DNA from: a virus
Lineage: Duplodnaviria > Caudoviricetes
IMG/VR virus record: IMGVR_UViG_3300036862_000046
Location: 1-58,991 of that record
Length of the DNA: 58,991 nt
Strand: one strand, 5' to 3'
The number at the start of each line of letters is the position of its first letter. Position 1 is the first letter of the stretch. The position numbers and the translations under genes are program-made. The notes under the pieces are model-generated. The model did no database searches, was not told the origin of the DNA, and worked only from the letters and a program-made list of their open reading frames with translations. Below, piece by piece: positions 1 through 58,991 of this stretch.

Positions 1-127
1 TACGCCGACGTCCTCGAGTCCCGGTCCTCGGCCGCGGCTCTCGAGGTCCTGGAGCGACCGTGACCCGCAGGCCTCTCCCGATCCGGGTCGCGGCTGTGAT
101 CGTTTACGGCCTCACGTTCTACTTCGC
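1..127. repeat. Terminal direct repeat, copy 1 (circular overlap)
   Basis: Identical to 58865-58991; contains the end of the thymidylate-synthase-like gene, so the contig closes in frame. Confidence 0.95.
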
Positions 128-203
128 CTGGTCGTGGGCTAGTACCTGCCTCTCCGAGGCCGAGGCGCGGCGGATCTTCCTTCACGACCTGAATACCCCG
201 TGA
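60..203 (+). CDS. Small membrane protein (47 aa)
   Basis: GTG overlaps the TS-like stop (GTGA); hydrophobic VAAVIVYGLTFYFAWSWA; stop overlaps next start. Confidence 0.55.
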   Translation: MTRRPLPIRVAAVIVYGLTFYFAWSWASTCLSEAEARRIFLHDLNTP

Positions 204-571
204 GCTGGCGCAGGGTCCACCAGGCGCACGACCGGTTGAGGGCGCGGTACTTCCTTCACGCCGAGGAGCCGCTGCGCGTGCCGCCTGTAGCCTCGGACCT
301 CATCTGGTACTGGCTCCCGTCCGGGTCACCCTGGCACGCCTGCACTGAGTTCGACGAGGAGCACGACGCCTTCTCGGTCGGCCTGAACGTCGACCTCCGC
401 AGATCCTGGGGCTTCCTCGTCACGTCCCTGCTCCACGAGCTGACGCACATGCGGGTCTACTCCGTCGCGCCGGGCCAGGTGTGCGGGCACGGGCGAGGCC
501 GTCCGATCCGGAGCCGGATCTGGCGGGCCGAGACGGCTCGTCTGGCGTGCCTCGGCGCCCCTATTCTGTAG
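200..571 (+). CDS. SprT-like HEXXH zinc metalloprotease-like protein
   Basis: TSLLHELTHM motif followed by CGH. Confidence 0.65.
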   Translation: MSWRRVHQAHDRLRARYFLHAEEPLRVPPVASDLIWYWLPSGSPWHACTEFDEEHDAFSVGLNVDLRRSWGFLVTSLLHELTHMRVYSVAPGQVCGHGRGRPIRSRIWRAETARLACLGAPIL

Positions 572-579
572 GAATATTG

Positions 580-599
580 CCTAGAAACTCTAGGACTTA
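580..599. promoter_or_regulatory. Palindromic operator-like site CCTAGA-N3-TCTAGG
   Basis: Perfect inverted repeat; second copy at 4985-4999; upstream of early promoter. Confidence 0.45.
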
Positions 600-621
600 C
601 GGGCACAGACTCATTTTCTTG

Positions 622-650
622 TGTACATGGGTTCTCAACGGTGGTAAGAT
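622..650 (+). promoter_or_regulatory. Sigma70-type early promoter, leaderless
   Basis: TGTACA-17 bp-TAAGAT with extended -10 TG; ATG at 658; no SD. Confidence 0.7.
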
Positions 651-657
651 TCCTCTC

Positions 658-849
658 ATGAGCAACCAAGCTAAGATGGTCGAAGAGACACTGACTGACG
701 GCTCCAAGATGTACGACGTGATTCTCACGCCCGACCAACAGCCGGGCGATCCAGGACGGCGCATCCGCATCGCCATGCCGACTGAGCGGGAGGCCCGCGA
801 GCTTCAGGACTCGCTCAACGAGGCCGTCTCGGTTGTGGACCTCGGCTAA
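658..849 (+). CDS. Hypothetical early protein (MSNQAK...)
   Basis: ATG at predicted TSS; within ORF 481..849. Confidence 0.65.
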   Translation: MSNQAKMVEETLTDGSKMYDVILTPDQQPGDPGRRIRIAMPTEREARELQDSLNEAVSVVDLG

Positions 850-1091
850 TGACGACCCAAGGCTGGGACGACGGCGCGGTGGACGCCTGGTACCGCGGGC
901 CGGACTCCGATGAGCCGGAGAATGCCGGTCACATCTTCGAGGACGACGAGGAGGACGACATGGAACTGCCGATCCTGGACGAGGGCTGCGCGTGGTGCGG
1001 AGATACGATCCCGCCATCCACGCACGAAGGCCCTCCATCCTTGCTATTCTGCTCCTCCGAGTGTGCGCTCTCGGACGCCGGGCTGCTCTGA
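849..1091 (+). CDS. Acidic protein with CxxC..FCSxxC zinc finger
   Basis: CAWC...FCSSEC; coupled start. Confidence 0.6.
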   Translation: MTTQGWDDGAVDAWYRGPDSDEPENAGHIFEDDEEDDMELPILDEGCAWCGDTIPPSTHEGPPSLLFCSSECALSDAGLL

Positions 1092-1234
1092 TGAAAGCCC
1101 GGCTGGAGTTCCCCAAGACCCTTCGCCTCCGTCGCCCGAAGACGGCGCCGGCGCCACACGCGACCTGGACGCCAGACGGTAACCTCGCGGCGAAGGCTCA
1201 GCACGAGCGCGCCGCGGCGAGGAGGACGAAGTGA
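1091..1234 (+). CDS. Small basic hypothetical protein
   Basis: TGATG coupling; MKARLEFPK... Confidence 0.45.
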   Translation: MKARLEFPKTLRLRRPKTAPAPHATWTPDGNLAAKAQHERAAARRTK

Positions 1235-1347
1235 CGATCCTCCTGTTCCTCTTCTGGGGCCTCGCATGCTTCGTCGCCGGCGCCGCGTGGCATCGGGCGG
1301 GCGTAGCCAGGGACCGGCGCGGCAACGCCATGACTTACACCTACTGA
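1231..1347 (+). CDS. Small membrane protein (38 aa)
   Basis: GTGA overlap; TILLFLFWGLACFVAGAAW. Confidence 0.45.
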   Translation: MTILLFLFWGLACFVAGAAWHRAGVARDRRGNAMTYTY

Positions 1348-1351
1348 GGAT

Positions 1352-1380
1352 TGGACACCCCGAGCATTTCGAGGTACGAT
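1352..1380 (+). promoter_or_regulatory. Sigma70-type early promoter, leaderless
   Basis: TGGACA-17 bp-TACGAT; ATG at 1388. Confidence 0.6.
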
Positions 1381-1387
1381 CTTTCTC

Positions 1388-1834
1388 ATGAGAAACGCCT
1401 TCGCTTTCACGCTCCTCACTCTGACCCTCGCGGCGACCGCTTACGCGGAGGTCAAGGTCGTCGACCCCGCTCTCCGGGAGGCCATCTCCTCCGCCCTGGT
1501 CGACGCCGGCAAGCTGGTAGACGACGAGAAGTGCGCCGTGACCTTCGGCAAGGACAAGCGGGTCACGGCAGCTCATCTCGCGGAACTCAACTGGTTCGAC
1601 GCGACCGAGTACCCTGGTGACCCCTGCGGCGGTGCTCGAGGGCTCTACGCCTTCACGCAGGTAGGGGCCAGAGCGGTCGCGGTCTGCCCGGGCGTCTTCC
1701 TGGCCGCGGACTCCCCGCGCCGCGCGGTCGTCCTCCTCCACGAGGCGTTCCACACGGTGGGACTGAGAGAGCGGGACGACGCCGACTCGCGGAGAATCAC
1801 CGAGAAGATCCTGAGGACCTGCCGTAAACCCTAG
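1388..1834 (+). CDS. Secreted HEXXH metallopeptidase-like protein
   Basis: Signal peptide ending AYA-E; VLLHEAFHTVG; four Cys. Confidence 0.7.
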   Translation: MRNAFAFTLLTLTLAATAYAEVKVVDPALREAISSALVDAGKLVDDEKCAVTFGKDKRVTAAHLAELNWFDATEYPGDPCGGARGLYAFTQVGARAVAVCPGVFLAADSPRRAVVLLHEAFHTVGLRERDDADSRRITEKILRTCRKP

Positions 1835-1855
1835 AGCCGTAAGACACTATTCTTG

Positions 1856-1884
1856 TGGACACGTCTCAAGAAGGGTGGTAAGAT
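1856..1884 (+). promoter_or_regulatory. Sigma70-type early promoter, leaderless
   Basis: TGGACA-17 bp-TAAGAT; ATG at 1891. Confidence 0.7.
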
Positions 1885-1890
1885 CTTCTC

Positions 1891-2100
1891 ATGAGCAACG
1901 AAGCCAACACGGCCCGCCCGACCTACCACCGCTGCTGCATCTGCCGAACGGTCCAGGTCCCCGGCGCCACGACGCGAGTTCACGAGTCGGTCCTCGGGAT
2001 CTCCAAGGAGACCCCGTTCTCCTGGCCGACCGCCGGGATCTCCGACGGGCTCTGTCCCGACCCGGTCTGCAAGACGCGTCTCCTCTCGGGGAATTTCTGA
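1891..2100 (+). CDS. Small Cys-rich protein (MSNEAN...)
   Basis: CCIC...SDGLCPDPVC. Confidence 0.65.
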   Translation: MSNEANTARPTYHRCCICRTVQVPGATTRVHESVLGISKETPFSWPTAGISDGLCPDPVCKTRLLSGNF

Positions 2101-2378
2101 TGCCGGGCGGATGGGACGAACAGGAGGCAGCCATCGTGAGCGAAAAGAACGAGTATCGGCCGATCTCTCACGCGACCATCGTGACGAAGCGCGCCGACCG
2201 ACGGATCATGGGCGGATCGGGCGTCCGGGTCAACCTATGCGGAGCGGCTCCGACTATCTATGACGTCCTTATCCGGAACTTCCAGCGCCTCGCCCATCCC
2301 TGCCCAGAGTGTGCGCGTCTCGTCTCTAACCTCAACCACGCATCCCGCTTCGGCGCCGGTACGAGGTATTCCAAATGA
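2100..2378 (+). CDS. Hypothetical protein
   Basis: TGATG coupling (alternative GTG start ~2137); LCG..CPEC. Confidence 0.5.
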   Translation: MPGGWDEQEAAIVSEKNEYRPISHATIVTKRADRRIMGGSGVRVNLCGAAPTIYDVLIRNFQRLAHPCPECARLVSNLNHASRFGAGTRYSK

Positions 2379-2596
2379 CCCCCGACGGCCTCTTCCGCCT
2401 CAGCGTCCGACACCCGGACTACTCCCTGCAGATGCGCGGCCGGGACTTCGAGGCCGAACGTTTCGAGGACGCGCGCCGCCTGGCGCTGATCATCGCGGAC
2501 GTGAGACGCGGAGCCGTGGTCTTCGTCGAGCAGTACGGCAAACACGTGTGGGCCTCCGACGGGCGAACCTGCCCGGCCGCGCCCGAGGAGTTCTGA
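2375..2596 (+). CDS. Hypothetical protein
   Basis: ATGA overlap, GC3-rich codons. Confidence 0.55.
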   Translation: MTPDGLFRLSVRHPDYSLQMRGRDFEAERFEDARRLALIIADVRRGAVVFVEQYGKHVWASDGRTCPAAPEEF

Positions 2597-2994
2597 TGAC
2601 CGACCTCGCGTTGGCTCTCTGTCCTCACGACCTCGCCTTCGACGACTGCCTCCGGTGCGCGAACCGCCTCCGCGGCGCGCTCGGACTCCGGTCCGTCTGC
2701 TTCGCGTGTGGCCGCGACCGGGACCACGACCAGGACGCGTGCCTCCGGACCTGGCTCGCTGAGATCCGGAAGCTGGCGCCGACCGCGGCACATCGTCCGC
2801 TCCGGGAGTCCGATGTCCCTGGATACGCGCCTCACGTCTGCGCGCCTTGCCTCCGACCGCACATCGGAGACTACTTCGACCGCTTAGGCGACTACCGTCC
2901 GCCCAGTCCACGGGAATGGCGCTGGGATCCCGGACCCTCTGCAGAGGAAAGGAACGAGAGCGTAAACACTGCCATGCGGATGATGCGCAAATGA
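2596..2994 (+). CDS. Cys/His-rich hypothetical protein
   Basis: TGATG coupling; CPH..CLRC, CFAC, CAPC. Confidence 0.55.
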   Translation: MTDLALALCPHDLAFDDCLRCANRLRGALGLRSVCFACGRDRDHDQDACLRTWLAEIRKLAPTAAHRPLRESDVPGYAPHVCAPCLRPHIGDYFDRLGDYRPPSPREWRWDPGPSAEERNESVNTAMRMMRK

Positions 2995-3209
2995 GCCACC
3001 CTCCGCAGCTCGGACCGGGCTTCTGTGCGTACAAGGATACGATCCTCGGTCGGAAGCTCCGGTGCATAGGTAGCCTGCTCGTGGGCCGAGGGTACTTCGT
3101 CTCGGAGCCTCGGGACCTGTACGCGTGCCGGCAGCACGCAGCGCAGCGGCAACGGGTCGGGGCGGGACAGGTCGTGTTCGTTGAAGTTCATCCCGGACGA
3201 TCGGAATGA
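2991..3209 (+). CDS. Hypothetical protein
   Basis: ATGA overlap; C..C..CRQH. Confidence 0.45.
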   Translation: MSHPPQLGPGFCAYKDTILGRKLRCIGSLLVGRGYFVSEPRDLYACRQHAAQRQRVGAGQVVFVEVHPGRSE

Positions 3210-3760
3210 AGGCGTACGCGGTGCTCTTCGCCCTCGCCGTCCTCGTGTCGTGGAAGTCGTTCGACCCGGGTCCGCTCCCGCCCGTCCACGCCCTCCAGGG
3301 ACTAGACCGTGTCCGATACCCGACCAGCTTCAGCCGTAACGTGGCAGCGGGAGTGGGCGGCTGGTCCCTGGAGGACGCGGACTGGGCGGCGGTGACCGCG
3401 ATCGAGGAGGCTCCGCCTGAGGGACGGGTCGCGGTGCTCTGGGTTATCCGGCGTAGGATGCGAGCGTGCGGTTGCAGTGCGGAGGCTGTCGTGCGCGCGG
3501 ACCTCCAGTTTCAACCCTGGCGACAGGGGAGCAAGGTCCGGAGGATGATTCGACGGCTCGCAGTCCCTGACCGGGAGACGCTCGAGGTCGCGGTCCTCGC
3601 GGCGCGAGTTCTCGCCGGCGGGATACCGGACCCCACGGACGGCGCCACGCACTTCCACGCGGAGTGGGCGGAGCCGGCCTGGGCCCCCGCGATGCTCCGG
3701 ACCGCGACGGTGGCAGGAAGCGTCTTCTACAGACGCCCTCCTAAGGCGTTGATCTTCTAG
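3206..3760 (+). CDS. Cell wall hydrolase (SleB/Hydrolase_2 family)
   Basis: EA..EG..AV.WVI..R, QFQPW, DPTDGATHFHA, P.WA, G..VFY; N-terminal hydrophobic anchor. Confidence 0.85.
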   Translation: MKAYAVLFALAVLVSWKSFDPGPLPPVHALQGLDRVRYPTSFSRNVAAGVGGWSLEDADWAAVTAIEEAPPEGRVAVLWVIRRRMRACGCSAEAVVRADLQFQPWRQGSKVRRMIRRLAVPDRETLEVAVLAARVLAGGIPDPTDGATHFHAEWAEPAWAPAMLRTATVAGSVFYRRPPKALIF

Positions 3761-3783
3761 GTACTATTCCTCTCACTTTTTGT

Positions 3784-3813
3784 TGGACACCGTTCTCACG
3801 CCCGTGGTATAGT
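3784..3813 (+). promoter_or_regulatory. Sigma70-type early promoter, leaderless
   Basis: TGGACA-18 bp-TATAGT; ATG at 3820. Confidence 0.6.
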
Positions 3814-3819
3814 TCTCAC

Positions 3820-4982
3820 ATGGAAAATGAAGCCAAGACATACGGACTCCTCCACCCCGACGACGTCCTTCTCTTCCACGAGGTCGCCGCTGCCATGCGC
3901 CGGGTCGCGCGGCGCTACGACCTCGCCCTCGCGGCCGTCACCGGCCACCCGAAGCCGGACTACCGGACTTCGCCCCTCGGTGACTGCTCGAGGGACGGCC
4001 ACATCCGGCTCGTCCTCCGCGGCCAGGCGGCCGGACAGTGGGACGCCGAACCTCGCCGGCCCGAGGACGTATGGGACACCGCGGCCCACGAGCTGGCTCA
4101 CCTCCGCCACCACAACCACGGCGTGGCCTTCCAGGAGTTCGAGGAGGAGATGCGGGAGGCGGTCCGGAACCAGTCCGAGGACCACCGGGAGAAGATCCTT
4201 CGCAAGGTCGTGAAGCTCCAGGCGCAGCGGGACTCCGAGGCCAAACTGGGAAATGCCGAGGCAGCCGAGGCCTTCGCCTCCGCCGTCAACCGGATGCTCC
4301 TGGACTACGAGCTCTCCCCGACGGACGTCGACTACGCCCGAACGGCCGCGGACGACCCGGTCGTCGAGATCGGGGGCAGACCTGGCAGCCTACAAGATCG
4401 AGATGAAGGAGCGACGGGTCGCCTGGCAGGAGTCCCTGGCGCGGGTCGTCGCCTCCTCGCATCTATGTACCTTCCTGATCCGCAGCGGATCCAACCGTAT
4501 CTGGTTCGTCGGGACGCGGTCCCACGCGACGGTGGCGGAGTACGTCTACGGCACCCTCGTCCCCGCGGCACAGGAAGATGGCGGACGACGAGTACGTCAA
4601 GTTCTTCTACGAGTGCCGGGACGCCGGGGACGTGACCCGTGCCCGCGGCTTCCGCCCGGCCTGGCTCGACGCATTCGTAGGCCGGATCGCCGAGCGGTTC
4701 AAGGAGGAGCGCGCCCGCGCGGTCGCCGCCAACCCGTCCCCAGTGGATGCGCCCGGTACCGGTCCCTCCACTGCCCTCCTCCGGCTCGACCAGTCCCTCG
4801 TCAAGGTCCGGGCGTACATAGACGAGAAATTCCAACGGAAGGCGCGGTACTCCTCGGCCCTGAACGGAGGCCGTTCGAGCCACGCTGAAGGCCGCGCGCG
4901 TGGCCGATCCGCCGCGGACCGGATGCAGCTCGGGCGACGCGGGGTCGAGCCGGCCAAGGGCCCACGTGGGCTGCTCTCCTAA
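3820..4982 (+). pseudogene. HEXXH metallopeptidase-like + DUF2786-like protein broken by two frameshifts (or sequence errors)
   Basis: AAHELAH, EKILRKVVKL..AEAFA; protein-like text passes from frame 3820 to 4253 near G5 (4372-4376) and to frame 4578 near 4570. Confidence 0.65.
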
Positions 4983-4999
4983 GTCCTAGATCTTCTAGG
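4980..4999. promoter_or_regulatory. Palindromic operator-like site
   Basis: TAAGTCCTAGA-TCT-TCTAGG; left arm is the reverse complement of 589-599. Confidence 0.45.
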
Positions 5000-5010
5000 T
5001 AATTCTCCTG

Positions 5011-5039
5011 TGTACATGCTCTCAGATAGGTGGTAAGAT
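5011..5039 (+). promoter_or_regulatory. Sigma70-type early promoter, leaderless
   Basis: TGTACA-17 bp-TAAGAT; ATG at 5046. Confidence 0.7.
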
Positions 5040-5045
5040 CCTCTC

Positions 5046-5309
5046 ATGAGCAACGAAGCCAAGACGACCGAGATCAAGACGAAGCTCGAAGTAGCAGGTG
5101 AGCCGGTTACCAGGATGACAGCCCTGACCTTGGTCGTCGGAGAAGCCATCCAGAAACTCGGAGAGATCCCGTCCGGTCATCTCTACGCCGCGGTCATGTC
5201 GCGGATCGATCTGGAGACCTACGAGAAGATCATCACGGCCCTCGTCGCCGCGAAACGGGTTCGACGGGACAGGTCACATCTCCTTACCTGGGTCGGGGTG
5301 TCCGCGTGA
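5046..5309 (+). CDS. Winged-helix-like small protein (MSNEAK...)
   Basis: IPSGHLYA..M..IDLETYEKII.ALV..LLTWVG pattern. Confidence 0.65.
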   Translation: MSNEAKTTEIKTKLEVAGEPVTRMTALTLVVGEAIQKLGEIPSGHLYAAVMSRIDLETYEKIITALVAAKRVRRDRSHLLTWVGVSA

Positions 5310-5914
5310 GCGACCTCTGGGTCAGAGCTAAGAAGCCCGCGGCGCCGGACCCGTCGGTTCTCCGTACCGGTCAGCTGCTGCGAGGCGGGTTCGTCGGCGA
5401 GGTCTGGCAGGTCGAGCACGTCACGGACTGCAGCGCGAAGGTCCGGCAGGTCCTGGGGCGGCACCAGGGTACGACGACGACCTGGGCGCCGTCCTCCGTC
5501 GGTCACCGGTTCGTGACTCCCGAGGAGCTGGAGACGCTGCGGGCGGAGAAGGTGGACGCGAAGGCGACGGACCGGGACGAGACCAGGTGTCTGAGCTGCT
5601 GGCCCGGTGAGACGTCGCACCCGCTCCAGGAGACGGAGGAGTGGTTGGCCCCGGGCCGTGACCCGTTCTGTCCCGACCACCGGGCCTCCGAGGAGACGCT
5701 TCAGAAGGTGGAGCTGGCCGCGACGAGGAAGCGGGTCGTCGAGACACCGGCCGATGTCAAGCGCGTCCTCGAGCTTCGGGCCGGTGGCATGGCCTACCAC
5801 CTGATCGAGCGGGAGATGGGCTGGCCCGACAAGAAGGGCGGGCGGCCGTACAAGATCTGCAAGAACGCGGGGAAGCCGGCTCCGGGTATCCGGCCTAACG
5901 GGAGGAAGTCATGA
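5306..5914 (+). CDS. Hypothetical protein with zinc finger and C-terminal HTH-like domain
   Basis: CLSC..CPDH; VLELRAGGMAYHLIEREMGWPD. Confidence 0.6.
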   Translation: MSDLWVRAKKPAAPDPSVLRTGQLLRGGFVGEVWQVEHVTDCSAKVRQVLGRHQGTTTTWAPSSVGHRFVTPEELETLRAEKVDAKATDRDETRCLSCWPGETSHPLQETEEWLAPGRDPFCPDHRASEETLQKVELAATRKRVVETPADVKRVLELRAGGMAYHLIEREMGWPDKKGGRPYKICKNAGKPAPGIRPNGRKS

Positions 5915-6105
5915 GCGAACGAACGTGCCACGCCGAGTGCGCCGCGAGGAAGTACTGCGCCGTCCGTCACCGCGAGGTCTGCAAGACCTGGCACGAGGCC
6001 CGGAAGACAGGCGCCGCGACCGCGGAGCAGCTCTCCCAGCAGAAGCGCCTGGCCAAGAACGAGAAGGAGCGCGCCCGTCGCGCCGCCAAGAAGGTCGCCT
6101 CGTGA
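5911..6105 (+). CDS. Small basic Cys/His protein
   Basis: ATGA overlap; CHAEC..C..H..C. Confidence 0.5.
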   Translation: MSERTCHAECAARKYCAVRHREVCKTWHEARKTGAATAEQLSQQKRLAKNEKERARRAAKKVAS

Positions 6106-6407
6106 CCCTCGACCCGGTCGTCCGGGAGTACATCCTGGCCCGACACCTCGTCGACGACCAGAACCCCAGGGTCTTCGACGTCGGAGGGGCACGTCTGAAC
6201 ACCACGGAGTTCAGCGCCTACGTCCTGAAGCGTTACCCGGAACTGCGTCTCAGTCTCCAGACCATGATCACGCAGATCAGTGGCGTCCTCATCTCAGCTG
6301 GGCGTCGTGCTAAGGCCGCGTCGTACTCTCGCCAAGGAGAGACTAGGGGGAAGATCGGCCTGGGTCAGGCCATTAAGCACCCGAGTCTCTACGGCCGGAA
6401 GCTGTGA
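6102..6407 (+). CDS. Hypothetical protein
   Basis: GTGA overlap at 6102 within ORF 5925..6407. Confidence 0.5.
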   Translation: MTLDPVVREYILARHLVDDQNPRVFDVGGARLNTTEFSAYVLKRYPELRLSLQTMITQISGVLISAGRRAKAASYSRQGETRGKIGLGQAIKHPSLYGRKL

Positions 6408-6826
6408 GACCTCTGTTGGTCGGAGAGGTCAGCCCCTACTCCGACCAGTACGAGGACGCCCTGGCCCTCGAGCCGCGCGGGGCGTCGGGGAACCGTCTGC
6501 GGCTGCTCCTCGGCATGACGGACGAGGAGTACCTCGCCGGGTTCACCCGGACCAACCTGTGCCGACGGGTCTGGGACAAGGGACAAGCCAGAGAGCGCGC
6601 CTGGAAGCTGCGGACGGCGTACGACGGCCGGTTCATCCTTCTCGGGCGTAAGGTCGCCGCGAGCTTCGATCTCGCCTATCAGCCGTTCGTCACGAACGGG
6701 AGATTCCTCGTTCTCCCTCACCCGTCCGGCCTCAACCAGAGCCTCGACGCCGCGGGCGTGAGGTCGCTCCTGAGAGCCGTGGTCCGTGGTATGATAGAGC
6801 AGGAAACAGGAGGAACTATTGCCTAA
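6404..6826 (+). CDS. Uracil-DNA glycosylase-superfamily-like protein
   Basis: LLVGE..P, SG.RL, N, ILLGRKVA, LPHPSGLN motifs. Confidence 0.65.
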   Translation: MRPLLVGEVSPYSDQYEDALALEPRGASGNRLRLLLGMTDEEYLAGFTRTNLCRRVWDKGQARERAWKLRTAYDGRFILLGRKVAASFDLAYQPFVTNGRFLVLPHPSGLNQSLDAAGVRSLLRAVVRGMIEQETGGTIA

Positions 6827-9341
6827 GGGAGCGACGCCGGGACGAGGGAAGCCTCGCGAGGACAGGGAGTACGACCAGACCGCGCTCCGCCCGGACGACA
6901 CCACCCAGGTACACCGGGACTACGGTGCGCACTTCTTCCGGTGGGGACACGCCCACCGGTTCTGTAAGGGGAAGAGGGTCCTCGACCTCGGCTGCGGACC
7001 GGACCACATGCTCGGGCGCGTCCTGGTCGAGCACGGGAACATGGGCATCCGCCCGGAGCTCTACGTGGGCGCCGACCTGTCGGAGCTCCCGCGTAAGGAG
7101 ACCAAGCACATCCGTCTCCGCGGCGGGGTGGACCTGACCCGCGACTACCAGCGGCTCCTCGACGAATTCGGACCGTTCGACGTCGTCACCTCCTTCGAGG
7201 TCCTCGAGCACATGCCGGTGGACGCAGGGCGCCGGTACCTGACAGCCGCGCTCCGCTGTCTGAAGGCGGACGGGGTGTTCCTCCTCTCCACGCCGCGAAA
7301 CGAGGGTCACACGCCGGCCAGGAACCACATCCACGAGTACTCGACGAAGGAACTTCTGGCCGCAGTCCTCGAGGCCGGTTTCCAGGTGGAGCACCGCTAC
7401 GGGACCTTCGGCGACGTCGTGAAGCTCCGCCAGGCCGCGACGGGGACACCCTACGAGGCCGCATCCCGCGATCTCACCCGGTACTACTCGGACGACGTGA
7501 TCTCCTGCTTCCTGGCGCCGCTGTTCCCCGACGCCTGCAAGAACAACCTGTGGGTCCTCCGACCAGGCGCCGACGCCCCGCGGCCGGCGCCGGAACCTGA
7601 GGAACTCGAGATTCTGGAGCCGGATGCGGAGACGTGCCCCATCGAAGACGACGAAGACTATGTTCAAACCGAGAAGGCTGAGATCGAGCTTAAGGCACAC
7701 CTGGACAAGTACGACTTCCGAGTGGACGACAAGTTCGGCGAGAAATTCTTGAAGGCCAAGAGTGCCGACGACACCGTGAGGGGCCTGCCGCCCGTCGTCT
7801 GCATCAACACCTACGCCGGCTCGCTCCTCCTCGGGGCGAAGCAGCTCGGGATCGACGTCGAGATGTCCCTGGAGGACTGCGGGTACGGTCAGGAGTGGAG
7901 CAAGAAGAACTTCCCGCGGACCCGACACGTGGCGACTCGTACCGCGTGGCCCGAGGACGCCGACCTCCGCGGCGCCGTCGTGATCGCCCATCCGCCGTGC
8001 GCGGCGTTCTCGATCCAGGCGAAGGGGACCGTGGTGAAGAGCGGGAAATACGGGCTCCAGTCCGGTCACTTCGACGAGACCCGGTCCGTCATCAAGTACG
8101 CTCTGTCCCACGGCGCGCTCGCCCTAGCAGTCGAGTCGGTCCCGCTCGCGCTCGAGGGAGCACGGTCCGAGCACGACGCCCTGGCGGAGGAACATGGGTA
8201 CCACGTGTTCCGGCTCCAGCAGAACGCGGCGACGTTCAACGTCCCCCAGTGGCGGCCTCGGTTCTGGTGCGTGTTCTCCAAGTCACCGCGGTTCGCGGCC
8301 TGGCACACCCCGACCGTGGTGACACTCGCGGAGGTCCTGGACGGGGTCGACCCCGGACCGCCGGACGTGGAACTGGACCGGCGACTCGTCCGGCAGCGCG
8401 AGGTCCTCGCGGAGCAGGGATGGGACGCGGAGAAGCTCCTGTCCGAACCGGGCATGCTCGTCCGCAACATCCAGAAGCACTACCTGCCGGGGGAGAGCCT
8501 GTCTGAGATCGCCGGGAAGTACGCGATCGGCAGCTCCGAGGGCGGGAAGGTCGGTGGTCCCATCCGGGTCGGATACAAGTTCATCTCCAAGACCCCGCGC
8601 GTCCTCGACCCGAAGGGAACGGCGGGCGTGATCATCGGAGACTCCTGGTACGTCTACCGGGGTAAGGCGCTGACCCCTGCGGAGTACCGGGCGGTCATGG
8701 GCTTCCCGCGGGACTACGTCCTGGACCAGAAGTATCGCACCTGGCTCTCGAAGGGAGTCGTCCCTGCGGTGGCTGCGTGGGTCCTCGGCCTCATGCGGAG
8801 CAACGCGGTCGGCGACGTCCCGCCGGGCGCGAAGTGGCTAGCGTCGGGGGAGACCGCGGACTTCAAGGTGAGCCGGGAGATCTGGCAGAAGCTCGCCGAC
8901 GGCCAGCGGGTCTCGGACCCGTTCGGCCACGGGGGGAACTTCGTGGACCCGCACCTGTTCCGGCGGCCGGCGGCCGTGAGCAAGCTCGGCCCGGACGCCG
9001 TGGTGGTAGTACCTTCGCCAGCCGCGATCACCGTCTCGGCTGTGACCGCTCAGTTCCCGGAGTTCGACGCCGTCAACAGAGCCAAGCGGAAGCGACGGGT
9101 GGAATCAGCCTACGTCCTGACTCGCCCGGCCACGGCCTTGAGAGGTGAGGAACTCGAGGAGGCCTTCGCCTCCGCTCGCGCCGTAGTTCCGCCACTGGCC
9201 AGCTACGCCTTCAGCGACGCGTACACCGTAGGGCTGGTCGCGCAGTACGAGCCGCCTAACGCCGGCGGGTCGAAGTCGGACGTCGACCGGATCGTGGCGC
9301 GGGCGGCCAAGAAGCTCGGCGCTGAGTGGAGGAGAGCGTGA
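6819..9341 (+). CDS. Fusion: class I SAM methyltransferase + cytosine-C5 DNA methyltransferase-like domain
   Basis: N-term VLDLGCG, SFEVLEH, LSTP; C-term HPPC, VESV, PQWRPRF, MGFP; SD AGGAGG. Confidence 0.75.
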   Translation: MPKGATPGRGKPREDREYDQTALRPDDTTQVHRDYGAHFFRWGHAHRFCKGKRVLDLGCGPDHMLGRVLVEHGNMGIRPELYVGADLSELPRKETKHIRLRGGVDLTRDYQRLLDEFGPFDVVTSFEVLEHMPVDAGRRYLTAALRCLKADGVFLLSTPRNEGHTPARNHIHEYSTKELLAAVLEAGFQVEHRYGTFGDVVKLRQAATGTPYEAASRDLTRYYSDDVISCFLAPLFPDACKNNLWVLRPGADAPRPAPEPEELEILEPDAETCPIEDDEDYVQTEKAEIELKAHLDKYDFRVDDKFGEKFLKAKSADDTVRGLPPVVCINTYAGSLLLGAKQLGIDVEMSLEDCGYGQEWSKKNFPRTRHVATRTAWPEDADLRGAVVIAHPPCAAFSIQAKGTVVKSGKYGLQSGHFDETRSVIKYALSHGALALAVESVPLALEGARSEHDALAEEHGYHVFRLQQNAATFNVPQWRPRFWCVFSKSPRFAAWHTPTVVTLAEVLDGVDPGPPDVELDRRLVRQREVLAEQGWDAEKLLSEPGMLVRNIQKHYLPGESLSEIAGKYAIGSSEGGKVGGPIRVGYKFISKTPRVLDPKGTAGVIIGDSWYVYRGKALTPAEYRAVMGFPRDYVLDQKYRTWLSKGVVPAVAAWVLGLMRSNAVGDVPPGAKWLASGETADFKVSREIWQKLADGQRVSDPFGHGGNFVDPHLFRRPAAVSKLGPDAVVVVPSPAAITVSAVTAQFPEFDAVNRAKRKRRVESAYVLTRPATALRGEELEEAFASARAVVPPLASYAFSDAYTVGLVAQYEPPNAGGSKSDVDRIVARAAKKLGAEWRRA

Positions 9342-9574
9342 CCCTCTGGCGAGTCTACGTGACTGTCGGCGCCGGCCTCCGAGGAATCGGGACCTACGAG
9401 AACTTCCACTACGAGGAGCTCCTCTACTCCGGACCTCACTCCACCCTCGAGCAGGCTCTTCACGACGCTCACCACGCCGTCGGCAAGCCGTTCCAGTACC
9501 CGGCTCGGTACACCGTCAGGACGGTACACAAGGTATCCCTGGTCCTGTGTGCCAGGGTAGAGGAGACGGAATGA
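9338..9574 (+). CDS. Hypothetical protein
   Basis: GTGA overlap. Confidence 0.45.
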   Translation: MTLWRVYVTVGAGLRGIGTYENFHYEELLYSGPHSTLEQALHDAHHAVGKPFQYPARYTVRTVHKVSLVLCARVEETE

Positions 9575-9767
9575 ACGCGACAGGCAAGAGGGCTCGGAAG
9601 TCGGGCGGCAACAGGTACGCGTGCAAGGCCCGGAAGGAACGGCGGGCGCGGCGCAGGACGTGGGACAAGTTGCCCGTGTCTGCCTCACGCGGGAACGCGG
9701 CGAGCTTCGTCCTCGAGGACCACACGACGGATCTCGGATCGCGTCTCGCTCTAGGAAAGGGCCGAGC

Positions 9768-9995
9768 GTGAAGATTATGTGGAAGTGGTTTCCTGACGGG
9801 AAATACCCGCAGGCGTGCTGCTCCTGCGGACGGACGATTCCGGCATCGAACCCGAGATACTGGGTCACTACAGATTCGAATCCTCTGTCGAGAGCGACGA
9901 TACGGCATCAGGCGTGTTCCCCGGCTATCTTATACGACAGCCATGGAAAACGGATCTCACTCAAGTATCCTGAGACCGTGGAGACAGAGTTGTGA
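9768..9995 (+). CDS. Hypothetical protein with CxxC
   Basis: GTGA overlap; CCSCG..RHQAC. Confidence 0.4.
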   Translation: MKIMWKWFPDGKYPQACCSCGRTIPASNPRYWVTTDSNPLSRATIRHQACSPAILYDSHGKRISLKYPETVETEL

Positions 9996-10513
9996 ACCGG
10001 TACAGGATCGTAGTCCTCGAGGGGCCTGACGGCAGCGGCAAGACGACCCTCGCCCGCGCGCTCGAGGCCGACCTCGGCTACGTAGTGCGCCACGAGGGGC
10101 CGCCTCCGGCGGACCTCGAGGACGTCTTCGAGTACTACGCCGGCAAGCTCACTCTCGCTGCCTTCGAGGCCATGAGCACTGGCGTGGTGCTCGACCGGTT
10201 CGCCCTTGGGGAGCGGGTGTACGGTCCACTGCTGCGCGGGCGTGACCGGCTCGGCGACTCCGGGTGGGCCGCGATGCACAGCTGCCTCGACGCCTGCGGC
10301 GCATTCCGCGTGCTGTGCCTCCCGCCGTACCACCGTGCCCTGGAGACCTGGCAATCACGACAACTAGAGGGACGAGAGTTCATCACGTCCGAGGAAACGT
10401 TCTTCAGGACCTGGATGGAGTGGAGGACGTGGGACCTAGACCGAGGCCAAGTCACCTACGACTGGACGGACGAGTCTGCTTACAGCAGACTCGTGAGTGT
10501 GATCCGAGGTTGA
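9992..10513 (+). CDS. Thymidylate-kinase-like dNMP kinase
   Basis: P-loop VLEGPDGSGKTT; LDRF..GE.VYGPLLRG. Confidence 0.85.
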   Translation: MNRYRIVVLEGPDGSGKTTLARALEADLGYVVRHEGPPPADLEDVFEYYAGKLTLAAFEAMSTGVVLDRFALGERVYGPLLRGRDRLGDSGWAAMHSCLDACGAFRVLCLPPYHRALETWQSRQLEGREFITSEETFFRTWMEWRTWDLDRGQVTYDWTDESAYSRLVSVIRG

Positions 10514-12333
10514 CGCGACAACTCGGCCTCGGGGTCAGTCTTCTCAAGACTACACCCGCGCCTCCGGGTTGGCAGCCGGACGAGATCCCGGACCTGCGCG
10601 GTGTCGACGAGGTCGCCGTGGACCTCGAGGCCACCGGCCTCCGGTGGTGGGAGAGGGACAGACCCGTCGGCGTGGCGGTCGCGTGGAAAGACCCCACGAC
10701 AGGGGCTCTCCGGTCGTGCTACCTGCCGACCGGACACGAGGGCGGGAACAACCTCCCCGAGGAGAACGTGAAGGCCTTCTTACGTGAAGGCCTTCGCGGC
10801 AAGTACCTCTACAACCTCCAGACGAAGTTCGACCTGCACATGCTTCGCGAGTGGGGCGTGGACCTCGAGACGGTCGTCCGGGGCGTCGGGGACGTCGCGC
10901 ACTACGCGGCGTTGCTCGACGACCATCGCCGCCGGTTCAACCTCGAGGGCCTCGGTCAGGACTACCTCGGCGAGGGCAAGGTCCAGGGCCTGGACCTGTC
11001 GCACGGAGCGCAGGTCTACCCCGCCCACATGGTGACCCCGTACGCCCGTCAGGACGCGGCTCTCGTGATCCGGCTCCTGGACCGTATGAGGCCGGAGCTG
11101 GCCGCGCAGCAGCTCGAGGAGGTCGCCGCGCTCGAGGACGCCGTCCACTGGCCCGTCCTGGAGATGGAGCGGAACGGCGCGCTGCTCGACGTCGAGAAGC
11201 TCCGCCGGTGGGTCACGGAGAGCGAGCGGGACCTCACGCTGCTCCATCTCAAGATCGTCCAGGCCTTCGGCTACCCGGTCTCGACGAGCTCCAGGAAGGA
11301 TCTGGCACGGGTCTTCAGAGACCTCGGCGTCGAGTCGGACCGCAAAACCGAGACCGGTCAGGAGTCCTACGCGGGGGAGGTCCTGGCCCGCGCGGCCCGG
11401 AGTCACCCGCGACTGGGTCTCCTCCTCGAGGCCTCGCACCTCGAGGACCTCCGTTCCAAGTTCATCGTGGCCTATGCCAAGACCGTGGGCGACGACGGCC
11501 TCCTCCGCTCCGCCTTTCACCAGCTCCGCGGGGACAAGTACGGGACGGTGTCCGGCAGGTTCTCCTCCAGCCAGATAGTCGACGGAGTGGGAGCGAACCT
11601 CCAGCAGGTCCTCGCGGTTGGGAAGCAGACGCGGGTCCACGGGCCTAAGTACCTGATCCGCGAGCTGTTCGTTCCGGCGCCGGGCAAGGTCCTGGTCGCA
11701 GCGGACGCGCACCAGATCGAGTTCCGAATCTTCGTCCACGACTCCGGCTCCGAGAGGCTCATCCGGATGTACGAGTCGGACCCCTACACGGACTTCCACG
11801 TCCAGGTCGCGGACATGGTTCACCGGTACCTGCCGGACCTCGACCGGAAGCGGGTCAAGAACTACAGCTTCGCGGACCTGTTCGGCGCCGGCCAGGGCAA
11901 GAAGGCCGAGATGCTCGGCATCAGCCTGACCGAGGTACGGGAGCTCAGCCACGCCTACGAGACGGCGTTCCCCGAGGCGAAGGCGGTGATGCGGGAGGCG
12001 ATCGACACGGTACGCCGCACCGGCTACGTCCGCACGGCGTCGGGTCGACGTGCCAGGTTCCCGGACGGCCAGAGGACCCACAGCGCGCTGAACCGGAGGA
12101 TCCAGGGGACGGCCGGCGACGTCAACAAGCGGAAGCTCGTAGACCTCTACCGTGAGCGGAAGCGGCTGGGCCTGACGCTCCGGATCACGAACCACGACGA
12201 GGCGGTGGGAGACCTCGAGGACGCGCGCGGCGCCGTCCTAATGAAGGAGCTTCTCGACGAGCAGGCATACGCGTTTCGCGTCCCGATCCTCTGGTCGGTG
12301 GAGACGGGCCCGAACTGGGCGGAAACCAAATGA
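10510..12333 (+). CDS. polA: DNA polymerase I (family A) with 3'-5' exonuclease
   Basis: DLEATGL, KFDLH, YARQDA, TVSGRFSS, NLQQ, DAHQIEFR, IQGTAGD, NHDE; TTG start overlaps kinase stop. Confidence 0.95.
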   Translation: MTRQLGLGVSLLKTTPAPPGWQPDEIPDLRGVDEVAVDLEATGLRWWERDRPVGVAVAWKDPTTGALRSCYLPTGHEGGNNLPEENVKAFLREGLRGKYLYNLQTKFDLHMLREWGVDLETVVRGVGDVAHYAALLDDHRRRFNLEGLGQDYLGEGKVQGLDLSHGAQVYPAHMVTPYARQDAALVIRLLDRMRPELAAQQLEEVAALEDAVHWPVLEMERNGALLDVEKLRRWVTESERDLTLLHLKIVQAFGYPVSTSSRKDLARVFRDLGVESDRKTETGQESYAGEVLARAARSHPRLGLLLEASHLEDLRSKFIVAYAKTVGDDGLLRSAFHQLRGDKYGTVSGRFSSSQIVDGVGANLQQVLAVGKQTRVHGPKYLIRELFVPAPGKVLVAADAHQIEFRIFVHDSGSERLIRMYESDPYTDFHVQVADMVHRYLPDLDRKRVKNYSFADLFGAGQGKKAEMLGISLTEVRELSHAYETAFPEAKAVMREAIDTVRRTGYVRTASGRRARFPDGQRTHSALNRRIQGTAGDVNKRKLVDLYRERKRLGLTLRITNHDEAVGDLEDARGAVLMKELLDEQAYAFRVPILWSVETGPNWAETK

Positions 12334-12435
12334 CGTTCGGGTGGGTCTGCGAGTCCGGAAACGAATCGCTCGCCTACAGGTGGAAGTGCGCCAGACCAGA
12401 ACACGGACGAGTCCTGTATTTTGATTGGAGGAACG

Positions 12436-12621
12436 ATGAGCGACCTTCGAACCAAGAACGTCGAGACGACCCTGACGCTGATGGCACCGCAGAGTGACCT
12501 GCCTCTAGGTAACACATGGCAATGCGCGTCCTGCGGGACTCGCCTCCGCCAGGGGCAGCCGCACTCGGCCCAGGAACCGTTCCCGCATCTGGCGTACGGA
12601 GCTCTGATCGTCCATGGATGA
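12436..12621 (+). CDS. Small hypothetical protein with CxxC
   Basis: SD GGAGG then ATG; WQCASCG. Confidence 0.45.
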   Translation: MSDLRTKNVETTLTLMAPQSDLPLGNTWQCASCGTRLRQGQPHSAQEPFPHLAYGALIVHG

Positions 12622-13354
12622 GGCCTACCTGAAAGGACGGCTGGTCAAGACGCTCCGCGAGGCGATGCCCGGCGCAGTGGTCACACGACACGAGGACAAG
12701 CTCCAGGCCGGGATCCCAGACATCTCCGTCGCGTGGCGCGGAATCACCTCCTGGGTCGAGGTGAAGCATTGGCGCCGCGGGCGTCCGTCCCGGCTCACGG
12801 CGCTTCAGAACGCCAGGCTCCACGACCTTCGGTCTTCGGGCGTCCCGGCGTACTGCCTCACCTACTACGAGTACCCGTTGAAGAGGACCGCCCTCGAGGA
12901 CAGGCCGGGTCACGAGGTCGGTGCGAGCGGGTACGACCACGAGTGGGCCGCCGAGACCATCAGGTCTGCTCACCTGAGACCGAGTCTCGTCGACGACGTG
13001 AGGGCCTTCCACGTGCGCTTCGGCGTGCCGGCCAGGGTCTCCCCGATCTTCGACGCGGACTTCGCTGCGCGCCGATTCGCTCACCTCCAAGAGGAGACGG
13101 AGGAGTTCCGACGCGCCGTCCTGGCACGGTCTCTCCCGGACGCAGCAGACGCTCTCGTGGACTTGGTCTACGTGGCTCTCGGCGGCGCCGTCGGCCTCGG
13201 CCTCCCGTGGCAGGAGCTATGGGACGACGTCCACCGGGCCAACATGGAGAAGGTGCGAGAAGAGGGCGACGACTTCAAGTACTCGATCCGAAAGCCAAAA
13301 GGTTGGCGAGGACCGGATACAAAGCGGATCTTGAGTGAATCCGTGGTAGAATAG
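12614..13354 (+). CDS. VRR-NUC nuclease fused to MazG-like NTP pyrophosphohydrolase
   Basis: GIPD..WVEVK..LTALQ; VRAFH..F, LQEETEEF, DALVDLVYV, VHRANMEK, KPKGW. Confidence 0.85.
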   Translation: MDEAYLKGRLVKTLREAMPGAVVTRHEDKLQAGIPDISVAWRGITSWVEVKHWRRGRPSRLTALQNARLHDLRSSGVPAYCLTYYEYPLKRTALEDRPGHEVGASGYDHEWAAETIRSAHLRPSLVDDVRAFHVRFGVPARVSPIFDADFAARRFAHLQEETEEFRRAVLARSLPDAADALVDLVYVALGGAVGLGLPWQELWDDVHRANMEKVREEGDDFKYSIRKPKGWRGPDTKRILSESVVE

Positions 13355-13357
13355 CTG

Positions 13358-14017
13358 ATGATCGTCCCAGACTTCGAGAAAGACCCGCTCAGACACAGGC
13401 CGTACGTGTGGCCGTCGTGGCTCACGAAACTGATGGCCGGTGAGGAACGGTGCTGGTTCAAGGCGTGGTACAAGGCCCGTCACCGGTACTCCAAGATCGA
13501 GGAGGGAGAGGACCGGGCGGAGTTCTTCAGGACATGGACGGCCAAGCACGACCTAATCACGGAGCGCCGCGCCGCGGAACTGCGGGCAGACGGGTGGGAA
13601 GTTCGAGTCGAGGACGACGCCGCGTTCAAGCTCGTCGGCGACAAGGCGGACGTCTCCGGCAAGCCCGATCTCTTCGCCGTCAAGGGCGACACTGCGATCG
13701 TCGTCGACGCCAAGTCAGGCCGGAAGCGGGACTCGGATCACTGGCAGGTCCTGATCTACCTCTTCGCTCTTCCGATCGCTTGGGCCAAGCTCGCTAAGCT
13801 CCGACTCGTGGGCGAGGTCGAGTACCAGGATGCCCGGGTGCTAGTACGGGCGCTCGGGGCTCTGGAGCGAGACCGTATCGTCGCGGCTATCCGCGTCGTC
13901 ACAGGAGCCCGACCGCCCGAGGCTTCCCCTTCCCAGAATGACTGCCGATACTGCGACGTCGCGAGGTGCCCGGTACGTTACAAGGCGCCCGAGGGCGACG
14001 CGTCGAGGTACTTCTGA
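13358..14017 (+). CDS. PD-(D/E)xK Cas4-like exonuclease
   Basis: N-term C, GKPDL..VDAKSG, Q...Y, CRYC...C; GTGGTAGAAT -10 box just upstream. Confidence 0.8.
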   Translation: MIVPDFEKDPLRHRPYVWPSWLTKLMAGEERCWFKAWYKARHRYSKIEEGEDRAEFFRTWTAKHDLITERRAAELRADGWEVRVEDDAAFKLVGDKADVSGKPDLFAVKGDTAIVVDAKSGRKRDSDHWQVLIYLFALPIAWAKLAKLRLVGEVEYQDARVLVRALGALERDRIVAAIRVVTGARPPEASPSQNDCRYCDVARCPVRYKAPEGDASRYF

Positions 14018-14793
14018 AGCACCCACGGAAGCACATGGTGATCCCGGACTGCCAGGTCAAGCCGGGCGTCGACGTCTCGCACATGACCTGGATCGGGAAG
14101 TACATGGTCGAGAAGCAACCGGATGTCGTGGTGTGCATAGGCGACTTCGCGGACATGCCGTCGCTGTCCAGCTACGACCGCGGCAAGCGCTCGTTCGAGG
14201 GTCGTACTTACCGAGCGGATGTCGAGGCCGTCGGGTCAGCGATGCGTGAGCTCCTGGCTCCTCTCCGTGCGTTCCAGAAGACGAAAGTCGGTAAGGCCTA
14301 CAAGCCCCGTATGGTCATGACCCTCGGAAACCACGAGAACAGGATCAACCGGGCGATCGAGGAGGACTCCAAGCTCCACGGGACGATCTCGACTAAGGAT
14401 CTCGGGTACGAGGCGGACGGGTGGGAGGTCTACCAGTTCCTGAAGGTCGTGGCAGTCGACGGCGTCGCCTACTCCCACTACTTCGTGAACGGCGTGATGG
14501 GACGTCCCGTCACCAGCGCGAGAGCCCTGGTCAAGCGACTGCACCAGTCGGCCACGATGGGACACGTCCAGACGACGGACATCTACATGGGCGACGCGAG
14601 GGCGGACGGGACCAACGTCGTGGGCCTGTTCTGCGGGACCTGCTACCTGCACGACGAGGAGTACCTCGGGCCGCAGGGCAACGCCCAGCGCCGCCAGATC
14701 GTGATGTGCCACGACGTCAACGACGGTGCCTACGACCCCATGTTCGTGTCACTGGACTTCTTGAGACGTAAGTACGAGGGAGGGAAGAAATGA
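14014..14793 (+). CDS. Calcineurin-like metallophosphoesterase
   Basis: IPDCQ, GDFAD, GNHE, SHY, MGH; start CTG 14014 or ATG 14035. Confidence 0.85.
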   Translation: MKHPRKHMVIPDCQVKPGVDVSHMTWIGKYMVEKQPDVVVCIGDFADMPSLSSYDRGKRSFEGRTYRADVEAVGSAMRELLAPLRAFQKTKVGKAYKPRMVMTLGNHENRINRAIEEDSKLHGTISTKDLGYEADGWEVYQFLKVVAVDGVAYSHYFVNGVMGRPVTSARALVKRLHQSATMGHVQTTDIYMGDARADGTNVVGLFCGTCYLHDEEYLGPQGNAQRRQIVMCHDVNDGAYDPMFVSLDFLRRKYEGGKK

Positions 14794-15146
14794 GGACCGC
14801 GTATATCTCCGGACCGATGCGACGGGTGCCGGAGTACAACTACCCGGCCTTCTTCGCGGCGGAGAAGGCTCTCCAGGACGCGGGCTGGGAGGTCCTCAAC
14901 CCCGCCCGGATCTCGGAGGAGAAGCACCCCGGTTTCGTGTCCGACGGCTCACCGGTTCACTCACGCCTCTTCGCGGCCCAGGACCTCGCGGTGATCATCT
15001 GGAAGCTCAGGGCAGAACGAGGAGACGCCGTCGTCACGCTCCCCGGGTGGGAGCAGTCCCGCGGGGCCTGCGGTGAGGTCGCCGTCGGACGGTGGGTACG
15101 ATTGCCGATCCTGACACTGGAGGAAGCCCTTGCAGACCGAAGCTGA
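14790..15146 (+). CDS. DUF4406 / nucleoside deoxyribosyltransferase-like protein
   Basis: YISGPM..YNYPAF..LNPA..LPGWEQSRGA..E. Confidence 0.8.
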   Translation: MRTAYISGPMRRVPEYNYPAFFAAEKALQDAGWEVLNPARISEEKHPGFVSDGSPVHSRLFAAQDLAVIIWKLRAERGDAVVTLPGWEQSRGACGEVAVGRWVRLPILTLEEALADRS

Positions 15147-15414
15147 GATTCGCGCGGAACGCGCGAAGGTGTACGGCGACGTCCAGACCAACCACGCGAA
15201 CATCGCGGGCGTGTGGACCGCGCTCCTCCGGGCTCGCTACGGCCCGGAGATGCCGGCGCTCGACGCCCAGATGGCGGAGCTGATGCTGGCAGGCTTCAAG
15301 ATCGCGAGGGCTGCGAGACCGGTGCCACTGGATCCTGCCGTCAGGATCCAGTACCTAGACTCGTTCCCCGATGCCCGAAATTATTTGGACTTTGCGCGTG
15401 AGGCAGTTGAATGA
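15130..15414 (+). CDS. DUF6378-like phage protein
   Basis: R.KVYGD...N..IA.VW..M..KIAR..DS..D..NY. Confidence 0.7.
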   Translation: MQTEAEIRAERAKVYGDVQTNHANIAGVWTALLRARYGPEMPALDAQMAELMLAGFKIARAARPVPLDPAVRIQYLDSFPDARNYLDFAREAVE

Positions 15415-15686
15415 GACGACCCGGCCATTGCCTCAAATGCGGTATTTATCGCGAGGGTCTTCACCGAGACCACATTGTCCCCAAATTTCTAGGAGGGGCA
15501 GATTCCCCCGAAAATATCCAACTGACCATGACGTGGCGCCTGACCCAGTCCCTGATGATCCTGACACCGGAGGCTAACCGCGAAGAGGTTCGGGCGATAG
15601 CGTCGCGCGCCGTGGCGGAGATCCAGGCCCGTCTAGCTACCTGGCCTAACGAGACGTTGAGCGTCGACCCCGGTAAGGAGAGCTGA
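15411..15686 (+). CDS. Truncated HNH endonuclease fragment fused to an unrelated C-terminus
   Basis: CLKCG..HRDHIVPKFLGGADSPENIQL; the following C..CH part is absent. Confidence 0.5.
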   Translation: MRRPGHCLKCGIYREGLHRDHIVPKFLGGADSPENIQLTMTWRLTQSLMILTPEANREEVRAIASRAVAEIQARLATWPNETLSVDPGKES

Positions 15687-15904
15687 TGCTGCGAAGGCTG
15701 ATGGCGGTGTTTAGGCAGGACCCGGTCTACCTCGACGAGGACGCGATGGAACGCCTTCGACTCCGGTGGAACAACGAGGCTATGGACGCGGCGCGTATAC
15801 CTTTGAGAGGAGACCCGCACCCGTTCGCGGTGACGTCGTACGAGGTACGGCCGAGCGACGAGCCCTACCAGCTCGAAGAAGATATCGACTGGGGCGCCGC
15901 TTGA
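15686..15904 (+). CDS. Hypothetical protein
   Basis: TGATG coupling, SD AAGGAG. Confidence 0.5.
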   Translation: MLRRLMAVFRQDPVYLDEDAMERLRLRWNNEAMDAARIPLRGDPHPFAVTSYEVRPSDEPYQLEEDIDWGAA

Positions 15905-16170
15905 TCGACATCCAGGGGATGTCGGACGAGACGACGGCGGCCCTGTCGGATGTCCTGATCCGGCACAAGTCCGCCAACCCGCTCTCGGACGCGTTGTCCG
16001 TAGTCGTGACGATGTCGCGAAACATCAGCCTCGCGATCCTGGCGCGGACGGAGGAAGCGTATCTGGAGCACAACCGGACGCGTTGCCTGGTACTCCTCGC
16101 GGAGCTGTCAGCGGAGGTCGCGGCGTGGCCGCAGATCACGACGGTGGAGCCTGGGGTCAAGGACTCGTGA
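15901..16170 (+). CDS. Hypothetical protein
   Basis: TTGA overlap. Confidence 0.45.
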   Translation: MIDIQGMSDETTAALSDVLIRHKSANPLSDALSVVVTMSRNISLAILARTEEAYLEHNRTRCLVLLAELSAEVAAWPQITTVEPGVKDS

Positions 16171-16349
16171 GGGACTTAGCGGAGGAGTCCCTGCTAACGA
16201 CGCTGCACCGTCGGGGGTTCACCGCGGCGGACATCGACACGACTAGATTCCCTGGCCTCCTCTGCGCTATGGAAGGCTGCTCGGACCTGCGACTACCGGG
16301 GCGACTGGTCTGCCTGCAGCACGTGCCGGAGTTCGGGGCGACGTCTTGA
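16167..16349 (+). CDS. Small Cys-containing protein
   Basis: GTGA overlap; CAMEGC..CLQH. Confidence 0.45.
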   Translation: MRDLAEESLLTTLHRRGFTAADIDTTRFPGLLCAMEGCSDLRLPGRLVCLQHVPEFGATS

Positions 16350-16981
16350 AGTGGTTTGTCTATGGACTCTACTCCTCCGAGGAACCGATGCGGATCAGGT
16401 ACGTGGGTAAGACCTCTCGTTTTAACCGAATCTACGGGCATTTGTACGAGGCGCGTGTGGGCCACGTGTGTCACAAATGCTCGTGGATCAGACAAGAGGA
16501 ACGAACCGGCGCTCAAATTGAATGGGTTCCCTTAACTTGGTATGAGACAGAGTCTGAAGTGTTCTTGGCGGAACGCCGCTATATCGCGTCGCTCCGTACA
16601 CAGCTGACCAATCTCACCGACGGCGGAGACGGCGCATCCGGATTTATTCACACCCTTGCTACGCGTGCTCAGATGAGCGCCTCACACCTGGGAGTAGCTC
16701 GTCAGCCTCACACGTCCGAAACGAAACATAAAATCGGGAATGCAAATCGAGGACGTAGCCCGGACGCGGTCACTCGTATGAAAATGAGCGAGGCTCGAAA
16801 GGGTAAAACTCAGTCGTTGGAGACAAAGTCTAAAAAGAGCCGGTCTCTAAAGGGCCGGCGTCTTGGCCCGCTTCCGAAGACGACCCGGGATAAAATCAGC
16901 CTCGCTCTGATCGGCCGTAAAAGGCCGACCTTTTCGGCCGAGTGGCGTGCGAACATGAGCGCGGCAAGGAAGAGGAGATGA
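16346..16981 (+). CDS. GIY-YIG-type homing endonuclease with NUMOD3 repeats
   Basis: VYGL..RYVGKT, E..YI, LTNLTDGGDG, HT.ET+.KI/MS repeats; AT-richer DNA. Confidence 0.85.
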   Translation: MKWFVYGLYSSEEPMRIRYVGKTSRFNRIYGHLYEARVGHVCHKCSWIRQEERTGAQIEWVPLTWYETESEVFLAERRYIASLRTQLTNLTDGGDGASGFIHTLATRAQMSASHLGVARQPHTSETKHKIGNANRGRSPDAVTRMKMSEARKGKTQSLETKSKKSRSLKGRRLGPLPKTTRDKISLALIGRKRPTFSAEWRANMSAARKRR

Positions 16982-18540
16982 AACCTCTCTACCCGCATCA
17001 AGAGGAGTTCATCTCGGAGTTCCTGAAGCTAACCGATCCCGACATCGGACGTGTCGCTCCCGGGGCTATGCTCTGTGGCTTCACGATGCGGTTGGGCAAG
17101 TCTCGAACAGCAATCGAGATTGCGCAACGTCTGTTCCTGGCGGGCGAGATCGATCACGCGATCGTGGTGTGCCCCGCTCCGGTCCGGAGCGTGTGGTTCG
17201 ATGAAGCCCTCGGGCAAATCGCGGAGTACTCCGCCGTGCCAGTAGAGGTCTCCCAGTACCGGTCTAAGGTCACGTCGTGGTTCCGGCTTAATGGATCTCC
17301 TGCCCCTCAGAGGTGTCTGCGCTGGACGGTCACCAACTACGAGTTCATCCGCCAGGCCGCACGCCTCAAGCCGCTCCTCAAACTCGCTGACTTCCGGACC
17401 CTGCTTATCCTCGACGAGAGCAGCTACATAAAATCTCCGTCGTCTCAGCAGACCAAAGCGTGCTACGCGCTGCGCAAGCAGTGCGGGCGCGTCCTACTTC
17501 TGAACGGGACTCCCGAGGGCGACGACCCGGGCGATCTCTACGCGCCTTGTAAGATATTGGATACGGCGATCCTCGGCTACCGAACCTGGGGCGAGTACAA
17601 GGCGAACTACGCCGTACTCGGCAAAGGGTACGCGGTCGGCGGCCGGGAGTTCCAGACCGTCGTCTCATGGAAGAATCTCGACGAGCTAGGACGCCGGACC
17701 GCGCCGTATTTCCGGATCAAAACCGCGGCGGAGGTCGTCGGGATGCCTAAGACCCTGGCTCCGGTGATGCTGACCGCGACGCTGTCCCCGGAGACCTGGC
17801 GCATGTACCAGGAGATGCGTAAGGACGCGGTCGCCTGGCTCACGTCGAACGAGCGGGTCACCGCGGCCCAGGCGGCAGTGAAAGTCCTCCGGCTCTCACA
17901 GCTTACGTCCGGTTTCCTGGGGGGAGTTGTCGATGTCGGCGAGGGCGAGGTAAGATACGACGGCGGTCAGTCTCTTGTCTCGGGCCTCCCGCGTATGGAT
18001 ACCGCGACTCGAGAGATCGGGCGAGAGAAGCTGGACGTCGTACTCAGGTGGCTGGAGGAGAGACGTGCGGAGGACCCGAACTTCCGAGTCGTCCTCTGGT
18101 GCCGGTTCAGAGCCGAGGCGGAACGGCTCCACATGAGTCTGTCACGGGTCGACTGGAACGTAGACCTTCTAGTCGGCGGTCAGAACGAGGCCGACCGAGC
18201 CAGCGCGGTGTCGCTTCTGGCGCCGGCCGGCGTGTGGCGTGGATCTCGCGTGAGAGGAGCGTCGGCCCTGGTCGGAACCGAGCGCACCGGCGGCATGGGA
18301 CTCGACTTCTCCGGGGCATCCTGCGCGGTCCACGTCTCCAACGGGTACTCCCGGATGATGAGACTACAGGCGGACGCGCGGATCCTCGGACCGCACCAGG
18401 GGGGTACCGCTGCCTACTTCGACGTCGTGGCGGAGGGGCCGGCGGGACAGAAGACGATAGATCACGTAGTGCTTTCAGCACTACGTGATAAACGGGACCT
18501 CGCGTCGATCACGGCGCGGGAGTGGGGGGAGATCCTATGA
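16978..18540 (+). CDS. SNF2-family helicase
   Basis: MRLGKS, VVCP, TNYE, ILDESS.IK, LNGTP, GGMGLD, QADAR. Confidence 0.9.
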   Translation: MKPLYPHQEEFISEFLKLTDPDIGRVAPGAMLCGFTMRLGKSRTAIEIAQRLFLAGEIDHAIVVCPAPVRSVWFDEALGQIAEYSAVPVEVSQYRSKVTSWFRLNGSPAPQRCLRWTVTNYEFIRQAARLKPLLKLADFRTLLILDESSYIKSPSSQQTKACYALRKQCGRVLLLNGTPEGDDPGDLYAPCKILDTAILGYRTWGEYKANYAVLGKGYAVGGREFQTVVSWKNLDELGRRTAPYFRIKTAAEVVGMPKTLAPVMLTATLSPETWRMYQEMRKDAVAWLTSNERVTAAQAAVKVLRLSQLTSGFLGGVVDVGEGEVRYDGGQSLVSGLPRMDTATREIGREKLDVVLRWLEERRAEDPNFRVVLWCRFRAEAERLHMSLSRVDWNVDLLVGGQNEADRASAVSLLAPAGVWRGSRVRGASALVGTERTGGMGLDFSGASCAVHVSNGYSRMMRLQADARILGPHQGGTAAYFDVVAEGPAGQKTIDHVVLSALRDKRDLASITAREWGEIL

Positions 18541-18935
18541 CACTCGGTCAGAGACAGGAACTGTTCGCGAAGCTGGAAGCGGAGTGGGTACTCCGCGCAC
18601 TGAAGCGACCCGGCGTCACGCTCCGACAGGGCGAGGGCCGTATCCTCACGCTGGGACCGGACGGCAAGTCCGGACGTCGAGCCTACCTCGTCGGGGGCAA
18701 AGGATCCGCGGTCCGGGTCCAAGATGCCGTCCACATGCTCGGAGGGTGCCACTACCAGGGGCTGGCGAAAGACTGGCAGCTGTTCCTGGACGGTCATCAC
18801 GTCGAGGACGGCGGCCACCAGCTCTGGCGTGAACTCGGGGAGGACTGGGAGCGTAGCCATCCCCTGGCGCGGTGGGGCGGGAGGTTCAACGACGCGAACC
18901 ATATCAGCATCGAGTCCGTCGACGGGAAGAAGTGA
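18537..18935 (+). CDS. M15-family peptidase (endolysin-like)
   Basis: CH..GLA.D, LGE.WE, WGGRFNDANHIS. Confidence 0.8.
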   Translation: MTLGQRQELFAKLEAEWVLRALKRPGVTLRQGEGRILTLGPDGKSGRRAYLVGGKGSAVRVQDAVHMLGGCHYQGLAKDWQLFLDGHHVEDGGHQLWRELGEDWERSHPLARWGGRFNDANHISIESVDGKK

Positions 18936-19210
18936 AGGAGATCGCTCTCCTGTCTCTCCTCTACGGAGGAACGAAGGCCGCGGATCTCGCGACGACGGAG
19001 TACGCGCTCCGCCGAGCCGGTACGTACGAGGCTAACGCTCTGCTCCGGGACCGAGCGACTCGGATCGCAGTCAGCGCCGGGGTCGTCGTGGGTGAGGTCT
19101 GGCTCACGCGCCGGGCTCGCGGCCGGTGGAAGACGGCGCTGAAGATCCTGATCCCGGCGACGCATGCCGGGCTCGCGGTGTGGAACGTGAGACAGGCAAG
19201 GAGAGCGTAG
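18932..19210 (+). CDS. Small membrane protein
   Basis: ADLATT..L..G.YEAN.LL with hydrophobic segments. Confidence 0.55.
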   Translation: MKEIALLSLLYGGTKAADLATTEYALRRAGTYEANALLRDRATRIAVSAGVVVGEVWLTRRARGRWKTALKILIPATHAGLAVWNVRQARRA

Positions 19211-19608
19211 TGAGAGAACGGTTCTGCTACCTCCAGGGCTGGGGCACGTACTCGTCCGATACGATGGTCTGCGTCGGAATGACGCCGGCCCAGATCCTCG
19301 CGCGGATGAAGCGTGGCGGGACAAGGCCGCGGATCGTCAAGGCGTTCGCAGGAGTCCTCGACCAGTTCGGAAACGGCCTCGGGCATTGCTGGGTCGACCC
19401 CTGCACCGGTGCATCCGTGCTCTCGTTTCCGGACTGGCGCAACGACTGGCCTCACTGGGACACCCTCGTCCATGAGGTCGCTCACCTGGTCCACGCGGCA
19501 CTCGGCCGACACCGAGCCATGGCTGACGAGGACGAGGCGAGGGCATACCAGACAGAATACCTCTTCCGTGAGATTCGACGCGAACTGTGGACGCGTAGTA
19601 GATCTTAA
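19210..19608 (+). CDS. HEXXH zincin-like phage protein
   Basis: TLVHEVAHLVH...DEARAY. Confidence 0.65.
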   Translation: MRERFCYLQGWGTYSSDTMVCVGMTPAQILARMKRGGTRPRIVKAFAGVLDQFGNGLGHCWVDPCTGASVLSFPDWRNDWPHWDTLVHEVAHLVHAALGRHRAMADEDEARAYQTEYLFREIRRELWTRSRS

Positions 19609-19647
19609 AACCTGTGGTAAGATAGACGTACTGGAAGGGAGGCGATT

Positions 19648-20127
19648 CTGGGAAAATGGGACGGGGTCACGAAGACGCTGACGAAGCTGCCGGGCGAGAA
19701 GACGCCGCGTCAGCTCGCGATCGACGACGAGAAGGCTCGCATCGAGGACCGCGGCGCGGCAGGATTGACGGCGCTCTACGTGCGACGACGCACGGAAGAG
19801 GAAGCGGCCTCGGATCTCGCTCACGAGGCCGGGATCCGACTCGCGGCGGCAGAGCAGCTCATGTGGTCCGCCTACGAGGACGCGAATCTCACGACGTTGA
19901 AGCTGAAGGACGGGTCGGGCGCCAGGGTTCAGACGGTGCCGTACGCCGTGGTCCGGGACTCGCAGGCGCTGCGACAGTGGGCGGAGGCCAACGGCTTCAC
20001 GGCCAAGCTCGCGCTGCCGTGGGGTACGGTCAACTCGGAGGTCGGCGAACGCCTTCTGAACGGGCTCCCTCTTCCTGACGGAGTCGAGGTGTACGTCAAG
20101 ACTACGACGGTCATCATCAGGGGATGA
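19648..20127 (+). CDS. Coiled-coil phage replication/recombination protein
   Basis: GGAGG-5 nt-CTG in frame with ORF 19765..20127; TGTGGTAAGAT -10 upstream; C-term LPDGVEV. Confidence 0.6.
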   Translation: MGKWDGVTKTLTKLPGEKTPRQLAIDDEKARIEDRGAAGLTALYVRRRTEEEAASDLAHEAGIRLAAAEQLMWSAYEDANLTTLKLKDGSGARVQTVPYAVVRDSQALRQWAEANGFTAKLALPWGTVNSEVGERLLNGLPLPDGVEVYVKTTTVIIRG

Positions 20128-20321
20128 GCTTCGCCCCTCGGCGCAAACGCTGGTCTACCAAGAAGCCCAGCGAGAGGCGCCCGGTGTGGTGGCACTTCAG
20201 TGACGCGGAACTGCGCACGGTAGCGGAGGCGACGGAACGGGCGGACTTCGAGCAGTTAGTTCGGGAGCGCGGAACGGGGCAGCGCTTGACAGCCCCGAAT
20301 AAAACAGAGGACAAAGACTGA
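20124..20321 (+). CDS. Hypothetical protein
   Basis: ATGA and TGATG coupling. Confidence 0.45.
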   Translation: MSFAPRRKRWSTKKPSERRPVWWHFSDAELRTVAEATERADFEQLVRERGTGQRLTAPNKTEDKD

Positions 20322-21115
20322 TGGTCAATTTCAAGAAGCAGGCGGACGGCAGTACGACAGCAGTCGCGGAAACCGAAGCATATACGACGGCGTTGGCTCT
20401 CCCCGCTGACTTTCAGAACGCGCGCGGCCAGGGAACCGAGGGCCTCGACTCCGGCGACGTCAAGCCCCCGCGGCTCTCGCTCGCGCAGGGCGGCACGCCG
20501 CAGGTCAAACGCGGCAATCCGAAGTTCGTCGAGGGTCTCCACGAGGGCGACCTCTTCAATGACCTGACCGGGCAGAACTACGGCCCCGGGCCGCTGAGCA
20601 TCATCATAGTGAAGTTCCTCGGCAAGTCGGCCATCCAGTTCCGTCCGATGCTCGAAGGCGGGGGCGTGATCGACTTCAACGTCCCACTCGACGACAAGCG
20701 GCTGGAGTGGACGACGGACGAGAAGACGGGCAAGGGCGCCAAGCCGGTGGCTACGCTCTACTACAACTATCTGGTATACCTCCCCGACACGTACGAGGTC
20801 GCCACCCTCTCGATGAAGAACACCTCGATCAAGGTCGCGATCCAGCTCAACAGCCTGATCAAGCTTCCCCTGAACATCAACGGCCAGCTCGTGCTCTCAC
20901 CTCCGGCGTGGGCGCGTACGCTCTCACTCGGGACCGCGATGGAGACGAAGGAGGCCAACACCTTCGCGAACTTCACGCTCCGCCCGCTCTCGATCACGGA
21001 CGAACAGACACGGGCTCAGGTCGGCGTCATCTTCGAGTCGTTCACCGCCAAGAACGTGGTCGTGGACCACGCGACCGACGCGGTCGAGCCGAGCGAGGAG
21101 AACGTCCCCTTCTAG
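20321..21115 (+). CDS. Putative single-stranded DNA-binding protein
   Basis: PRLSLAQ..PQV, SMK.TS.K..LN; acidic tail ending EENVPF. Confidence 0.65.
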   Translation: MVNFKKQADGSTTAVAETEAYTTALALPADFQNARGQGTEGLDSGDVKPPRLSLAQGGTPQVKRGNPKFVEGLHEGDLFNDLTGQNYGPGPLSIIIVKFLGKSAIQFRPMLEGGGVIDFNVPLDDKRLEWTTDEKTGKGAKPVATLYYNYLVYLPDTYEVATLSMKNTSIKVAIQLNSLIKLPLNINGQLVLSPPAWARTLSLGTAMETKEANTFANFTLRPLSITDEQTRAQVGVIFESFTAKNVVVDHATDAVEPSEENVPF

Positions 21116-21122
21116 ATCTCTG

Positions 21123-21228
21123 GTCGCTCACGGAGCGACAGACCTGCGCTGAGCGCCCGACGCAGAACAATATCGGGCTTACTTCTAGGCGGACGGTACG
21201 GACCGGGGGAAGCGCAGACTCCCCCGGT
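21123..21228 (+). ncRNA. Candidate structured RNA (hairpin + H-type pseudoknot + hairpin)
   Basis: GTCGCTC/GAGCGAC; CTGCG/CGCAG crossed by GCCCGA/TCGGGC; ACCGGGGGA/TCCCCCGGT. Confidence 0.35.
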
Positions 21229-21332
21229 AACACCTTCGACAGAACGATGGGAGATTAGATGAAAAGGAAGATTGTTCCGTCCTGGCTCCGAGTCCTTTCA
21301 TTCTGGGCGGCGCGGCCCGTCATCAAGTTTCG

Positions 21333-21656
21333 TTGAGTCCTTGGCCTAAGCCCGAGACGATCGCCGCGGCGCTGCTCGGCGTGGCGTGCGAGGTCGCCCC
21401 GACGGAGCGAGGGCCGGTCTACGGCCTCCGCTCCGCGGACCCGAACGTGCTCCTCGTGATCCGCGCGGCCGGCGGACCTCAGGCCGTCTGCCTTCGCTGT
21501 ACCGTCGCGGAGGCTATGCCCGCGGCGCCAAGTAGCCATGGTCTGAACGGTGCTGCCGTCCCGCTGTTCGTTCCCGGGACTCTCGCGCACGGGCTCTTCG
21601 CGCTGACATGGCTGAATGCGTTCTCACGACGGCACGAACACGAGGAGACCCGCTGA
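21333..21656 (+). CDS. Hypothetical protein
   Basis: TTG start; CLRC. Confidence 0.45.
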   Translation: MSPWPKPETIAAALLGVACEVAPTERGPVYGLRSADPNVLLVIRAAGGPQAVCLRCTVAEAMPAAPSSHGLNGAAVPLFVPGTLAHGLFALTWLNAFSRRHEHEETR

Positions 21657-23605
21657 GAATCGACTTCTCCGACGTTCCGGACGGCCTGAAGACCACCGCG
21701 CGGTGGCGCTGCTATAAGCTGACGGCCGAGGGTAAGAAACCCCCGTGTGACAGCCGAGGGCGCGCGCTCCGGGACTGGCAGCTGCCCGAGCACGACCTCT
21801 CCTTCGAGACCGCCCTGGAGTGGCTGGAGGCGTGCGAGGACATCACGGGCCTCGGTTTCCGCATGGGCGACGGCTGGTCCGGCCTAGACCTCGACAACTG
21901 CAGAGACTTGGTGTCGGGTGAGATAGACCCGCGTGCCGGAGGCATTCTCCTCTTCTGTCCGGGGTCCTACGCCGAGGTGTCACCGTCTGGGCTCGGTGTC
22001 AAGATCTTCGGTCGCGGCGCGGAATGGCTGGAGCTCACCTTCAGGCCCGGCAAGGTAGACTTCAGGCGAGCCGCCACAGGATACTTCACCGTCACCGGCC
22101 GGATGGTCCAGGGCGGCGGGGTACTCGACGAGATACCCGTCGAGGCGATAGCCACGATGTACGGCATGGGTCACCAGGACGAGGACCGCAAGCCGGCCAG
22201 GGTCCTCCCGCCGGTGGTCGCGTCGGGAGCACAGAACTCCACCCTCTTCGCGGAGATGTGCGGACTAAGGCGGAGAGGGTACACGGCAGGGGAGATCAGC
22301 GGGGCCGCCTGGGCCATGGTTCAGGGAGGCCGGTTCCCCGCGGAGGCGGGGAAGGCGAACTGGACCCGCCGCGAGATAGACCAGATGTCCGAGCGGGTGG
22401 AGAGCAGGTACCCGGCCGGCGGGACGGACTTCGAGAAGGGTGGGGACGGCAAGGTCAAGCTCAACACGGCGAACATCAGGAAGGCCCTGGAGGCCATGGG
22501 TGTCCGGCCCCGCCTCAATAGATTCAAGCGTCAGGCCGTCGTGGAGCGGGAGGGACGCGAGGCGGACATAGACGACGAGGTCATGAGGCGACTTCGGTTC
22601 GAGTGCGAGGAGTCGTTCGGCTGGAAGCCCGGGCGGGAGGACTTCCACGACGTCGTGGCGGACTCCGCGGCCTCCGACGACTTCCACCCCGTCAAGGACT
22701 ACCTCGACTCTCTGACGTGGGACGGAGTCGCGCGCGCGGACTCCTGGCTCGTCAGGTACGCGGCGGCGGACGACTCGCCCTACGTCCGGGCGGTCGGGAG
22801 ACTGGTCCTGGTCGCTGCGACCCGTCGCGTCCGACAGCCCGGGTGGAAGTTCGACGAGCTGATGGTGCTGGAGTCGCCCCAGGGCTGGAACAAGAGCAAG
22901 CTGCTCGCGACTCTCTGCCCGCGGGTCGAGTGGTTCGGAGAGAAGCTGGTGCTCGGGTCGTCTGCCAAGGAGACGATCGAGAACACCGCCGGGGTGTGGA
23001 TCACCGAGGCGCAGGAGATGGTCGGCAACAAGAGAGACGTCGACCAGCTGAAGGCCTTCCTGTCTACCGCGGCAGACGGCCCGGTCCGCATGGCCTACGC
23101 CAGGGAACCGGTGAAGGTCCCGCGTCAGTTCGTCGTTATCGCGACCACGAATCACGGGACGTATCTCCGGGACCAGACAGGTGGACGACGATTCTGGCCG
23201 GTGACGGTCAGGAAGATCGACGTGGAGCTGCTCCGCGCAGAGAGGGATCAGCTGTGGGCCGAGGCCGCCGTGATGGAGGCGCGGGGAGACAGCACGCACC
23301 TCGACCCGTCACTCTGGGCCGCGGCCGGCGTGGAGCAAGAAGCTCGGTTCGTCGTCGACCCGTGGGAGGAGGCCATCATGGACGCACTGGGCTCGAACGA
23401 GGGAGACGTGACTACCCACGAGATCTGGCGAATCGTCGGGATGCAGCTGGACAGGCGGACTCAGACGGACAGCGAGCGGGTCGGGACGGTGATGCGCAGG
23501 CTCGGCTTCCGGTCGCTCACCTTCAGGAACAGGAGTAAGCTGGTAGTCCGCGGGTGGAGACGCGGCTCTACTGCGGGGTCCATTCTCCCGGAGGGGCCGC
23601 TGTGA
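21608..23605 (+). CDS. Primase/polymerase + VapE-family helicase
   Basis: GLDLDNC, AEVSPSGLG; FHPVKDYL..L.WDG, PQGWNKS, R.AY.R, TTN..YLRDQTGGRRFWP; start may be CTG 21653. Confidence 0.9.
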   Translation: MAECVLTTARTRGDPLRIDFSDVPDGLKTTARWRCYKLTAEGKKPPCDSRGRALRDWQLPEHDLSFETALEWLEACEDITGLGFRMGDGWSGLDLDNCRDLVSGEIDPRAGGILLFCPGSYAEVSPSGLGVKIFGRGAEWLELTFRPGKVDFRRAATGYFTVTGRMVQGGGVLDEIPVEAIATMYGMGHQDEDRKPARVLPPVVASGAQNSTLFAEMCGLRRRGYTAGEISGAAWAMVQGGRFPAEAGKANWTRREIDQMSERVESRYPAGGTDFEKGGDGKVKLNTANIRKALEAMGVRPRLNRFKRQAVVEREGREADIDDEVMRRLRFECEESFGWKPGREDFHDVVADSAASDDFHPVKDYLDSLTWDGVARADSWLVRYAAADDSPYVRAVGRLVLVAATRRVRQPGWKFDELMVLESPQGWNKSKLLATLCPRVEWFGEKLVLGSSAKETIENTAGVWITEAQEMVGNKRDVDQLKAFLSTAADGPVRMAYAREPVKVPRQFVVIATTNHGTYLRDQTGGRRFWPVTVRKIDVELLRAERDQLWAEAAVMEARGDSTHLDPSLWAAAGVEQEARFVVDPWEEAIMDALGSNEGDVTTHEIWRIVGMQLDRRTQTDSERVGTVMRRLGFRSLTFRNRSKLVVRGWRRGSTAGSILPEGPL

Positions 23606-23877
23606 GCAAGAGGAGAGAGTCTCACCACAACGACGAGGGCGGGACGTGCCGGGTATGCAGTCACCGGGATCACGTGTCGTGTTGCCGGATCCTGATCAGG
23701 TGGTGCAAGAGGTACTGCGAAACCTGCAGAGCGAAGAAGGCCGCGGACGATACGTCGTTCACGGAGGACTCTGAGCGCCGACGGACCGTTAAGGAAGAGT
23801 TCATAGCGGACTGCCGCGAGGCTGGATGGGACGTGACGGGGGTCGGCGTGAGCCGGATCCCTGGCCGGCCTTACTAG
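23602..23877 (+). CDS. Cys-rich hypothetical protein
   Basis: GTGA overlap; CRVC, CETC. Confidence 0.5.
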   Translation: MSKRRESHHNDEGGTCRVCSHRDHVSCCRILIRWCKRYCETCRAKKAADDTSFTEDSERRRTVKEEFIADCREAGWDVTGVGVSRIPGRPY

Positions 23878-23893
23878 GCCTTCTTCTCCTTTT

Positions 23894-23967
23894 GTAACAA
23901 GTAACAGCTTAGTAACAACTCTGTAACAGGTATAAGGACTATGGAAACAAGGACATACGAGGTAACA
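23894..23967. repeat. GTAACA iteron array, candidate replication origin
   Basis: GTAACA at 23894, 23901, 23912, 23923, 23962; AT-rich gap after primase-helicase. Confidence 0.55.
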
Positions 23968-24086
23968 GGCCATTCGTCGCCTGGTACCTCTCCGTCAGCT
24001 TCTGGTCCCTTAAAGAGCCGGGGGGTACCCGCGTTACACCGCGGTCACTTTCCCCACTGTAAGTACTTCTATAGAAAGAGGTTAGC

Positions 24087-24476
24087 ATGATAACAGCCCT
24101 GACGGCTTCCCTGGCCCTCCTCGCCGCCGCTTCTGCGTCTCCCGCCTCCAGACCTGCCAATACTCATCCTCACCTCGTAGCGTCGCCTAGAGCTGGCCTA
24201 GAGCCTCTGAGGGCCCATCTCAGAGCGACCCTCGAGGGCCTGGAGTCCGAGACCTGGTACTGCCCGGCCGTGACCTGGGAGATCGAGGGTGTCGAGGGGA
24301 CGACGTCGACCCGCGAGTCGGACTGCCCGGCTTTTGACGACCGCGAGGAGTTCCCACGCGCCTGGACTCGGGACTACGTGCTGCCGGCCGGCGACTGGAG
24401 CGTCCTCGTTACGTTCTCGAAGGCGGGTAAGATTCTCGGCATAGTCCGGGAGACGGTCCGAGTCATCGAGCGCTGA
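24087..24476 (+). CDS. Exported PKD/Ig-like protein
   Basis: Signal peptide; YCP.VTWE..ESDCPAF..YVLPAGDWSV. Confidence 0.6.
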   Translation: MITALTASLALLAAASASPASRPANTHPHLVASPRAGLEPLRAHLRATLEGLESETWYCPAVTWEIEGVEGTTSTRESDCPAFDDREEFPRAWTRDYVLPAGDWSVLVTFSKAGKILGIVRETVRVIER

Positions 24477-24508
24477 ATCTGTGGTAGGATAGGGACGGAG
24501 GAAAGCTA

Positions 24509-25045
24509 ATGACCCTACAAGAATTCTTGATCAAGCACGGCGCGTGTCCCGAGGCGATCGAGTGGAGCCGGCCCTACGCGACCTTAGCCGAGGCGTGGGC
24601 CGCGTGTCCGCGCGCTGAATGGATGGTCTGGATCGCCGCGAAGGCGGGCCTCGTTTCTCGCGAGCACTTGGTTTTGACACTCTGCGCTATTTGGCGCGGC
24701 GTCGCACAGCAACACTCCAGCGACGAAAGAGCGCCGGAGACGATTTGCACGGCGGAAAAATGGGCCAGGGGTAAAGCAACAATAGAGGACGTTCGCGTCG
24801 CGCGCTCCGCCGTCTCCGCCGCCGACGCCGCCGACGCCGCCGACGCCGCCTACGCCGCCGACGCCGCTTACGCCGCCGCGCGCGCCGTCGCCTCCGCCGC
24901 CGCCTACTCCGCCTACTCCGCCGCGTACGCCGCCGCCCGCGCCTACGCCGACTACTCCGCCGCCCTCACCGCCGCCGGGCTTCTGAGCGCGGACATCGTG
25001 CGGAAGTACATACGGATCGTCCGGCCACCTTCTGTGATAGAATAA
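24509..25045 (+). CDS. Hypothetical protein with Ala-rich (AAYAA) low-complexity repeats
   Basis: GACPEAIEW..W.AC.RAEWM.W; GCCGAC/GCCTAC repeats ~24815-24975; SD GGAGG. Confidence 0.7.
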   Translation: MTLQEFLIKHGACPEAIEWSRPYATLAEAWAACPRAEWMVWIAAKAGLVSREHLVLTLCAIWRGVAQQHSSDERAPETICTAEKWARGKATIEDVRVARSAVSAADAADAADAAYAADAAYAAARAVASAAAYSAYSAAYAAARAYADYSAALTAAGLLSADIVRKYIRIVRPPSVIE

Positions 25046-25144
25046 TAGCTTGGAGATCTGGTCGCCTTGGACCTTACCCGTTCCCGATCTCTCCGACTGC
25101 CCCGGATGCGGCAAGGATTCGTGCGAAGGGTTGCGAGAGGTCAA

Positions 25145-26323
25145 ATGAAACCAAAGAAGCCACGTCCTAAGCCCTACGTTGAAGTCGTGCTCGCCGCGTT
25201 CATCGCGGTAGGGCTCGCGCGGTGCTCGATCCTCTCGCAGCTCCCGCCTATCGTCATCCACCCTTCGCCGGTTCCGTCCGCGACTCCGTCGGCCGCGCCC
25301 TTACCGACTCCGTCGGCCGCGCCCTCGCCTTCGCCGAGTCCGGTGACGGAGCCGGCCCCTTCTCCCAGTCCGGTCGCGACGCCGTCGCCGACTCCAGATC
25401 CGGAGCCCGGCCTCGAGGCGTGCCGTCGCGTCCCCGCGCCCGGCCGCGTCTGCAACCAGGCCAAGGGTAACGAGTCGCCCGACTGCGGATGCTACGTCTG
25501 CGCCTACCGTACCAACTACACCTGGCAGAAGAAACCTGAGTGCCCGGTCGGGGTCGGCCCCCTGACCCCCGCGCAGCTCTGTGAGAAGTGCTGGCGTTGC
25601 GACGACCTTCTCCAGTACCAGACGGGACGCGGCCACCTCACGGTGGTTCCGAGCCAGGGACCTCGTGGCGGGAACCTGTGGACGAACGCGGGGGAGTACT
25701 ACGACGAGAAGTGCAACCGGGTCACGATCCGCGGCGAGTTCATCGCGGACCCCTCGGGTCTCGTCGGGGATATCTGCTATCCCTACCAGGAGAGCTGGTG
25801 CAATCCGGCTTCGGCTCCGGCGCCGAGCCCTACGCCTTCCCCGTCTCCCGGTCCGACGCCTACGCCCTTGCCTTCCGCACCTCCTAAGTCGGGCTGCTCG
25901 GCTGACTACGCGGCGCACTCCCTGGACCACGTGAGCATCCAGCTTCACGACATCCAGGACAAGAGTAACCTCATCAAGGAAGGGTACCTCGGCGTCAAGC
26001 TGGTGTTCAACACCACGCCCGCGTCTATCCCGCCCTACTGCGCGCACACGGAGGCCGCGAACGGAGGAGTCCAGAACAATCACTGTGAGCAGCTTCTCGC
26101 CTGTCAGGACCCGGATGGGAGTGACGCGTTCCAGACGTTGCCGGGTCACTACGAGAACGACGTGCTGGAGTCGAACAGCACGAATCAGTGGATCAAGCAG
26201 CACGTACCGTTGGCGGACGAGACAGGCCCGACGACATTTACCGCGTGTCCGCGCGGCGTACGTCCTCCGTCCTCGCTCTGCCGGTCGATCACGATCGACG
26301 TCCAGGCTGGAATGAGAAAGTGA
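25145..26323 (+). CDS. Pro/Ser-linker, Cys-rich membrane-anchored or lipo-protein
   Basis: Basic N-term, hydrophobic helix, LARC; two PSPSPTP linkers; many Cys. Confidence 0.7.
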   Translation: MKPKKPRPKPYVEVVLAAFIAVGLARCSILSQLPPIVIHPSPVPSATPSAAPLPTPSAAPSPSPSPVTEPAPSPSPVATPSPTPDPEPGLEACRRVPAPGRVCNQAKGNESPDCGCYVCAYRTNYTWQKKPECPVGVGPLTPAQLCEKCWRCDDLLQYQTGRGHLTVVPSQGPRGGNLWTNAGEYYDEKCNRVTIRGEFIADPSGLVGDICYPYQESWCNPASAPAPSPTPSPSPGPTPTPLPSAPPKSGCSADYAAHSLDHVSIQLHDIQDKSNLIKEGYLGVKLVFNTTPASIPPYCAHTEAANGGVQNNHCEQLLACQDPDGSDAFQTLPGHYENDVLESNSTNQWIKQHVPLADETGPTTFTACPRGVRPPSSLCRSITIDVQAGMRK

Positions 26324-26587
26324 ACCGCACCTCGACGACGTGGCCCCGAGCGGTCAAGAACGAGCCGGGGACGGAGCTGACAGCTCTCGAACGAGCGGAG
26401 AACGTGGTAGCCGCGTGGGAGGCTCTTGAGGGCGAACAGATGCGAGAATGCCCAGCGTTCACGCTCATCAAGATAATCGCTGAGGGAACTGGAAAAGGGG
26501 TGACGTAGTACAGGGTCGACGCATCAGGATTACTGTCTTCGTGGCTCGATCTCGAGCATTACCCTTTGTCGCCAAGAGAGGCAAAAG

Positions 26588-26839
26588 ATGACCGACCGAA
26601 GTAAGTTCAGTGCGTTCTCGCAGGAGGCGATCAACGCGGCGCTGGACCGCGCGCTCGTCTCTATTCCCGAGGGGCACAGCACCGCCCTCGTGGCGACAGT
26701 GGCCGTGGAGCACGGAGGCTTGATCGGGAAGCTCGCGTTCTACGAACGGATCAACGACGCGTGGCAGTTCGGGGCGTACATCGAGGGCGGCACGCGCGCG
26801 CCTCTCTTGGCCGGCGCCGAGGTTCGGTTCTCCAAGTGA
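26588..26839 (+). CDS. Hypothetical beta-rich protein
   Basis: SD AGAGG; AWQFGAY..AGAEVRFSK. Confidence 0.55.
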   Translation: MTDRSKFSAFSQEAINAALDRALVSIPEGHSTALVATVAVEHGGLIGKLAFYERINDAWQFGAYIEGGTRAPLLAGAEVRFSK

Positions 26840-27034
26840 CCCGATACATTCTCGCCGCGCTGTTTCTCTACACTCTGGCGTTCTCCGGCCAGGTCCACAA
26901 GCTCGACGACCCATTTCCGGTTCCGCGGGGGAGTGCGACCCGAACTGTCCGCTGCCTCCGCCTCCGTGCCCGTCGATCGGCTGCACGGATCCGGACTCGC
27001 CTCCGCGTGATCCGACGGAAGAGCGAGTGACGCG

Positions 27035-27298
27035 ATGACCGACCAGAAGCCCACCCCGGAGCACGCAGGGGCGATGGACGTCAAGTCGTCCGGCCCGAAG
27101 TTCTGGCGCATCGTGTGCGGGGACACACCTTCCGCGGTGCTCGTTAAGGACGGGGACGGCAAGGACATCACCGAGTCCGTTATCGGCGTCCGCGTCACGC
27201 TGACCCCGGGCAGCCTTACCACGGCCACGATAACTACCCTGGCGACGGTTGACCTGGACGTAATCGTCGACGACTCTGACGCGACGGGCACACCTTGA
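27035..27298 (+). CDS. Hypothetical protein
   Basis: DGDGKDITESV.GV pattern. Confidence 0.5.
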   Translation: MTDQKPTPEHAGAMDVKSSGPKFWRIVCGDTPSAVLVKDGDGKDITESVIGVRVTLTPGSLTTATITTLATVDLDVIVDDSDATGTP

Positions 27299-27831
27299 AG
27301 ATCCTGAGGTTCGGCGCCGAGTGGGCGTGGGACCGGATGGGCGTCGCCGCGAACGGCGAGGACCCGGACTGCGGGTACCTCGAAGCGGGCTGGTACGACC
27401 ACGGGAGCACGGGCATCGTCTGCGCTAAGAACGGCCCCTCAGACGCGTACATACTGGGCTGGCGGTTCGACACTACGGTCCGGTCAATCAGCCACGAGGT
27501 ACTCTTTGGCCTCGTGATATCTCCATCTGGCTCGCTGCCGGAGGACAGTCAGGTCTTCACCGCGTGGACCCACTCTGCATGGCGTGAGGAGAGCCAGGGC
27601 GATCTGCCTTTCTCTGCGACGAAGAACTCCGAGGCCATCACTCTTCCGCCGTACGGGCTGCTCGTGCCTGCGAACGCACGCATCTGGGTCTACGCCTGGG
27701 GCTGGGGACACTGGTACGGCGCGCCGCTGCCGGCCAACCCGACCGTGATGGAATTTCAGGGCCACGTATTCGTCAACGAGGAGTCGTCGTTCACCTACCG
27801 CGCGCACGCGGATCAGACGTTCAATTTTTAG
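27295..27831 (+). CDS. Hypothetical Trp-rich beta protein
   Basis: TTGA overlap; ITLPPYGLLVPANARIWVY. Confidence 0.55.
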   Translation: MKILRFGAEWAWDRMGVAANGEDPDCGYLEAGWYDHGSTGIVCAKNGPSDAYILGWRFDTTVRSISHEVLFGLVISPSGSLPEDSQVFTAWTHSAWREESQGDLPFSATKNSEAITLPPYGLLVPANARIWVYAWGWGHWYGAPLPANPTVMEFQGHVFVNEESSFTYRAHADQTFNF

Positions 27832-27840
27832 GAGTACGAG

Positions 27841-28740
27841 ATGAGAAAGATTCTTGCTCTGTTACTTTTGCTGGCCTCTCCAGTCTTCGCGGAGTTTACC
27901 GCGACGGAGAAGGCAGAGCTGAACAAGGTCGTTGCCGCGCGTAAGTCCGTGACGACGGGCCTCCAGAACATCGAGTCGAGCATCTCGACTAGTACCGACG
28001 CGGAGACCCGAGATCTACTTGCCGAGGCCGATCGTACTTTCGCCGAGGTCGAGGAAGGTCTTGGCAATGGGCTCCTGTTCCTTTACGGGACGGCAGCCAA
28101 GCGCGCCGACTCCGCTCGCGACGCGATACGGGCCGGCGGACGGGACGGGTACGTCCGAGAGGCGTTCGAGGCTTTCGACGCCTCTGCTAAGGCGGCCGTA
28201 GAAGCGTTCGAGGCGCTGGATGCCTTGGCTAGTGTCCGGACAGACGACTCGGCCTTTCAGCTCCAGGTCTCTCGCGCTCGGTCTCAGCTTACCTCCGCCG
28301 TCGCCAAGCTCACGAGCTTTAACCGCGCCCTCGCCTGGAACGCCTCGACGCCGATCCCGACGACGATCCTGTTTCAGGACCAGATGTGGCAGGCGCGCCA
28401 GTACTCCTACGACGTCCAGGAGCTGACGAATATCTCGTACGAGGTGGGCCCTGTTCAGCTCGCGGCTACGAACAGAAAGACGTACGAGGTGCTCTCCCGC
28501 GTCTGGTTGTTCACCAACGAGGTGATGGCCAGTGCGACTACGGTAGCCGGCATCGACGACAGGGACCGATCGGACGTTCGCTCGGACCTTCTGATAGATG
28601 CGCAGCAGTATCTCCACGTGATCCAGGTCGGACTCGCGGGGCTCATCCCGACTTTCTACGCTGACCTCGCGCGTACGTTTACTAAGAATAGCGACGCCTG
28701 GCGGCACGCCGGGTTCGGCGCGGAGGAGTTGCTTAAATGA
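27841..28740 (+). CDS. Exported alpha-helical protein
   Basis: SD AGGAG; signal peptide MRKILALLLLLASPVFA. Confidence 0.7.
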   Translation: MRKILALLLLLASPVFAEFTATEKAELNKVVAARKSVTTGLQNIESSISTSTDAETRDLLAEADRTFAEVEEGLGNGLLFLYGTAAKRADSARDAIRAGGRDGYVREAFEAFDASAKAAVEAFEALDALASVRTDDSAFQLQVSRARSQLTSAVAKLTSFNRALAWNASTPIPTTILFQDQMWQARQYSYDVQELTNISYEVGPVQLAATNRKTYEVLSRVWLFTNEVMASATTVAGIDDRDRSDVRSDLLIDAQQYLHVIQVGLAGLIPTFYADLARTFTKNSDAWRHAGFGAEELLK

Positions 28741-28945
28741 AGAAGCGAAAGTACCTCGGTCAGGGTAGTCCCCGGGCGTGGATCTATACCACGTCGCACG
28801 CCGTCCACGTCGCGTTCCGGTCTGCTGAGCTGGCGGGGCGATTCGTCGTTCCCGCGTCCTCTAGATCCAGCGCCACGGGCTGGGAGGGCGAGAGGTACGT
28901 GATCTCGTATTCGACCCGGGAGCGTTAAGGCCTAGAATAGAAGAC

Positions 28946-29278
28946 ATGGAGTCCAAGAGAGCCCGTTCCTCCGCCCGCGGCGAGGAAGGGCGAGAGTTTG
29001 CCCGCGCGGTCCTACACCAGACGCCCGCTGACGACGTCAGCATGGAGCCCAACCCGGTTCTCAGGCGATTAAAGGAACAGGCCCGCGCGGGTGTCGGCTC
29101 TGCCGAGGGCTATCTCCCGGCGAACGTCTTCAACGCCCTGATGGACAGGTGCCACGGCAAGGTGGCAGACCGTGTTAAGATGTTAGGGGCGAGGCCCTTC
29201 GACGACCTGTCCGACGCTGAGCTTGCAGCTCGTGCGGAGCAGGTGGCACGACGGCTCCGTGGAGACAAGGAGATCTAA
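28946..29278 (+). CDS. Putative terminase small subunit
   Basis: LMDRCHGK..DDLSDAEL pattern; upstream of terL. Confidence 0.45.
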   Translation: MESKRARSSARGEEGREFARAVLHQTPADDVSMEPNPVLRRLKEQARAGVGSAEGYLPANVFNALMDRCHGKVADRVKMLGARPFDDLSDAELAARAEQVARRLRGDKEI

Positions 29279-29376
29279 TGGCAAGAGAGAACAAGGCGCT
29301 CTCCGGCGGCGGCTCCGGTGATCAGCCCTGTAAGCCCGCGGGTAGTCCCGACGGCGGACAGGTCGCCAAGAAGTAA
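29278..29376 (+). CDS. 32-aa micropeptide carrying DQPxxPAGSPxGGQ motif
   Basis: SD AAGGAG, TAATG coupling; MARENKALSGGGSGDQPCKPAGSPDGGQVAKK. Confidence 0.5.
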   Translation: MARENKALSGGGSGDQPCKPAGSPDGGQVAKK

Positions 29377-29415
29377 GGGTCGTCTCCTCGTCGTCCTAAA
29401 TCCCGGAGCTTTCTA

Positions 29416-30054
29416 ATGCGATCGGCCGCGCAGTTCCTTCTCGTCTCGCTGGTTTTTGTTTCCGCGCAGGCCGGTGTCTCGGACGAAGCCAGAGTCGCGG
29501 TGCCTGTAGCCAAGTCAGGGTCCGTGGCCCAAGTATGCCCTATCTCAGATACGGGAGCCCTGACCGCGAGGCACGTGACGCGCGCGAATAGCGACGGAAG
29601 CGAAGAGGACTTGGCTAAGCCGGCGCAGCCGATAATCTTCGAGTCGAACGGGCGGGGTCCGGGTGTCGCAGAGGAAGTCTACGCGGATACGCGTCGTGAC
29701 ATCTCCGTAATCAAGGCAGTCATCGGAACGTTCCCGTTTCACTACGCGCTCGCGGCGTCTCCGCCGTCTGTCGGAGAGACGGTGACTCTGGTCGGGTACA
29801 CGCCCTCGTTCACTCCTGAGGTTATGCGCGCCAAGGTGGTGTGGATCTTCGCGGGGGTCGTCTACTTCGACCATTCTCCAGGTCCGGGTTCCTCCGGCTC
29901 CTGTCTCCTGAGTACTACGTCACCGCCTGTGGTATATGCCATCAACTCTCTGTACTTCGACCGGACGGGGGGTAAGACGGGAGCCGCGCTCGCGGTGTGG
30001 GGTGAGTGGGGCGTTATCCCGGAGCAGTACCGCTCGACGACGGCGCCGAAGTGA
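29416..30054 (+). CDS. Exported trypsin-like serine protease
   Basis: Signal peptide; LTARHV (His), DISVI (Asp), PGSSGS (Ser). Confidence 0.85.
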   Translation: MRSAAQFLLVSLVFVSAQAGVSDEARVAVPVAKSGSVAQVCPISDTGALTARHVTRANSDGSEEDLAKPAQPIIFESNGRGPGVAEEVYADTRRDISVIKAVIGTFPFHYALAASPPSVGETVTLVGYTPSFTPEVMRAKVVWIFAGVVYFDHSPGPGSSGSCLLSTTSPPVVYAINSLYFDRTGGKTGAALAVWGEWGVIPEQYRSTTAPK

Positions 30055-30272
30055 GCATCGACGACGAGTCCTCGGACTGGCCGGCGTACCGGCGCCTGAT
30101 CAACTATCGACTCGACCACATCGATACCACTCTCGACTCGATCGAGAAGAGACTCTATACGATCGACACCCACCTCACGGGTCTGATGGCCAAGGCTTCC
30201 CTGGTAGGCGGCGCGACGGGCCTCGTGGTCGCCGCGGTCTTCTCCGCGCTCGTCCGGAAGTTCATCGGTTGA
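30051..30272 (+). CDS. Small coiled-coil + TM protein (holin-like)
   Basis: Heptad N-term, hydrophobic C-term. Confidence 0.55.
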   Translation: MSIDDESSDWPAYRRLINYRLDHIDTTLDSIEKRLYTIDTHLTGLMAKASLVGGATGLVVAAVFSALVRKFIG

Positions 30273-31762
30273 TGCTCCCGTCGGAAGAAGAGGCGGAACG
30301 CGCTATCGAGCGTACCGAGATGGAGGACGAGCTGGCCGGCCTCGAGGCCGTACTGGCGAAGCGTCATCTATCTCAGTTCGCTCGTCAGGCGTTCCCGATC
30401 ATCGAGCCCCACGTCACCCTCGCCTGGAACTGGCATCTCGACGTGATGTGCGACGAGCTGGGGGCCGTGTCCCGCGGTGAGACCGAGAAGCTCTTGATCA
30501 ACGTCCCTCCCGGTACGATGAAGTCTCTGCTCGTCTCCGTCATGTGGCCGGCCTGGGAGTGGATGCAGCGCCCGGCGCTGAAGTACCTCTCCGCGTCTTA
30601 CACCCAGGACCTCGCGACCCGCGACGCGATGAAGATGCGGGACCTCGTGCAGAGTCCCTGGTACCGGCAGGCATGCGGGGTCTCACTCCGCACGGATCAG
30701 GAGGCCAAGACCTGGTTCATCAACACCGCGGGAGGGTGGCGCATCGCCACGACGCCGGGCGGCAAGGGAACCGGGGAACACCCGGATCGGAAGATCATCG
30801 ACGACCCTCACAGCGCACAGCAGGCACGATCCGAGACGGAGAGGAAGGCCGCCATCACGTGGTTCGACCAGACGCTGTCGACACGAGGCGCCGGCCGGAA
30901 CGCCAAGACCGTGATCATCATGCAGCGCCTCCACGAGGAGGACCTCAGCGGGCACGTCCTGGCGCAGGGAGGCTGGAAGCACGTGATGCTGCCGATGCGC
31001 TTCGAGCCCAAGCGTGCGTACTCGAAGGACCCGCGCCGTGAGGTCGGAGAGCTGATGTGGCCGGAGATGTTTCCGGAAGCTAAGGTCACGGAGCTGGAGC
31101 GCGAGCTGTCCCCGTACGGCGCCGCCGGTCAGTTCCAGCAGCGTCCGTCGCCGCAGGGCGGGGGTCTCTTCAAGCGCGAGTGGTTCCGGATCGCCGACCG
31201 CGTGCCGGAGATCCGGGACAAGGACGACAGGGTCGTTCAGCCCCGACGCGTCCGGGCGTGGGACGTCGCCGCGACGGAGGGCGGAGGCTGCTTCACCGCG
31301 GGCGCGAAGGTCGCTGACTGCGGCGTCGGGACCGTCCCGCGCTTCTACGTCGAGGACATGCGCCGCGCGCAGCTCGGCCCGGCTAAGGTCGATGCCCTGA
31401 TCCTGGCGGTGGCGGCCGTCGACGCGCCCTTCAAGTTCGAGTGTTCGGTCCGCGAGGAGCAGGAAGGCGGCAGCGCCGGCAAGGCAGTCGTCACGACGCG
31501 TGCCAGGGACCTCGCCGGGTACGACTACAGCGCGATGCCCGCGACGGGCGACAAGGAAGTCCGGGCTCGTCAGTTCCGCTCCCAGGCCGAGGCTGGTAAC
31601 GTAGCGATCGTCAGGGGAGAGTGGAACGAGGCTTTCCTGTCCGAGCTGGAGTCCTTTCCTAACGGCCGATACAAGGACCAGGTAGACGCGACGGCGCACG
31701 CCTTCAACGACTTGATCACCGGACCGGTCGAGGTCCGGCTCCTCGAAGTGGAGTGGGGATGA
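30272..31762 (+). CDS. terL: Terminase large subunit
   Basis: WNWH, NVPPGTMKS, IIDDP, IMQRLHEEDL, QFQQRP, RAWDVA, FP.G..KDQVDA. Confidence 0.95.
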   Translation: MLPSEEEAERAIERTEMEDELAGLEAVLAKRHLSQFARQAFPIIEPHVTLAWNWHLDVMCDELGAVSRGETEKLLINVPPGTMKSLLVSVMWPAWEWMQRPALKYLSASYTQDLATRDAMKMRDLVQSPWYRQACGVSLRTDQEAKTWFINTAGGWRIATTPGGKGTGEHPDRKIIDDPHSAQQARSETERKAAITWFDQTLSTRGAGRNAKTVIIMQRLHEEDLSGHVLAQGGWKHVMLPMRFEPKRAYSKDPRREVGELMWPEMFPEAKVTELERELSPYGAAGQFQQRPSPQGGGLFKREWFRIADRVPEIRDKDDRVVQPRRVRAWDVAATEGGGCFTAGAKVADCGVGTVPRFYVEDMRRAQLGPAKVDALILAVAAVDAPFKFECSVREEQEGGSAGKAVVTTRARDLAGYDYSAMPATGDKEVRARQFRSQAEAGNVAIVRGEWNEAFLSELESFPNGRYKDQVDATAHAFNDLITGPVEVRLLEVEWG

Positions 31763-32457
31763 TCGGCTGGTTTTGCTACGGGCTTTACAGCTCTCGTGAG
31801 CCAAGGGAATATCGTTACGTCGGAAAGACAGGCAATTTCAACCGGCCCCGCGGGCACCTGAAAGAAGCGGGATCTGGGCATGCGTGCTACAAATGCAATT
31901 GGATACGCCAAGAACAGCGCGAGGGATTCGTGATTGAGTGGGTTCCCCTGACATGGTACGACACTGAGCCGCAGGTATTTGCTGCTGAGCGTCGTTTCAT
32001 TGCCGCGTGGAAGGCGCAACTTACGAATGCGACCGATGGCGGAGAGGGTACAGCTTGTTCCGAGGAAAAGAAATCGAAGATACGCGGGAGCATTAGTGCA
32101 GAAACTCGTGCTAGGTTCTCCCTACTCTACAAGGGAAAGAAGCGTCCGGCATACATCGGGCAGAGAGTCAGAGAAGCCTTAACGGGCACTCATTTTTCAG
32201 AAAAGCGCCGGCTCGCGCACCGAGAGGCGCTCGCAAACCCGGAGACACGTCTGAAAATGTCCTTGGCCCATCGAGGATCCCGGCGTCCCATGTCAGAAGA
32301 GTGTAAGAAAAAGATTGGGGCCGCGAACCGAGGCCAGGTCCGAACCATCGCTCAGCGACTCGCGCACAGCATGCGCTTGCGTGGCCGAGCACTCTCCCCA
32401 CAGCACCGCGCCAAAATCGCTGCCGGAATGGCTCGGCACTTCGCGGCTAAACCGTGA
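31759..32457 (+). CDS. GIY-YIG-type homing endonuclease with NUMOD3 repeats
   Basis: YGLYSS..RYVGKT; close paralogue of 16346..16981. Confidence 0.85.
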   Translation: MIGWFCYGLYSSREPREYRYVGKTGNFNRPRGHLKEAGSGHACYKCNWIRQEQREGFVIEWVPLTWYDTEPQVFAAERRFIAAWKAQLTNATDGGEGTACSEEKKSKIRGSISAETRARFSLLYKGKKRPAYIGQRVREALTGTHFSEKRRLAHREALANPETRLKMSLAHRGSRRPMSEECKKKIGAANRGQVRTIAQRLAHSMRLRGRALSPQHRAKIAAGMARHFAAKP

Positions 32458-33422
32458 GGGTCTCCATCATCGGCCAGGCATCGACCGCGAACGAGAACAT
32501 CAACGGGACGGTCTACCTCTGCGCCATCCTGAAGTACTGCGCCTTCCTGAACATCTCGGTTCTGTTCGACCCCGTCGGGGACTCCAACGCCGCGCTCTAC
32601 GCCCAGTACTACGGGATCCCGATCGTGCGGAGTGGGGACACGTCCGAGATCCTTATCCGCTCGTTCCTCACTCCTACTCACTTTCCACAGAAGCCCGTCA
32701 ACACGTACGTGGTCGACGTGGTCTTCAAGGAGTTGGATAGCCCAGTCGGAGGGAACGCTCCCAACTGGGTGCTGTCCTTCACGGCCCCGTCGTCCTTGTT
32801 TCCGTCGGGCCCTAACCGCACGCTAGGCGTTCGTCCGGCGATGCCTCCCGAGTTCATCACCACTCCTCGCGCGATGGTGGACAAGCAGGCCGTCATCTTC
32901 TTGGGGACGGACCCGAACAACCGTCTCGCCGGGATAGTCGCCGCGACTAACGGCGGCGGGTTCACTGCCGTCTCCGTCAAGCTGCCCATCACGACGAACT
33001 TCTGGGACATCGTCAAGACAGCTCAGGTGCTAGTCGCGAGCGAGGGCGCGCCGCAGTACACCGGCATGGCGCTCGGCATCCCTACGATCGTCGTCGCGAA
33101 CGACGCGACGGAGGACGCGCACGTCCTGAGTGAGATCCCGTTAGGTCAACTAGGGTGGGAGTACCTCGGGACGCTCGCGGCGAACAACGACGCCGCGGTC
33201 AGCAGCGCCGCTAAGACCCTGATGGCCACGACCGACACGATCAAGATCAAGCGCATCGCGATGTCCGCGCACGCCATTCACTCGGAGATCAACGACGGCG
33301 TCCGCTTCGTCGCGGAGTGGCTAGCAGGCTTCCTGATCGGGACAGACGCGTCTCGCACCCTAGACTTCAACTACAGAGTGTGGCCGGACACGGCGCCTCA
33401 CCCCGCTTTGCTGAACCCGTAA
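32454..33422 (+). CDS. GT-B fold, PseG/SpsG-like protein (divergent)
   Basis: FLGTDP, AQVLVASEG..MALGIPTIVVA, EYLG, RIAMS, DGV. Confidence 0.45.
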   Translation: MRVSIIGQASTANENINGTVYLCAILKYCAFLNISVLFDPVGDSNAALYAQYYGIPIVRSGDTSEILIRSFLTPTHFPQKPVNTYVVDVVFKELDSPVGGNAPNWVLSFTAPSSLFPSGPNRTLGVRPAMPPEFITTPRAMVDKQAVIFLGTDPNNRLAGIVAATNGGGFTAVSVKLPITTNFWDIVKTAQVLVASEGAPQYTGMALGIPTIVVANDATEDAHVLSEIPLGQLGWEYLGTLAANNDAAVSSAAKTLMATTDTIKIKRIAMSAHAIHSEINDGVRFVAEWLAGFLIGTDASRTLDFNYRVWPDTAPHPALLNP

Positions 33423-33432
33423 AAGGAGCCAT

Positions 33433-33792
33433 ATGGTCGCTTTCAAGAAATTCCGGGAGTTCTTCGACGGACGTAAGACCGCGATCGGCGTCATCCTCGT
33501 GGCCGCCCCGGTAGCCCTGGAGCAGGGCCGGCAGTTCCTCGTGGCACTCGGGGTCGATCCGACGAAGGCCGCGACGTGGTTCGGTACGGCGCTCCTCGCC
33601 GTGGGCCTCGCACACAAGGCGTACAAGGCCGTCGTCCTCATCGAGGGCGCTACGACTACCGTCACGGTGACGACGACTCCCGCTCCCGTTCCCGCCGCGG
33701 CCCCGCCAGCGCCTCCCACGGTCACGGTGACTACTACGCCCACGCCTCCGTCGGCTGAGCCCTCGGTCACCGTGACCGCGAGCCCCGTATGA
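33433..33792 (+). CDS. Holin-like membrane protein with Thr/Pro-rich tail
   Basis: FDGRKTAIG, two TM segments, GLAHK; SD AAGGAG. Confidence 0.6.
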   Translation: MVAFKKFREFFDGRKTAIGVILVAAPVALEQGRQFLVALGVDPTKAATWFGTALLAVGLAHKAYKAVVLIEGATTTVTVTTTPAPVPAAAPPAPPTVTVTTTPTPPSAEPSVTVTASPV

Positions 33793-34052
33793 CGTCACGT
33801 AAGGCCGCGTTCGAAGCCGGTATGCTAGACCCAGCGTACACGTCCAAGCTGACCCGCCAAGTCCGTCGCGAGTTCCTCCGTCGCACCGGCGAGGAGCTGG
33901 TCAAGGTCTGCTCCAAGTGCGGGCTGCCGACGATTGCGGCGAGCGCCGGTCCGAGATACTTCGCTTTCAGGTGGTGGCGCCGCGCTAAGGGGCCTCTACG
34001 CCGAGTCGCCTTCCTCTGCCTCGTTCGCGGACACGCCTGGAGATACATCTGA
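33789..34052 (+). CDS. Basic hypothetical protein
   Basis: ATGA overlap; CSKCG. Confidence 0.4.
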   Translation: MTSRKAAFEAGMLDPAYTSKLTRQVRREFLRRTGEELVKVCSKCGLPTIAASAGPRYFAFRWWRRAKGPLRRVAFLCLVRGHAWRYI

Positions 34053-35614
34053 TGCCTGTCGATAGCCCGTCCCGTCAGTACACCGCGAACCAGAGTGTCT
34101 GGCAGCGGTGCCGCGACTGCTTTCAGGGAAGCGACGCCGTCAAGGCACAGAAGAGTCTGTACCTCCCGCCGCTCGGGAGTCATATCCGGAAACCAGAGAA
34201 GTACCTGGAATACGTGACGCGTGCGATGTTCTTCAACGCGACGCGACGCACGATCCAGGGACTAGCCGGCGCGATCTTCCAGAAGGCGCCGGTCGCTACG
34301 GTTCCGGAGGGCTTCGACGAGTTCCTGAAGGACGTGACGCTGACTGGCGTTCCTGCGGACGTGTTCATGTTCAACGTCTCGCGCGAGGTGCTCACGACCG
34401 GACGTTACGCGGTGCTCGTGGATATCACGCCCGAGGGCCGCCCCTACTGGTGTGGCTACCGGGCGGAGGACGTGGTATCCTGGTACGAGGCGGTCAAGGC
34501 GGGCGACAGGTACCTCGCGCAGGTCGTAGTCCGGACGCGCACGGAGACGCCAGTGGACGGAGACCCGTTCAAGTTCGAGCTGGTCGAGGCGTACCGCGTC
34601 CTGTCTGTCGTCGATGGAAAGTACCAGGCGCAGACGTGGACGAAGGAAGGCAAGGCGTGGGTCGCGGGAGACGCTGTCTACGCCACACGTCGAGGCGAGG
34701 CGCTGACCCAGATCCCTATCGTGTTCTTCGGACCGACCGCCATCACGCCGGACGTCGAGCCGCCGCCGATGCTCGACCTCGTGGACGTGAACCTCTCCCA
34801 CTACCGCACGATGGCCGACCTCGAACACGGTCGGCACCTCGTCGCGCTTCCCACGCCCTGGATCGCCGGGACACTCGGTAAGGGTGGTACCCTGGAGATC
34901 GGCTCGGGCGTCGCGTGGCAGATCGAGAAGGGCGGTCAGGTCGGGATGTGCGAGTTCACCGGCGCCGGCCTCGCGTCCCTAGTCACCGCGGAGCAGGACA
35001 AGCGCAAGATGATGGCCGTCCTCGGTGCCACGCTCCTCGAAGAGCAGCCGCGGACGGTAGAGACCCTCGGCGGGATGAGCATGCGCCACGCCGGAGAGCA
35101 GGCGTCGCTCCGGTCCGTGACCCAGGTCCTGGAAGAGGGCGCGACTCAGCTCACGCAGTGGAGCGTCTACTGGGCGGGCAGCGACGCGCCGGAAGAGGAG
35201 GTCAAGTACGAGTTGAACAAAGACTTCTTCCAGACGAAGATGACGTCCGAGGAGTTCAAGGCTCAGGTCCTCGCGCTCCAGGCCGGGACTATCAGTTACG
35301 CGACGTTCTACGCGAACGTGGCTGCGGGCGGACATACGCGTCCAGGAGTTACGGCGGAGGAGGAGCAGGAGCAGATCGCGATGGAAGCTCCTATGCCTTC
35401 CGAGACCTCGCCTGAGGTGCTCGACGCGGGGCCAGGGATTCAGCCGGGCGACGTTGTAGCGGCCGACGAAGGCCCCTACAAGATCGTCAAGCGTGCCGGG
35501 AAGTTCCTCGTCATAAAGGCCGATGACGGCAAGGTCCTCGGTACGCACCCGACGCGGGAGGCCGCTAACAAGCAGCTCGCGGCGCTCCACGCCAACGTCA
35601 AGGAAGACTATTGA
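34052..35614 (+). CDS. Portal protein (DUF4055-like)
   Basis: G..AVK..YLP, Y..RA.FFN.T.RT, PP.LDL..VNL.HYR..AD, M..LGA.LL. Confidence 0.9.
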   Translation: MPVDSPSRQYTANQSVWQRCRDCFQGSDAVKAQKSLYLPPLGSHIRKPEKYLEYVTRAMFFNATRRTIQGLAGAIFQKAPVATVPEGFDEFLKDVTLTGVPADVFMFNVSREVLTTGRYAVLVDITPEGRPYWCGYRAEDVVSWYEAVKAGDRYLAQVVVRTRTETPVDGDPFKFELVEAYRVLSVVDGKYQAQTWTKEGKAWVAGDAVYATRRGEALTQIPIVFFGPTAITPDVEPPPMLDLVDVNLSHYRTMADLEHGRHLVALPTPWIAGTLGKGGTLEIGSGVAWQIEKGGQVGMCEFTGAGLASLVTAEQDKRKMMAVLGATLLEEQPRTVETLGGMSMRHAGEQASLRSVTQVLEEGATQLTQWSVYWAGSDAPEEEVKYELNKDFFQTKMTSEEFKAQVLALQAGTISYATFYANVAAGGHTRPGVTAEEEQEQIAMEAPMPSETSPEVLDAGPGIQPGDVVAADEGPYKIVKRAGKFLVIKADDGKVLGTHPTREAANKQLAALHANVKEDY

Positions 35615-35991
35615 GCGCTCTCCGGGCCCGCGCGAGGCAGGACTGGCGTGCGGCCCACGCAGCGGCCGATGCCTTCGAGCCTCGCCTCGCCCGGGCGATC
35701 CGCGTCGCGGTTGTTCGGATGCGGGAGCGGTGCTCGATCGCGGACCTCGCGGCGGCCTTGGCGGATAAGGACGTTCGCCGAGCGCTCGCGGTGATGACCC
35801 GCACAGCGCCGGAGGATGCGTTTCACCCCGCGGGCGACATCGTGCGCGACGCAGTCGTCAGGGGCGGCAAGATGGCATATGATCTTCTAGTACCGTCGGA
35901 ACGGTTCTCGTGGGATCCTAGTCACATGGAGATGCAGGGGCCAGGGAATGACCGGTTCTCATGGGATCCGAGTCACATGGAGGCCGCGTGA
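35611..35991 (+). CDS. Putative N-terminal part of head morphogenesis protein
   Basis: Helical, directly after portal; ends in duplicated RFSWDPSHME. Confidence 0.5.
   Translation: MSALRARARQDWRAAHAAADAFEPRLARAIRVAVVRMRERCSIADLAAALADKDVRRALAVMTRTAPEDAFHPAGDIVRDAVVRGGKMAYDLLVPSERFSWDPSHMEMQGPGNDRFSWDPSHMEAA
35902..35982 (+). repeat. 30-bp direct repeat (28/30 identical), period 51 bp
   Basis: CGGTTCTCRTGGGATCCKAGTCACATGGAG at 35902 and 35953. Confidence 0.85.
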
Positions 35992-36809
35992 CGGATCAGC
36001 CGAGAGAGCCCGCAGGGAGTCCTGAGGGCGGTCAGTGGACCTCTAGCACCGGTCACGGCAGCGCCCAGTTCAGAGGTCCGCTTGAGAAACACGGCACTGG
36101 GAAACGTGAGGAGAAGAGACTCGCTAGTATCTTGCGTCACATCCACGAACGTCCAGAAGAGGCTAAACTCGAGTTCAGCCCTCAGCAGGCCGCGTTTCAC
36201 GCTGCCTTATCCCAGGCCGAGCTCGACGCGGTCGTCACTCGATACGAGAACGTTAACGGGCAGCACACCGAAGTAAGTAAAGGTTATACCGGTTCCATAG
36301 GTACGTCCGTAATGATGAACCAGCTCCTCCACGGTGAACTTACTCCGGAAGTTATTGCTAGGCATCCCGACCCGCGACGCAGGGCCGAGATAACAGCTCA
36401 GGTGCCCCAGCTCCACGAGGCCGCGCGTCATATGATCTCCGCTATTGATAAGGCAGACCGCGCCGGTGTTCTCGCGCACCAGCCTGCTCTTTATCGGGGG
36501 GTTCGCGCCACGGCTACCGAGCTGTCTCATCTAGTCCCCGGCGCGGAGTTTACGGACAAGGCCTTCGTCAGTACCTCCCTTCACATGACTCACGCTCATA
36601 CCTTCACCTCTAAGGAAGACAAGGCTCTGTTCAAGATCACGACGAACCACGGCGGGATGTTCATCAGCACTAGGATGAGCAATCTAGGCGAGGCGGAGGT
36701 TCTTCTACGTCCTAATCTCAAGTTCCGGGTGACACACCGCGAGAAGAATCCCGTCGTCAACGGGAAGAAGTACAGGGGAACCGTTATCCATCTCACGGTA
36801 GTCAAGTGA
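35988..36809 (+). CDS. ADP-ribosyltransferase (R-S-E clade, VIP2/Alt-like)
   Basis: YT..MN..L, LYRGV, FVSTS, EAEVLL.P..KFRV; SD GGAGG. Confidence 0.85.
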   Translation: MTDQPREPAGSPEGGQWTSSTGHGSAQFRGPLEKHGTGKREEKRLASILRHIHERPEEAKLEFSPQQAAFHAALSQAELDAVVTRYENVNGQHTEVSKGYTGSIGTSVMMNQLLHGELTPEVIARHPDPRRRAEITAQVPQLHEAARHMISAIDKADRAGVLAHQPALYRGVRATATELSHLVPGAEFTDKAFVSTSLHMTHAHTFTSKEDKALFKITTNHGGMFISTRMSNLGEAEVLLRPNLKFRVTHREKNPVVNGKKYRGTVIHLTVVK

Positions 36810-36949
36810 AGCTCTGCAACTGGCCGGCCTGCGTCGATACGTCCTGCCCTCACTGCCCTGCGTGCGGACGCCTGACTTATTCCTGGTTCATAGACGAGTC
36901 CGGCCGGCGCTGCTCTACCTGCGCCCTGAAGTCAATTCGTGAAGCCTAA
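36806..36949 (+). CDS. Small Cys-rich protein (47 aa)
   Basis: GTGA overlap; CNWPAC..CPHCPAC..CSTC. Confidence 0.45.
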   Translation: MKLCNWPACVDTSCPHCPACGRLTYSWFIDESGRRCSTCALKSIREA

Positions 36950-37523
36950 GCTCCCGCTCGGGTTTCGGTTCGACGGACGGAACCCCGCCGCTCAGAAACG
37001 CGCGCAGCGGGCCGCGGCCGACATGATCACAGGTATCTCTAACGAGACCCGCAAGGGAATCAAGTCCGTGATAGTACGGTCTATCCGCGAGGGCGTAGCG
37101 CCGTACGACGCGGCGCGAGAGATCCGGAGCCTGATCGGACTGACGGAGCAAGCCGCGCAGGGCGCCATGAACTACCGCGACCAACTGTCGGAGTCGGGAC
37201 TGAGCGCGAAGGGCGTGGACCGAGCCATGGAGAAGTACGTGGACGGGGCCGTGGCGGCTAGAGCGGACACGATCGCGCGCACCGAGATCATGGGCGCTCT
37301 CAACGAGGGTGCTCTGGAGGCTTTCGACCAGGCTCAGGAGGAAGGGCTGCTCACGGGGTCCGCTACCAAGACCTGGATCGCGACGCCGGATGAGCTGACG
37401 TGTCCTATATGCGAGCCGCTGGATGGGGAGACCGTGCCCCTCGACGAGGAGTTCTCATCCGGGGACGACTCGCCTCCCGCCCACCCCAACTGTAGGTGCA
37501 GCATCGCGGCCAACGCTGAATAG
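36939..37523 (+). CDS. Phage minor head protein (MuF / SPP1 gp7 family)
   Basis: RADTIARTE, KTW...D..TCPIC..LDG, PPAHPNCRC. Confidence 0.9.
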   Translation: MKPKLPLGFRFDGRNPAAQKRAQRAAADMITGISNETRKGIKSVIVRSIREGVAPYDAAREIRSLIGLTEQAAQGAMNYRDQLSESGLSAKGVDRAMEKYVDGAVAARADTIARTEIMGALNEGALEAFDQAQEEGLLTGSATKTWIATPDELTCPICEPLDGETVPLDEEFSSGDDSPPAHPNCRCSIAANAE

Positions 37524-37598
37524 CCTAAGATAGTAGGAGAGACCTTGGCGTGACGCTACAGGTCTAAACCGCTCGGCGTGACGCTGGGCAGAGGCAAC

Positions 37599-38408
37599 AT
37601 GGCCCTGAAGAAGACGGTCGCGGACATCGAGTCGGTTCCCGAGGCGTTTCGCTCGGAGTACGAGCAGGTCGGTGACGTGTACAAGCTGAAGCTGGACGAC
37701 GCGGACGACTCGTCCGGTCTCAAGAGCGCGCTCGACAAGGAGCGCAAGGCCCGCGCCGACGCGGAGCGCAAGCACAAGGATCTGGTGAAGCAGTTCGAGG
37801 GCATCGACCCCGAGAAGGCTCGGACCGCCGCGGCTCAGCTCCAGGAGCTGAACGACAAGAAGCTGCTGGCAGACGGCGATATCGAGGCGCTGCTCCGGAG
37901 TCGTACCGAGCGTATGGCCGCGGACCACGCCGCGCAGGTCCAGGCCGCGCAGGCCCGGATCCAGGATCTGGAGACCCGGCACAACGCGTCGGAGACCCGC
38001 CTCGGCGAGGTCCTCATCGACGGGACGATCAAGGACGTGGCCGGCAAGGCCGGCGTTCGCAAGACCCTGTCCCAGGCCCTGGTGCGCATCGCACGCGCGG
38101 GCGACGTGGACGGGATTCGCTGGGACATCCGGGACGGTCAGCCCACGCCCCTCGTGGGCGAGAGCGTCAAGTACGGGAAAGATCCGACCAAGCCGATGTC
38201 CGTCGAGGAGTACGTCGACGTGGTTAGGCAGAAGATGCCGGATCTGTTCGAGCCGTCCACAGGGACGGGAACCGTGCCGGGCGCCAGCGGCGCTCAGAGC
38301 CGCAGTTCCTTCGTCCTCACCCGCGAGCAGGCGCGAGACCAGAAGGTCTACGTGGCCACCCGCGAGGCCGCAGCGAAGGCCGGGCAGTCCGTTCAGATCA
38401 CGGACTAA
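37599..38408 (+). CDS. Capsid scaffolding protein
   Basis: VPEAFRSEY..YKL, GLKSALDKER, coiled coil, PDLF..S.G.G. Confidence 0.8.
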   Translation: MALKKTVADIESVPEAFRSEYEQVGDVYKLKLDDADDSSGLKSALDKERKARADAERKHKDLVKQFEGIDPEKARTAAAQLQELNDKKLLADGDIEALLRSRTERMAADHAAQVQAAQARIQDLETRHNASETRLGEVLIDGTIKDVAGKAGVRKTLSQALVRIARAGDVDGIRWDIRDGQPTPLVGESVKYGKDPTKPMSVEEYVDVVRQKMPDLFEPSTGTGTVPGASGAQSRSSFVLTREQARDQKVYVATREAAAKAGQSVQITD

Positions 38409-38555
38409 CGTTTCCGCCGTACCTCGACGTACGGTCTCCGCGTGACGCGGGGACATACAGGCCGCGATGGCTCGCCCGAGGAAGACAAGTAACTCAGGTC
38501 TTTACTCGGGCGCCTCCTATTTAAGGGGCCGCCCTTAACTAGGAGTCAGCTAACC

Positions 38556-39719
38556 GTGTCCAACACCCTCTCCGCGTACAACCCCATCTTCTACGCGACC
38601 GAAGCTCTGATCGCGCTGGAGAAGGCGCTCGGCATGGCGGGTCGTGTCTACCGCCGCCTCGACGCCGACAAGGGTCGCCAGCCCGGCGACACCATCACCA
38701 TCCGTCGGCCCGCGGTCTTCACCGCCGTCGACGCCCCGACGTCCGCCGCGAACCTCGTGGCCGACTCGGTCAACGTGACCCTCAACAAGTGGAAGGAAGT
38801 CAAGTTCGGACTGACGGACGCCGAGCTGACCTACGCCGGGGACCGCATCGTCTCCGAGCACATCCGACCCGCGGCCTACGCCTTGGCCGATGCGATCGAC
38901 CAGAGCCTCTGCGCTCTCTACAAGGACGTGCCCTGGTACAGCACCTGGACCTCGACGGCGACGGTGGCCGACGTCCTGACGGCCCGTCAGCGTCTGTTCG
39001 ATAACCACGTCCCGATGAACGACCTCCACTTCATGATCGACGGCAAGCGCGAGGCTGAACTGCTCGCTCTCTCCGCTTTCTCGCAGTGGCAGGGTGACGG
39101 CGCCGCGGGCGTCAGCACTCAGATGACCGGCTCACTCGGCGTGAAGTACGGCCTGGAGATCTTCGCGAACCAGAACGTGGCTCGTGCGGACTCCGCGACG
39201 ATCGCGGACCTTGCCGGCGCCATCAACCAGGGCACGACCCCGACCGGCTACGCGGCCGGCAGCACCTCCATCGCGATTGACGGCGTCACGTCCGGCGCTG
39301 CATTCGAAGCTGGGGACATCGTCGTCATCACCGGTCACACTCAGCAGTACGTGTTGACGGCAGACGTGACCTTCACGACCGGCGCCGGCACCTTGACGAT
39401 CTTCCCCGGCCTGGAAGCGTTCACGGAAGACAACACCGTGGTGACCGTCGTCCTGTCCGGCGGATCGGGCGCGACGAAGTCGCAGTCCTTGGCCTTCAAC
39501 CGGAACGCCTTCGCGCTCGCGATGGCTCCTCTCTCCGAGATGGGTAACGGCCGCGGCGCCGAGATCTTCACTGCTACGGACCCCGTCACGGGTCTCGCGG
39601 TCCGCGCTCGTCTGTTCTACGACGGTACGAACTCGAAGCTGTTCGTCAGCCTCGACGCTCTCTGGGGTGTCAAGACCCTGAACCCGAACCTGGCTACCCG
39701 CGTGTTCGGCACTCCGTAA
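38556..39719 (+). CDS. Major capsid protein (P22 coat-like)
   Basis: GDTITIRRP, IRPAAYALADAID, QN, LAFNRNAFALA, SLDALWGVKTLNPNLA. Confidence 0.9.
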   Translation: MSNTLSAYNPIFYATEALIALEKALGMAGRVYRRLDADKGRQPGDTITIRRPAVFTAVDAPTSAANLVADSVNVTLNKWKEVKFGLTDAELTYAGDRIVSEHIRPAAYALADAIDQSLCALYKDVPWYSTWTSTATVADVLTARQRLFDNHVPMNDLHFMIDGKREAELLALSAFSQWQGDGAAGVSTQMTGSLGVKYGLEIFANQNVARADSATIADLAGAINQGTTPTGYAAGSTSIAIDGVTSGAAFEAGDIVVITGHTQQYVLTADVTFTTGAGTLTIFPGLEAFTEDNTVVTVVLSGGSGATKSQSLAFNRNAFALAMAPLSEMGNGRGAEIFTATDPVTGLAVRARLFYDGTNSKLFVSLDALWGVKTLNPNLATRVFGTP

Positions 39720-39725
39720 CCCTCC

Positions 39726-39755
39726 GACGGGGGCTGTCCTTACGAGGCCCCCGTC
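39726..39755 (+). terminator. Stem-loop after major capsid gene
   Basis: GACGGGGGC/GCCCCCGTC; weak U tract. Confidence 0.4.
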
Positions 39756-39769
39756 ACCCCTCCTTAACT

Positions 39770-40576
39770 ATGGCCATCAACCCAGCGATGTACGTCCAGC
39801 ACGGCAACCGAAAGCCGTACTACATCAAGATTCACTGCTCGCAGGGCGGGTTTCTTCTTCTGGACCGCAAGGACTTCCGCGCCGGTGTTCATACGCTGTA
39901 CGACGAGACGAAGGAACCTACGTACCCTCAGGTGCCGCGCCTGTGGCCCGGCGAGACGTTCGTGATACTCGGGGACGGCCCGAGCCTGACCGCGGAGGAC
40001 GTGGAACTCGTCCGAGGCCAGGCCCGCGTCATCGCCGTGAACTACTCGATACGCAAGGCGCCGTGGGCGGACGCTTACTGCTCCTGGCATACGTTCGAGT
40101 CCAACGTGACTGTGGGTTTCGACCTCGGGACCTGGCAGGGCCGGGTCTTCACGGTTCAGCGCAAGTCGAAGGGGACTCCGGAGAACCAGTTCGGCGTGCC
40201 GCAGAAGGACACTAAGCTGCCGGACAACTGGATGCTGCTCCGGGCGCTGGGTCGTGACGGCCTGTCCCTCGACCGGACGGGTATCCATCACGGGTTCAGC
40301 TCGGGTCACACCGCGATCAACCTCGCGGTACACCTCGGGGCCAAGCGCATCGTACTCCTCGGATTCGACTGCTGCGACGCGCCGGACGGGACGTTCAACT
40401 GGGCGAAGCGCAAGGACGACCCTTCGAAGCCGACGTACCGATATGACCTCTGGAAACAGAGCTTCCAGACTCTCGTCGAACCGCTCGAGCGCCTCGGCGT
40501 CGAGATCGTGAACGCGACTCGCTGGACCGCGCTGGAGTGTTTCCCGCGCGCCGTCCTGGAACAGGTGACCTGGTAA
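39770..40576 (+). CDS. Maf/CstII-like (DUF115/MptE-like) glycosyltransferase homologue with extra N-terminal domain
   Basis: ILGDGPSL, IAVN, SSG.TAINLAVHLGAKRIVLLGFD, IVNAT..TALECFP. Confidence 0.7.
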   Translation: MAINPAMYVQHGNRKPYYIKIHCSQGGFLLLDRKDFRAGVHTLYDETKEPTYPQVPRLWPGETFVILGDGPSLTAEDVELVRGQARVIAVNYSIRKAPWADAYCSWHTFESNVTVGFDLGTWQGRVFTVQRKSKGTPENQFGVPQKDTKLPDNWMLLRALGRDGLSLDRTGIHHGFSSGHTAINLAVHLGAKRIVLLGFDCCDAPDGTFNWAKRKDDPSKPTYRYDLWKQSFQTLVEPLERLGVEIVNATRWTALECFPRAVLEQVTW

Positions 40577-41128
40577 ATGCCGACCCTGATCGAGACTCCC
40601 GGCGGCGCGACGTCGAACACGTACTCCACGCTCGCGGAGGCGGACGCGTACTTCGAGTCCCGACTCCATACGGATACGTGGGACGCTGCAGTCGACGCAG
40701 ACAAGGAGCGCGGGCTATTGATGGCGGCGCGGCTCCTCGACGCCAACTGGATCTGGAACGGCCGGCGCACGAACGATACGCAACGGATGGAGTGGCCGCG
40801 GACCGGAGTCCTCAAGGAAGCCGGCACGGGTAGCTGGGACTGGAACTTCGGATTCTTCCGTTTCCTCGACGAGAACGAGATCCCGCGTCAGCTCAAAGAG
40901 GCGCAGGCGGAGTTCGCGGCGCTCCTCCTGGCGTCAGACACGACTGCAAACATAGACCAGTCGGTCCAAGGCATCACCTCGCTGCGTGCCGGGTCGGTCA
41001 GCCTGAGCTTCAAGGAGTCTATCCAGACGAGCAACCCCGTGCCGGACAGCGTCTTCTACCTCATCCCTTACTTCTGGGGCGAGCTGCGCTACAACGGTAC
41101 GGGCGTACGTACCCTGGAGCGCGCGTGA
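40577..41128 (+). CDS. Head-tail adaptor (DnaT-like)
   Basis: SNTY.TLAEADAYF, W.G..Q.MEWPR, IP.QLK.AQ.E.A. Confidence 0.8.
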   Translation: MPTLIETPGGATSNTYSTLAEADAYFESRLHTDTWDAAVDADKERGLLMAARLLDANWIWNGRRTNDTQRMEWPRTGVLKEAGTGSWDWNFGFFRFLDENEIPRQLKEAQAEFAALLLASDTTANIDQSVQGITSLRAGSVSLSFKESIQTSNPVPDSVFYLIPYFWGELRYNGTGVRTLERA

Positions 41129-41745
41129 CGGTCAAGGAGATGGCTCCGCGCCTGTGGCCAGGGGCGACCTTCGTCATCGCGGCGACAGGCCCGAGCTTCC
41201 GGGTCGAGGACGCGGACCGCGCGTGCCGCAGCGAGGTTCGTCCGAGGTTCATCGCGATCAACGAGGCCGCGCTCGCGCTGCCGGCCGCGGACGTCGCGTA
41301 TGCCTACCACGTGGAGTTCTGGGACAAACACGACGGGCTTCCGGACTTCGCAGGCATCAAGTTCTCCGCTGACCCGAAGGTGGCCAAGCGGTACCCGGAC
41401 GTCCGGGTGCTGGAGTTCACGGGGGAGAGCGGATTCGAGCCGGAGCCGAGCGGCCTGCGTCACGGCCGCAACTCCGGACACGCAGCGATCAACCTCGCGG
41501 TTCACCTCGGAGCCAAGCGCATCGTCCTCCTCGGCTACGACATGAAGAAGGACGGCGAGCGGATCCATTACTACCCCGACGCGCCGAAGGCCAAGCGCGA
41601 CCAGCACATCTTCGACCAGTGGCTCAGGCACCTCGCGTCTCTCGAGCAGCCCCTCGCCCAGCGGGGCATCCAGGTGATCAACTGCTCGCGGGAGACCGCG
41701 CTCACGACTTTCCCTCGTCAGACTATCGAGGAGGTGTTCCCTTGA
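41125..41745 (+). CDS. Second Maf/CstII-like glycosyltransferase homologue
   Basis: ATGPS, IAIN, NSG.AAINLAVHLGAKRIVLLGYD, VINCS..TAL..FP. Confidence 0.7.
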   Translation: MTVKEMAPRLWPGATFVIAATGPSFRVEDADRACRSEVRPRFIAINEAALALPAADVAYAYHVEFWDKHDGLPDFAGIKFSADPKVAKRYPDVRVLEFTGESGFEPEPSGLRHGRNSGHAAINLAVHLGAKRIVLLGYDMKKDGERIHYYPDAPKAKRDQHIFDQWLRHLASLEQPLAQRGIQVINCSRETALTTFPRQTIEEVFP

Positions 41746-42095
41746 GCCTCGCGGACGTGATCCGGAAGGGAGTAGCGGTCATCGACGCCGTTACCACACC
41801 GCTTCAGCTCACGGTCGCGCACCGCGTGCGGACCGGAGACGGGTCTCAGGGCCCTTCGTACAGTACCGCCGTGAACCGCAAGGCCATCGTCGACTACGCA
41901 CCGAAGCTCGTCCGGATGAAGGACGGGCAGGAGATCGCGCCTAAGGCATCGGTCATCTTCCCGCGCAGCGTGGTTATCGCGCCGGGCGACGAGATCACGC
42001 TCCCGAACGGGACGATCGGTGAGGTGCTCGACGTTCCCGGCGTAGCGGACCCCGCGACTACGCGTCCGTACGCGTCGGAGGTGTTCGTTGGCTGA
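41742..42095 (+). CDS. Head closure / head-tail joining protein
   Basis: G.P.Y, DEITLPNG; position. Confidence 0.6.
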   Translation: MSLADVIRKGVAVIDAVTTPLQLTVAHRVRTGDGSQGPSYSTAVNRKAIVDYAPKLVRMKDGQEIAPKASVIFPRSVVIAPGDEITLPNGTIGEVLDVPGVADPATTRPYASEVFVG

Positions 42096-42462
42096 TTTTT
42101 CCTTCACCGACACGGGCATCGCCGCGAAGCTCCTGGCCGCGAGTATCAATACGCCCAAGGAGTGCGCCCGCGCCGTCTACGCCGAGGCGTTGGTCGAGGC
42201 CAAGGAGTCTATGCGAAGGACACCGGTGCTCACGGGCGCCGCCCGAGCATCCCACGAGGTCGTGCTGAACGCCGAGGAGCAGTCGGCGTCTATCGTGGTA
42301 GGCGGACCCGGGCTGGAGTACGTGATCCCACTCCACGAGAACCTGGAGGCGGATCACCCTAACGGACAGGCGAAGTTCCTGGAGTCGACGATCAACGAGT
42401 CGAAGCCGTTCATGGCCGCACGTCTCGCGGCTCGCCTCGACCTCACGAAGGTAGTCAGCTGA
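42088..42462 (+). CDS. HK97 gp10-like neck protein
   Basis: TPVLTG..RAS, Y...LHE, GQAKFLE. Confidence 0.75.
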   Translation: MADFSFTDTGIAAKLLAASINTPKECARAVYAEALVEAKESMRRTPVLTGAARASHEVVLNAEEQSASIVVGGPGLEYVIPLHENLEADHPNGQAKFLESTINESKPFMAARLAARLDLTKVVS

Positions 42463-42860
42463 TGCTGCTCACGGAACTCCAGACGCGGATCGCTACGGCG
42501 CTGAGCTTCACGCCCGAGGTCCAGGTGTTCCGGCGCTTCATGCCCGAGAGCCCTGACGTCTGCGTGACGATCTACGCGAGCGGCGGTTCCGCAGGTACCA
42601 GAGCTTTCGGGGACGACGTACTCCAGTACGAGAACCCTTCGGTCCAGGTCGTGGCGCGCGGCGCGAAGTACGACGGCGACGGGCCTGAGGCGATGGTACA
42701 GGCGATCATCGAGGACTTCATCTCCGTGGGTGACGAGGACCTGTCGAGTACTCGGTATCTCCTGGTCGATCACATCAACGGACCGTTCACCCTGCGTCGG
42801 GACGACCTGAACAGGGTCTACATCGCCGCGAACTTCCGCGTCATGAAGGAGCCGTCGTGA
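42462..42860 (+). CDS. Tail terminator / minor capsid protein
   Basis: MPESPD, P.VQV..RG, DDLNR..NF. Confidence 0.75.
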   Translation: MLLTELQTRIATALSFTPEVQVFRRFMPESPDVCVTIYASGGSAGTRAFGDDVLQYENPSVQVVARGAKYDGDGPEAMVQAIIEDFISVGDEDLSSTRYLLVDHINGPFTLRRDDLNRVYIAANFRVMKEPS

Positions 42861-43042
42861 GCGCGCTGCTCGGAGCGGACGGACGTCCTCTGCGCCGGAT
42901 CGAGACGGCGAAGAACTCGACGCGCTGCGAGGGTTGTGGCGGAACGAACATCACCAACGAGGCCGGCTTCGGCGGGCACGTTACCAGGGTTTGTCTCACG
43001 TGCGGCGCGGACCAAGTTCGCTGCTGCGAGGTATCAGAGTAA
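42857..43042 (+). CDS. Small zinc-ribbon protein
   Basis: CEGCG..GFGG..CLTCG. Confidence 0.5.
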   Translation: MSALLGADGRPLRRIETAKNSTRCEGCGGTNITNEAGFGGHVTRVCLTCGADQVRCCEVSE

Positions 43043-44019
43043 TGGCGCAACACAAGCCGGGACACGCGTTCCTCGTCGTGGGAGGCCGCGACCTCAGCTC
43101 CGACACGTTCTCCCTGGAGGAGACGGTCGAGTACGCGCAGACGGACCTGATGGGACTTCACGAGACGTGGGAGGCCCGCGCTCCGGTCGGCGTCGCTAAG
43201 ACCACGCTCGCGGCCGGCGGCGGGTACTACGACTCGGCCACAGACCGGATCGTCGACGCGCTCCAGGAACAGGGTGAGACGCAGCAGCTCGTCAGCTTCG
43301 GGTTCGCGGACGACGTGGTAGGTGCCGGAGTGACGATGCTCGACGGCGCACTCGCGGTGAAGTGGAAGCGGATGGCGTCGCGCGAGGACCTGACCAAGGC
43401 CAACGGCGAGTACGTGGTCTCGGGCACGAACTACCGTGGGCGGATCCTTCACGGGCTAACCGCGGAGACCGCGGCAGGTAACACGGAAGCCACGCCGATC
43501 GACACCTACGCTGACGTCCTGCTCCCGAGCGTTCAGATACTCACGTCCGACGGCGGGTCACCCGTCACCGTGACGACCGCTGTACCGCACGGCCTGATCA
43601 CCGGCGACGTCGTGGTGATCTCCGGTCACGAGGACGGAACTACGCCTCCGACGAGCCCGCTCAACGCGGAGTTCACGGTGACGGTCACCAGTACGACGAC
43701 GTTCACGGTCTCGGTCGTGGCGACGCCCGGCACGGGCGGAGTGCTCAAGAAGGTCACGTCCTCCGGCGCGATCGTGGACATGCACGTCCCGGCCATCTCG
43801 CTCGGCGGCTACACGAACCTCGCCGTGCTCGTCAGGACGAAGGCGACGGGCGGAGCGTACTCGACGGTAGGGACGTTCGCCACGGTGACCACGGTCGGGG
43901 CACAGCGCATCACGATCTCCTCGGCGACGCAGGTCAAGCGATACGTCGCGATCTCCTGGACGCTGACGGGCTCGGGATCGGGTCCCAGCTTCGTGCCCTA
44001 TGTCGCTATCTCCAAGTGA
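43042..44019 (+). CDS. Tail structural protein with FCCH-like beta insertion
   Basis: G.DLS tube-like N-term; VTT..PHGL.TGD.V.ISG. Confidence 0.6.
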   Translation: MAQHKPGHAFLVVGGRDLSSDTFSLEETVEYAQTDLMGLHETWEARAPVGVAKTTLAAGGGYYDSATDRIVDALQEQGETQQLVSFGFADDVVGAGVTMLDGALAVKWKRMASREDLTKANGEYVVSGTNYRGRILHGLTAETAAGNTEATPIDTYADVLLPSVQILTSDGGSPVTVTTAVPHGLITGDVVVISGHEDGTTPPTSPLNAEFTVTVTSTTTFTVSVVATPGTGGVLKKVTSSGAIVDMHVPAISLGGYTNLAVLVRTKATGGAYSTVGTFATVTTVGAQRITISSATQVKRYVAISWTLTGSGSGPSFVPYVAISK

Positions 44020-44194
44020 CCGGACGGAAGCGGCACGTAGTCGTATCCGGGAAGTGGAGCGGTTCGCGTACAGGATCGTGAGTGAGTCCGAGGACAACGC
44101 GACGGAAGCGGCGCGTACGATACTTCGCCTAGCCATCGGGCTCAGGCGCAAACTAGACCAGTGGCAAGACGTCGCCACGCAAGAGGAGAAGTAG

Positions 44195-44623
44195 ATGGCC
44201 AAGAGCAAGCCGAGCGATATCGTCATCGAGTACAGCGACGGGCAGACCACGCCTTCGCTCGTCGACATCACGTCCTTCATCATGACGATCAACGACGTGG
44301 AAGTCGAGACCCTCCAGGAGCAGTCGAACTCGCTCGGCACGAGCTGGGAGGAGCACCTCCCGATCGGCGTCGGCAAGGTCGGCCCGATCGAGCTGGGCGG
44401 GTTCTTCGACGACGTGAACGACGGACCAGACGAGTTGTTCTCGCGTCCCAGCGGACCCGAGGACCCGGACACGGACAGCCGTGAGCTGAAGATCACCTGG
44501 CGCGGGACCAAGACCACGAGCGTTCAGACGTATCTTCAGAGCTACACGCGCAGCGCGGACCGCGCGGGGCTCACAAAGTTTAAGGTGAAGCTCACCCCGA
44601 CGGGCGCCGTTACCGAGGCCTGA
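44195..44623 (+). CDS. Major tail tube protein
   Basis: VDITSFI, LG..WEE...G, L.G.FDD, LTPTGAVTEA; SD GAGGAG. Confidence 0.7.
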   Translation: MAKSKPSDIVIEYSDGQTTPSLVDITSFIMTINDVEVETLQEQSNSLGTSWEEHLPIGVGKVGPIELGGFFDDVNDGPDELFSRPSGPEDPDTDSRELKITWRGTKTTSVQTYLQSYTRSADRAGLTKFKVKLTPTGAVTEA

Positions 44624-45111
44624 TGATCTACGCGCTCGTGCATCCGGATACGCTTGAGATACGCTACGTCGGAAAAACCGGCGTGGGTGTTTCCGAGCGT
44701 TTTCGGGAGCACCGTAAGAACGCTCGTCGGGGAGCGCAGAATCCTGTCTACCGTTGGTGGCGTAAGTGTGAGTCGGAGCCGGTTGCGATTAGCTTGGGCG
44801 CCGGTGATTCGGTGGAAGAGATTCAATGGATAGCAGATCTCCGCCAACAGGGAGCGCGTCTTCTTAACTGTACGGACGGCGGCGACGGCTGTAGGGTCAC
44901 TCCCGAAACAAAAGCAAAACAAAGTGACTCAGCTCGTACATCCTGGAAGGTCGTTAGGGCGAACAAACGACACGGCACGAAACACTCCCCTGAAGCGCGT
45001 TTGAAAATGTCAATCGCGACAAAGGGCAAGCCGCGGAGCATCGGGGCGTGTCTGTACTCCGGAGCATCGCGCAAAGACATCAGAAAAAATGCGCGTCGCG
45101 CGTGCCAGTAA
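44623..45111 (+). CDS. GIY-YIG-type homing endonuclease
   Basis: IYAL..P..IRYVGKT, E..WI, LLNCTDGGDG, HSPEAR.KMS. Confidence 0.8.
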   Translation: MIYALVHPDTLEIRYVGKTGVGVSERFREHRKNARRGAQNPVYRWWRKCESEPVAISLGAGDSVEEIQWIADLRQQGARLLNCTDGGDGCRVTPETKAKQSDSARTSWKVVRANKRHGTKHSPEARLKMSIATKGKPRSIGACLYSGASRKDIRKNARRACQ

Positions 45112-45209
45112 ATTCTGGGCATCTAGAGGACCGAACAAACGGATTAGTTAACTCGCGGCGGGCGCCTCGCGCTCTGCGCCTTCGCGCCGCCGCCTAGTGG
45201 GAGAAACGA

Positions 45210-45602
45210 ATGAGTATCTTCGCGTCGGAAGTTCGACAGGACGTCGTCATCGACGACATCACGGTCACGATTCGTCAGCTCGCGGGCAAGAGCCTGCGCA
45301 AGGCGTCTGAGGCCAAGCAGATCGCGCTCGGTGCCACGGTCCGGAGCTTCGGCCCGGACCTGATGGCCTCGATCCGGGAGAAGCAGGCGGACCAGAGTCC
45401 CGAGGCCAAGGCCGAGGCGCGGTACGCCGGGTACGACTACGAAGTCGTCCTGACAGCCGGCATCGTGCGGTGGAATGACCCGCGCCCGCTCATCGAGGGT
45501 ATCGCGGACCTTCCGCAGCGTCACGAGGAGACCCTGTTCAAGGCGATCCTCGACCTCTCCCTGCCCGCGATCGACGCGCAGGACGTCGAAAAAAACGCCT
45601 AA
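45210..45602 (+). CDS. Tail assembly chaperone (G-like)
   Basis: Before tape measure; ends at slippery A AAA AAC. Confidence 0.75.
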   Translation: MSIFASEVRQDVVIDDITVTIRQLAGKSLRKASEAKQIALGATVRSFGPDLMASIREKQADQSPEAKAEARYAGYDYEVVLTAGIVRWNDPRPLIEGIADLPQRHEETLFKAILDLSLPAIDAQDVEKNA

Positions 45603-45931
45603 GGGCGCTCCATCAACTTCTCGATGATGAGGTGCCCGATGACTACGACGTGTACAGGCTCTGGGCGATCACGGTCGCCGCGGAGCACTGGCACGTCCTG
45701 CCTTCCGTCGCAGCCAGGGATCTCGACGACGACCCGCAGCAACTTGCCCTGGTCTGCCGGACGCTGAGTATATACGCGCAAGCTAAGGCCGCGTTCGACA
45801 CCGCGACGGACGACTCGCAGTTGGAGGCGTGGAAGTCCTCGGAGCTGATGACTCAGGTCCAGGCTAACGCGTTCGCGTTCCACAAGGAACGCACGGCACG
45901 ACGGAAGAAGGAGAGGGCGACGCGTGGCTGA
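45590..45931 (+). CDS. Tail assembly chaperone, -1 frameshift extension (GT-like)
   Basis: A AAA AAC at 45590-45596; -1 frame open into ORF 45632..45931. Confidence 0.7.
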   Translation, partial: KKRLRALHQLLDDEVPDDYDVYRLWAITVAAEHWHVLPSVAARDLDDDPQQLALVCRTLSIYAQAKAAFDTATDDSQLEAWKSSELMTQVQANAFAFHKERTARRKKERATRG

Positions 45932-48863
45932 TGTGAACGTCGGGACCATCGAGGCGGTCATCAAGCTTCGAGACGACATGTCTATCGCCCTGGTGGAGGT
46001 GACTAAGGCTCTCGGCGCGGTCACGGCTGCGCTGAAGCAGGCGCAGGACGCTACCGAGAAGCACTCGAACGCGAACGCGAAGGGCGCTAAAGAGAGTGAG
46101 GGAACTATCGGTTCCCTGGTCAAGATGGCTGCCGCGTACATCACGGTCCGCGGCGCTATCGACTTCGTGACGTCCTCTCTCCGCGCTCAGGGAGAATCCG
46201 AAGCCGCGGTCAACAAGCTCAACCTCGCCCTGGCTAATCAGGGCACCTTCACCGCGGCCACGAGCAAGAGCCTCATCGACTACTCCGCCGCGATGCAGGA
46301 CGTCTCGACTCAGAACGACGAGGCGATTCTCGGGTCTGAGGCGATGTTCACGCAGTTCGGTCTCGGAGAGGCCGCGACGAAGCGATCGACTCAGGCGGCC
46401 CTAGACCTCGCGGCCGGTCTCGGTGTCTCCTTGGAGCAGGCAACCCGAACTATCACGATGGCCCATGGCGGCCATACTGGCGCGCTGTCCAAGCTCGGGT
46501 TCTCGTTCGAAGAGGGGATGACCAAGGGTCAGAAGTTCGAGGCCGCGCTCGCGCAGATCGAGCAGAGGATGGGCGGCCAGGCGCTCGCCGCGACGAAGAC
46601 GTATCAGGGCGGCGTGGCTCAGCTCGGGAACGCGTGGGACGACGCCAAGGAGCAGTTCGGCAAGTTCCTTGGCGCTTTGTCCGGCGGACAGAAGCCCTTC
46701 GAGGATCTGATCGGCTGGGCGAAGGCCGCGGGAGACTTCTTCGGGAAGACTCTTCCCATAGTGTGGTCGGAGGCTAAGGCTCAGTACTTGGAGTTCATCG
46801 CGGCGATCGCTGAAGGAAACGCCAAGATCACCGGCGCCTTCGCGTCCATGTTCGAGACGATGGGCAAGGCGCTGTCGCACATCCCGTTGATGTCCGAGGA
46901 GTCCAAGGTCTTCTTGGACATAGGCAAGTCAATTCGAGGCGCGGCCGATCAAGAGGAGCAATTCGCGGTCCAGATGCGAAGCGGTGCCGCCGCCGCGAGG
47001 AAGTGGGGCGAGGAAGTCGCCGCGTCGTCCGGACATATTCAAGACGTCCGCAAGGGCCTGCACGGCGCTGGACCGGAACTCGACGAGATGTCGGAGGCCG
47101 CGAAGAAGGCCGCCGAGTCCCAGAAGAAGCTCGCCGAAGCTATCGCGGAGGTGGTTCAGAAGAACCGGGACCGCATGCAGCTCGAAGGGATCAAGCGTAA
47201 CGAGGACACGGATAAGGGTATGGCCGAGACTTTCAAGAACAACACGAAGATGCTCGTCGACGGACTGGAGGAAGAGGGCCGACTCTGGGAGGAGAACCAG
47301 AAGAAGATCAAGGCGATGTGGGAAGAGACGGACCGAGCGGCGGAAGCAGCCGCGCGGCTAGAACGCGCATACGCGCAGTCCGGACGTCAAGTCCAAGGGA
47401 TCTTCGCGGGACTCGGGCAGTCTATTGGCGGGTCGTTCGGCTCCGCGGTGAGCGTCGCGGGCTCTGCCCTTGGCGGGATGATCACGAAGAATACGGCAGG
47501 ACTCGGGAAGTTTGCGGAGGATCACAAGAAAGCTTTCCAAGGCGTCGGAGCGGCTATCAATGGCGCCTCCGCCGCGTGGGCCGCGGGCAGTCAGGCCGCG
47601 TCGAAGGGCGCGGGAGCTATGGCCGGCGCCGCCGCGGGCGCGAAGGCCGGCATGGCACTCGGGCCGTGGGGTGCCGCGATCGGCGCCGTCGTCGGCGGGG
47701 TCATCGGTTTCCTCGGCGCCGCTGCGCGCCTCCGTCGCGAACTCCAGGCCGCGAAGGACGACATCACGATGAACGCCGTCGGGATGGACAAGCTCCGCGA
47801 GGCCGCGGTGAAGGCCGGCGTCTCCCTGGAAGAGTTCATGAAGTCCGGCAAGGGCTTCGAGATGCTCAAGGTCAAGGCCACGGAGTTCGGCATCTCCCTC
47901 GACAAGCTCAACAACGCGAAGAACCTCAAGGACATCAAGGCGGCGCAGGACGAGATCAACCGCAGCTTCGCGATGTGGAAGACGCTCACGGACGCCAACG
48001 GCGGGTCGCTGGAGACCCTGAAGAAGAAGGCCGCGGAAGCGGGCATCAGCCTCCAGGCGGCTCTCACCGCCAAGGGCGCGGATCAACTCGCCCTGGCGCT
48101 CGACGTCGTGAAGAAGAAGCTCGGTGACTGGGACCAGGCGCACGAGAAGCTGAACGCTGCGGTGGAAAAGTACAAGTTCACCATCGAGGAACTCGGGCCG
48201 AAGTTCGCGCAGCAGAAGCTAGACGAGCAGTTCGGCACGCTCTTCGAAGACTACCAGCTCCTCTCCGCAGCCGGCGTGAGTCACGTCGCGATCATCGAGC
48301 GGATGGGGCCGGTGCTGAACGAGTACGTCAACAACGCCGTCGCCGCCGGCGGCACGATACCCGAAGCGATGCGTCCAGTTCTCGAGGAGATGATCAAGAA
48401 CGGACAGCTGCTCGACGCGAACGGCCACGCCTACCGCTCCGTCGAGGAAGCCGGCATCCAGTACGCGATGACGACGTCTGAGGCGATGGCGCTCCTCATC
48501 GACAAGATCACGACCCTGGTCAATGCGCTCCTCGGTATCCCGACCGACGTCAACACGAACGTCAACACGAACTACACGTCTTCCGGCGAGACCAACCCGG
48601 GCAGCGCGAGCGGCGGCGGGTTCCGCGGCGGAGACGAGCCCGGGTTCGCGTCCGGCTCCGCGGGGTTCCGTGACTTCGGCGCCGGCACCAGGGTCATGCT
48701 CCACGGCCGGGAGGCTGTCGTCCGCCAGGGGGACTCGATGCCGGGTGGCGGAGGTAACTCCGGGAACCTCGGCGCCGAACTCCGGGGCCTACGCGCCGAG
48801 CTGAAGAACCTCTCCCGTACGCTCCCGCGCGCGGTACGGGACGGCGTTCTCCTGGCCGGGTAA
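45924..48863 (+). CDS. Tape measure protein
   Basis: 979 aa Ala/Gly-rich helical; GPWGAAIGAVVGG; FASG..DFG.GT.VMLHG.EAV. Confidence 0.9.
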   Translation: MADVNVGTIEAVIKLRDDMSIALVEVTKALGAVTAALKQAQDATEKHSNANAKGAKESEGTIGSLVKMAAAYITVRGAIDFVTSSLRAQGESEAAVNKLNLALANQGTFTAATSKSLIDYSAAMQDVSTQNDEAILGSEAMFTQFGLGEAATKRSTQAALDLAAGLGVSLEQATRTITMAHGGHTGALSKLGFSFEEGMTKGQKFEAALAQIEQRMGGQALAATKTYQGGVAQLGNAWDDAKEQFGKFLGALSGGQKPFEDLIGWAKAAGDFFGKTLPIVWSEAKAQYLEFIAAIAEGNAKITGAFASMFETMGKALSHIPLMSEESKVFLDIGKSIRGAADQEEQFAVQMRSGAAAARKWGEEVAASSGHIQDVRKGLHGAGPELDEMSEAAKKAAESQKKLAEAIAEVVQKNRDRMQLEGIKRNEDTDKGMAETFKNNTKMLVDGLEEEGRLWEENQKKIKAMWEETDRAAEAAARLERAYAQSGRQVQGIFAGLGQSIGGSFGSAVSVAGSALGGMITKNTAGLGKFAEDHKKAFQGVGAAINGASAAWAAGSQAASKGAGAMAGAAAGAKAGMALGPWGAAIGAVVGGVIGFLGAAARLRRELQAAKDDITMNAVGMDKLREAAVKAGVSLEEFMKSGKGFEMLKVKATEFGISLDKLNNAKNLKDIKAAQDEINRSFAMWKTLTDANGGSLETLKKKAAEAGISLQAALTAKGADQLALALDVVKKKLGDWDQAHEKLNAAVEKYKFTIEELGPKFAQQKLDEQFGTLFEDYQLLSAAGVSHVAIIERMGPVLNEYVNNAVAAGGTIPEAMRPVLEEMIKNGQLLDANGHAYRSVEEAGIQYAMTTSEAMALLIDKITTLVNALLGIPTDVNTNVNTNYTSSGETNPGSASGGGFRGGDEPGFASGSAGFRDFGAGTRVMLHGREAVVRQGDSMPGGGGNSGNLGAELRGLRAELKNLSRTLPRAVRDGVLLAG

Positions 48864-51166
48864 TGGCAGTCACGCCCTTCCAGCCGATCGTCGAGGCGCT
48901 CCTCCCGATCGATCCCTCGACTCTGAGTCCCACGGCGTGGTACCGCTCCGACTCCCTGGAGGCGCTAGCGGACGGCGCGCTACTCGCTCAGTGGGACGAC
49001 GAGTCGGGTAACGGCCGACATCTCACGGCGCCTTCCGCCGGCGTCAAGCCGTCCGTCGCCAAGGGCATCCTCGGCAAGCGGTCCGCGGTCCGCTTCGACG
49101 GCGCGGCCAACCCGATGTACTTCACGACGGTCGGACCGCCCGCGTTCACGCTCGGGGACCTGATCACGGCCTCCGCCGGGACGGTCATCGCGGTGACGCG
49201 AGGCGATTCGGACGCCGTGGCCGGGAGCAGGATCTTCCACGCCGGCACCCTAGCGGACCTGGCCAACGGGCAGTCCGTCCGCCTGGTCTACACCGGCGTT
49301 ACGAACCTCCGCGCGGCGAACCGCAGCGGCTCGGCGCAGCAGATCATCGGGACACTGACTCCCGTCTCCGTGGACAACTGGTTCATCACGCAGTGGCGCC
49401 ACGGGAGCAGCCTCCAGTACATGGCGGCCGACGACCTCGACGACGACGGGATGAACTCCATCTCCAGCGGCGACACGGACTCCGCGGTCCTCGGATGGAG
49501 AGTGGGGGTCGGCGCCGTCGCGGACGGGACGTCGCTCCTCAAGGGCCACATCGCCGAGCTGATCTTCTTCGCCACGGACCTGACCCAGGCGCAGCGCCGA
49601 GGGGTCGCGCTCTACCTCGCTCGGAAGTACTCCCTGGTGTACGCGTCCACTATGCCGACGGACTGGACGACGCTGTCCGTCCTCGCGGATCCGGGCGTCA
49701 CCGCGGAGCGCGGGATACACGGCACGTCCTTCACGGACCGCGTCGCGTCGACGGGCACCATGTCCTTCGACCTGGACAACTCCTCGCGTCAGTACTCGCC
49801 CGACTCTCTCGCCGACTGGCTCGTAGGGTTCGACGTGGGGCTCGACGTCCGGCTCCGCGTCGTCTTCGACAACCTGAACCAGGTCATCTGGCGCGGACGC
49901 ATCGACGAGGTGACCCCGACCACGGGCAAGATCGGCCGGCGCGTCACGGTCCACGCCGTGGACTGGATGGACGAGGCCGCGAAGGCTAAGCTCTCCGTCC
50001 AGGCGGTCGTGACGGACAAGCGCTCGGACGAGATCTTCGTGATCCTCGCCGCGGCGGTGAACACCCAGCCTACCGCGACGACCTACACCCAGGGCGCGGA
50101 CACGTATCCCTACGCCTTCGACTCCGCGCGCGACGAAGACATTTCGGTGATGTCCGAGTTCCAGCGCGTGTGTATGTCCGAGATCGGGTTCGTGTACCTG
50201 AAGGGCGACGGCACCCTGGTATTCGAGGGCCGGAGGAAACGCGGTACCAGGAGCGTCGCCATCGCGACCCTCGCGGACGACAGGTCCACGGGCCTGGAAC
50301 TCAGCCGCGCGCGCTCCGCGATCCTGAATAACATCAAGGTGGAGTCCCACCCTCGCCGCAAGGACACGTCGAACCAGGTGCTCTTCACCCTGGAGCAGGC
50401 GCCCGCCATCCCGCGTATGACGTCCGCGACGTTCGTTTGTACGTACCGCGACCCGTCCCAGAAGTCTACCAGGGTGGGCGGGGTGTCAATGGTAGCGCCG
50501 GTCGTCACCACGGACTACCTCTTCAACGAGCTAGCGGACGGGACGGGAGTCGTGAGGACGACGCAGCTCACCGTCACCGCGACGTTCGGCGGTAACTCCG
50601 CGTCCGTGGTCGTGACGAACAACGGGCCTCAGGACGGCTTCCTGACGCTGCTCCAGCTCCGGGGGCTCGGGCTCTACGACTTCGAGACGGTGCTCTCCAC
50701 GTCCCGGGACACGGCGTCCGTCGCTCGCTACGGTGAGTGGGCGTACTCGGTCAGCATGCCCTACCAGGCAGACGCGGTCGTGGCGGCGGAGGCCGCGGCG
50801 TATATCGCGGCGAACAACAAGGACCCGCAGACCCGGATCTCGTCCGCGGAGATGAAGGCCGTGTCGTCGAGCACCAAGAAGTTCCTCATCAAGCGCGAGA
50901 TCTCGGACCGCATCACCGTCACGGAGACGCAGTCGGGAGTATCCGCAGACTACTTCGTCAACGGTATCTCCTACGAGTTCACGGGACACTCGCTCCCGCG
51001 CGTCACGTACACCCTGGCGCCGGCCGACACGACGGGGTACTGGACGCTCCAGGTCGCGGGGCTGTCGGAATTGGATCGGACGACGCGGCTCGGGTACGGC
51101 ATCTTCGTTGCGAAGTGGGTGCTCGATCTCTCGACGGTAAGCGTCGACACGATCGTGAACGTCTGA
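48863..51166 (+). CDS. Tail tip/baseplate protein with LamG-like domain
   Basis: AWYRSD, QWDD.SGNG.H, G.IAELI..L..YL..KY; RG..G..F.LDN, E.G..Y..GDG.L.F. Confidence 0.75.
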   Translation: MAVTPFQPIVEALLPIDPSTLSPTAWYRSDSLEALADGALLAQWDDESGNGRHLTAPSAGVKPSVAKGILGKRSAVRFDGAANPMYFTTVGPPAFTLGDLITASAGTVIAVTRGDSDAVAGSRIFHAGTLADLANGQSVRLVYTGVTNLRAANRSGSAQQIIGTLTPVSVDNWFITQWRHGSSLQYMAADDLDDDGMNSISSGDTDSAVLGWRVGVGAVADGTSLLKGHIAELIFFATDLTQAQRRGVALYLARKYSLVYASTMPTDWTTLSVLADPGVTAERGIHGTSFTDRVASTGTMSFDLDNSSRQYSPDSLADWLVGFDVGLDVRLRVVFDNLNQVIWRGRIDEVTPTTGKIGRRVTVHAVDWMDEAAKAKLSVQAVVTDKRSDEIFVILAAAVNTQPTATTYTQGADTYPYAFDSARDEDISVMSEFQRVCMSEIGFVYLKGDGTLVFEGRRKRGTRSVAIATLADDRSTGLELSRARSAILNNIKVESHPRRKDTSNQVLFTLEQAPAIPRMTSATFVCTYRDPSQKSTRVGGVSMVAPVVTTDYLFNELADGTGVVRTTQLTVTATFGGNSASVVVTNNGPQDGFLTLLQLRGLGLYDFETVLSTSRDTASVARYGEWAYSVSMPYQADAVVAAEAAAYIAANNKDPQTRISSAEMKAVSSSTKKFLIKREISDRITVTETQSGVSADYFVNGISYEFTGHSLPRVTYTLAPADTTGYWTLQVAGLSELDRTTRLGYGIFVAKWVLDLSTVSVDTIVNV

Positions 51167-51190
51167 TCGCGGTATAATAAGGAGATCTAA

Positions 51191-51478
51191 ATGGCCTGGA
51201 CTACGCCGCGAACCTGGGTGGCCGGAGAACTGGTCACCGAGACGGTGCTCAACACGGACCTGCGCGACAACCTCAACCTTCTCAAGACGTCGATCTCCGA
51301 CGCGGGGAAACTGAACGCGCTTTCTACGACGTACCTCGCTGATCTGAGCGGCGTGAACCTGACAGGCGTCTCTCTCCTCGCCTCGAACAACGTCCACACG
51401 GCTGGTATCAACAACTTCAACGGCGGCGCGGCTACCAGGGTCCTGATCCCGGTGGGTGCCGACCTCTGGGCCGTGTAA
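51191..51478 (+). CDS. Short tail-fibre-family protein
   Basis: MAWTTPRTW..GE.VT...N...RDNL; SD AAGGAG; CGGTATAAT upstream. Confidence 0.7.
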   Translation: MAWTTPRTWVAGELVTETVLNTDLRDNLNLLKTSISDAGKLNALSTTYLADLSGVNLTGVSLLASNNVHTAGINNFNGGAATRVLIPVGADLWAV

Positions 51479-51481
51479 GAG

Positions 51482-51652
51482 ATGCAGAGCTACTCATGCG
51501 ATACTTGTGGCGCTCCCGCGACGCTCGTCGTCGCGGATATGTCCGTAGACGGGTCAGGGTCGTGGGCGGTCTACTCGCCGACAGGTACCGGTCGATCCGG
51601 CTGCGACGAGCACACTGTAGAGAGCATCATCTCTAAGCACGAGCAGCCGTAA
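51482..51652 (+). CDS. Small CxxC...CxxH protein (56 aa)
   Basis: MQSYSCDTCGAPAT...GCDEH; TAATG coupling to next gene. Confidence 0.55.
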   Translation: MQSYSCDTCGAPATLVVADMSVDGSGSWAVYSPTGTGRSGCDEHTVESIISKHEQP

Positions 51653-52644
51653 TGGTGTGGACTTCGCCCCATACGTGGGCTGCTGCGGACCAGCCCACCG
51701 CCGACGCGACCGGAGGCGTGAAGGTTCCGATGAACCTTCACGTCAAGGGCAACATGGATGTTCTCAAGACAAGTATCGACGACGACGGGAAGCTCATCGC
51801 GCTCTCCTCGTCCTACGTCGCTGATCTCTCCGGGGTCAACCTCACCGGCCTCGCGCTGCTCGCCTCGAACGCGACCTACACCGCGGTCAACAACTTCAAC
51901 GGCGGAGGAGCGACGCGAGTGGTCCTGCCCGTCGGCGCCGACAAGTTCGGCGGAGCCGCAGGGAACAAGACGGCGGGGTCGTGGTGGGTGGAACTGACGG
52001 AACTTCATCACGTCTCGTCCGCGCAGGTCGAGTGGTACTACATCGGGACGGTCGTCTCGACCCCCGCCGGCGCTGTCGCGGGATCTGTATGGGTCGACAC
52101 CTCTGACGGTCTCATTCACTACGTCACGTCCGCCGGTGTAGAGCGCGCGGTCGGCGCGGTCATCACGTCGATGCACGCGGACGCGGCGGCGCTACCGGGC
52201 TCGTCTTGGGTAGATACGGACTCGCACCTCCACTGGGTCGCGACGGGCGGACAGGAGGAGGACGGGCATACGGACGTGCCGGCACATAGCGACGTCGCGC
52301 ATGATGACACGCACACGGACTCGCACGATGACGCGCACTCTGACGACCACAGCGACGAGCACTCGGATGGTGCGCATGACGACACGCACGACGACGTCAG
52401 CCATGCGGACTCGCACGCGGACCAGCACTTCGACGTAACGGATGCCGGACATCTGGACTCGCACGGAGACTCGCACAACGATACGGCGCACGACGACGGG
52501 CACGTAGACTCCGCGCATGACGACGCGCACGCGGATGACCACGATGACTCCCACGGGGACTCCGGGTCGACATCACATACTGACACGGCACATACTGACC
52601 ACACGGATACTCACGGAGACCAGCCCACGAGTCTCGGTACATGA
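51652..52644 (+). CDS. Tail-fibre-family protein with C-terminal His-x-Asp array (putative RiPP-like substrate)
   Basis: N-term paralogous to 51191 and 56020; 3x GS.WV repeats; 26 HxD triplets. Confidence 0.8.
   Translation: MVWTSPHTWAAADQPTADATGGVKVPMNLHVKGNMDVLKTSIDDDGKLIALSSSYVADLSGVNLTGLALLASNATYTAVNNFNGGGATRVVLPVGADKFGGAAGNKTAGSWWVELTELHHVSSAQVEWYYIGTVVSTPAGAVAGSVWVDTSDGLIHYVTSAGVERAVGAVITSMHADAAALPGSSWVDTDSHLHWVATGGQEEDGHTDVPAHSDVAHDDTHTDSHDDAHSDDHSDEHSDGAHDDTHDDVSHADSHADQHFDVTDAGHLDSHGDSHNDTAHDDGHVDSAHDDAHADDHDDSHGDSGSTSHTDTAHTDHTDTHGDQPTSLGT
52267..52620 (+). repeat. HxD peptide repeat array (26 units)
   Basis: Every His here is followed by x-Asp; codons diversified. Confidence 0.9.
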
Positions 52645-53900
52645 CGCTGGAAGTGAGCCTCCGTGGCGTTTCGTGCAACATGCGCTGCAGCTACTGCTAC
52701 CAGAATCCCGTCCGAGACTCCGGCACTCGTCCGCCCAAGATCGACATGGCCGCGGTGAAGGCTGCCCTGGTCCAGGAGATGGTGCAAGGAAAGAAGGGCG
52801 ACGGCTTCACCGTCTTCGGAGGCGAGCCGCTTTTGGCGACGCTGCCTGAACTCGAAGAGCTGTGGGCCCTCGGTCTCGCGACTGCTGGGAAGAACGGGGT
52901 CCAGACCAACGGGACGCTGATCACCGACGCGCACATCACGGCCTTCAAGCAGTACAAGGTACACGTCGGGTTCTCGGTCGACGGCCCCGGTCTCCTGAAC
53001 AGGAACCGCTGGCTGTTCTCCGACGCCGCGACGGACGCCGGCACGGCGAGGTCCCAGGCCGCCATCGAGCGATGTCTGGCGGAGGGCGTAGGCACCTCGC
53101 TCATCGTAACGCTGTCCCAAACCAACGCGGCTCCGGCCGTACTCCCAGAACTCCTCGCGTGGCTGACCGCCCTGGCTAGCCAGGGACTTCGCTCCGTCCG
53201 GGCCCACGTCCTGGAGGTCGACGGCAAGGAAGGTGAGGCGCTGAAGCTCACGCCGGAGGAGAACGTGGCCGCGCTCGCGGCGCTCGAGGCTCTGGAGGCG
53301 ACGACCCCGCTCCGCTTCGACGTGTTCTCTGACATCCGGAAGCTATTGACCGCAGACGACGATCAGGTGACTTGTGTCTACAACGCCTGCGATCCCTGGA
53401 CCACGCCGGCCGTGCGCGGCGTCGAGGCGGACGGCACGCGGACGAACTGCCAGCGTACCAATAAGGACGGCGTCAACTGGGTCAAGGGCGCCAAGACGTC
53501 CTACGTCCGCCAGCTCGGCCTCTACGCCACGACCCAGGCGAACGGTGGGTGCCAGGGCTGCCGCTTCTTCGTCGGGTGCAAGGGCCAGTGCCCCGGTACC
53601 GCGATAGACGGGGACTGGCGGAACCGCTCGCGCGACTGCCCTACGTGGTTCGCGATGTTCGAGAGGGAGGAGCGCCGGCTGTCGGCCGCGGGCCGCGTGC
53701 CCGTATCGCTCCGTCCCGACCTTCCGAAGATCGAGGCCGCGATGATGGGCGCCTTCGAGCGTGGCCAGTTCATGAGCGTCAAGGGCGCCGTGGCGGTGGC
53801 CGAGGGACGCGCGCCTGCGGCCGGTACTCTCGGGAATTTTCACGGAGATCATCACGGGGACAGTCACGGGGACTCTGACCGTGGTATAATTAAGGGATAA
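52641..53900 (+). CDS. Radical SAM/SPASM domain maturase
   Basis: CNMRCSYC, GGEPLL, QTNG, SVDGP; SPASM C..C, G..NC, CQGC.....C.G.CP, C. Confidence 0.9.
   Translation: MTLEVSLRGVSCNMRCSYCYQNPVRDSGTRPPKIDMAAVKAALVQEMVQGKKGDGFTVFGGEPLLATLPELEELWALGLATAGKNGVQTNGTLITDAHITAFKQYKVHVGFSVDGPGLLNRNRWLFSDAATDAGTARSQAAIERCLAEGVGTSLIVTLSQTNAAPAVLPELLAWLTALASQGLRSVRAHVLEVDGKEGEALKLTPEENVAALAALEALEATTPLRFDVFSDIRKLLTADDDQVTCVYNACDPWTTPAVRGVEADGTRTNCQRTNKDGVNWVKGAKTSYVRQLGLYATTQANGGCQGCRFFVGCKGQCPGTAIDGDWRNRSRDCPTWFAMFEREERRLSAAGRVPVSLRPDLPKIEAAMMGAFERGQFMSVKGAVAVAEGRAPAAGTLGNFHGDHHGDSHGDSDRGIIKG
53881..53890 (+). promoter_or_regulatory. Extended -10 promoter
   Basis: GTGGTATAAT ahead of the endonuclease ATG. 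Confidence 0.45.
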
Positions 53901-54595
53901 TGCACTATCTCTTGTACGCTCTTTACTCCTCACGAGACATCTCGCGACCTAAGTACGTCGGTAAGACTGGTGACCCTGCGAGAAGGCTGCGGCGGCACGT
54001 CTACGACGCGCTGCGGGGTGGAGAGACCTATAAGGACCGGGGCATCCGTAAGGAATACCGCGAAGGTTTCGATGTCTTACCGCGTCCCCTCGCTTGGTTC
54101 GCGACGGAGGCCGAGTGCTTCACTGCGGAGATGTATCTCATAGCTAAATGGCGCGGGAATCTGTGGAACACTACGGCGGGCGGGGAAGGCTTTTCAGGAC
54201 CGCACTCGGCGGAACACAACTTAGCGGTCAGCGTAGCTAAGAAAGGTAAGAGTACCGGGCCTCTGTCTGAAGCAACCAAAGCCAAGATGAGCGCGTCTAC
54301 CAAGGGAAAACCTCATTCGGCCGAGCATAACGCAGCATCGGGCCTTGCCAATCGCGGCCGCAAGCGAACAGCCGAGGCTCGCCACAGAATGCGCATCGCG
54401 AGATTGAATTGGCTGAGTCAAAAGTCCATGTCTTCCGAGACCAGGGCAAAAATGAGCGCGGCGACCCGGGGCAGGCCACACTCGGCGGAGCATAATGCGG
54501 CTGTCGGGCTTGCAAATCGCGGCAAGAAACGTACGCTCGCATCCCGGGCAAAAATGAGCGCGGCGCGGCGAGCGTATTTTTCGAGAATACGTTGA
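53900..54595 (+). CDS. GIY-YIG-type homing endonuclease with NUMOD3 repeats
   Basis: LYALYSS..KYVGKT, N...GGEG, PHSAEHN x3. Confidence 0.85.
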   Translation: MHYLLYALYSSRDISRPKYVGKTGDPARRLRRHVYDALRGGETYKDRGIRKEYREGFDVLPRPLAWFATEAECFTAEMYLIAKWRGNLWNTTAGGEGFSGPHSAEHNLAVSVAKKGKSTGPLSEATKAKMSASTKGKPHSAEHNAASGLANRGRKRTAEARHRMRIARLNWLSQKSMSSETRAKMSAATRGRPHSAEHNAAVGLANRGKKRTLASRAKMSAARRAYFSRIR

Positions 54596-56016
54596 AGGAG
54601 TTCTTCGACGGTCCCGTGTGGTCCTCCACCGCGAACCAGAAGCTCTGGGAGCCTCGGCTGCGCGCCATATCGAACGCGTGGCAGGAGCTGGAACTCCGGA
54701 GCGTGGCGGCGGGACTCCGCAACTCCGCGCTCGTGACTATTCCCATCGAGACCTTCGCGGCGAGACAGCAGGCAGCCCTGGACGTGGGACTCGTGTCGAC
54801 CGTACTCGGGTCCACGTTCTCGGCCGACTCCTACGCTGCGGGCCCTACGTCCTCCGGTCGCCCGGCGCTCCGCGTCGCGGTACACCGGCCTGGGCTGGGA
54901 AAAGACTGGCGTGAAGCGTGGGCTGGGTCAGATAACGAGACCATCGGCGTTCTCCTCGGTTTCCCGGCGTGCTGCCGTAAGTTCTTCCATACCGCTTGGA
55001 CCGGCGCAGGGGGCATAGACTCGACCCCGGCGATGTGGGGCGTCGAGGGCCCCGCGATCTCGAACATCCTTCTCCGGTGGCTCGGCGTACGCCTCGTGCC
55101 TCATCTTCCCTGTCGCGGAGACTGCACCGCGACGGCGAGTCAGGCCGGAGACTTCCACAACCTCGGCCGCACGACCGGGCTAGGGGACGTGATGGACTGG
55201 GCCGAGGAAGCTCTCGGATGGCCGATGACCTGGAGCGCGACCAACGGGATAGGGGAGGTCGTGACCCCGGTCCTCAAGTTCCGGTTCTCCACGGTCGTGA
55301 GCCCGAGTACGGTCCTCCGTTCCAGGAAAGGCACCGTTCCGCTAAGCGCGGAACAACGGGAGACCCGGAACGACCCGCGCGCGTCCGCGGTGTGGACGAG
55401 CAACGGGTTCGCGTCCTTCGACTCGATGAAGTCCGCACACGCCGTCGTGATGAACGCCGTCAAGGCGTCCGGCTTCACCGGGGGCCGGGTCCTCGACCTC
55501 GGGTGCGGGGACGGGCGGCTGCTGAGCTGGATCACGCTGATCTTCCCGGGTACCGAGGGGTACGGGATCGACACGGACGCCGGGCGGATCGCCAGGGGCA
55601 AGGACCGAGACCCTCGCCTGCATCTCGGGGTGGACGACATCTCGAATTTCGGGCTGCCGGAGCCGGGGGACGAGCCGTGGGACCTGGTACTCCTGATGCC
55701 CGGGAGACTCCTGGAGTTCGATCGCGGCATAGACCTCGCGCGGCTCTTGCCGCAGATCGCGAAGCGCGTCGTCGTGTACGCGTACGGCGACTGGCTGGCC
55801 CGCTACGGGGCGAGGGAAGAAGGTTCCGGACTAGTCCCGCTCGCCGAGGACGCGGGGCTTCGGCTGTCGAGCGCCGTCATATACGGACCCGGGGTCGCTG
55901 CGGCCACGGTGAAACTGGTCTGCGGTGCGCGAACGTGTCAAGACGCGATCTGCGATGCTCCGGTATTTCCTGGGCATCATCACGACGGGCCGTCTTTCCC
56001 GTCCGAAGAGGAATAA
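54592..56016 (+). CDS. Cys-motif (DUF483-like) domain fused to class I SAM methyltransferase
   Basis: G.LLGFPACC..FF, N.LLRWLGVR.VPHLPC..DC; VLDLGCGDG, GID. Confidence 0.75.
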   Translation: MKEFFDGPVWSSTANQKLWEPRLRAISNAWQELELRSVAAGLRNSALVTIPIETFAARQQAALDVGLVSTVLGSTFSADSYAAGPTSSGRPALRVAVHRPGLGKDWREAWAGSDNETIGVLLGFPACCRKFFHTAWTGAGGIDSTPAMWGVEGPAISNILLRWLGVRLVPHLPCRGDCTATASQAGDFHNLGRTTGLGDVMDWAEEALGWPMTWSATNGIGEVVTPVLKFRFSTVVSPSTVLRSRKGTVPLSAEQRETRNDPRASAVWTSNGFASFDSMKSAHAVVMNAVKASGFTGGRVLDLGCGDGRLLSWITLIFPGTEGYGIDTDAGRIARGKDRDPRLHLGVDDISNFGLPEPGDEPWDLVLLMPGRLLEFDRGIDLARLLPQIAKRVVVYAYGDWLARYGAREEGSGLVPLAEDAGLRLSSAVIYGPGVAAATVKLVCGARTCQDAICDAPVFPGHHHDGPSFPSEEE

Positions 56017-56019
56017 GCG

Positions 56020-56607
56020 ATGGCGTGGACCACCCCGAGGACCTGGAACCCAGGCGAGTTTGTAACTGCTACGATGATGAACGCGCATGTGCGCGACAAC
56101 CTCAACATCGTCAAGACGTCCGTCGCGGACGACGGGCTCCTGAACGAGTTGGTCGTCGCGACCATCCTCGCGTCGGCGAACGTCACGACGGGGGAGACGG
56201 ACCTCGCGGGATACACCTATACCGTCGCGGCGGGTAAGTTCGCGGACGGCGAGGGTCTGGAGATCCACGCTACGGGGACGCTCGCGGCGAACACGAACAC
56301 GAAGACGCTCCGGATCGACGTCGGCGGCCAGAAGGTGACCCTGGTCCTCAACACGACGAACGTCGCGAGCAACGTGTTCAATGTCCGGGTGCGGGTGATC
56401 CGTAACGCTGCGACGACGGCTATCCTCACGGGGACGTCGAGCTTCAACGCGGCGTCCGGCGCTGCGCCTACGGTCTGGCACTTCGCCGCGGCTATCTCCT
56501 CGCTCACCTGGTCCGGCGCGACGATCGTCAAGCTCACCGCGCAGTCCAGCGCAGCGTCGAACGACATCATCATGTCGTCCGGGCAGTTCGAGATCAAGGC
56601 TTCGTGA
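56020..56607 (+). CDS. Tail-fibre-family protein with C-terminal beta-sandwich
   Basis: MAWTTPRTW..GEFVTA..MN.HVRDNL. Confidence 0.7.
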   Translation: MAWTTPRTWNPGEFVTATMMNAHVRDNLNIVKTSVADDGLLNELVVATILASANVTTGETDLAGYTYTVAAGKFADGEGLEIHATGTLAANTNTKTLRIDVGGQKVTLVLNTTNVASNVFNVRVRVIRNAATTAILTGTSSFNAASGAAPTVWHFAAAISSLTWSGATIVKLTAQSSAASNDIIMSSGQFEIKAS

Positions 56608-57350
56608 TCGACTGGAGCCGGGTCGCAGAGCCGTCGTTCTATTCTAACCGGCGCATCCAGGAATACGCGCAGTGTCGCTGGCCCGGCCTCCGCACCGGAC
56701 ACTTCGACGTAGAGATACTCGGGCGGGAACTGTCCGAGGCGTATGGCCCCGCGGAGATACCGACCGTTAATCCAGTCCTCGACTGCCTAGACGCCTGGCC
56801 CGAAGGCGAGCAAGCCGTGTTCGGCGCGGCAGGGTGCTTCTGGCCCGTGGCCAGGGCCGATGGTAAGCCCGGCGGACTCGGCTGCATGTGCGGCCACGAC
56901 GAGCCGTCGGCGGCCCGGCCCTACGCGACGATCTACGCCTCGACGTGGGATCCAGTCGGCGGTGCCGAGGGTCTCGTTCACGAGGCGGGCCATCTCCGCC
57001 TCAAAGCGCTCGGCGTACAGCTCGAGACCCACGACGGCTTGCTTCTCTCAAACAGCCCAACGGAGCTGTTTGAGAGTCCCATCCGTAAAGACAAACTCCG
57101 ACCGATGTCCGCGGTCCTCCAGGCGCAGTATTCCTACGTGATGGTGACCGCTCTCGACGTCGCCCTGGCTGACGCGGCGCACGCGGCGATTAACCTCCCT
57201 CGGATCCTCGAGGGACGGGAGACCCTTCGGCACTCCGCCAGGTGGACTGCCGAAGGGTCTGAGTTCGCACGCGGGCTGTACGACTGGACGACCCGGGTCG
57301 TCGACGCCGCCCTGAAAATAACAGTGGACAACCGGGCTGTCAGGGCATAG
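56604..57350 (+). CDS. alphaKG-HExxH-type peptide beta-hydroxylase-like protein
   Basis: AEGLVHEAGHLRL...ESPIRKDKLRPMSAVLQAQYSY. Confidence 0.8.
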   Translation: MIDWSRVAEPSFYSNRRIQEYAQCRWPGLRTGHFDVEILGRELSEAYGPAEIPTVNPVLDCLDAWPEGEQAVFGAAGCFWPVARADGKPGGLGCMCGHDEPSAARPYATIYASTWDPVGGAEGLVHEAGHLRLKALGVQLETHDGLLLSNSPTELFESPIRKDKLRPMSAVLQAQYSYVMVTALDVALADAAHAAINLPRILEGRETLRHSARWTAEGSEFARGLYDWTTRVVDAALKITVDNRAVRA

Positions 57351-57353
57351 ATT
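57325..57353 (+). promoter_or_regulatory. Sigma70-type promoter
   Basis: AAAATAAC then TGGACA-17 bp-TAGATT. Confidence 0.5.
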
Positions 57354-57385
57354 GCCTCCGTACGTTGAGATTCAAGGAGGCCAAC

Positions 57386-57685
57386 ATGAGAACGAAGAGA
57401 GAAGCCCGTACCCACGGCGGCAGGCCCCGTAACTCTCGGGAGCTCCGCAAGATCGACAGGAGACGCGAGGACCGAGGAATACCGGCGCCGGTCCGCAGGC
57501 AGTCCCTCGGCGCTCCTACGGCCGACGAGGTCCGTCGGGTCCGTCAGATGCGTCGGGAGGGCCAGACCTACGTCGAGATCGACAAGGCCATGGGATGGCC
57601 TGACGCCCACGGCGGACGTACCTGGTACCTGCTCAACGTCCCGACGGCGTACCGGTCCGGCCGTAAGGTCCAGAGGCACCGGTGA
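57386..57685 (+). CDS. Basic HTH-like protein
   Basis: SD AAGGAGG; VRQMRREGQTYVEIDKAMGWPD. Confidence 0.6.
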   Translation: MRTKREARTHGGRPRNSRELRKIDRRREDRGIPAPVRRQSLGAPTADEVRRVRQMRREGQTYVEIDKAMGWPDAHGGRTWYLLNVPTAYRSGRKVQRHR

Positions 57686-57861
57686 GCCGGTACAGCGTGG
57701 AAGCCGTTAGGGTCGAGAGGGCCAGCGTCTTCGTCGAGGCAGACAGCCCGGAGGCCGCGGTGGCCACGGTCAAGGGGTTCATCTTCGCCGGCGGGATCCA
57801 GTTCGCCCAGTTCTGGAAAGACGCCACGATGAGCTGGCAGTTCAAGGCGACTCTAAAATAA
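57682..57861 (+). CDS. Small hypothetical protein (59 aa)
   Basis: GTGA overlap; VEADSPEAA. Confidence 0.55.
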   Translation: MSRYSVEAVRVERASVFVEADSPEAAVATVKGFIFAGGIQFAQFWKDATMSWQFKATLK

Positions 57862-57864
57862 CTG

Positions 57865-57894
57865 TGTACTCCGGCCGCCTCCCTGTGTTAGGAT
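57865..57894 (+). promoter_or_regulatory. Sigma70-type promoter
   Basis: AAAATAAC then TGTACT-18 bp-TAGGAT. Confidence 0.45.
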
Positions 57895-57926
57895 GGTGCT
57901 ACCGTCATAGGGAGGCGGCCTAAAAG

Positions 57927-58145
57927 ATGAGTCACCTCACGGTCCCGGTAGGGACCCTCGAACACGACGACGCCTTCGTGACCCCCCTCACGGGTCGACT
58001 GGGCCGGATGATAGACTTCCCCGGACTCACCCGTCCTCTGGACGAGGAGGAGTACGGGGAGCTCCACGGCGGGGTCGTGGTTCGCTTCTCCGACGGCATG
58101 GTCAAGGAGCTGCACCGCGACGTGCTGGTGCGGCCTCTCCAGTGA
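57927..58145 (+). CDS. Hypothetical protein
   Basis: SD GGAGG; GTGA overlap with next gene. Confidence 0.55.
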   Translation: MSHLTVPVGTLEHDDAFVTPLTGRLGRMIDFPGLTRPLDEEEYGELHGGVVVRFSDGMVKELHRDVLVRPLQ

Positions 58146-58927
58146 AGTTCCACGAGGCCTGGCACGACGTTCTAGACGCCACGCTCCACGCCGGCATCGA
58201 GTCCGCCCCGCGCGGGAAGAGAGTCCTCGAGCGCATCGGTGTCGCGGTGAGGTTCGACGGCCTGAGCGCGTTGCTCGTTCACCCCGGACGGGCGCTCAAC
58301 TACCGCTTCGCCGTGGCCGAGTGGCTGTGGATCGCGCGCGGTATCGACCTCCTCGCTCCCTTGACGCGGTACAACTCCCGGATGGCCGAGTTCTCGGACG
58401 ACGGGGAGACCCTGGCCGGCGCGTACGGACCGCGGCTCCTGGGCCAGTGGGCGTACGTCGTGGACAAGCTCCGGGACGACCCGGACTCCCGCCAGGCGGT
58501 AGCGTCGATCTGGACGCCGAACCCCGCGCCCTCGAGGGACGTCCCCTGCACCCTCTCCGTGCAGTTTCTGGTCCGCGACGGTCGGGTCCACGGGATCTGG
58601 AACATGCGCTCCAGCGACCTATGGCTCGGCCTCCCCTACGACGCCTTCAGCTTCGCCCGTCTTACGTCCTGCGTCGCCGGCGAGTTGGGTCTCCGGACGG
58701 GCTTCGTGGAGATCCACGCTGGGTCGAGTCACCTGTACAAGGAGCACTGGGGCTCCGCCATCCGCGTCATCGGACGCCGCCCCGACGGCAGAACTGTCCG
58801 CTCGCCCGAGCTGACCGGTTTCCCACAGTTCGCAGGAACGTTTCATCAGGAGCCGTGGTCCAGGTACGCCGACGTCCTCGAGTCCCGGTCCTCGGCCGCG
58901 GCTCTCGAGGTCCTGGAGCGACCGTGA
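58142..58927 (+). CDS. Thymidylate synthase-family protein, probable dCMP (hydroxy)methylase
   Basis: PRG, AE.LW, GAYGPR, SRQAV, DVPC, MRSSD.WLG.PYD, SSHLY. Confidence 0.85.
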   Translation: MKFHEAWHDVLDATLHAGIESAPRGKRVLERIGVAVRFDGLSALLVHPGRALNYRFAVAEWLWIARGIDLLAPLTRYNSRMAEFSDDGETLAGAYGPRLLGQWAYVVDKLRDDPDSRQAVASIWTPNPAPSRDVPCTLSVQFLVRDGRVHGIWNMRSSDLWLGLPYDAFSFARLTSCVAGELGLRTGFVEIHAGSSHLYKEHWGSAIRVIGRRPDGRTVRSPELTGFPQFAGTFHQEPWSRYADVLESRSSAAALEVLERP

Positions 58928-58991
58928 CCCGCAGGCCTCTCCCGATCCGGGTCGCGGCTGTGATCGTTTACGGCCTCACGTTCTACTTCGC
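58865..58991. repeat. Terminal direct repeat, copy 2
   Basis: Identical to 1-127. Confidence 0.95.

Follow-up and report, generated by a model that had tools for sequence, protein, structure and literature searches.

A His-x-Asp array at the end of a phage tail-fiber-type protein and its association with a putative radical SAM crosslinking enzyme

Gene organization of the locus

The window (the whole 58,991-nt stretch of viral DNA that was analyzed) carries, within a block of tail genes, a gene for a 330-amino-acid (aa) fiber-type protein, here termed the HxD protein (51652-52644, plus strand), which ends in a long series of His-x-Asp units. All of the genes described below are on the same strand. 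Just 5' lies a gene for a 767-aa virion/tail-type protein (48863-51166) that matches the virion structural protein family phrog_10356 (E 2.6e-14). Homologues of this product, identified with phmmer, are present in 20 of the 148 loci of our census, each of which contains a relative of the radical SAM enzyme of the window, and in 12 related phage loci the homologue bears an HxD array directly at its own C-terminus. (In the census, an array was scored when it had at least 8 His and lay no more than 6 kb away.) Next comes a 95-aa protein (51191-51478) that consists of an N-terminal anchor module alone, MxWTxPxTW...LPVGAD. This anchor is shared with the HxD protein (56% identity over 98 aa, covering aa 1-97; E 2e-34), which in turn shares it with a third protein of 195 aa encoded farther downstream (56020-56607; 42% identity over 48 aa, E 7e-10). 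The C-terminal part of this third protein is different and has no His repeats; its homologues occur in 21/148 loci. A fiber anchor common to two paralogues, as proposed when the sequence alone was read, is therefore present. The same short anchor-only gene is found 5' of the HxD gene in other loci (L005, L024, L033, L045, L059, L063 and L135). Stop-codon read-through from an anchor-only ORF into the next ORF was considered, given several in-frame pairs, and was rejected because the downstream genes each have their own Met start and a full anchor. The reading of the HxD protein as a structural protein is supported by the anchor that it shares with two paralogues and by the place of its gene in a tail block, where a major tail protein match and genes for large virion proteins precede it.

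The HxD gene ends in an ATGA overlap, its stop codon sharing bases with the start codon of the next gene, which encodes a 419-aa radical SAM/SPASM enzyme (52641-53900), the proposed maturase; by this overlap the two genes are predicted to be translationally coupled. A gene resembling GIY-YIG/NUMOD3 homing endonucleases follows (53900-54595; NUMOD3 E 2.1e-8), with a GIY-YIG match (E 3.8e-4, 21.1 bits) that falls just below the cut-off of 22.6. No homologue of it is present in the 148 related loci, and it is an insertion that lies outside the module.

Downstream of the insertion, a fused gene (54592-56016) encodes a Cys/His domain (aa ~1-260) and, by its Pfam match, a class I SAM methyltransferase domain (aa ~285-405). 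The product is 34% identical (E 2e-40) to Cumys_11 of a Thermus phage, annotated as a "DUF483-domain protein". The Pfam DUF483 model (PF04467, cut-off 25 bits) gives no match at E <= 1 to the domain of the window (aa 1-273) and 16.1 bits for the Cumys orthologue, and in the nearest ESM Atlas clusters PF04467 is found on only ~20% of members; the domain is therefore called DUF483-like. Residues P125, C127, C128, H171, P173, C174 and C178 are invariant. The domain is modeled with confidence (pLDDT 90.7), and a Foldseek search of the PDB with this model returned nothing at E <= 0.001. In a wide VIA search the top match was 2guk, whose function is unknown (Z 7.2), and the cysteine methyltransferase NleE reached a Z of 4.7; neither value is strong enough for a fold or function to be assigned.

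The last gene considered (56604-57350) encodes a 248-aa peptide beta-hydroxylase of the aKG-HExxH type, which scores above the curated cut-off (TIGR04267.2, 55.3 bits against 40, E 7.7e-15) and has a visible HEAGH motif. Its homologues are present in 31/148 loci, 18 of which have an array. Among the neighboring genes, models of the Hxs proteins find no match, and PADLOC returns only generic radical SAM and methyltransferase matches. Within the phage collection that was searched, neither tblastn with the HxD protein nor megablast with positions 40000-58991 gives a match; thus, the window has no close cultured relative in that collection.

The HxD protein and its array

Four portions can be distinguished in the HxD protein: the anchor (aa 1-97), a region of GSxWV..LH hairpin repeats (aa 108-196), the array (aa 206-323), and a cap, QPTSLGT (52621-52641), which follows the last HxD unit and corresponds in relatives to QPT(V/x)V(P/S), xPE(S/N)(I/M)GT or QPV.(V/I)G(P). 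The three GSxWV(E/D)..LH(H/Y)(V/I) repeats (51973-52239), already visible to the sequence-only reading, occupy aa 108-121, 143-158 and 182-196, directly 5' of the array; they are also conserved among relatives. An additional HxD unit, HAD at His175 (52174-52182), precedes the third repeat and is invariant in an alignment of 9 sequences (A3); with it, 27 of the 34 His of the protein belong to HxD units.

The array itself extends from His206 (nt 52267) to Asp323 (nt 52620), and each of its 26 His is followed by x-Asp. The sequence-only reading had described 26 strict triplets, in which x is T, S, D, A, F, L, G, N or V, separated by spacers of 0-5 residues and written in varied codons, and all of this is borne out by the counts. 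The x position is occupied by exactly these residues (D seven times, T five, S four, A and G three each, and F, L, N and V once each), the distance from His to His is 3-8 residues, and both codons are used for His (CAC 17, CAT 9) and for Asp (GAC 28, GAT 8). Asp is found at offset +2 from all 26 His, at +1 from seven, at +3 from two and at +4 from none, and His is not present at +2 in any case (0/26). When the 125-aa tail was shuffled 100,000 times, the mean number of HxD units was 7.42 and the maximum was 17; a value of 26 was never reached. In A3 the His and Asp columns of the array are invariant, and the x and spacer positions vary.

Such a tail might be a chance low-complexity stretch created by DNA slippage, or might be read in the wrong frame. 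Long ORFs in other frames and on the minus strand do cover the same bases (for example, 52119-52604, minus); these are taken to be mirror images of the repeated codons. Tandem Repeats Finder reports five weak period-12 rows over the array DNA (1.9-3.6 copies, 67-90% matches), with scores of 34-44, where the default threshold of the tool is 50, and finds no strong DNA tandem repeat there. However, the shuffling result and the variation in codons and spacers argue against slippage, as had been claimed from the sequence alone, and the array frame continues that of an N-terminal domain with paralogues and orthologues. In addition, orthologues found with the non-array part only (residues 1-205) keep the motif: at 41-61% identity to the HxD protein, 21/21 have an ordered C-terminal array, of 9-27 units, in which 431 of 443 His are HxD and a further 6 are HxN. 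The strictness of the motif, which had been put forward as a check, thus extends across homologues, and unordered His/Asp-rich tails were not encountered. Slippage or a wrong frame is refuted as far as sequence analysis reaches and is almost certainly not the explanation.

An AlphaFold2 model of the HxD protein monomer, built from a 9-row alignment, has a mean pLDDT of 44, and the array (~45) has no secondary structure; the GSxWV repeats are the sole part at pLDDT 63-76 and are modeled as beta hairpins. Prediction of a trimer from three full-length copies returned no answer (score 0.00).

The radical SAM/SPASM enzyme

The enzyme matches the radical SAM family PF04055 (43.7 bits, cut-off 29.5) and contains the CxxxCxxC motif for the SAM-binding 4Fe-4S cluster (C12/C16/C19), which is invariant in 37 relatives. 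This motif starts at residue 12, leaving no N-terminal recognition domain before it. The C-terminal SPASM pattern comprises seven Cys, Cx9-15Gx4C ... Cx2Cx5Cx3C ... C. By motif, it is present here as C250-x14-G265-x4-C270, C304-x2-C307-x5-C313-x3-C317 and C333, all invariant in alignment A1, as is C245 in the same 37 relatives; the Pfam SPASM model gives no match at E <= 0.01.

The best NCBIfam matches are to AmcB, DynA, anaerobic sulfatase maturase and YhhB, which are matched by 37/37 of the aligned family members, and all of these families, like the other curated families nearest to the enzyme, act on peptides or proteins. The scores are far below the cut-offs (in bits, AmcB 72.5/425, YhhB 55.4/445, GrrM 38.8/310, XyeB 36.3/450, FxsB 35.5/370); the curated cut-offs of the cyclophane synthases (XyeB, GrrM/OscB, FxsB, YhhB, AmcB) are reached by 0/37 members, and the alignments span only the N-terminal 110-200 residues. 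Consequently, the enzyme is placed outside all characterized cyclophane synthase families. The enzyme sequence matches only three solved chains, which are those of anaerobic sulfatase maturase and of the radical SAM domain of ChlB (9gm3, E 8.2e-7).

The array could also be a substrate of this enzyme for chemistry other than a His-Asp cyclophane, such as beta-carbon oxidation of the sulfatase-maturase type, epimerization, a His-Asp link of another kind, or a small change that adds carbon, comparable to the +8 Da reported on an HxS unit of HxsA. Anaerobic sulfatase maturase is matched by all 37 members (best E 2e-23) with scores about equal to those of the cyclophane families, a methyltransferase domain accompanies the module in 78/148 loci, and the change reported for the His-x-Ser unit of the HXS system is +8 Da rather than -2 Da (PMC13128918). 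However, a strict three-residue register with an aromatic residue 1 and a beta-CH2 at residue 3 is the usage of cyclophane synthases, and in the one characterized fused system an HExxH hydroxylase is described as acting on cyclophane scaffolds. Neither point is decisive; nevertheless, another chemistry is considered unlikely.

The enzyme carries the motif as well. Its own C-terminal tail, HGD-H-HGD-S-HGD (aa 401-411; 53841-53873), has three HGD units, and such tails are common in relatives, which were not found with the single sequence as query but were found with alignment A1. Among the enzyme homologues listed, 94/120 have at least two HxD in the last 60 aa, and 70 of the best 150 cluster representatives have an HxD tail or array, of up to 25 units, on the enzyme itself; in 62 of 135 unfused enzymes the last 70 residues are free of HxD. 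The HGD tail would either serve as a substrate built into the enzyme or imitate one. No co-variation between enzyme tail and array motif was seen, since HxN-rich arrays (below) lie beside enzymes that keep HGD tails.

The module and arrays across relatives

In the census, the DUF483-like gene is present in 135/148 loci and starts right after the enzyme gene. Fusions among the relatives of the enzyme include 31 of rSAM-DUF483 (3 with HExxH, 2 with a methyltransferase) and one of rSAM-HExxH. A His array is located no more than 6 kb from the enzyme in 111/148 loci: adjacent upstream in 72, further upstream in 18 and downstream in 21. The other 37 show no array within that distance. When only loci with full flanks are counted, an array is present in 71/89 and missing in 18/89, and among the viral contigs of this group it is present in 32/33.

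Across 105 non-redundant arrays with 2936 His, the residue at +2 is D in 91.7%, N in 3.8%, H in 1.2% and Ser in <0.3%. Arrays that are at least 90% HxD make up 81/111, and in 85/111 the array ends within 15 aa of the end of the protein. HxN-rich arrays occur in L032 (38 D and 36 N) and in L050-L054, where N is in the majority. The 111 arrays are borne by unrelated proteins of 110-2000 aa: GSxWV fibers (36, including those of Thermus phages Cumys and phiMa, in which the repeats likewise precede the array), baseplate-type proteins (12), proteins with a Tat-like signal (18), giant proteins (20) and others (25). The association with the enzyme thus tracks the array, not the carrier protein.

The converse question, whether arrays occur without a maturase, had been raised as a possible refutation of the substrate reading. 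A reverse search, using a DNA pattern for four HxD units at a spacing of 4, gave at least 119 loci, most of which are perfect simple repeats without the enzyme. Among the loci listed, 13 complex arrays were picked by eye; seven are on contigs already known through the enzyme and six are independent. In 5/6 of the independent cases the enzyme is on the same record, and the exception is a record estimated to be 52% complete. As far as tested, therefore, arrays without a maturase seem to occur rarely.

His and Asp are classic metal ligands, and an i/i+2 spacing places both on one face of a beta-strand. Accordingly, the array may be an unmodified metal-binding module, in which the three His and three Asp of a trimer create octahedral sites and the radical SAM module serves some other purpose. 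The array of the window is carried by a fiber-type protein, and a precedent exists: HxH motifs at the tip of T4 gp37, also His-based i/i+2 motifs repeated along a phage fiber protein, hold seven iron ions and are also found in the fibers of other phages (PMC11705849). However, the motif of the window is H-x-D, is far denser (every 3-8 residues), is linked to a radical SAM enzyme and is also present on non-fiber proteins; with H at +2 in only 1.2% of the 2936 His and in none of the 26 in the window, it is not HxH. Metal binding alone leaves unexplained why the enzyme is found next to arrays on unrelated carriers, such as Tat-signal and giant proteins, and why the motif is present on the enzyme itself. 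Furthermore, Asn, a poor ligand, replaces Asp in L032 and L050-L054, an interchange that seems to fit beta-carbon chemistry better than carboxylate metal ligation. An unmodified metal-binding array is thus improbable, although metal binding could coexist with modification.

Comparison with known systems

Triceptides and the HXS defense system are the nearest known relatives. His is a proven residue 1 of three-residue cyclophanes, in the motifs HAA (made by HaaB), HNR (YhhB) and HTK (HtkB) (PMC11499958) and in HAS (MicB) (PMC12912966). In triceptides, the bond runs from His-C2 to the beta-carbon of residue 3. The system of the window has in common with triceptides the repeated three-residue units with an aromatic residue 1 and a beta-CH2 at residue 3, a radical SAM/SPASM gene beside the substrate (26 H-x-D units in the window, arrays in 111/148 loci), the presence of triceptide families among the best curated matches of the enzyme (AmcB, YhhB, GrrM, XyeB, FxsB), and hydroxylase and methyltransferase partners. 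In contrast, the enzyme is far below every family cut-off, H-x-D is absent from the motifs given in the portions of PMC11499958 and PMC12912966 that were available, and there are 26 units in the window and up to ~90 in relatives rather than one to a few. A DUF483-like partner and a phage structural gene block also set the window apart. Finally, a triceptide is a small, leader-dependent peptide that is cut out; the HxD protein, with 330 aa and an anchor domain, is not a small leader-core precursor released by proteolysis, and the array is kept on a virion-type protein. The same is true of the arrays in general, which stay on proteins of 110-2000 aa, unlike cut-out triceptides, a feature that counts against a crosslink.

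A second comparison is with the ChlB-type fusion of radical SAM and aKG-HExxH domains, in which the HExxH enzyme beta-hydroxylates Asp and His after the cyclophane has formed (PMC12636437). Here as well a radical SAM enzyme and a hydroxylase would share one substrate, rSAM-DUF483-HExxH and rSAM-HExxH fusions are present in the family of the window enzyme, and the ChlB radical SAM domain is one of its few structural matches. However, the window encodes the two enzymes in separate genes, with 2.7 kb between them, and HExxH is present in only 31/148 loci.

In the HXS anti-phage system, the His-x-Ser repeats of HxsA are matured by the radical SAM proteins HxsB and HxsC together with HxsD (PMC13128918). 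Both systems involve a protein, rather than a small peptide, with tandem His-x-small-residue units; as described, HxsA is matured in the cytoplasm and then exported, and the radical SAM enzyme is bound by a partner protein that is small or unknown. Bacterial HxD proteins also carry Tat-like export signals. Nevertheless, the window does not contain an HxsABCD system: the HxsB model scores 26.8 bits on the window enzyme against a cut-off of 370, there is a single radical SAM gene rather than two, and His-x-Ser repeats are not present. Five basic HxS repeats are found there and 8 to ~90 acidic HxD units here, with Ser at <0.3% of +2 positions, and the substrate is a host defense effector in one case and a phage virion-type protein in the other.

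The module itself has been seen before. A three-gene "rSAM module" of Thermus phages Cumys and phiMa, for which DNA modification was proposed (10.1101/2024.08.14.607894; also PMC11437467), is the same module, its radical SAM protein being 47-49% identical and its DUF483-like protein 34% identical to those of the window. Cumys_13, the upstream "hypothetical protein", combines three repeats of the GSxWV type with 54 HxD units and is likewise located in a baseplate/tail-fiber block. The window differs in having a methyltransferase fusion, an HExxH hydroxylase, an anchor with paralogues and an inserted homing endonuclease. If the radical SAM, DUF483-like and methyltransferase proteins modify phage DNA, then the HxD protein would be an unrelated neighbor. 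In support of this, radical SAM and DUF483 homologues are reported beside deazapurine DNA-modification genes in cyanobacterial genomes, and DUF483 is reported fused to methyltransferase or radical SAM domains (10.1101/2024.08.14.607894). However, the nearest curated enzyme families all act on peptides or proteins, the HxD motif is present on the enzyme itself, the association of array and enzyme persists across unrelated carriers, and a peptide hydroxylase co-occurs. In the text of 10.1101/2024.08.14.607894 that was available, the word "histidine" occurs 0 times and the His-x-Asp repeats are not mentioned. DNA modification is thus a very improbable function of the module.

A proposed pathway for crosslinking

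Taken together, conserved synteny, ATGA coupling, the strictness of the motif, its link to the enzyme across unrelated carriers, the type of enzyme, the motif on the enzyme, the domain fusions, the reverse search and the hydroxylase in the cluster argue for the array as a substrate, and the proposal from the sequence-only reading of a multi-core substrate grafted onto a structural protein gains comparative support from the anchor, the tail block and the coupling to the enzyme. It is moderately probable that the HxD protein is a tail-fiber-type virion protein whose last 125 residues form a multi-site substrate of the adjoining radical SAM/SPASM enzyme and are crosslinked from His to Asp; if modified, the array is probably crosslinked in a triceptide-like manner. 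The pairing of array and enzyme in more than 100 phage and bacterial loci suggests a virus that introduces chemical crosslinks into a part of its own particle. Points that weigh against a crosslink include the enzyme scores below cut-off, the equal nearness of sulfatase maturase, the lack of an N-terminal recognition domain, the 37/148 loci with no array (18/89 with full flanks), the 62/135 unfused enzymes whose ends are free of HxD, and the missing co-variation of tail and array. Literature searches found neither His-x-Asp repeats described together with a radical SAM enzyme nor radical SAM maturation of phage fibers; the supplements of the Thermus phage preprint and of the triceptide papers may list further loci or motifs, perhaps including H-x-D.

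A possible series of steps, each drawn from gene association and family resemblance, is as follows. The HxD protein would be synthesized in the cytoplasm, where the enzyme would cleave SAM reductively, creating a 5'-deoxyadenosyl radical. This radical would abstract hydrogen from the beta-carbon of residue 3 of an H-x-D unit (Asp; Asn in some relatives), and the resulting carbon radical would then attack the imidazole of residue 1, giving a three-residue, His-to-Asp C-C crosslink. Repetition would produce up to 26-27 crosslinks per chain. Subsequently, the aKG-HExxH enzyme may beta-hydroxylate residues of the rings, and the DUF483-like/methyltransferase protein may assist or methylate. The expected product would be a stiff rod at the fiber end, resistant to proteases and heat and possibly able to chelate metal. 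The complete version of this scheme, in which a phage-borne RiPP-type pathway (radical SAM crosslinker, DUF483-like/methyltransferase and aKG-HExxH) turns the fiber end into ~26 His-Asp rings, and in which the array is a portable C-terminal tag that is also present on bacterial Tat-exported and giant proteins, is plausible, though we would not count on all of its parts.

Implications

Because the module is present in cultured phages (Cumys and phiMa, on T. thermophilus HB8), the question of modification is directly testable. If the array is unmodified, phage fibers carry a very large and strictly ordered array of His/Asp metal ligands, which would be relevant to the debate over metal binding in phage tails. 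If it is modified, there is a new motif, H-x-D/N, a new enzyme family, an uncharacterized Cys/His partner (the DUF483-like domain) and tens of sites per chain, and the published suggestion of DNA modification for the Thermus phage module is replaced by an alternative that can be tested. Phage biology would then gain a new fiber material, and enzymology a processive, multi-site crosslinker. Should the crosslinks prove true, radical SAM crosslinking of a virion protein would be seen here for the first time, on a multi-core substrate larger than any known. Use of the same tag by bacteria would define a new family of post-translational crosslinks at the protein level, comprising at least 294 enzyme clusters (50% identity). 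Radical SAM peptide crosslinking, known from small natural products and one defense effector, would then also build virus particles.

The HxD array of the fibre-type protein

The gene at 51652-52644 (+) encodes the HxD protein, a fibre-type product of 330 aa whose C-terminal portion, from His206 to Asp323 (nt 52267-52620), contains 26 His residues, 26/26 of which lie in an H-x-D triplet. The x residues are D (7), T (5), S (4), A (3), G (3), and F, L, N, and V (1 each), the set listed in the sequence-only reading, and the His-to-His spacing of 3-8 agrees with the 0-5 residue spacers described there. All 26 array His have Asp at +2, and Asp also occupies +1 in 7 cases and +3 in 2; when the 125-aa tail is shuffled (100,000 shuffles), the mean HxD count is 7.42 and the maximum 17, versus the real 26. 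Codons are mixed (His: CAC 17, CAT 9; Asp: GAC 28, GAT 8), and Tandem Repeats Finder detects only weak repeats of period 12 (five rows, scores 34-44, 67-90% matches). Together, the mixed codons, the weak period-12 rows, and the excess over shuffled tails argue, as had been proposed, for a protein-level pattern rather than recent slippage. Slippage or a wrong frame is ruled out as far as the sequence can tell.

Upstream of the array, the three expected GSxWV..LH repeats span aa 108-196; an extra HxD, at His175, precedes the third repeat and is invariant among relatives. The suspected fibre anchor, common to two paralogues, is also recovered: aa 1-97 match the product of 51191-51478 (56% identity, E 2e-34), and the N-terminus matches the product of 56020-56607 over 48 residues (E 7e-10). 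Structure predictions of the HxD protein gave no usable model. With residues 1-205 as query, 21 relatives (41-61% identity) are found, and 21/21 have ordered C-terminal arrays of 9-27 His each, after which comes a conserved cap (for example, QPTVV or PESIGT). Since 431/443 of these His are in HxD (6 are in HxN), the strictness of the motif extends to the orthologues.

Genome setting and gene order

The window, which is an entire virus record (58,991 bases), has a G+C content of ~65%, and almost all of its long ORFs are on the + strand. The genes for the terminase large subunit (29936-31762), portal (34052-35614), major head protein (38556-39719), and major tail protein (42934-44019) are present, as are replication genes. 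The HxD gene closes the tail block, 3' of the genes for virion-type proteins of 979 aa and 767 aa (the latter, tail-type, at 48863-51166, +). Between these and the HxD gene lie the anchor-only paralogue (51191-51478, +) and a 56-aa ORF with CxxC ... CxxH (51482-51652, +), which is in the same frame as the paralogue, one stop codon away, and has no family match and no homologue among 148 related loci. The HxD gene is followed by that of the radical SAM enzyme (52641-53900, +), whose ATG overlaps the HxD-gene TGA (ATGA). Downstream are genes for a GIY-YIG/NUMOD3 homing-endonuclease-like protein (53900-54595, +), a DUF483-like domain plus class I methyltransferase (54592-56016, +), the third anchor paralogue (56020-56607, +), and an aKG-HExxH peptide beta-hydroxylase (56604-57350, +; TIGR04267, 55.3 bits versus a cut-off of 40).

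The endonuclease-like gene splits the radical SAM gene from the DUF483-like gene, with overlaps of 1-4 bases at both ends. In related loci the DUF483-like gene begins directly 3' of the enzyme gene, and no endonuclease homologue is found by phmmer in any of the 148; because of this absence, the gene appears to have entered the operon recently. Elsewhere, a thymidylate-synthase-like product (58142-58927, +) scores at best 70 bits, well below the curated cut-off of 327, and may be not ThyA but a relative that modifies nucleotides; an 840-aa protein (6819-9341, +) has weak PHROG matches to DNA methyltransferase and tRNA methyltransferase.

The radical SAM enzyme and its partners

The enzyme contains a radical SAM domain (PF04055, 43.7 bits versus a cut-off of 29.5), in which CxxxCxxC occupies residues 12-19. 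The SPASM cysteine pattern, as given in the literature, is complete in the C-terminal half (C250-x14-G-x4-C270, C304-x2-C-x5-C-x3-C317, C333), and both sets of cysteines are invariant across 37 relatives. The recorded protein (P0005, 384 aa) begins at residue 36 and thus lacks CxxxCxxC, which the longer ORF from 52641 regains in agreement with the N-termini of relatives. Among curated families, the enzyme is closest to AmcB (cyclophane-forming, E 3.2e-20), DynA, anaerobic sulfatase maturase, and YhhB; these models are matched by 37/37 aligned members, none of which approaches a curated family cut-off. Solved structures matched by sequence are limited to the radical SAM domain of ChlB and anaerobic sulfatase maturase. 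From these relatives, the enzyme is assigned to the SPASM branch whose members abstract a hydrogen from a side chain of a peptide or protein, outside every described family.

That placement bears on an earlier proposal. The same three-gene module has been described in some prophages and in the Thermus phages Cumys and phiMa, with the suggestion that it modifies DNA (10.1101/2024.08.14.607894); in the accessible text of this preprint the repeats are not mentioned. DNA modification is at odds with the peptide-modifying relatives of the enzyme and leaves the repeats out of account. In the mostly open-access literature searched, neither a pairing of His-x-Asp repeats with a radical SAM enzyme nor maturation of phage fibres by radical SAM chemistry is reported; on the module itself, the search gave only the Thermus preprint.

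The family comprises 1415 proteins at E <= 0.001 among 8000 candidates scored; representatives at 50% identity number 294 (E <= 1e-30), 494 (E <= 1e-10), and 2258 (E <= 0.001). The enzyme itself ends in HGD-H-HGD-S-HGD, and among 120 listed homologues the last 60 residues contain at least two HxD in 94, one in 3, and none in 23. Among the 150 best cluster representatives, 42 have a tail of 3-6 HxD and 28 a longer array (7 or more HxD in 60 aa, 25 units at most). A DUF483-like domain is fused to 31, together with HExxH in 3 and with methyltransferase in 2; HExxH alone is fused to 1, and 48 are plain enzymes. In P0156, P0173, P0174, and P0214, 14-25 HxD units share a polypeptide with the enzyme, making these enzyme-array fusions. 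The DUF483-like protein has invariant C127, C128, H171, C174, and C178 and a confident predicted structure, for which structure searches found no fold match.

Association of the array with the enzyme

The 148 related loci (66 viral and 80 genome loci found with alignment A1, the latter being the best 80 of 210 relatives, and 2 Thermus phage loci) include near-duplicates. For the counts, ORFs run from stop to stop, phmmer was used with single sequences (E <= 1e-4), and arrays were called by simple rules. With window proteins as phmmer queries, the DUF483-like domain is found in 135/148 loci and the methyltransferase domain in 78; the HExxH hydroxylase, the GSxWV region, and the 767-aa protein are found in 31, 32, and 20, respectively. 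In 115/148, an ORF within 6 kb has 8 or more HxD. Under a strict rule (8 or more His spaced <=12 apart, half or more of them Hx[DN], the ORF of the enzyme itself left out), arrays are present in 111/148 loci (105 distinct): 72 adjacent upstream, 18 further upstream, and 21 downstream. Where at least 4.5 kb is available on both sides, the array is found in 71/89 (viral 32/33, phage records 2/2, genome 37/54). A contig labelled Nitrososphaeraceae archaeon (L127) carries a short HxD array alongside an enzyme relative and a DUF483-like gene; the module may cross domains, or the archaeal bin may include a viral or bacterial contig.

The carriers are diverse, ranging from 110 to 2000 aa, and the array ends <=15 residues from the C-terminus in 85/111. 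Arrays follow GSxWV-type repeats (phage fibre type) in 36/111, including Cumys_13 of a Thermus phage (54 units); are fused to homologues of the 767-aa protein in 12; follow a Tat-like signal (RRxF/L...AGW) in 18, in bacterial genome bins and mostly 3' of the DUF483-like gene; lie on proteins of at least 850 aa in 20; and have other carriers, including collagen-like Gly-x-y fibres, in 25. Judged from these loci, it is the array, not the carrier protein, that accompanies the enzyme. In viral contigs L020, L021, and L060, collagen-like repeats lead straight into an HxD/HxN array (25 D, 15 N), a second kind of fibre bearing the tag. In genome contigs L070-L097, L111, and L112, small bacterial proteins have a Tat-like RRxFTRRALIRAGW... 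with 8-84 HxD units immediately behind it; their genes lie ~2.5 kb 3' of the enzyme gene, after DUF483-like/methyltransferase genes; bins with this non-phage version include Actinomycetota, Acidobacteriota, Chloroflexota, and others.

In a reverse search of viral records, a nucleotide pattern encoding four HxD units spaced by 4 finds at least 119 loci, most of which are perfect simple repeats without the enzyme. Thirteen complex arrays were chosen by eye, 7 of them on contigs already known through the enzyme. The expectation that arrays do not occur without a maturase stands for five of the 6 new ones (enzyme in the locus in 3, elsewhere on the record in 2) and not for L190, whose record, estimated to be 52% complete, has no enzyme.

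The 105 non-redundant arrays hold 2936 His, of which 91.7% have D at +2, 3.8% N, and 1.2% H, with others each <=0.5%; x is mainly G, S, T, or A and seldom P, K, or R. At least 90% of units are HxD in 81/111 arrays and Hx[DN] in 92/111. Some arrays are mixed (L032, 38 D and 36 N) or have N in the majority (L050-L054); in viral contigs L050-L054, L032, and L014, where HxN is about as frequent as HxD or more frequent, the enzyme tail is still HGD. Metal binding by the array without modification, in the manner of the HxH motifs of T4 gp37 (PMC11705849), is chemically plausible, but it leaves unexplained the HxN variants, the association with the enzyme across unrelated carriers, and the motif on the enzyme itself. 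Asp/Asn interchange would fit beta-carbon chemistry better than carboxylate ligation.

Proposed function

The nearest concepts to the HxD module are triceptides, ChlB-type enzymes (HExxH fused to radical SAM), and the HXS defence system. Three-residue cyclophane synthases use an aromatic residue 1 and a residue 3 with a beta-CH2 (PMC11499958, PMC12912966), and in these enzymes a radical at the residue-3 beta-carbon attacks the residue-1 ring. His is a proven residue 1 in HAA, HNR, and HTK (PMC11499958), and a HAS unit acquires a His-C2 to Ser-C-beta bond (PMC12912966). The array keeps this register: residue 1 is aromatic, and residue 3 bears a beta-CH2 beside a carbonyl. In a ChlB-type system, the HExxH enzyme fused to the radical SAM domain beta-hydroxylates Asp and His once the cyclophane has been made (PMC12636437). 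The window's hydroxylase (56604-57350) is of the HExxH type, fusions of which with the enzyme family exist. Given this register, the His precedent, and the hydroxylase, the array is most likely a multi-site substrate of the enzyme, with putative His-to-Asp crosslinks. The tie between array and enzyme across carriers and the motif on the enzyme itself likewise favour the earlier suggestion of a multi-core substrate grafted on a structural protein.

It is quite possible that the array is a substrate for a different chemistry: sulfatase maturase scores equal those of the cyclophane families, and in HXS, whose protein of five HxS repeats matures through radical SAM enzymes before its export, the change on an HxS unit is reported as +8 Da (PMC13128918). 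With crosslinking as the preferred reading, the Tat-like signals of the bacterial versions would fit cytoplasmic maturation preceding export. In the phage, His would be crosslinked to Asp 26-27 times per array, perhaps with subsequent hydroxylation or methylation, and the product would be a stiff, resistant fibre end, possibly metal-chelating.

Follow-up and report, generated by a model that had tools for sequence, protein, structure and literature searches.

Does an HExxH protein encoded at the end of a phage tail-gene block cut proteins, or does it chemically tailor one? The question arises from a 58,991-nt stretch of Caudoviricetes DNA (IMG/VR record IMGVR_UViG_3300036862_000046, positions 1 to 58,991; hereafter the window), in which ORF 56604-57350 encodes a protein of 248 amino acids with LVHEAGH at residues 124-130. 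The earlier note on this DNA had read the product as a stand-alone α-ketoglutarate (αKG)-HExxH-type enzyme in a phage tail module, had proposed β-hydroxylation of Asp or His on an array of H-x-D triplets, and had raised iron-siderophore mimicry as a possible consequence. The gene does lie at the end of the tail-gene block, and the enzyme stands alone in this window. Its GTG start overlaps the stop of the upstream gene as GTGA, and this start is supported by the homologues, which share the same beginning (M-IDW-RVA-P). The gene and its two motifs are located as follows.

56604-57350, + strand: stand-alone αKG-HExxH-type peptide oxygenase, 248 aa, as assigned by HMM, AF2 model, Foldseek and VIA-align
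56979-56993, + strand: HEAGH motif (H126, E127, H130), presumed metal site, invariant in homologues and aligned to ChlH and 22nu/SjiH
57075-57104, + strand: SPIRKDKLRP (S158, P159, R161, D163, R166, P167), invariant, aligned to SPWReD-LRP of ChlH and SjiH

Taken alone, HExxH is a weak signal: a six-frame translation of the window contains 10 copies, where 50 shuffles gave 2.6 on average. The combination of HExxH with SP.R.D..RP in the next 20-40 residues is found there just once. Both motifs named in the earlier note are present, the second at the start of SPIRKDKLRPMSAVLQ (residues 158-173), and H126, E127, H130, S158, P159, R161, D163, R166 and P167 do not vary among the 31 aligned homologues. 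The signature SP(W)RxDxRP expected there is right in its S, P, R, D, R and P, all of them invariant, and wrong in its length: the form found is SPxRxDxxRP, in which I replaces the W and the alignment places one more residue between D and RP than in ChlH and SjiH. Residue 173 is Q, as in SjiH; most homologues and ChlH have H there. Three soil-metagenome DNA runs contain the stretch, no RNA run being listed among the sequencing runs that do, and short contigs agree with the HExxH region throughout, apart from a single G>A at 57273 in one run.

By HMM and by the fold of its model, ORF 56604-57350 is a member of the αKG-HExxH peptide β-hydroxylase family (TIGR04267 / IPR026337). The protein scored 55.3 bits against TIGR04267.2 of NCBIfam (cut-off 40, E 7.7e-15; 57.1 bits in a genome-wide search), with a match spanning residues 96-225 and profile positions 39-177 of 177, and the 31 aligned homologues all match TIGR04267 as well. 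NCBIfam returned nothing else for the ORF, and PHROG gave no match. A profile built from the homologues and compared with the PDB found ChlH 8s5f (6.5e-5) and 22nu (5.2e-5), with both motifs aligned. The AF2 model (pLDDT 96) was matched by Foldseek to 8s5f (E 6e-7, probability 1.00, TMq 0.58) and to SjiH 22ob (3e-5), and by VIA-align to 8s5f_A with Z 16.4 (217 residues, rmsd 3.5; query residues 1-233) and to 22ob_A (SjiH) with Z 16.3 over 225 residues, the next match having Z 7.0. In both programs the only strong structural matches are therefore the two solved αKG-HExxH structures. The enzyme adds a member to a family already known, and the similarity networks of PMC12636437 may already include this stand-alone cluster. 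Family membership does not fix the reaction, since the activities given for PflC and PosC in the accessible sections of the same source (PMC12636437) are Gln hydroxylation, oxidative backbone cleavage and a capacity for peptide hydrolysis.

A candidate substrate lies a few genes upstream, within a block that we refer to as the cassette.

48863-51166, + strand: virion structural protein, 767 aa, upstream of the cassette (phrog_10356, 2.6e-14)
51191-51478, + strand: adaptor-only paralogue, 95 aa, 56% identical to residues 1-97 of the H-x-D protein
51652-52644, + strand: tail-fibre-like protein, 330 aa, putative substrate, with an H-x-D array; homologous arrays stand beside rSAM genes
52641-53900, + strand: radical SAM (rSAM)/SPASM peptide maturase, 419 aa (PF04055, 4.3e-11; Fer4_12; invariant Cys; structure matches)
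53900-54595, + strand: GIY-YIG/NUMOD3 homing-endonuclease-like gene (NUMOD3 2.1e-8, GIY-YIG 3.8e-4)
54592-56016, + strand: DUF483-like N-domain (residues ~1-255) and class I SAM methyltransferase (~265-410; methyltransferase Pfam matches)
56020-56607, + strand: 195-aa protein with the same N-terminal adaptor (64% identity over 44 residues to ORF 51191-51478)

The 330-aa protein consists of an N-terminal adaptor (residues ~1-100), three GSxWV..LH[YW] repeats (~110-200) and a C-terminal array of 135 residues (196-330, nt 52237-52641). The array is real: each of its 26 His is followed by x-Asp, a number that averaged 7.2 and never exceeded 14 when these residues were shuffled 1000 times, and the His are mostly spaced 4-5 residues apart. 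To these repeated aromatic-X-X motifs, 26 H-x-D triplets in the window, relatives add Y-x-D and H-x-N. Arrays of relatives are fused to tail or virion proteins, and in nine related loci the C-terminal ~500 residues of the 767-aa protein share an ORF with the H-x-D array. When 10 array-bearing large proteins from rSAM loci were compared with PHROGs, one matched, to a virion structural protein (4e-9). Atlas placed the N-terminus of the array protein with viral hypothetical clusters (0.90) and a tail-trimerisation cluster (0.87), which are leads only. At acidobacterial loci, peptides of 75-112 aa with PHxDT repeats replace the large array proteins. Pfam was uninformative for the two proteins of 979 and 767 aa and for the small ORFs nearby, so the 'tape measure' label of 45924-48863 reflects size and position alone.

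The maturase encoded next to the array protein, in the same operon as the HExxH gene, has the CxxxCxxC cysteines C12, C16 and C19; these and C245, C250, C270, C304, C307, C313, C317 and C333 are conserved in every one of 15 sequences. Its best NCBIfam matches are cyclophane-forming maturases, all far under their cut-offs, and no named cyclophane-synthase cut-off was exceeded (AmcB 72.5 bits against 425; FxsB 35.5 against 370). The closest solved structures are anSME 4k36 (4e-21) and the ChlB rSAM domain (6e-15). Over its full length, the nearest solved relative is the sulfatase maturase anSME. In the DUF483-like domain, C127, C128, D143, H171, C174 and C178 are invariant; its name is taken from the passages of PMC11437467 that use it and from an Atlas lead (0.82), Pfam giving no match here. 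The model of this N-domain (pLDDT 84) found no convincing PDB fold match with Foldseek (best E 0.078) or VIA-align (Z 7.1, to a protein of unknown function). The homing-endonuclease-like gene is absent from this position in related loci, where the DUF483-like gene directly follows the rSAM, and this insert inside the cassette is probably not part of the pathway. Homologues of the 195-aa protein come after the methyltransferase gene in related loci, and the protein itself is probably another fibre or tip protein.

These associations recur in other genomes. The rSAM is present in at least 88 IMG/VR viral stretches, as found by an alignment-based scan; a viral scan with the single rSAM protein gave no match. 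Among the 80 rSAM loci kept, 70 have arrays, directly upstream of the rSAM and often with overlapping stop and start, 71 have a DUF483-like domain and 10 have HExxH within 10 kb. The core of the cassette is thus the H-x-D array protein, the rSAM/SPASM maturase and the DUF483-like domain; a methyltransferase is usual, and HExxH is an optional fourth enzyme. Starting from the HExxH homologues, 13 of 19 viral loci include an ORF that contains six or more HxD, and 8 have both an rSAM within 10 kb and the DUF483-methyltransferase gene; six lack an array in the fetched stretch, some of these stretches being truncated. At the genome loci with HExxH (n=15), an rSAM lies within 10 kb in 14, and a DUF483-like domain is found in 14. 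The enzyme is also fused to the same partners: 196 proteins include rSAM-DUF483like-HExxH (3), DUF483like-HExxH (11, plus 1 in reversed order), DUF483like-MTase-HExxH (3-4) and MTase-HExxH (1) fusions. A PqqD/RRE peptide-recognition domain was found in all 10 scanned HExxH forms of 379-423 aa, plus P0054. HxD tails also occur on some of the rSAMs. Compared with 50,697 phage records, neither the cassette DNA nor the HExxH protein found a match, and the 195-aa protein had none in the phage records either; the first 203 aa of the array protein had a single weak match there, to phiMa. A metagenome scan returned one 5-kb contig (L117, 52% identity), from which the rest of the module is absent.

From this linkage, from the HExxH fusions to the same partners and from the fusions of arrays to tail proteins, oxidation of Asp/His in the array is the best-supported reading. 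The HExxH enzyme would be an Fe(II)/αKG-dependent peptide oxygenase, providing an accessory tailoring step in a phage-borne maturation cassette of the RiPP-like kind. We infer that it acts on the H-x-D array that forms the last 135 residues of the tail-fibre-like protein 51652-52644, a substrate that gene neighbourhoods and domain fusions make the most plausible one, as the earlier note had supposed; the reaction would be β-hydroxylation of Asp and/or His side chains. The rSAM would probably act earlier on the same triplets, for example by forming His-to-Asp Cβ cyclophane crosslinks as in triceptides. Precedents exist for both steps in the accessible parts of two sources: ChlH adds hydroxyl groups to Asp and His once the cyclophane has formed (PMC12636437), and triceptide synthases link His-C2 to the Cβ of X3 on HAA, HNR and HTK motifs (PMC11499958). 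The cyclophane step is put forward for a maturase that falls under every named NCBIfam cut-off and has anSME as its nearest full-length structure. Taken as a whole, that is an accessory oxygenase acting on the array and β-hydroxylating Asp/His after the rSAM, we think the proposal somewhat better than evenly probable. The observation made in the earlier note is confirmed, and its interpretation is partly supported.

The 70 rSAM loci of 80 without HExxH count against hydroxylation being central to the role of the array. Since HExxH is missing from these loci and from the cultured Thermus phages that have the module, the enzyme is dispensable for the basic role of the array. HxD makes up 95% of HxD and HxN triplets in loci with HExxH (540 to 30; 8 loci including duplicates) and 77% in loci without it (2234 to 672; 62 loci), a weak trend. 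A complex prediction of the HExxH enzyme with residues 100-330 of the array protein scored 0.00 in two runs without controls, which carries no weight either way. In a wider picture, phages would use enzymes of RiPP type to convert the H-x-D arrays of their own tail fibres into a crosslinked, methylated, hydroxylated and probably metal-binding part of the virion, and HExxH would be a decoration confined to some lineages, adjusting how metals or receptors are bound. We offer this picture tentatively, and give it rather less than an even chance.

An enzyme of this family could also act on the array by processing its backbone, oxidatively or hydrolytically, trimming the C-terminus or releasing a segment. 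In the available text of PMC12636437, the stand-alone PflC and PosC oxidatively trim four residues from a C-terminus and can use several metals to hydrolyse peptides, and the arrays do finish in a conserved H-x-D-[KQ]-P with a short tail behind it (HGDQPTSLGT in the window). The same ending is nevertheless found in phages without HExxH, namely phiMa (HADQPVRG) and those of loci L038, L069, L072 and L084, and is thus not HExxH-specific; moreover, no ARMD-like motif was seen. We consider this processing unlikely.

Just as unlikely, in our view, is a true αKG-HExxH oxygenase with a substrate other than the array, be it the rSAM tail, the 195-aa protein, another virion protein or a host peptide. 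The gene directly upstream of HExxH and translationally coupled to it encodes the 195-aa protein and not the array protein, the rSAM itself ends in HGD repeats, and on one viral contig of 94.6 kb the HExxH and rSAM genes are more than 50 kb apart. Against these points stand the fusions of the subfamily to the rSAM, the DUF483-like domain and the methyltransferase, the presence of an HxD array in 13 of the 19 viral loci, and the 195-aa protein itself, which has no repeats and no His/Asp-rich segment.

That hydroxylated Asp and His of the array bind Fe(III) in the manner of a siderophore, so that the fibre docks on a siderophore receptor of the host, is speculation and very improbable. It draws only on general chemistry: β-hydroxy-Asp and β-hydroxy-His are Fe(III) ligands in some siderophores, and arrays rich in His and Asp are plausible metal binders. 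Relatives of the portal protein at 30-35% identity infect diverse Gram-negatives and cyanobacteria. Since the hydroxylase is missing from 70 of the 80 array/rSAM loci, the array cannot in general need hydroxylation in order to bind a receptor.

Slighter still is the chance that the protein is a zincin-type zinc metalloprotease, such as a virion-associated lysin or a maturation protease, that merely shares HExxH with the oxygenases. The extended metzincin motif is HExxHxxGxxH, and the sequence here, HEAGHLRLKAL, has neither G at +3 nor H at +6 after the second His. Pfam found no family for the ORF, peptidases included, at E <= 0.1, and protease-like structures are absent among the best 50 VIA-align matches of the model. 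In favour of a zincin are the Glu of HExxH, the third-ranked Foldseek entry, the putative Zn peptidase 4l7a (E 5e-3, TM 0.34, a weak match), and the description of the αKG-HExxH fold itself as zincin-like in the accessible text of PMC12636437; prediction of a zincin fold is a non-discriminating test against αKG-HExxH identity. On the other side stand the invariant SPxRxDxxRP, strong structural matches confined to αKG-HExxH enzymes, and genetic and fusion partners that are RiPP-type enzymes and RRE domains. The HMM score above the curated cut-off and the fold bear out the earlier note in calling the protein an αKG-HExxH-type enzyme, and it matches no protease family.

Least probable of all is that the rSAM module modifies phage DNA, as suggested for Cumys and phiMa, with HExxH as an unrelated neighbour: the relevant passages of PMC11437467 note rSAM/DUF483 homologues near deazapurine DNA-modification genes in some cyanobacteria and propose an unknown DNA modification, but the third gene of the Thermus module encodes an HxD-array protein, the best matches of the rSAM make it a peptide/protein maturase of SPASM type, arrays occur in fusions with rSAMs and with tail proteins, and the HExxH subfamily is fused to rSAM, DUF483-like, methyltransferase and PqqD peptide-recognition domains.

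If the array is indeed the substrate, some phages would modify their own tail proteins chemically, using enzymes that are otherwise familiar from the biosynthesis of peptide natural products, and this would be the first natural-product-style peptide chemistry on a viral structural protein. A literature search found no report of phage tail proteins modified by radical-SAM/RiPP-type or HExxH/cyclophane enzymes, and RiPP-type chemistry on a virion protein appears to be an undescribed setting. HExxH marks the cassette, with its at least 88 IMG/VR stretches and three cultured Thermus phages, as protein-modifying; the only published discussion of it, in the text available of PMC11437467, guesses DNA modification. 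Its putative targets are arrays joined to tail or virion proteins, not leader-core peptides. Were this confirmed, receptor-binding or tail-tip structures could bear radical-SAM crosslinks, methyl and hydroxyl groups that genome annotation and cryo-EM model building would miss, with a bearing on host recognition, virion stability (for the core module in Thermus phages) and metal binding, and RiPP enzymology would gain a new substrate class and three fused enzyme architectures.

Among known systems, PflC/PosC and BpmH/BipH resemble the phage enzyme in being stand-alone, in belonging to the same InterPro/NCBIfam family and in tailoring RiPPs; in the available portions of PMC12636437, PMC12707348 and PMC12257519 they differ in their partners (MNIO, nitroreductase or B12-rSAM) and substrates (Gln runs or biphenomycin precursors), and none is phage-borne or linked to HxD arrays. 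SjiH (22ob / 22nu) shares the fold, both aligned motifs and a Q at the position of Q173, with 15% identity and a larger size (409-440 aa). ChlB-HExxH (ChlH) from Chlorogloeopsis (PDB 8s5f) is an αKG-HExxH domain fused to a cyclophane-forming rSAM, and its characterised substrate residues, as given in the accessible text of PMC12636437, are Asp and His, as in the H-x-D array. ChlH is also alike in its aligned HExxH and SPxRxD..RP motifs, its fold and its rSAM/SPASM peptide maturase partner. It differs in sequence (17-22% identity) and as a domain of ~340 residues against a stand-alone protein of 248 aa; the phage second motif has one extra residue, the phage rSAM lies outside the FxsB/ChlB family by the scores given above, and the putative phage substrate is a 330-aa structural protein with 26 repeats, not a leader-core peptide.

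The triceptide pathways (HaaB, HtkB, YhhB), as described in the available part of PMC11499958, likewise employ rSAM/SPASM maturases on repeated aromatic-X-X motifs, including His-first ones, and such enzymes are the best NCBIfam matches of the rSAM in the window. Unlike them, the phage enzyme is far from reaching the family cut-offs, X3 is Asp, the substrate would be a large virion protein, and the crosslink is putative here. The closest parallel in phages is the 'rSAM module' of Thermus phages Cumys, phiMa and phiLo, where the rSAM is 47-49% identical and where the authors, in the sections available, enter the array protein as unknown and suggest that the module modifies DNA (PMC11437467). 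In phiMa there are also a DUF483-like protein and an HxD-array protein in which the three GSxW repeats recur; HExxH and the methyltransferase domain are missing. The core hypothesis is directly testable in these cultured Thermus phages.

The open reading frame at 56604-57350 and its two motifs lie exactly where the earlier note placed them. HExxH alone is not significant (10 occurrences in the six frames of the window, where shuffled sequences average 2.6), and the composite of HExxH with SP.R.D..RP occurs a single time in the window. We found 54 homologues (136-434 aa) and aligned 31, omitting fragments, partial matches and near-duplicates of kept rows. H126, E127, H130, S158, P159, R161, D163, R166 and P167 are invariant in all 31; the second motif of the window enzyme is one residue longer than in the two solved family members, ChlH (ChlB-HExxH, 8s5f) and SjiH (22ob/22nu).

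Pfam gave no match for the HExxH enzyme. NCBIfam TIGR04267.2 ('aKG-HExxH-type peptide beta-hydroxylase'), an HMM of the peptide-modification kind the earlier note had called for, matched it with 55.3 bits (cut-off 40), and also matched each of the 31 aligned homologues. A homologue profile run against the PDB retrieved the two solved family members with both motifs aligned. An AlphaFold2 model of very high confidence (pLDDT 96, pTM 0.93) recovered both with Foldseek (8s5f, E 6e-7; 22ob, 3e-5), the third entry being a putative Zn peptidase (E 5e-3, TM 0.34). Exhaustive comparison with VIA-align gave Z 16.4 and 16.3 to these structures over nearly the full protein length, followed by unrelated helical proteins at Z 7.0. 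The HMM, profile and fold matches therefore place the enzyme, as had been proposed, in the aKG-HExxH family and outside the classical protease families. The earlier note had also set this family against a zincin fold; no classical protease family was matched, but the fold itself does not separate the two cleanly, because that of the aKG-HExxH family is called zincin-like and PflC is able to hydrolyse peptides (PMC12636437).

The viral record is complete (58,991 bp, G+C 65%), with 127 bp common to both ends and all long ORFs on the + strand. A thymidylate-synthase-like gene at 58142-58927 (phrog_5131, 5e-38) extends into the terminal repeat (1-127), and the record is therefore a circularly closed assembly. 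The cassette genes that follow the 767-aa virion protein gene are tightly packed, with frequent overlaps:

34052-35614, +, portal, structural gene
38556-39719, +, major head protein, structural gene
42934-44019, +, major tail protein, structural gene
45924-48863, +, 979-aa protein, tape-measure-like by size and position only
48863-51166, +, virion structural protein, 767 aa
51191-51478, +, adaptor-like ORF, 95 aa
51652-52644, +, 330-aa protein with the H-x-D array at its end
52641-53900, +, radical SAM/SPASM enzyme (rSAM)
53900-54595, +, GIY-YIG/NUMOD3 homing-endonuclease-like gene
54592-56016, +, 474-aa protein, N-domain (DUF483-like) plus SAM methyltransferase
56020-56607, +, 195-aa protein
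56604-57350, +, HExxH enzyme

The GIY-YIG/NUMOD3 gene splits the rSAM gene from the DUF483-methyltransferase gene, which are neighbours in related loci, and a second NUMOD3-containing ORF (44623-45111) lies within the tail-gene block. A 56-aa Cys-containing ORF (CDTCG...CDEH) at 51482-51652, downstream of the adaptor ORF and upstream of the array gene, had no family match.

The N-terminal adaptor of the array protein recurs in two small neighbouring proteins, the common N-terminus being 56% identical in one comparison (98 residues) and 64% in the other (44 residues). These paralogues (MAWTTPRTW...NLxxLKTS) lie at 51191-51478 (adaptor only), 51652-51950 (with the array) and 56020-56150 (with a beta-rich C-domain), and may be alternative attachments to one tail site. 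In L017/L037 an array lies within a 1136-aa central-tail-fibre-J-like protein (phrog_5616, 5e-57; phrog_31, 9e-46; PF13550), and in nine rSAM loci it shares an ORF with the C-terminal ~500 residues of a homologue of the 767-aa virion protein. Near relatives (L039, L040, L046, L059, L073, L089, L111) share one gene order, running from the virion protein through the array protein, the rSAM and the methyltransferase to the 195-aa protein; of these relatives only L059 has HExxH. We infer that the probable substrate is a protein of the tail; the HxD array, which the earlier note proposed, is a plausible target, and the proposed chemistry is likewise plausible.

Some rSAMs themselves carry HxD tails. 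The C-terminal repeats comprise 3-4 triplets in the window (53830-53897) and in Thermus phage phiMa, whereas other phages have as many as 25; further examples are L006 (3053-6509), L012 (1081-3129), L093, L104, L106 and L107. Such proteins would be enzyme-substrate fusions or cases of self-modification.

HExxH relatives are encoded in 19 IMG/VR loci, several of them duplicates of one phage; 13 of the 19 have an ORF with at least six H-x-D triplets, and in eight both the rSAM and the 474-aa protein have close homologues. Fifteen genome loci (Acidobacteriota, Bradyrhizobium, Dehalococcoidia, Nitrospinaceae, Bacteroidota), at least one of them a viral-record contig (L029 = L015), include the rSAM in 14 and the N-domain of the 474-aa protein in 14; arrays were flagged in nine, and two more have arrays ending 1070-aa proteins. 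Three acidobacterial loci encode paired short peptides (75-112 aa) built of PHxDT repeats and resembling classical RiPP precursors. The pairs, measured stop-to-stop on Acidobacteriaceae MAG contigs (L030 3167-3800, L031 2393-2928, L033 3288-3873), lie upstream of rSAM, DUF483-like gene and HExxH; these loci are a cellular, RiPP-precursor-like version of the phage system. Bradyrhizobium chromosomes (L023, L024, L028) carry rSAM, DUF483-like domain, HExxH and a separate methyltransferase, and no HxD array was seen in these three loci.

A viral search based on the rSAM gave 88 stretches, of which 80 were kept: 71 have the N-domain, 67 the methyltransferase and 70 an Hx[DN] array, and only 10 have HExxH. 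The DUF483-like N-domain (window 54592-55356) is a third near-constant partner; its invariant residues (C127, C128, D143, H171, C174, C178) suggest a metal site, and it had no convincing match among solved structures. Linkage to HExxH is not always tight, since on one 94,654-bp viral contig (L003 and L097) the HExxH gene lies more than 50 kb from the rSAM module.

Three cultured phages of Thermus, namely phiMa, Cumys and phiLo, encode an rSAM 47-49% identical to that of the window, and HExxH was not found in any record of the phage collection searched. In phiMa, the one Thermus locus inspected, an array protein and a DUF483-like protein adjoin the rSAM, with HExxH absent; the segment (L036, MH673674, 5661-9191) encodes a 98-aa adaptor, the HxD-array protein, the rSAM and the DUF483-like protein. 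Given this absence and the 10 in 80, HExxH is an optional tailoring enzyme added to a widespread core cassette. The describers of these phages used the name 'rSAM module', counted two unknown proteins in it (one being DUF483) and proposed DNA modification, the sole discussion of the phage module that we found; their note on it leaves the array unmentioned (PMC11437467).

Fusions bear on the pathway. Searching 1.84 billion representatives with a profile returned 1950 proteins at E <= 1e-3 (423 reaching 1e-10 and 280 reaching 1e-30), and we counted architectures in 196, the 150 best representatives plus earlier matches. Short stand-alone HExxH forms make up 142; the fusions include DUF483like-HExxH (11, plus one with the domains reversed), DUF483like-MTase-HExxH (3-4), MTase-HExxH (one) and rSAM-DUF483like-HExxH (three). 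A PqqD/RRE peptide-recognition domain ends all 10 scanned forms of 379-423 aa and a further homologue (P0054), above the Pfam threshold. Paralleled by ChlB, itself an rSAM-HExxH fusion, these architectures argue strongly that the window's four enzymes share one peptide or protein modification pathway. Genetic linkage and fusion both couple an aKG-HExxH enzyme with a maturase of the rSAM/SPASM type, with a DUF483-like domain and with a methyltransferase, beside tail-protein H-x-D arrays.

By analogy, the rSAM would act on each H-x-D, a His-to-Asp C-beta three-residue cyclophane being the most plausible product because triceptide synthases make such cyclophanes on HAA, HNR and HTK (PMC11499958). 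The window rSAM falls under every NCBIfam family cut-off; among solved structures, anSME is its closest relative along the entire length. The HExxH enzyme would next oxidise Asp and/or His of the array, as ChlH acts on Asp/His of a pre-formed cyclophane scaffold (PMC12636437). Asp occupies X3 in 95% of cases in arrays of HExxH-containing loci, which are few and not independent, vs 77% in others. Gln hydroxylation, oxidative cleavage and hydrolysis, chemistries of other family members, are also possible. Hydroxylation would be an embellishment, as argued by the lack of HExxH in most array-bearing phages, and the siderophore mimicry suggested earlier for a hydroxylated array is speculative.

The larger point is the possible RiPP-type maturation of virion proteins, which merits experimental attention: the core module is testable in cultured Thermus phages, and the HExxH step via co-expression. 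In our literature search no phage tail protein was connected with aKG-HExxH enzymes or with cyclophane-type rSAMs; published supplements may list the cluster. Stand-alone aKG-HExxH enzymes are already known in PflC, PosC and BpmH/BipH (PMC12636437, PMC12707348, PMC12257519), so the window enzyme is a new member of a known family.
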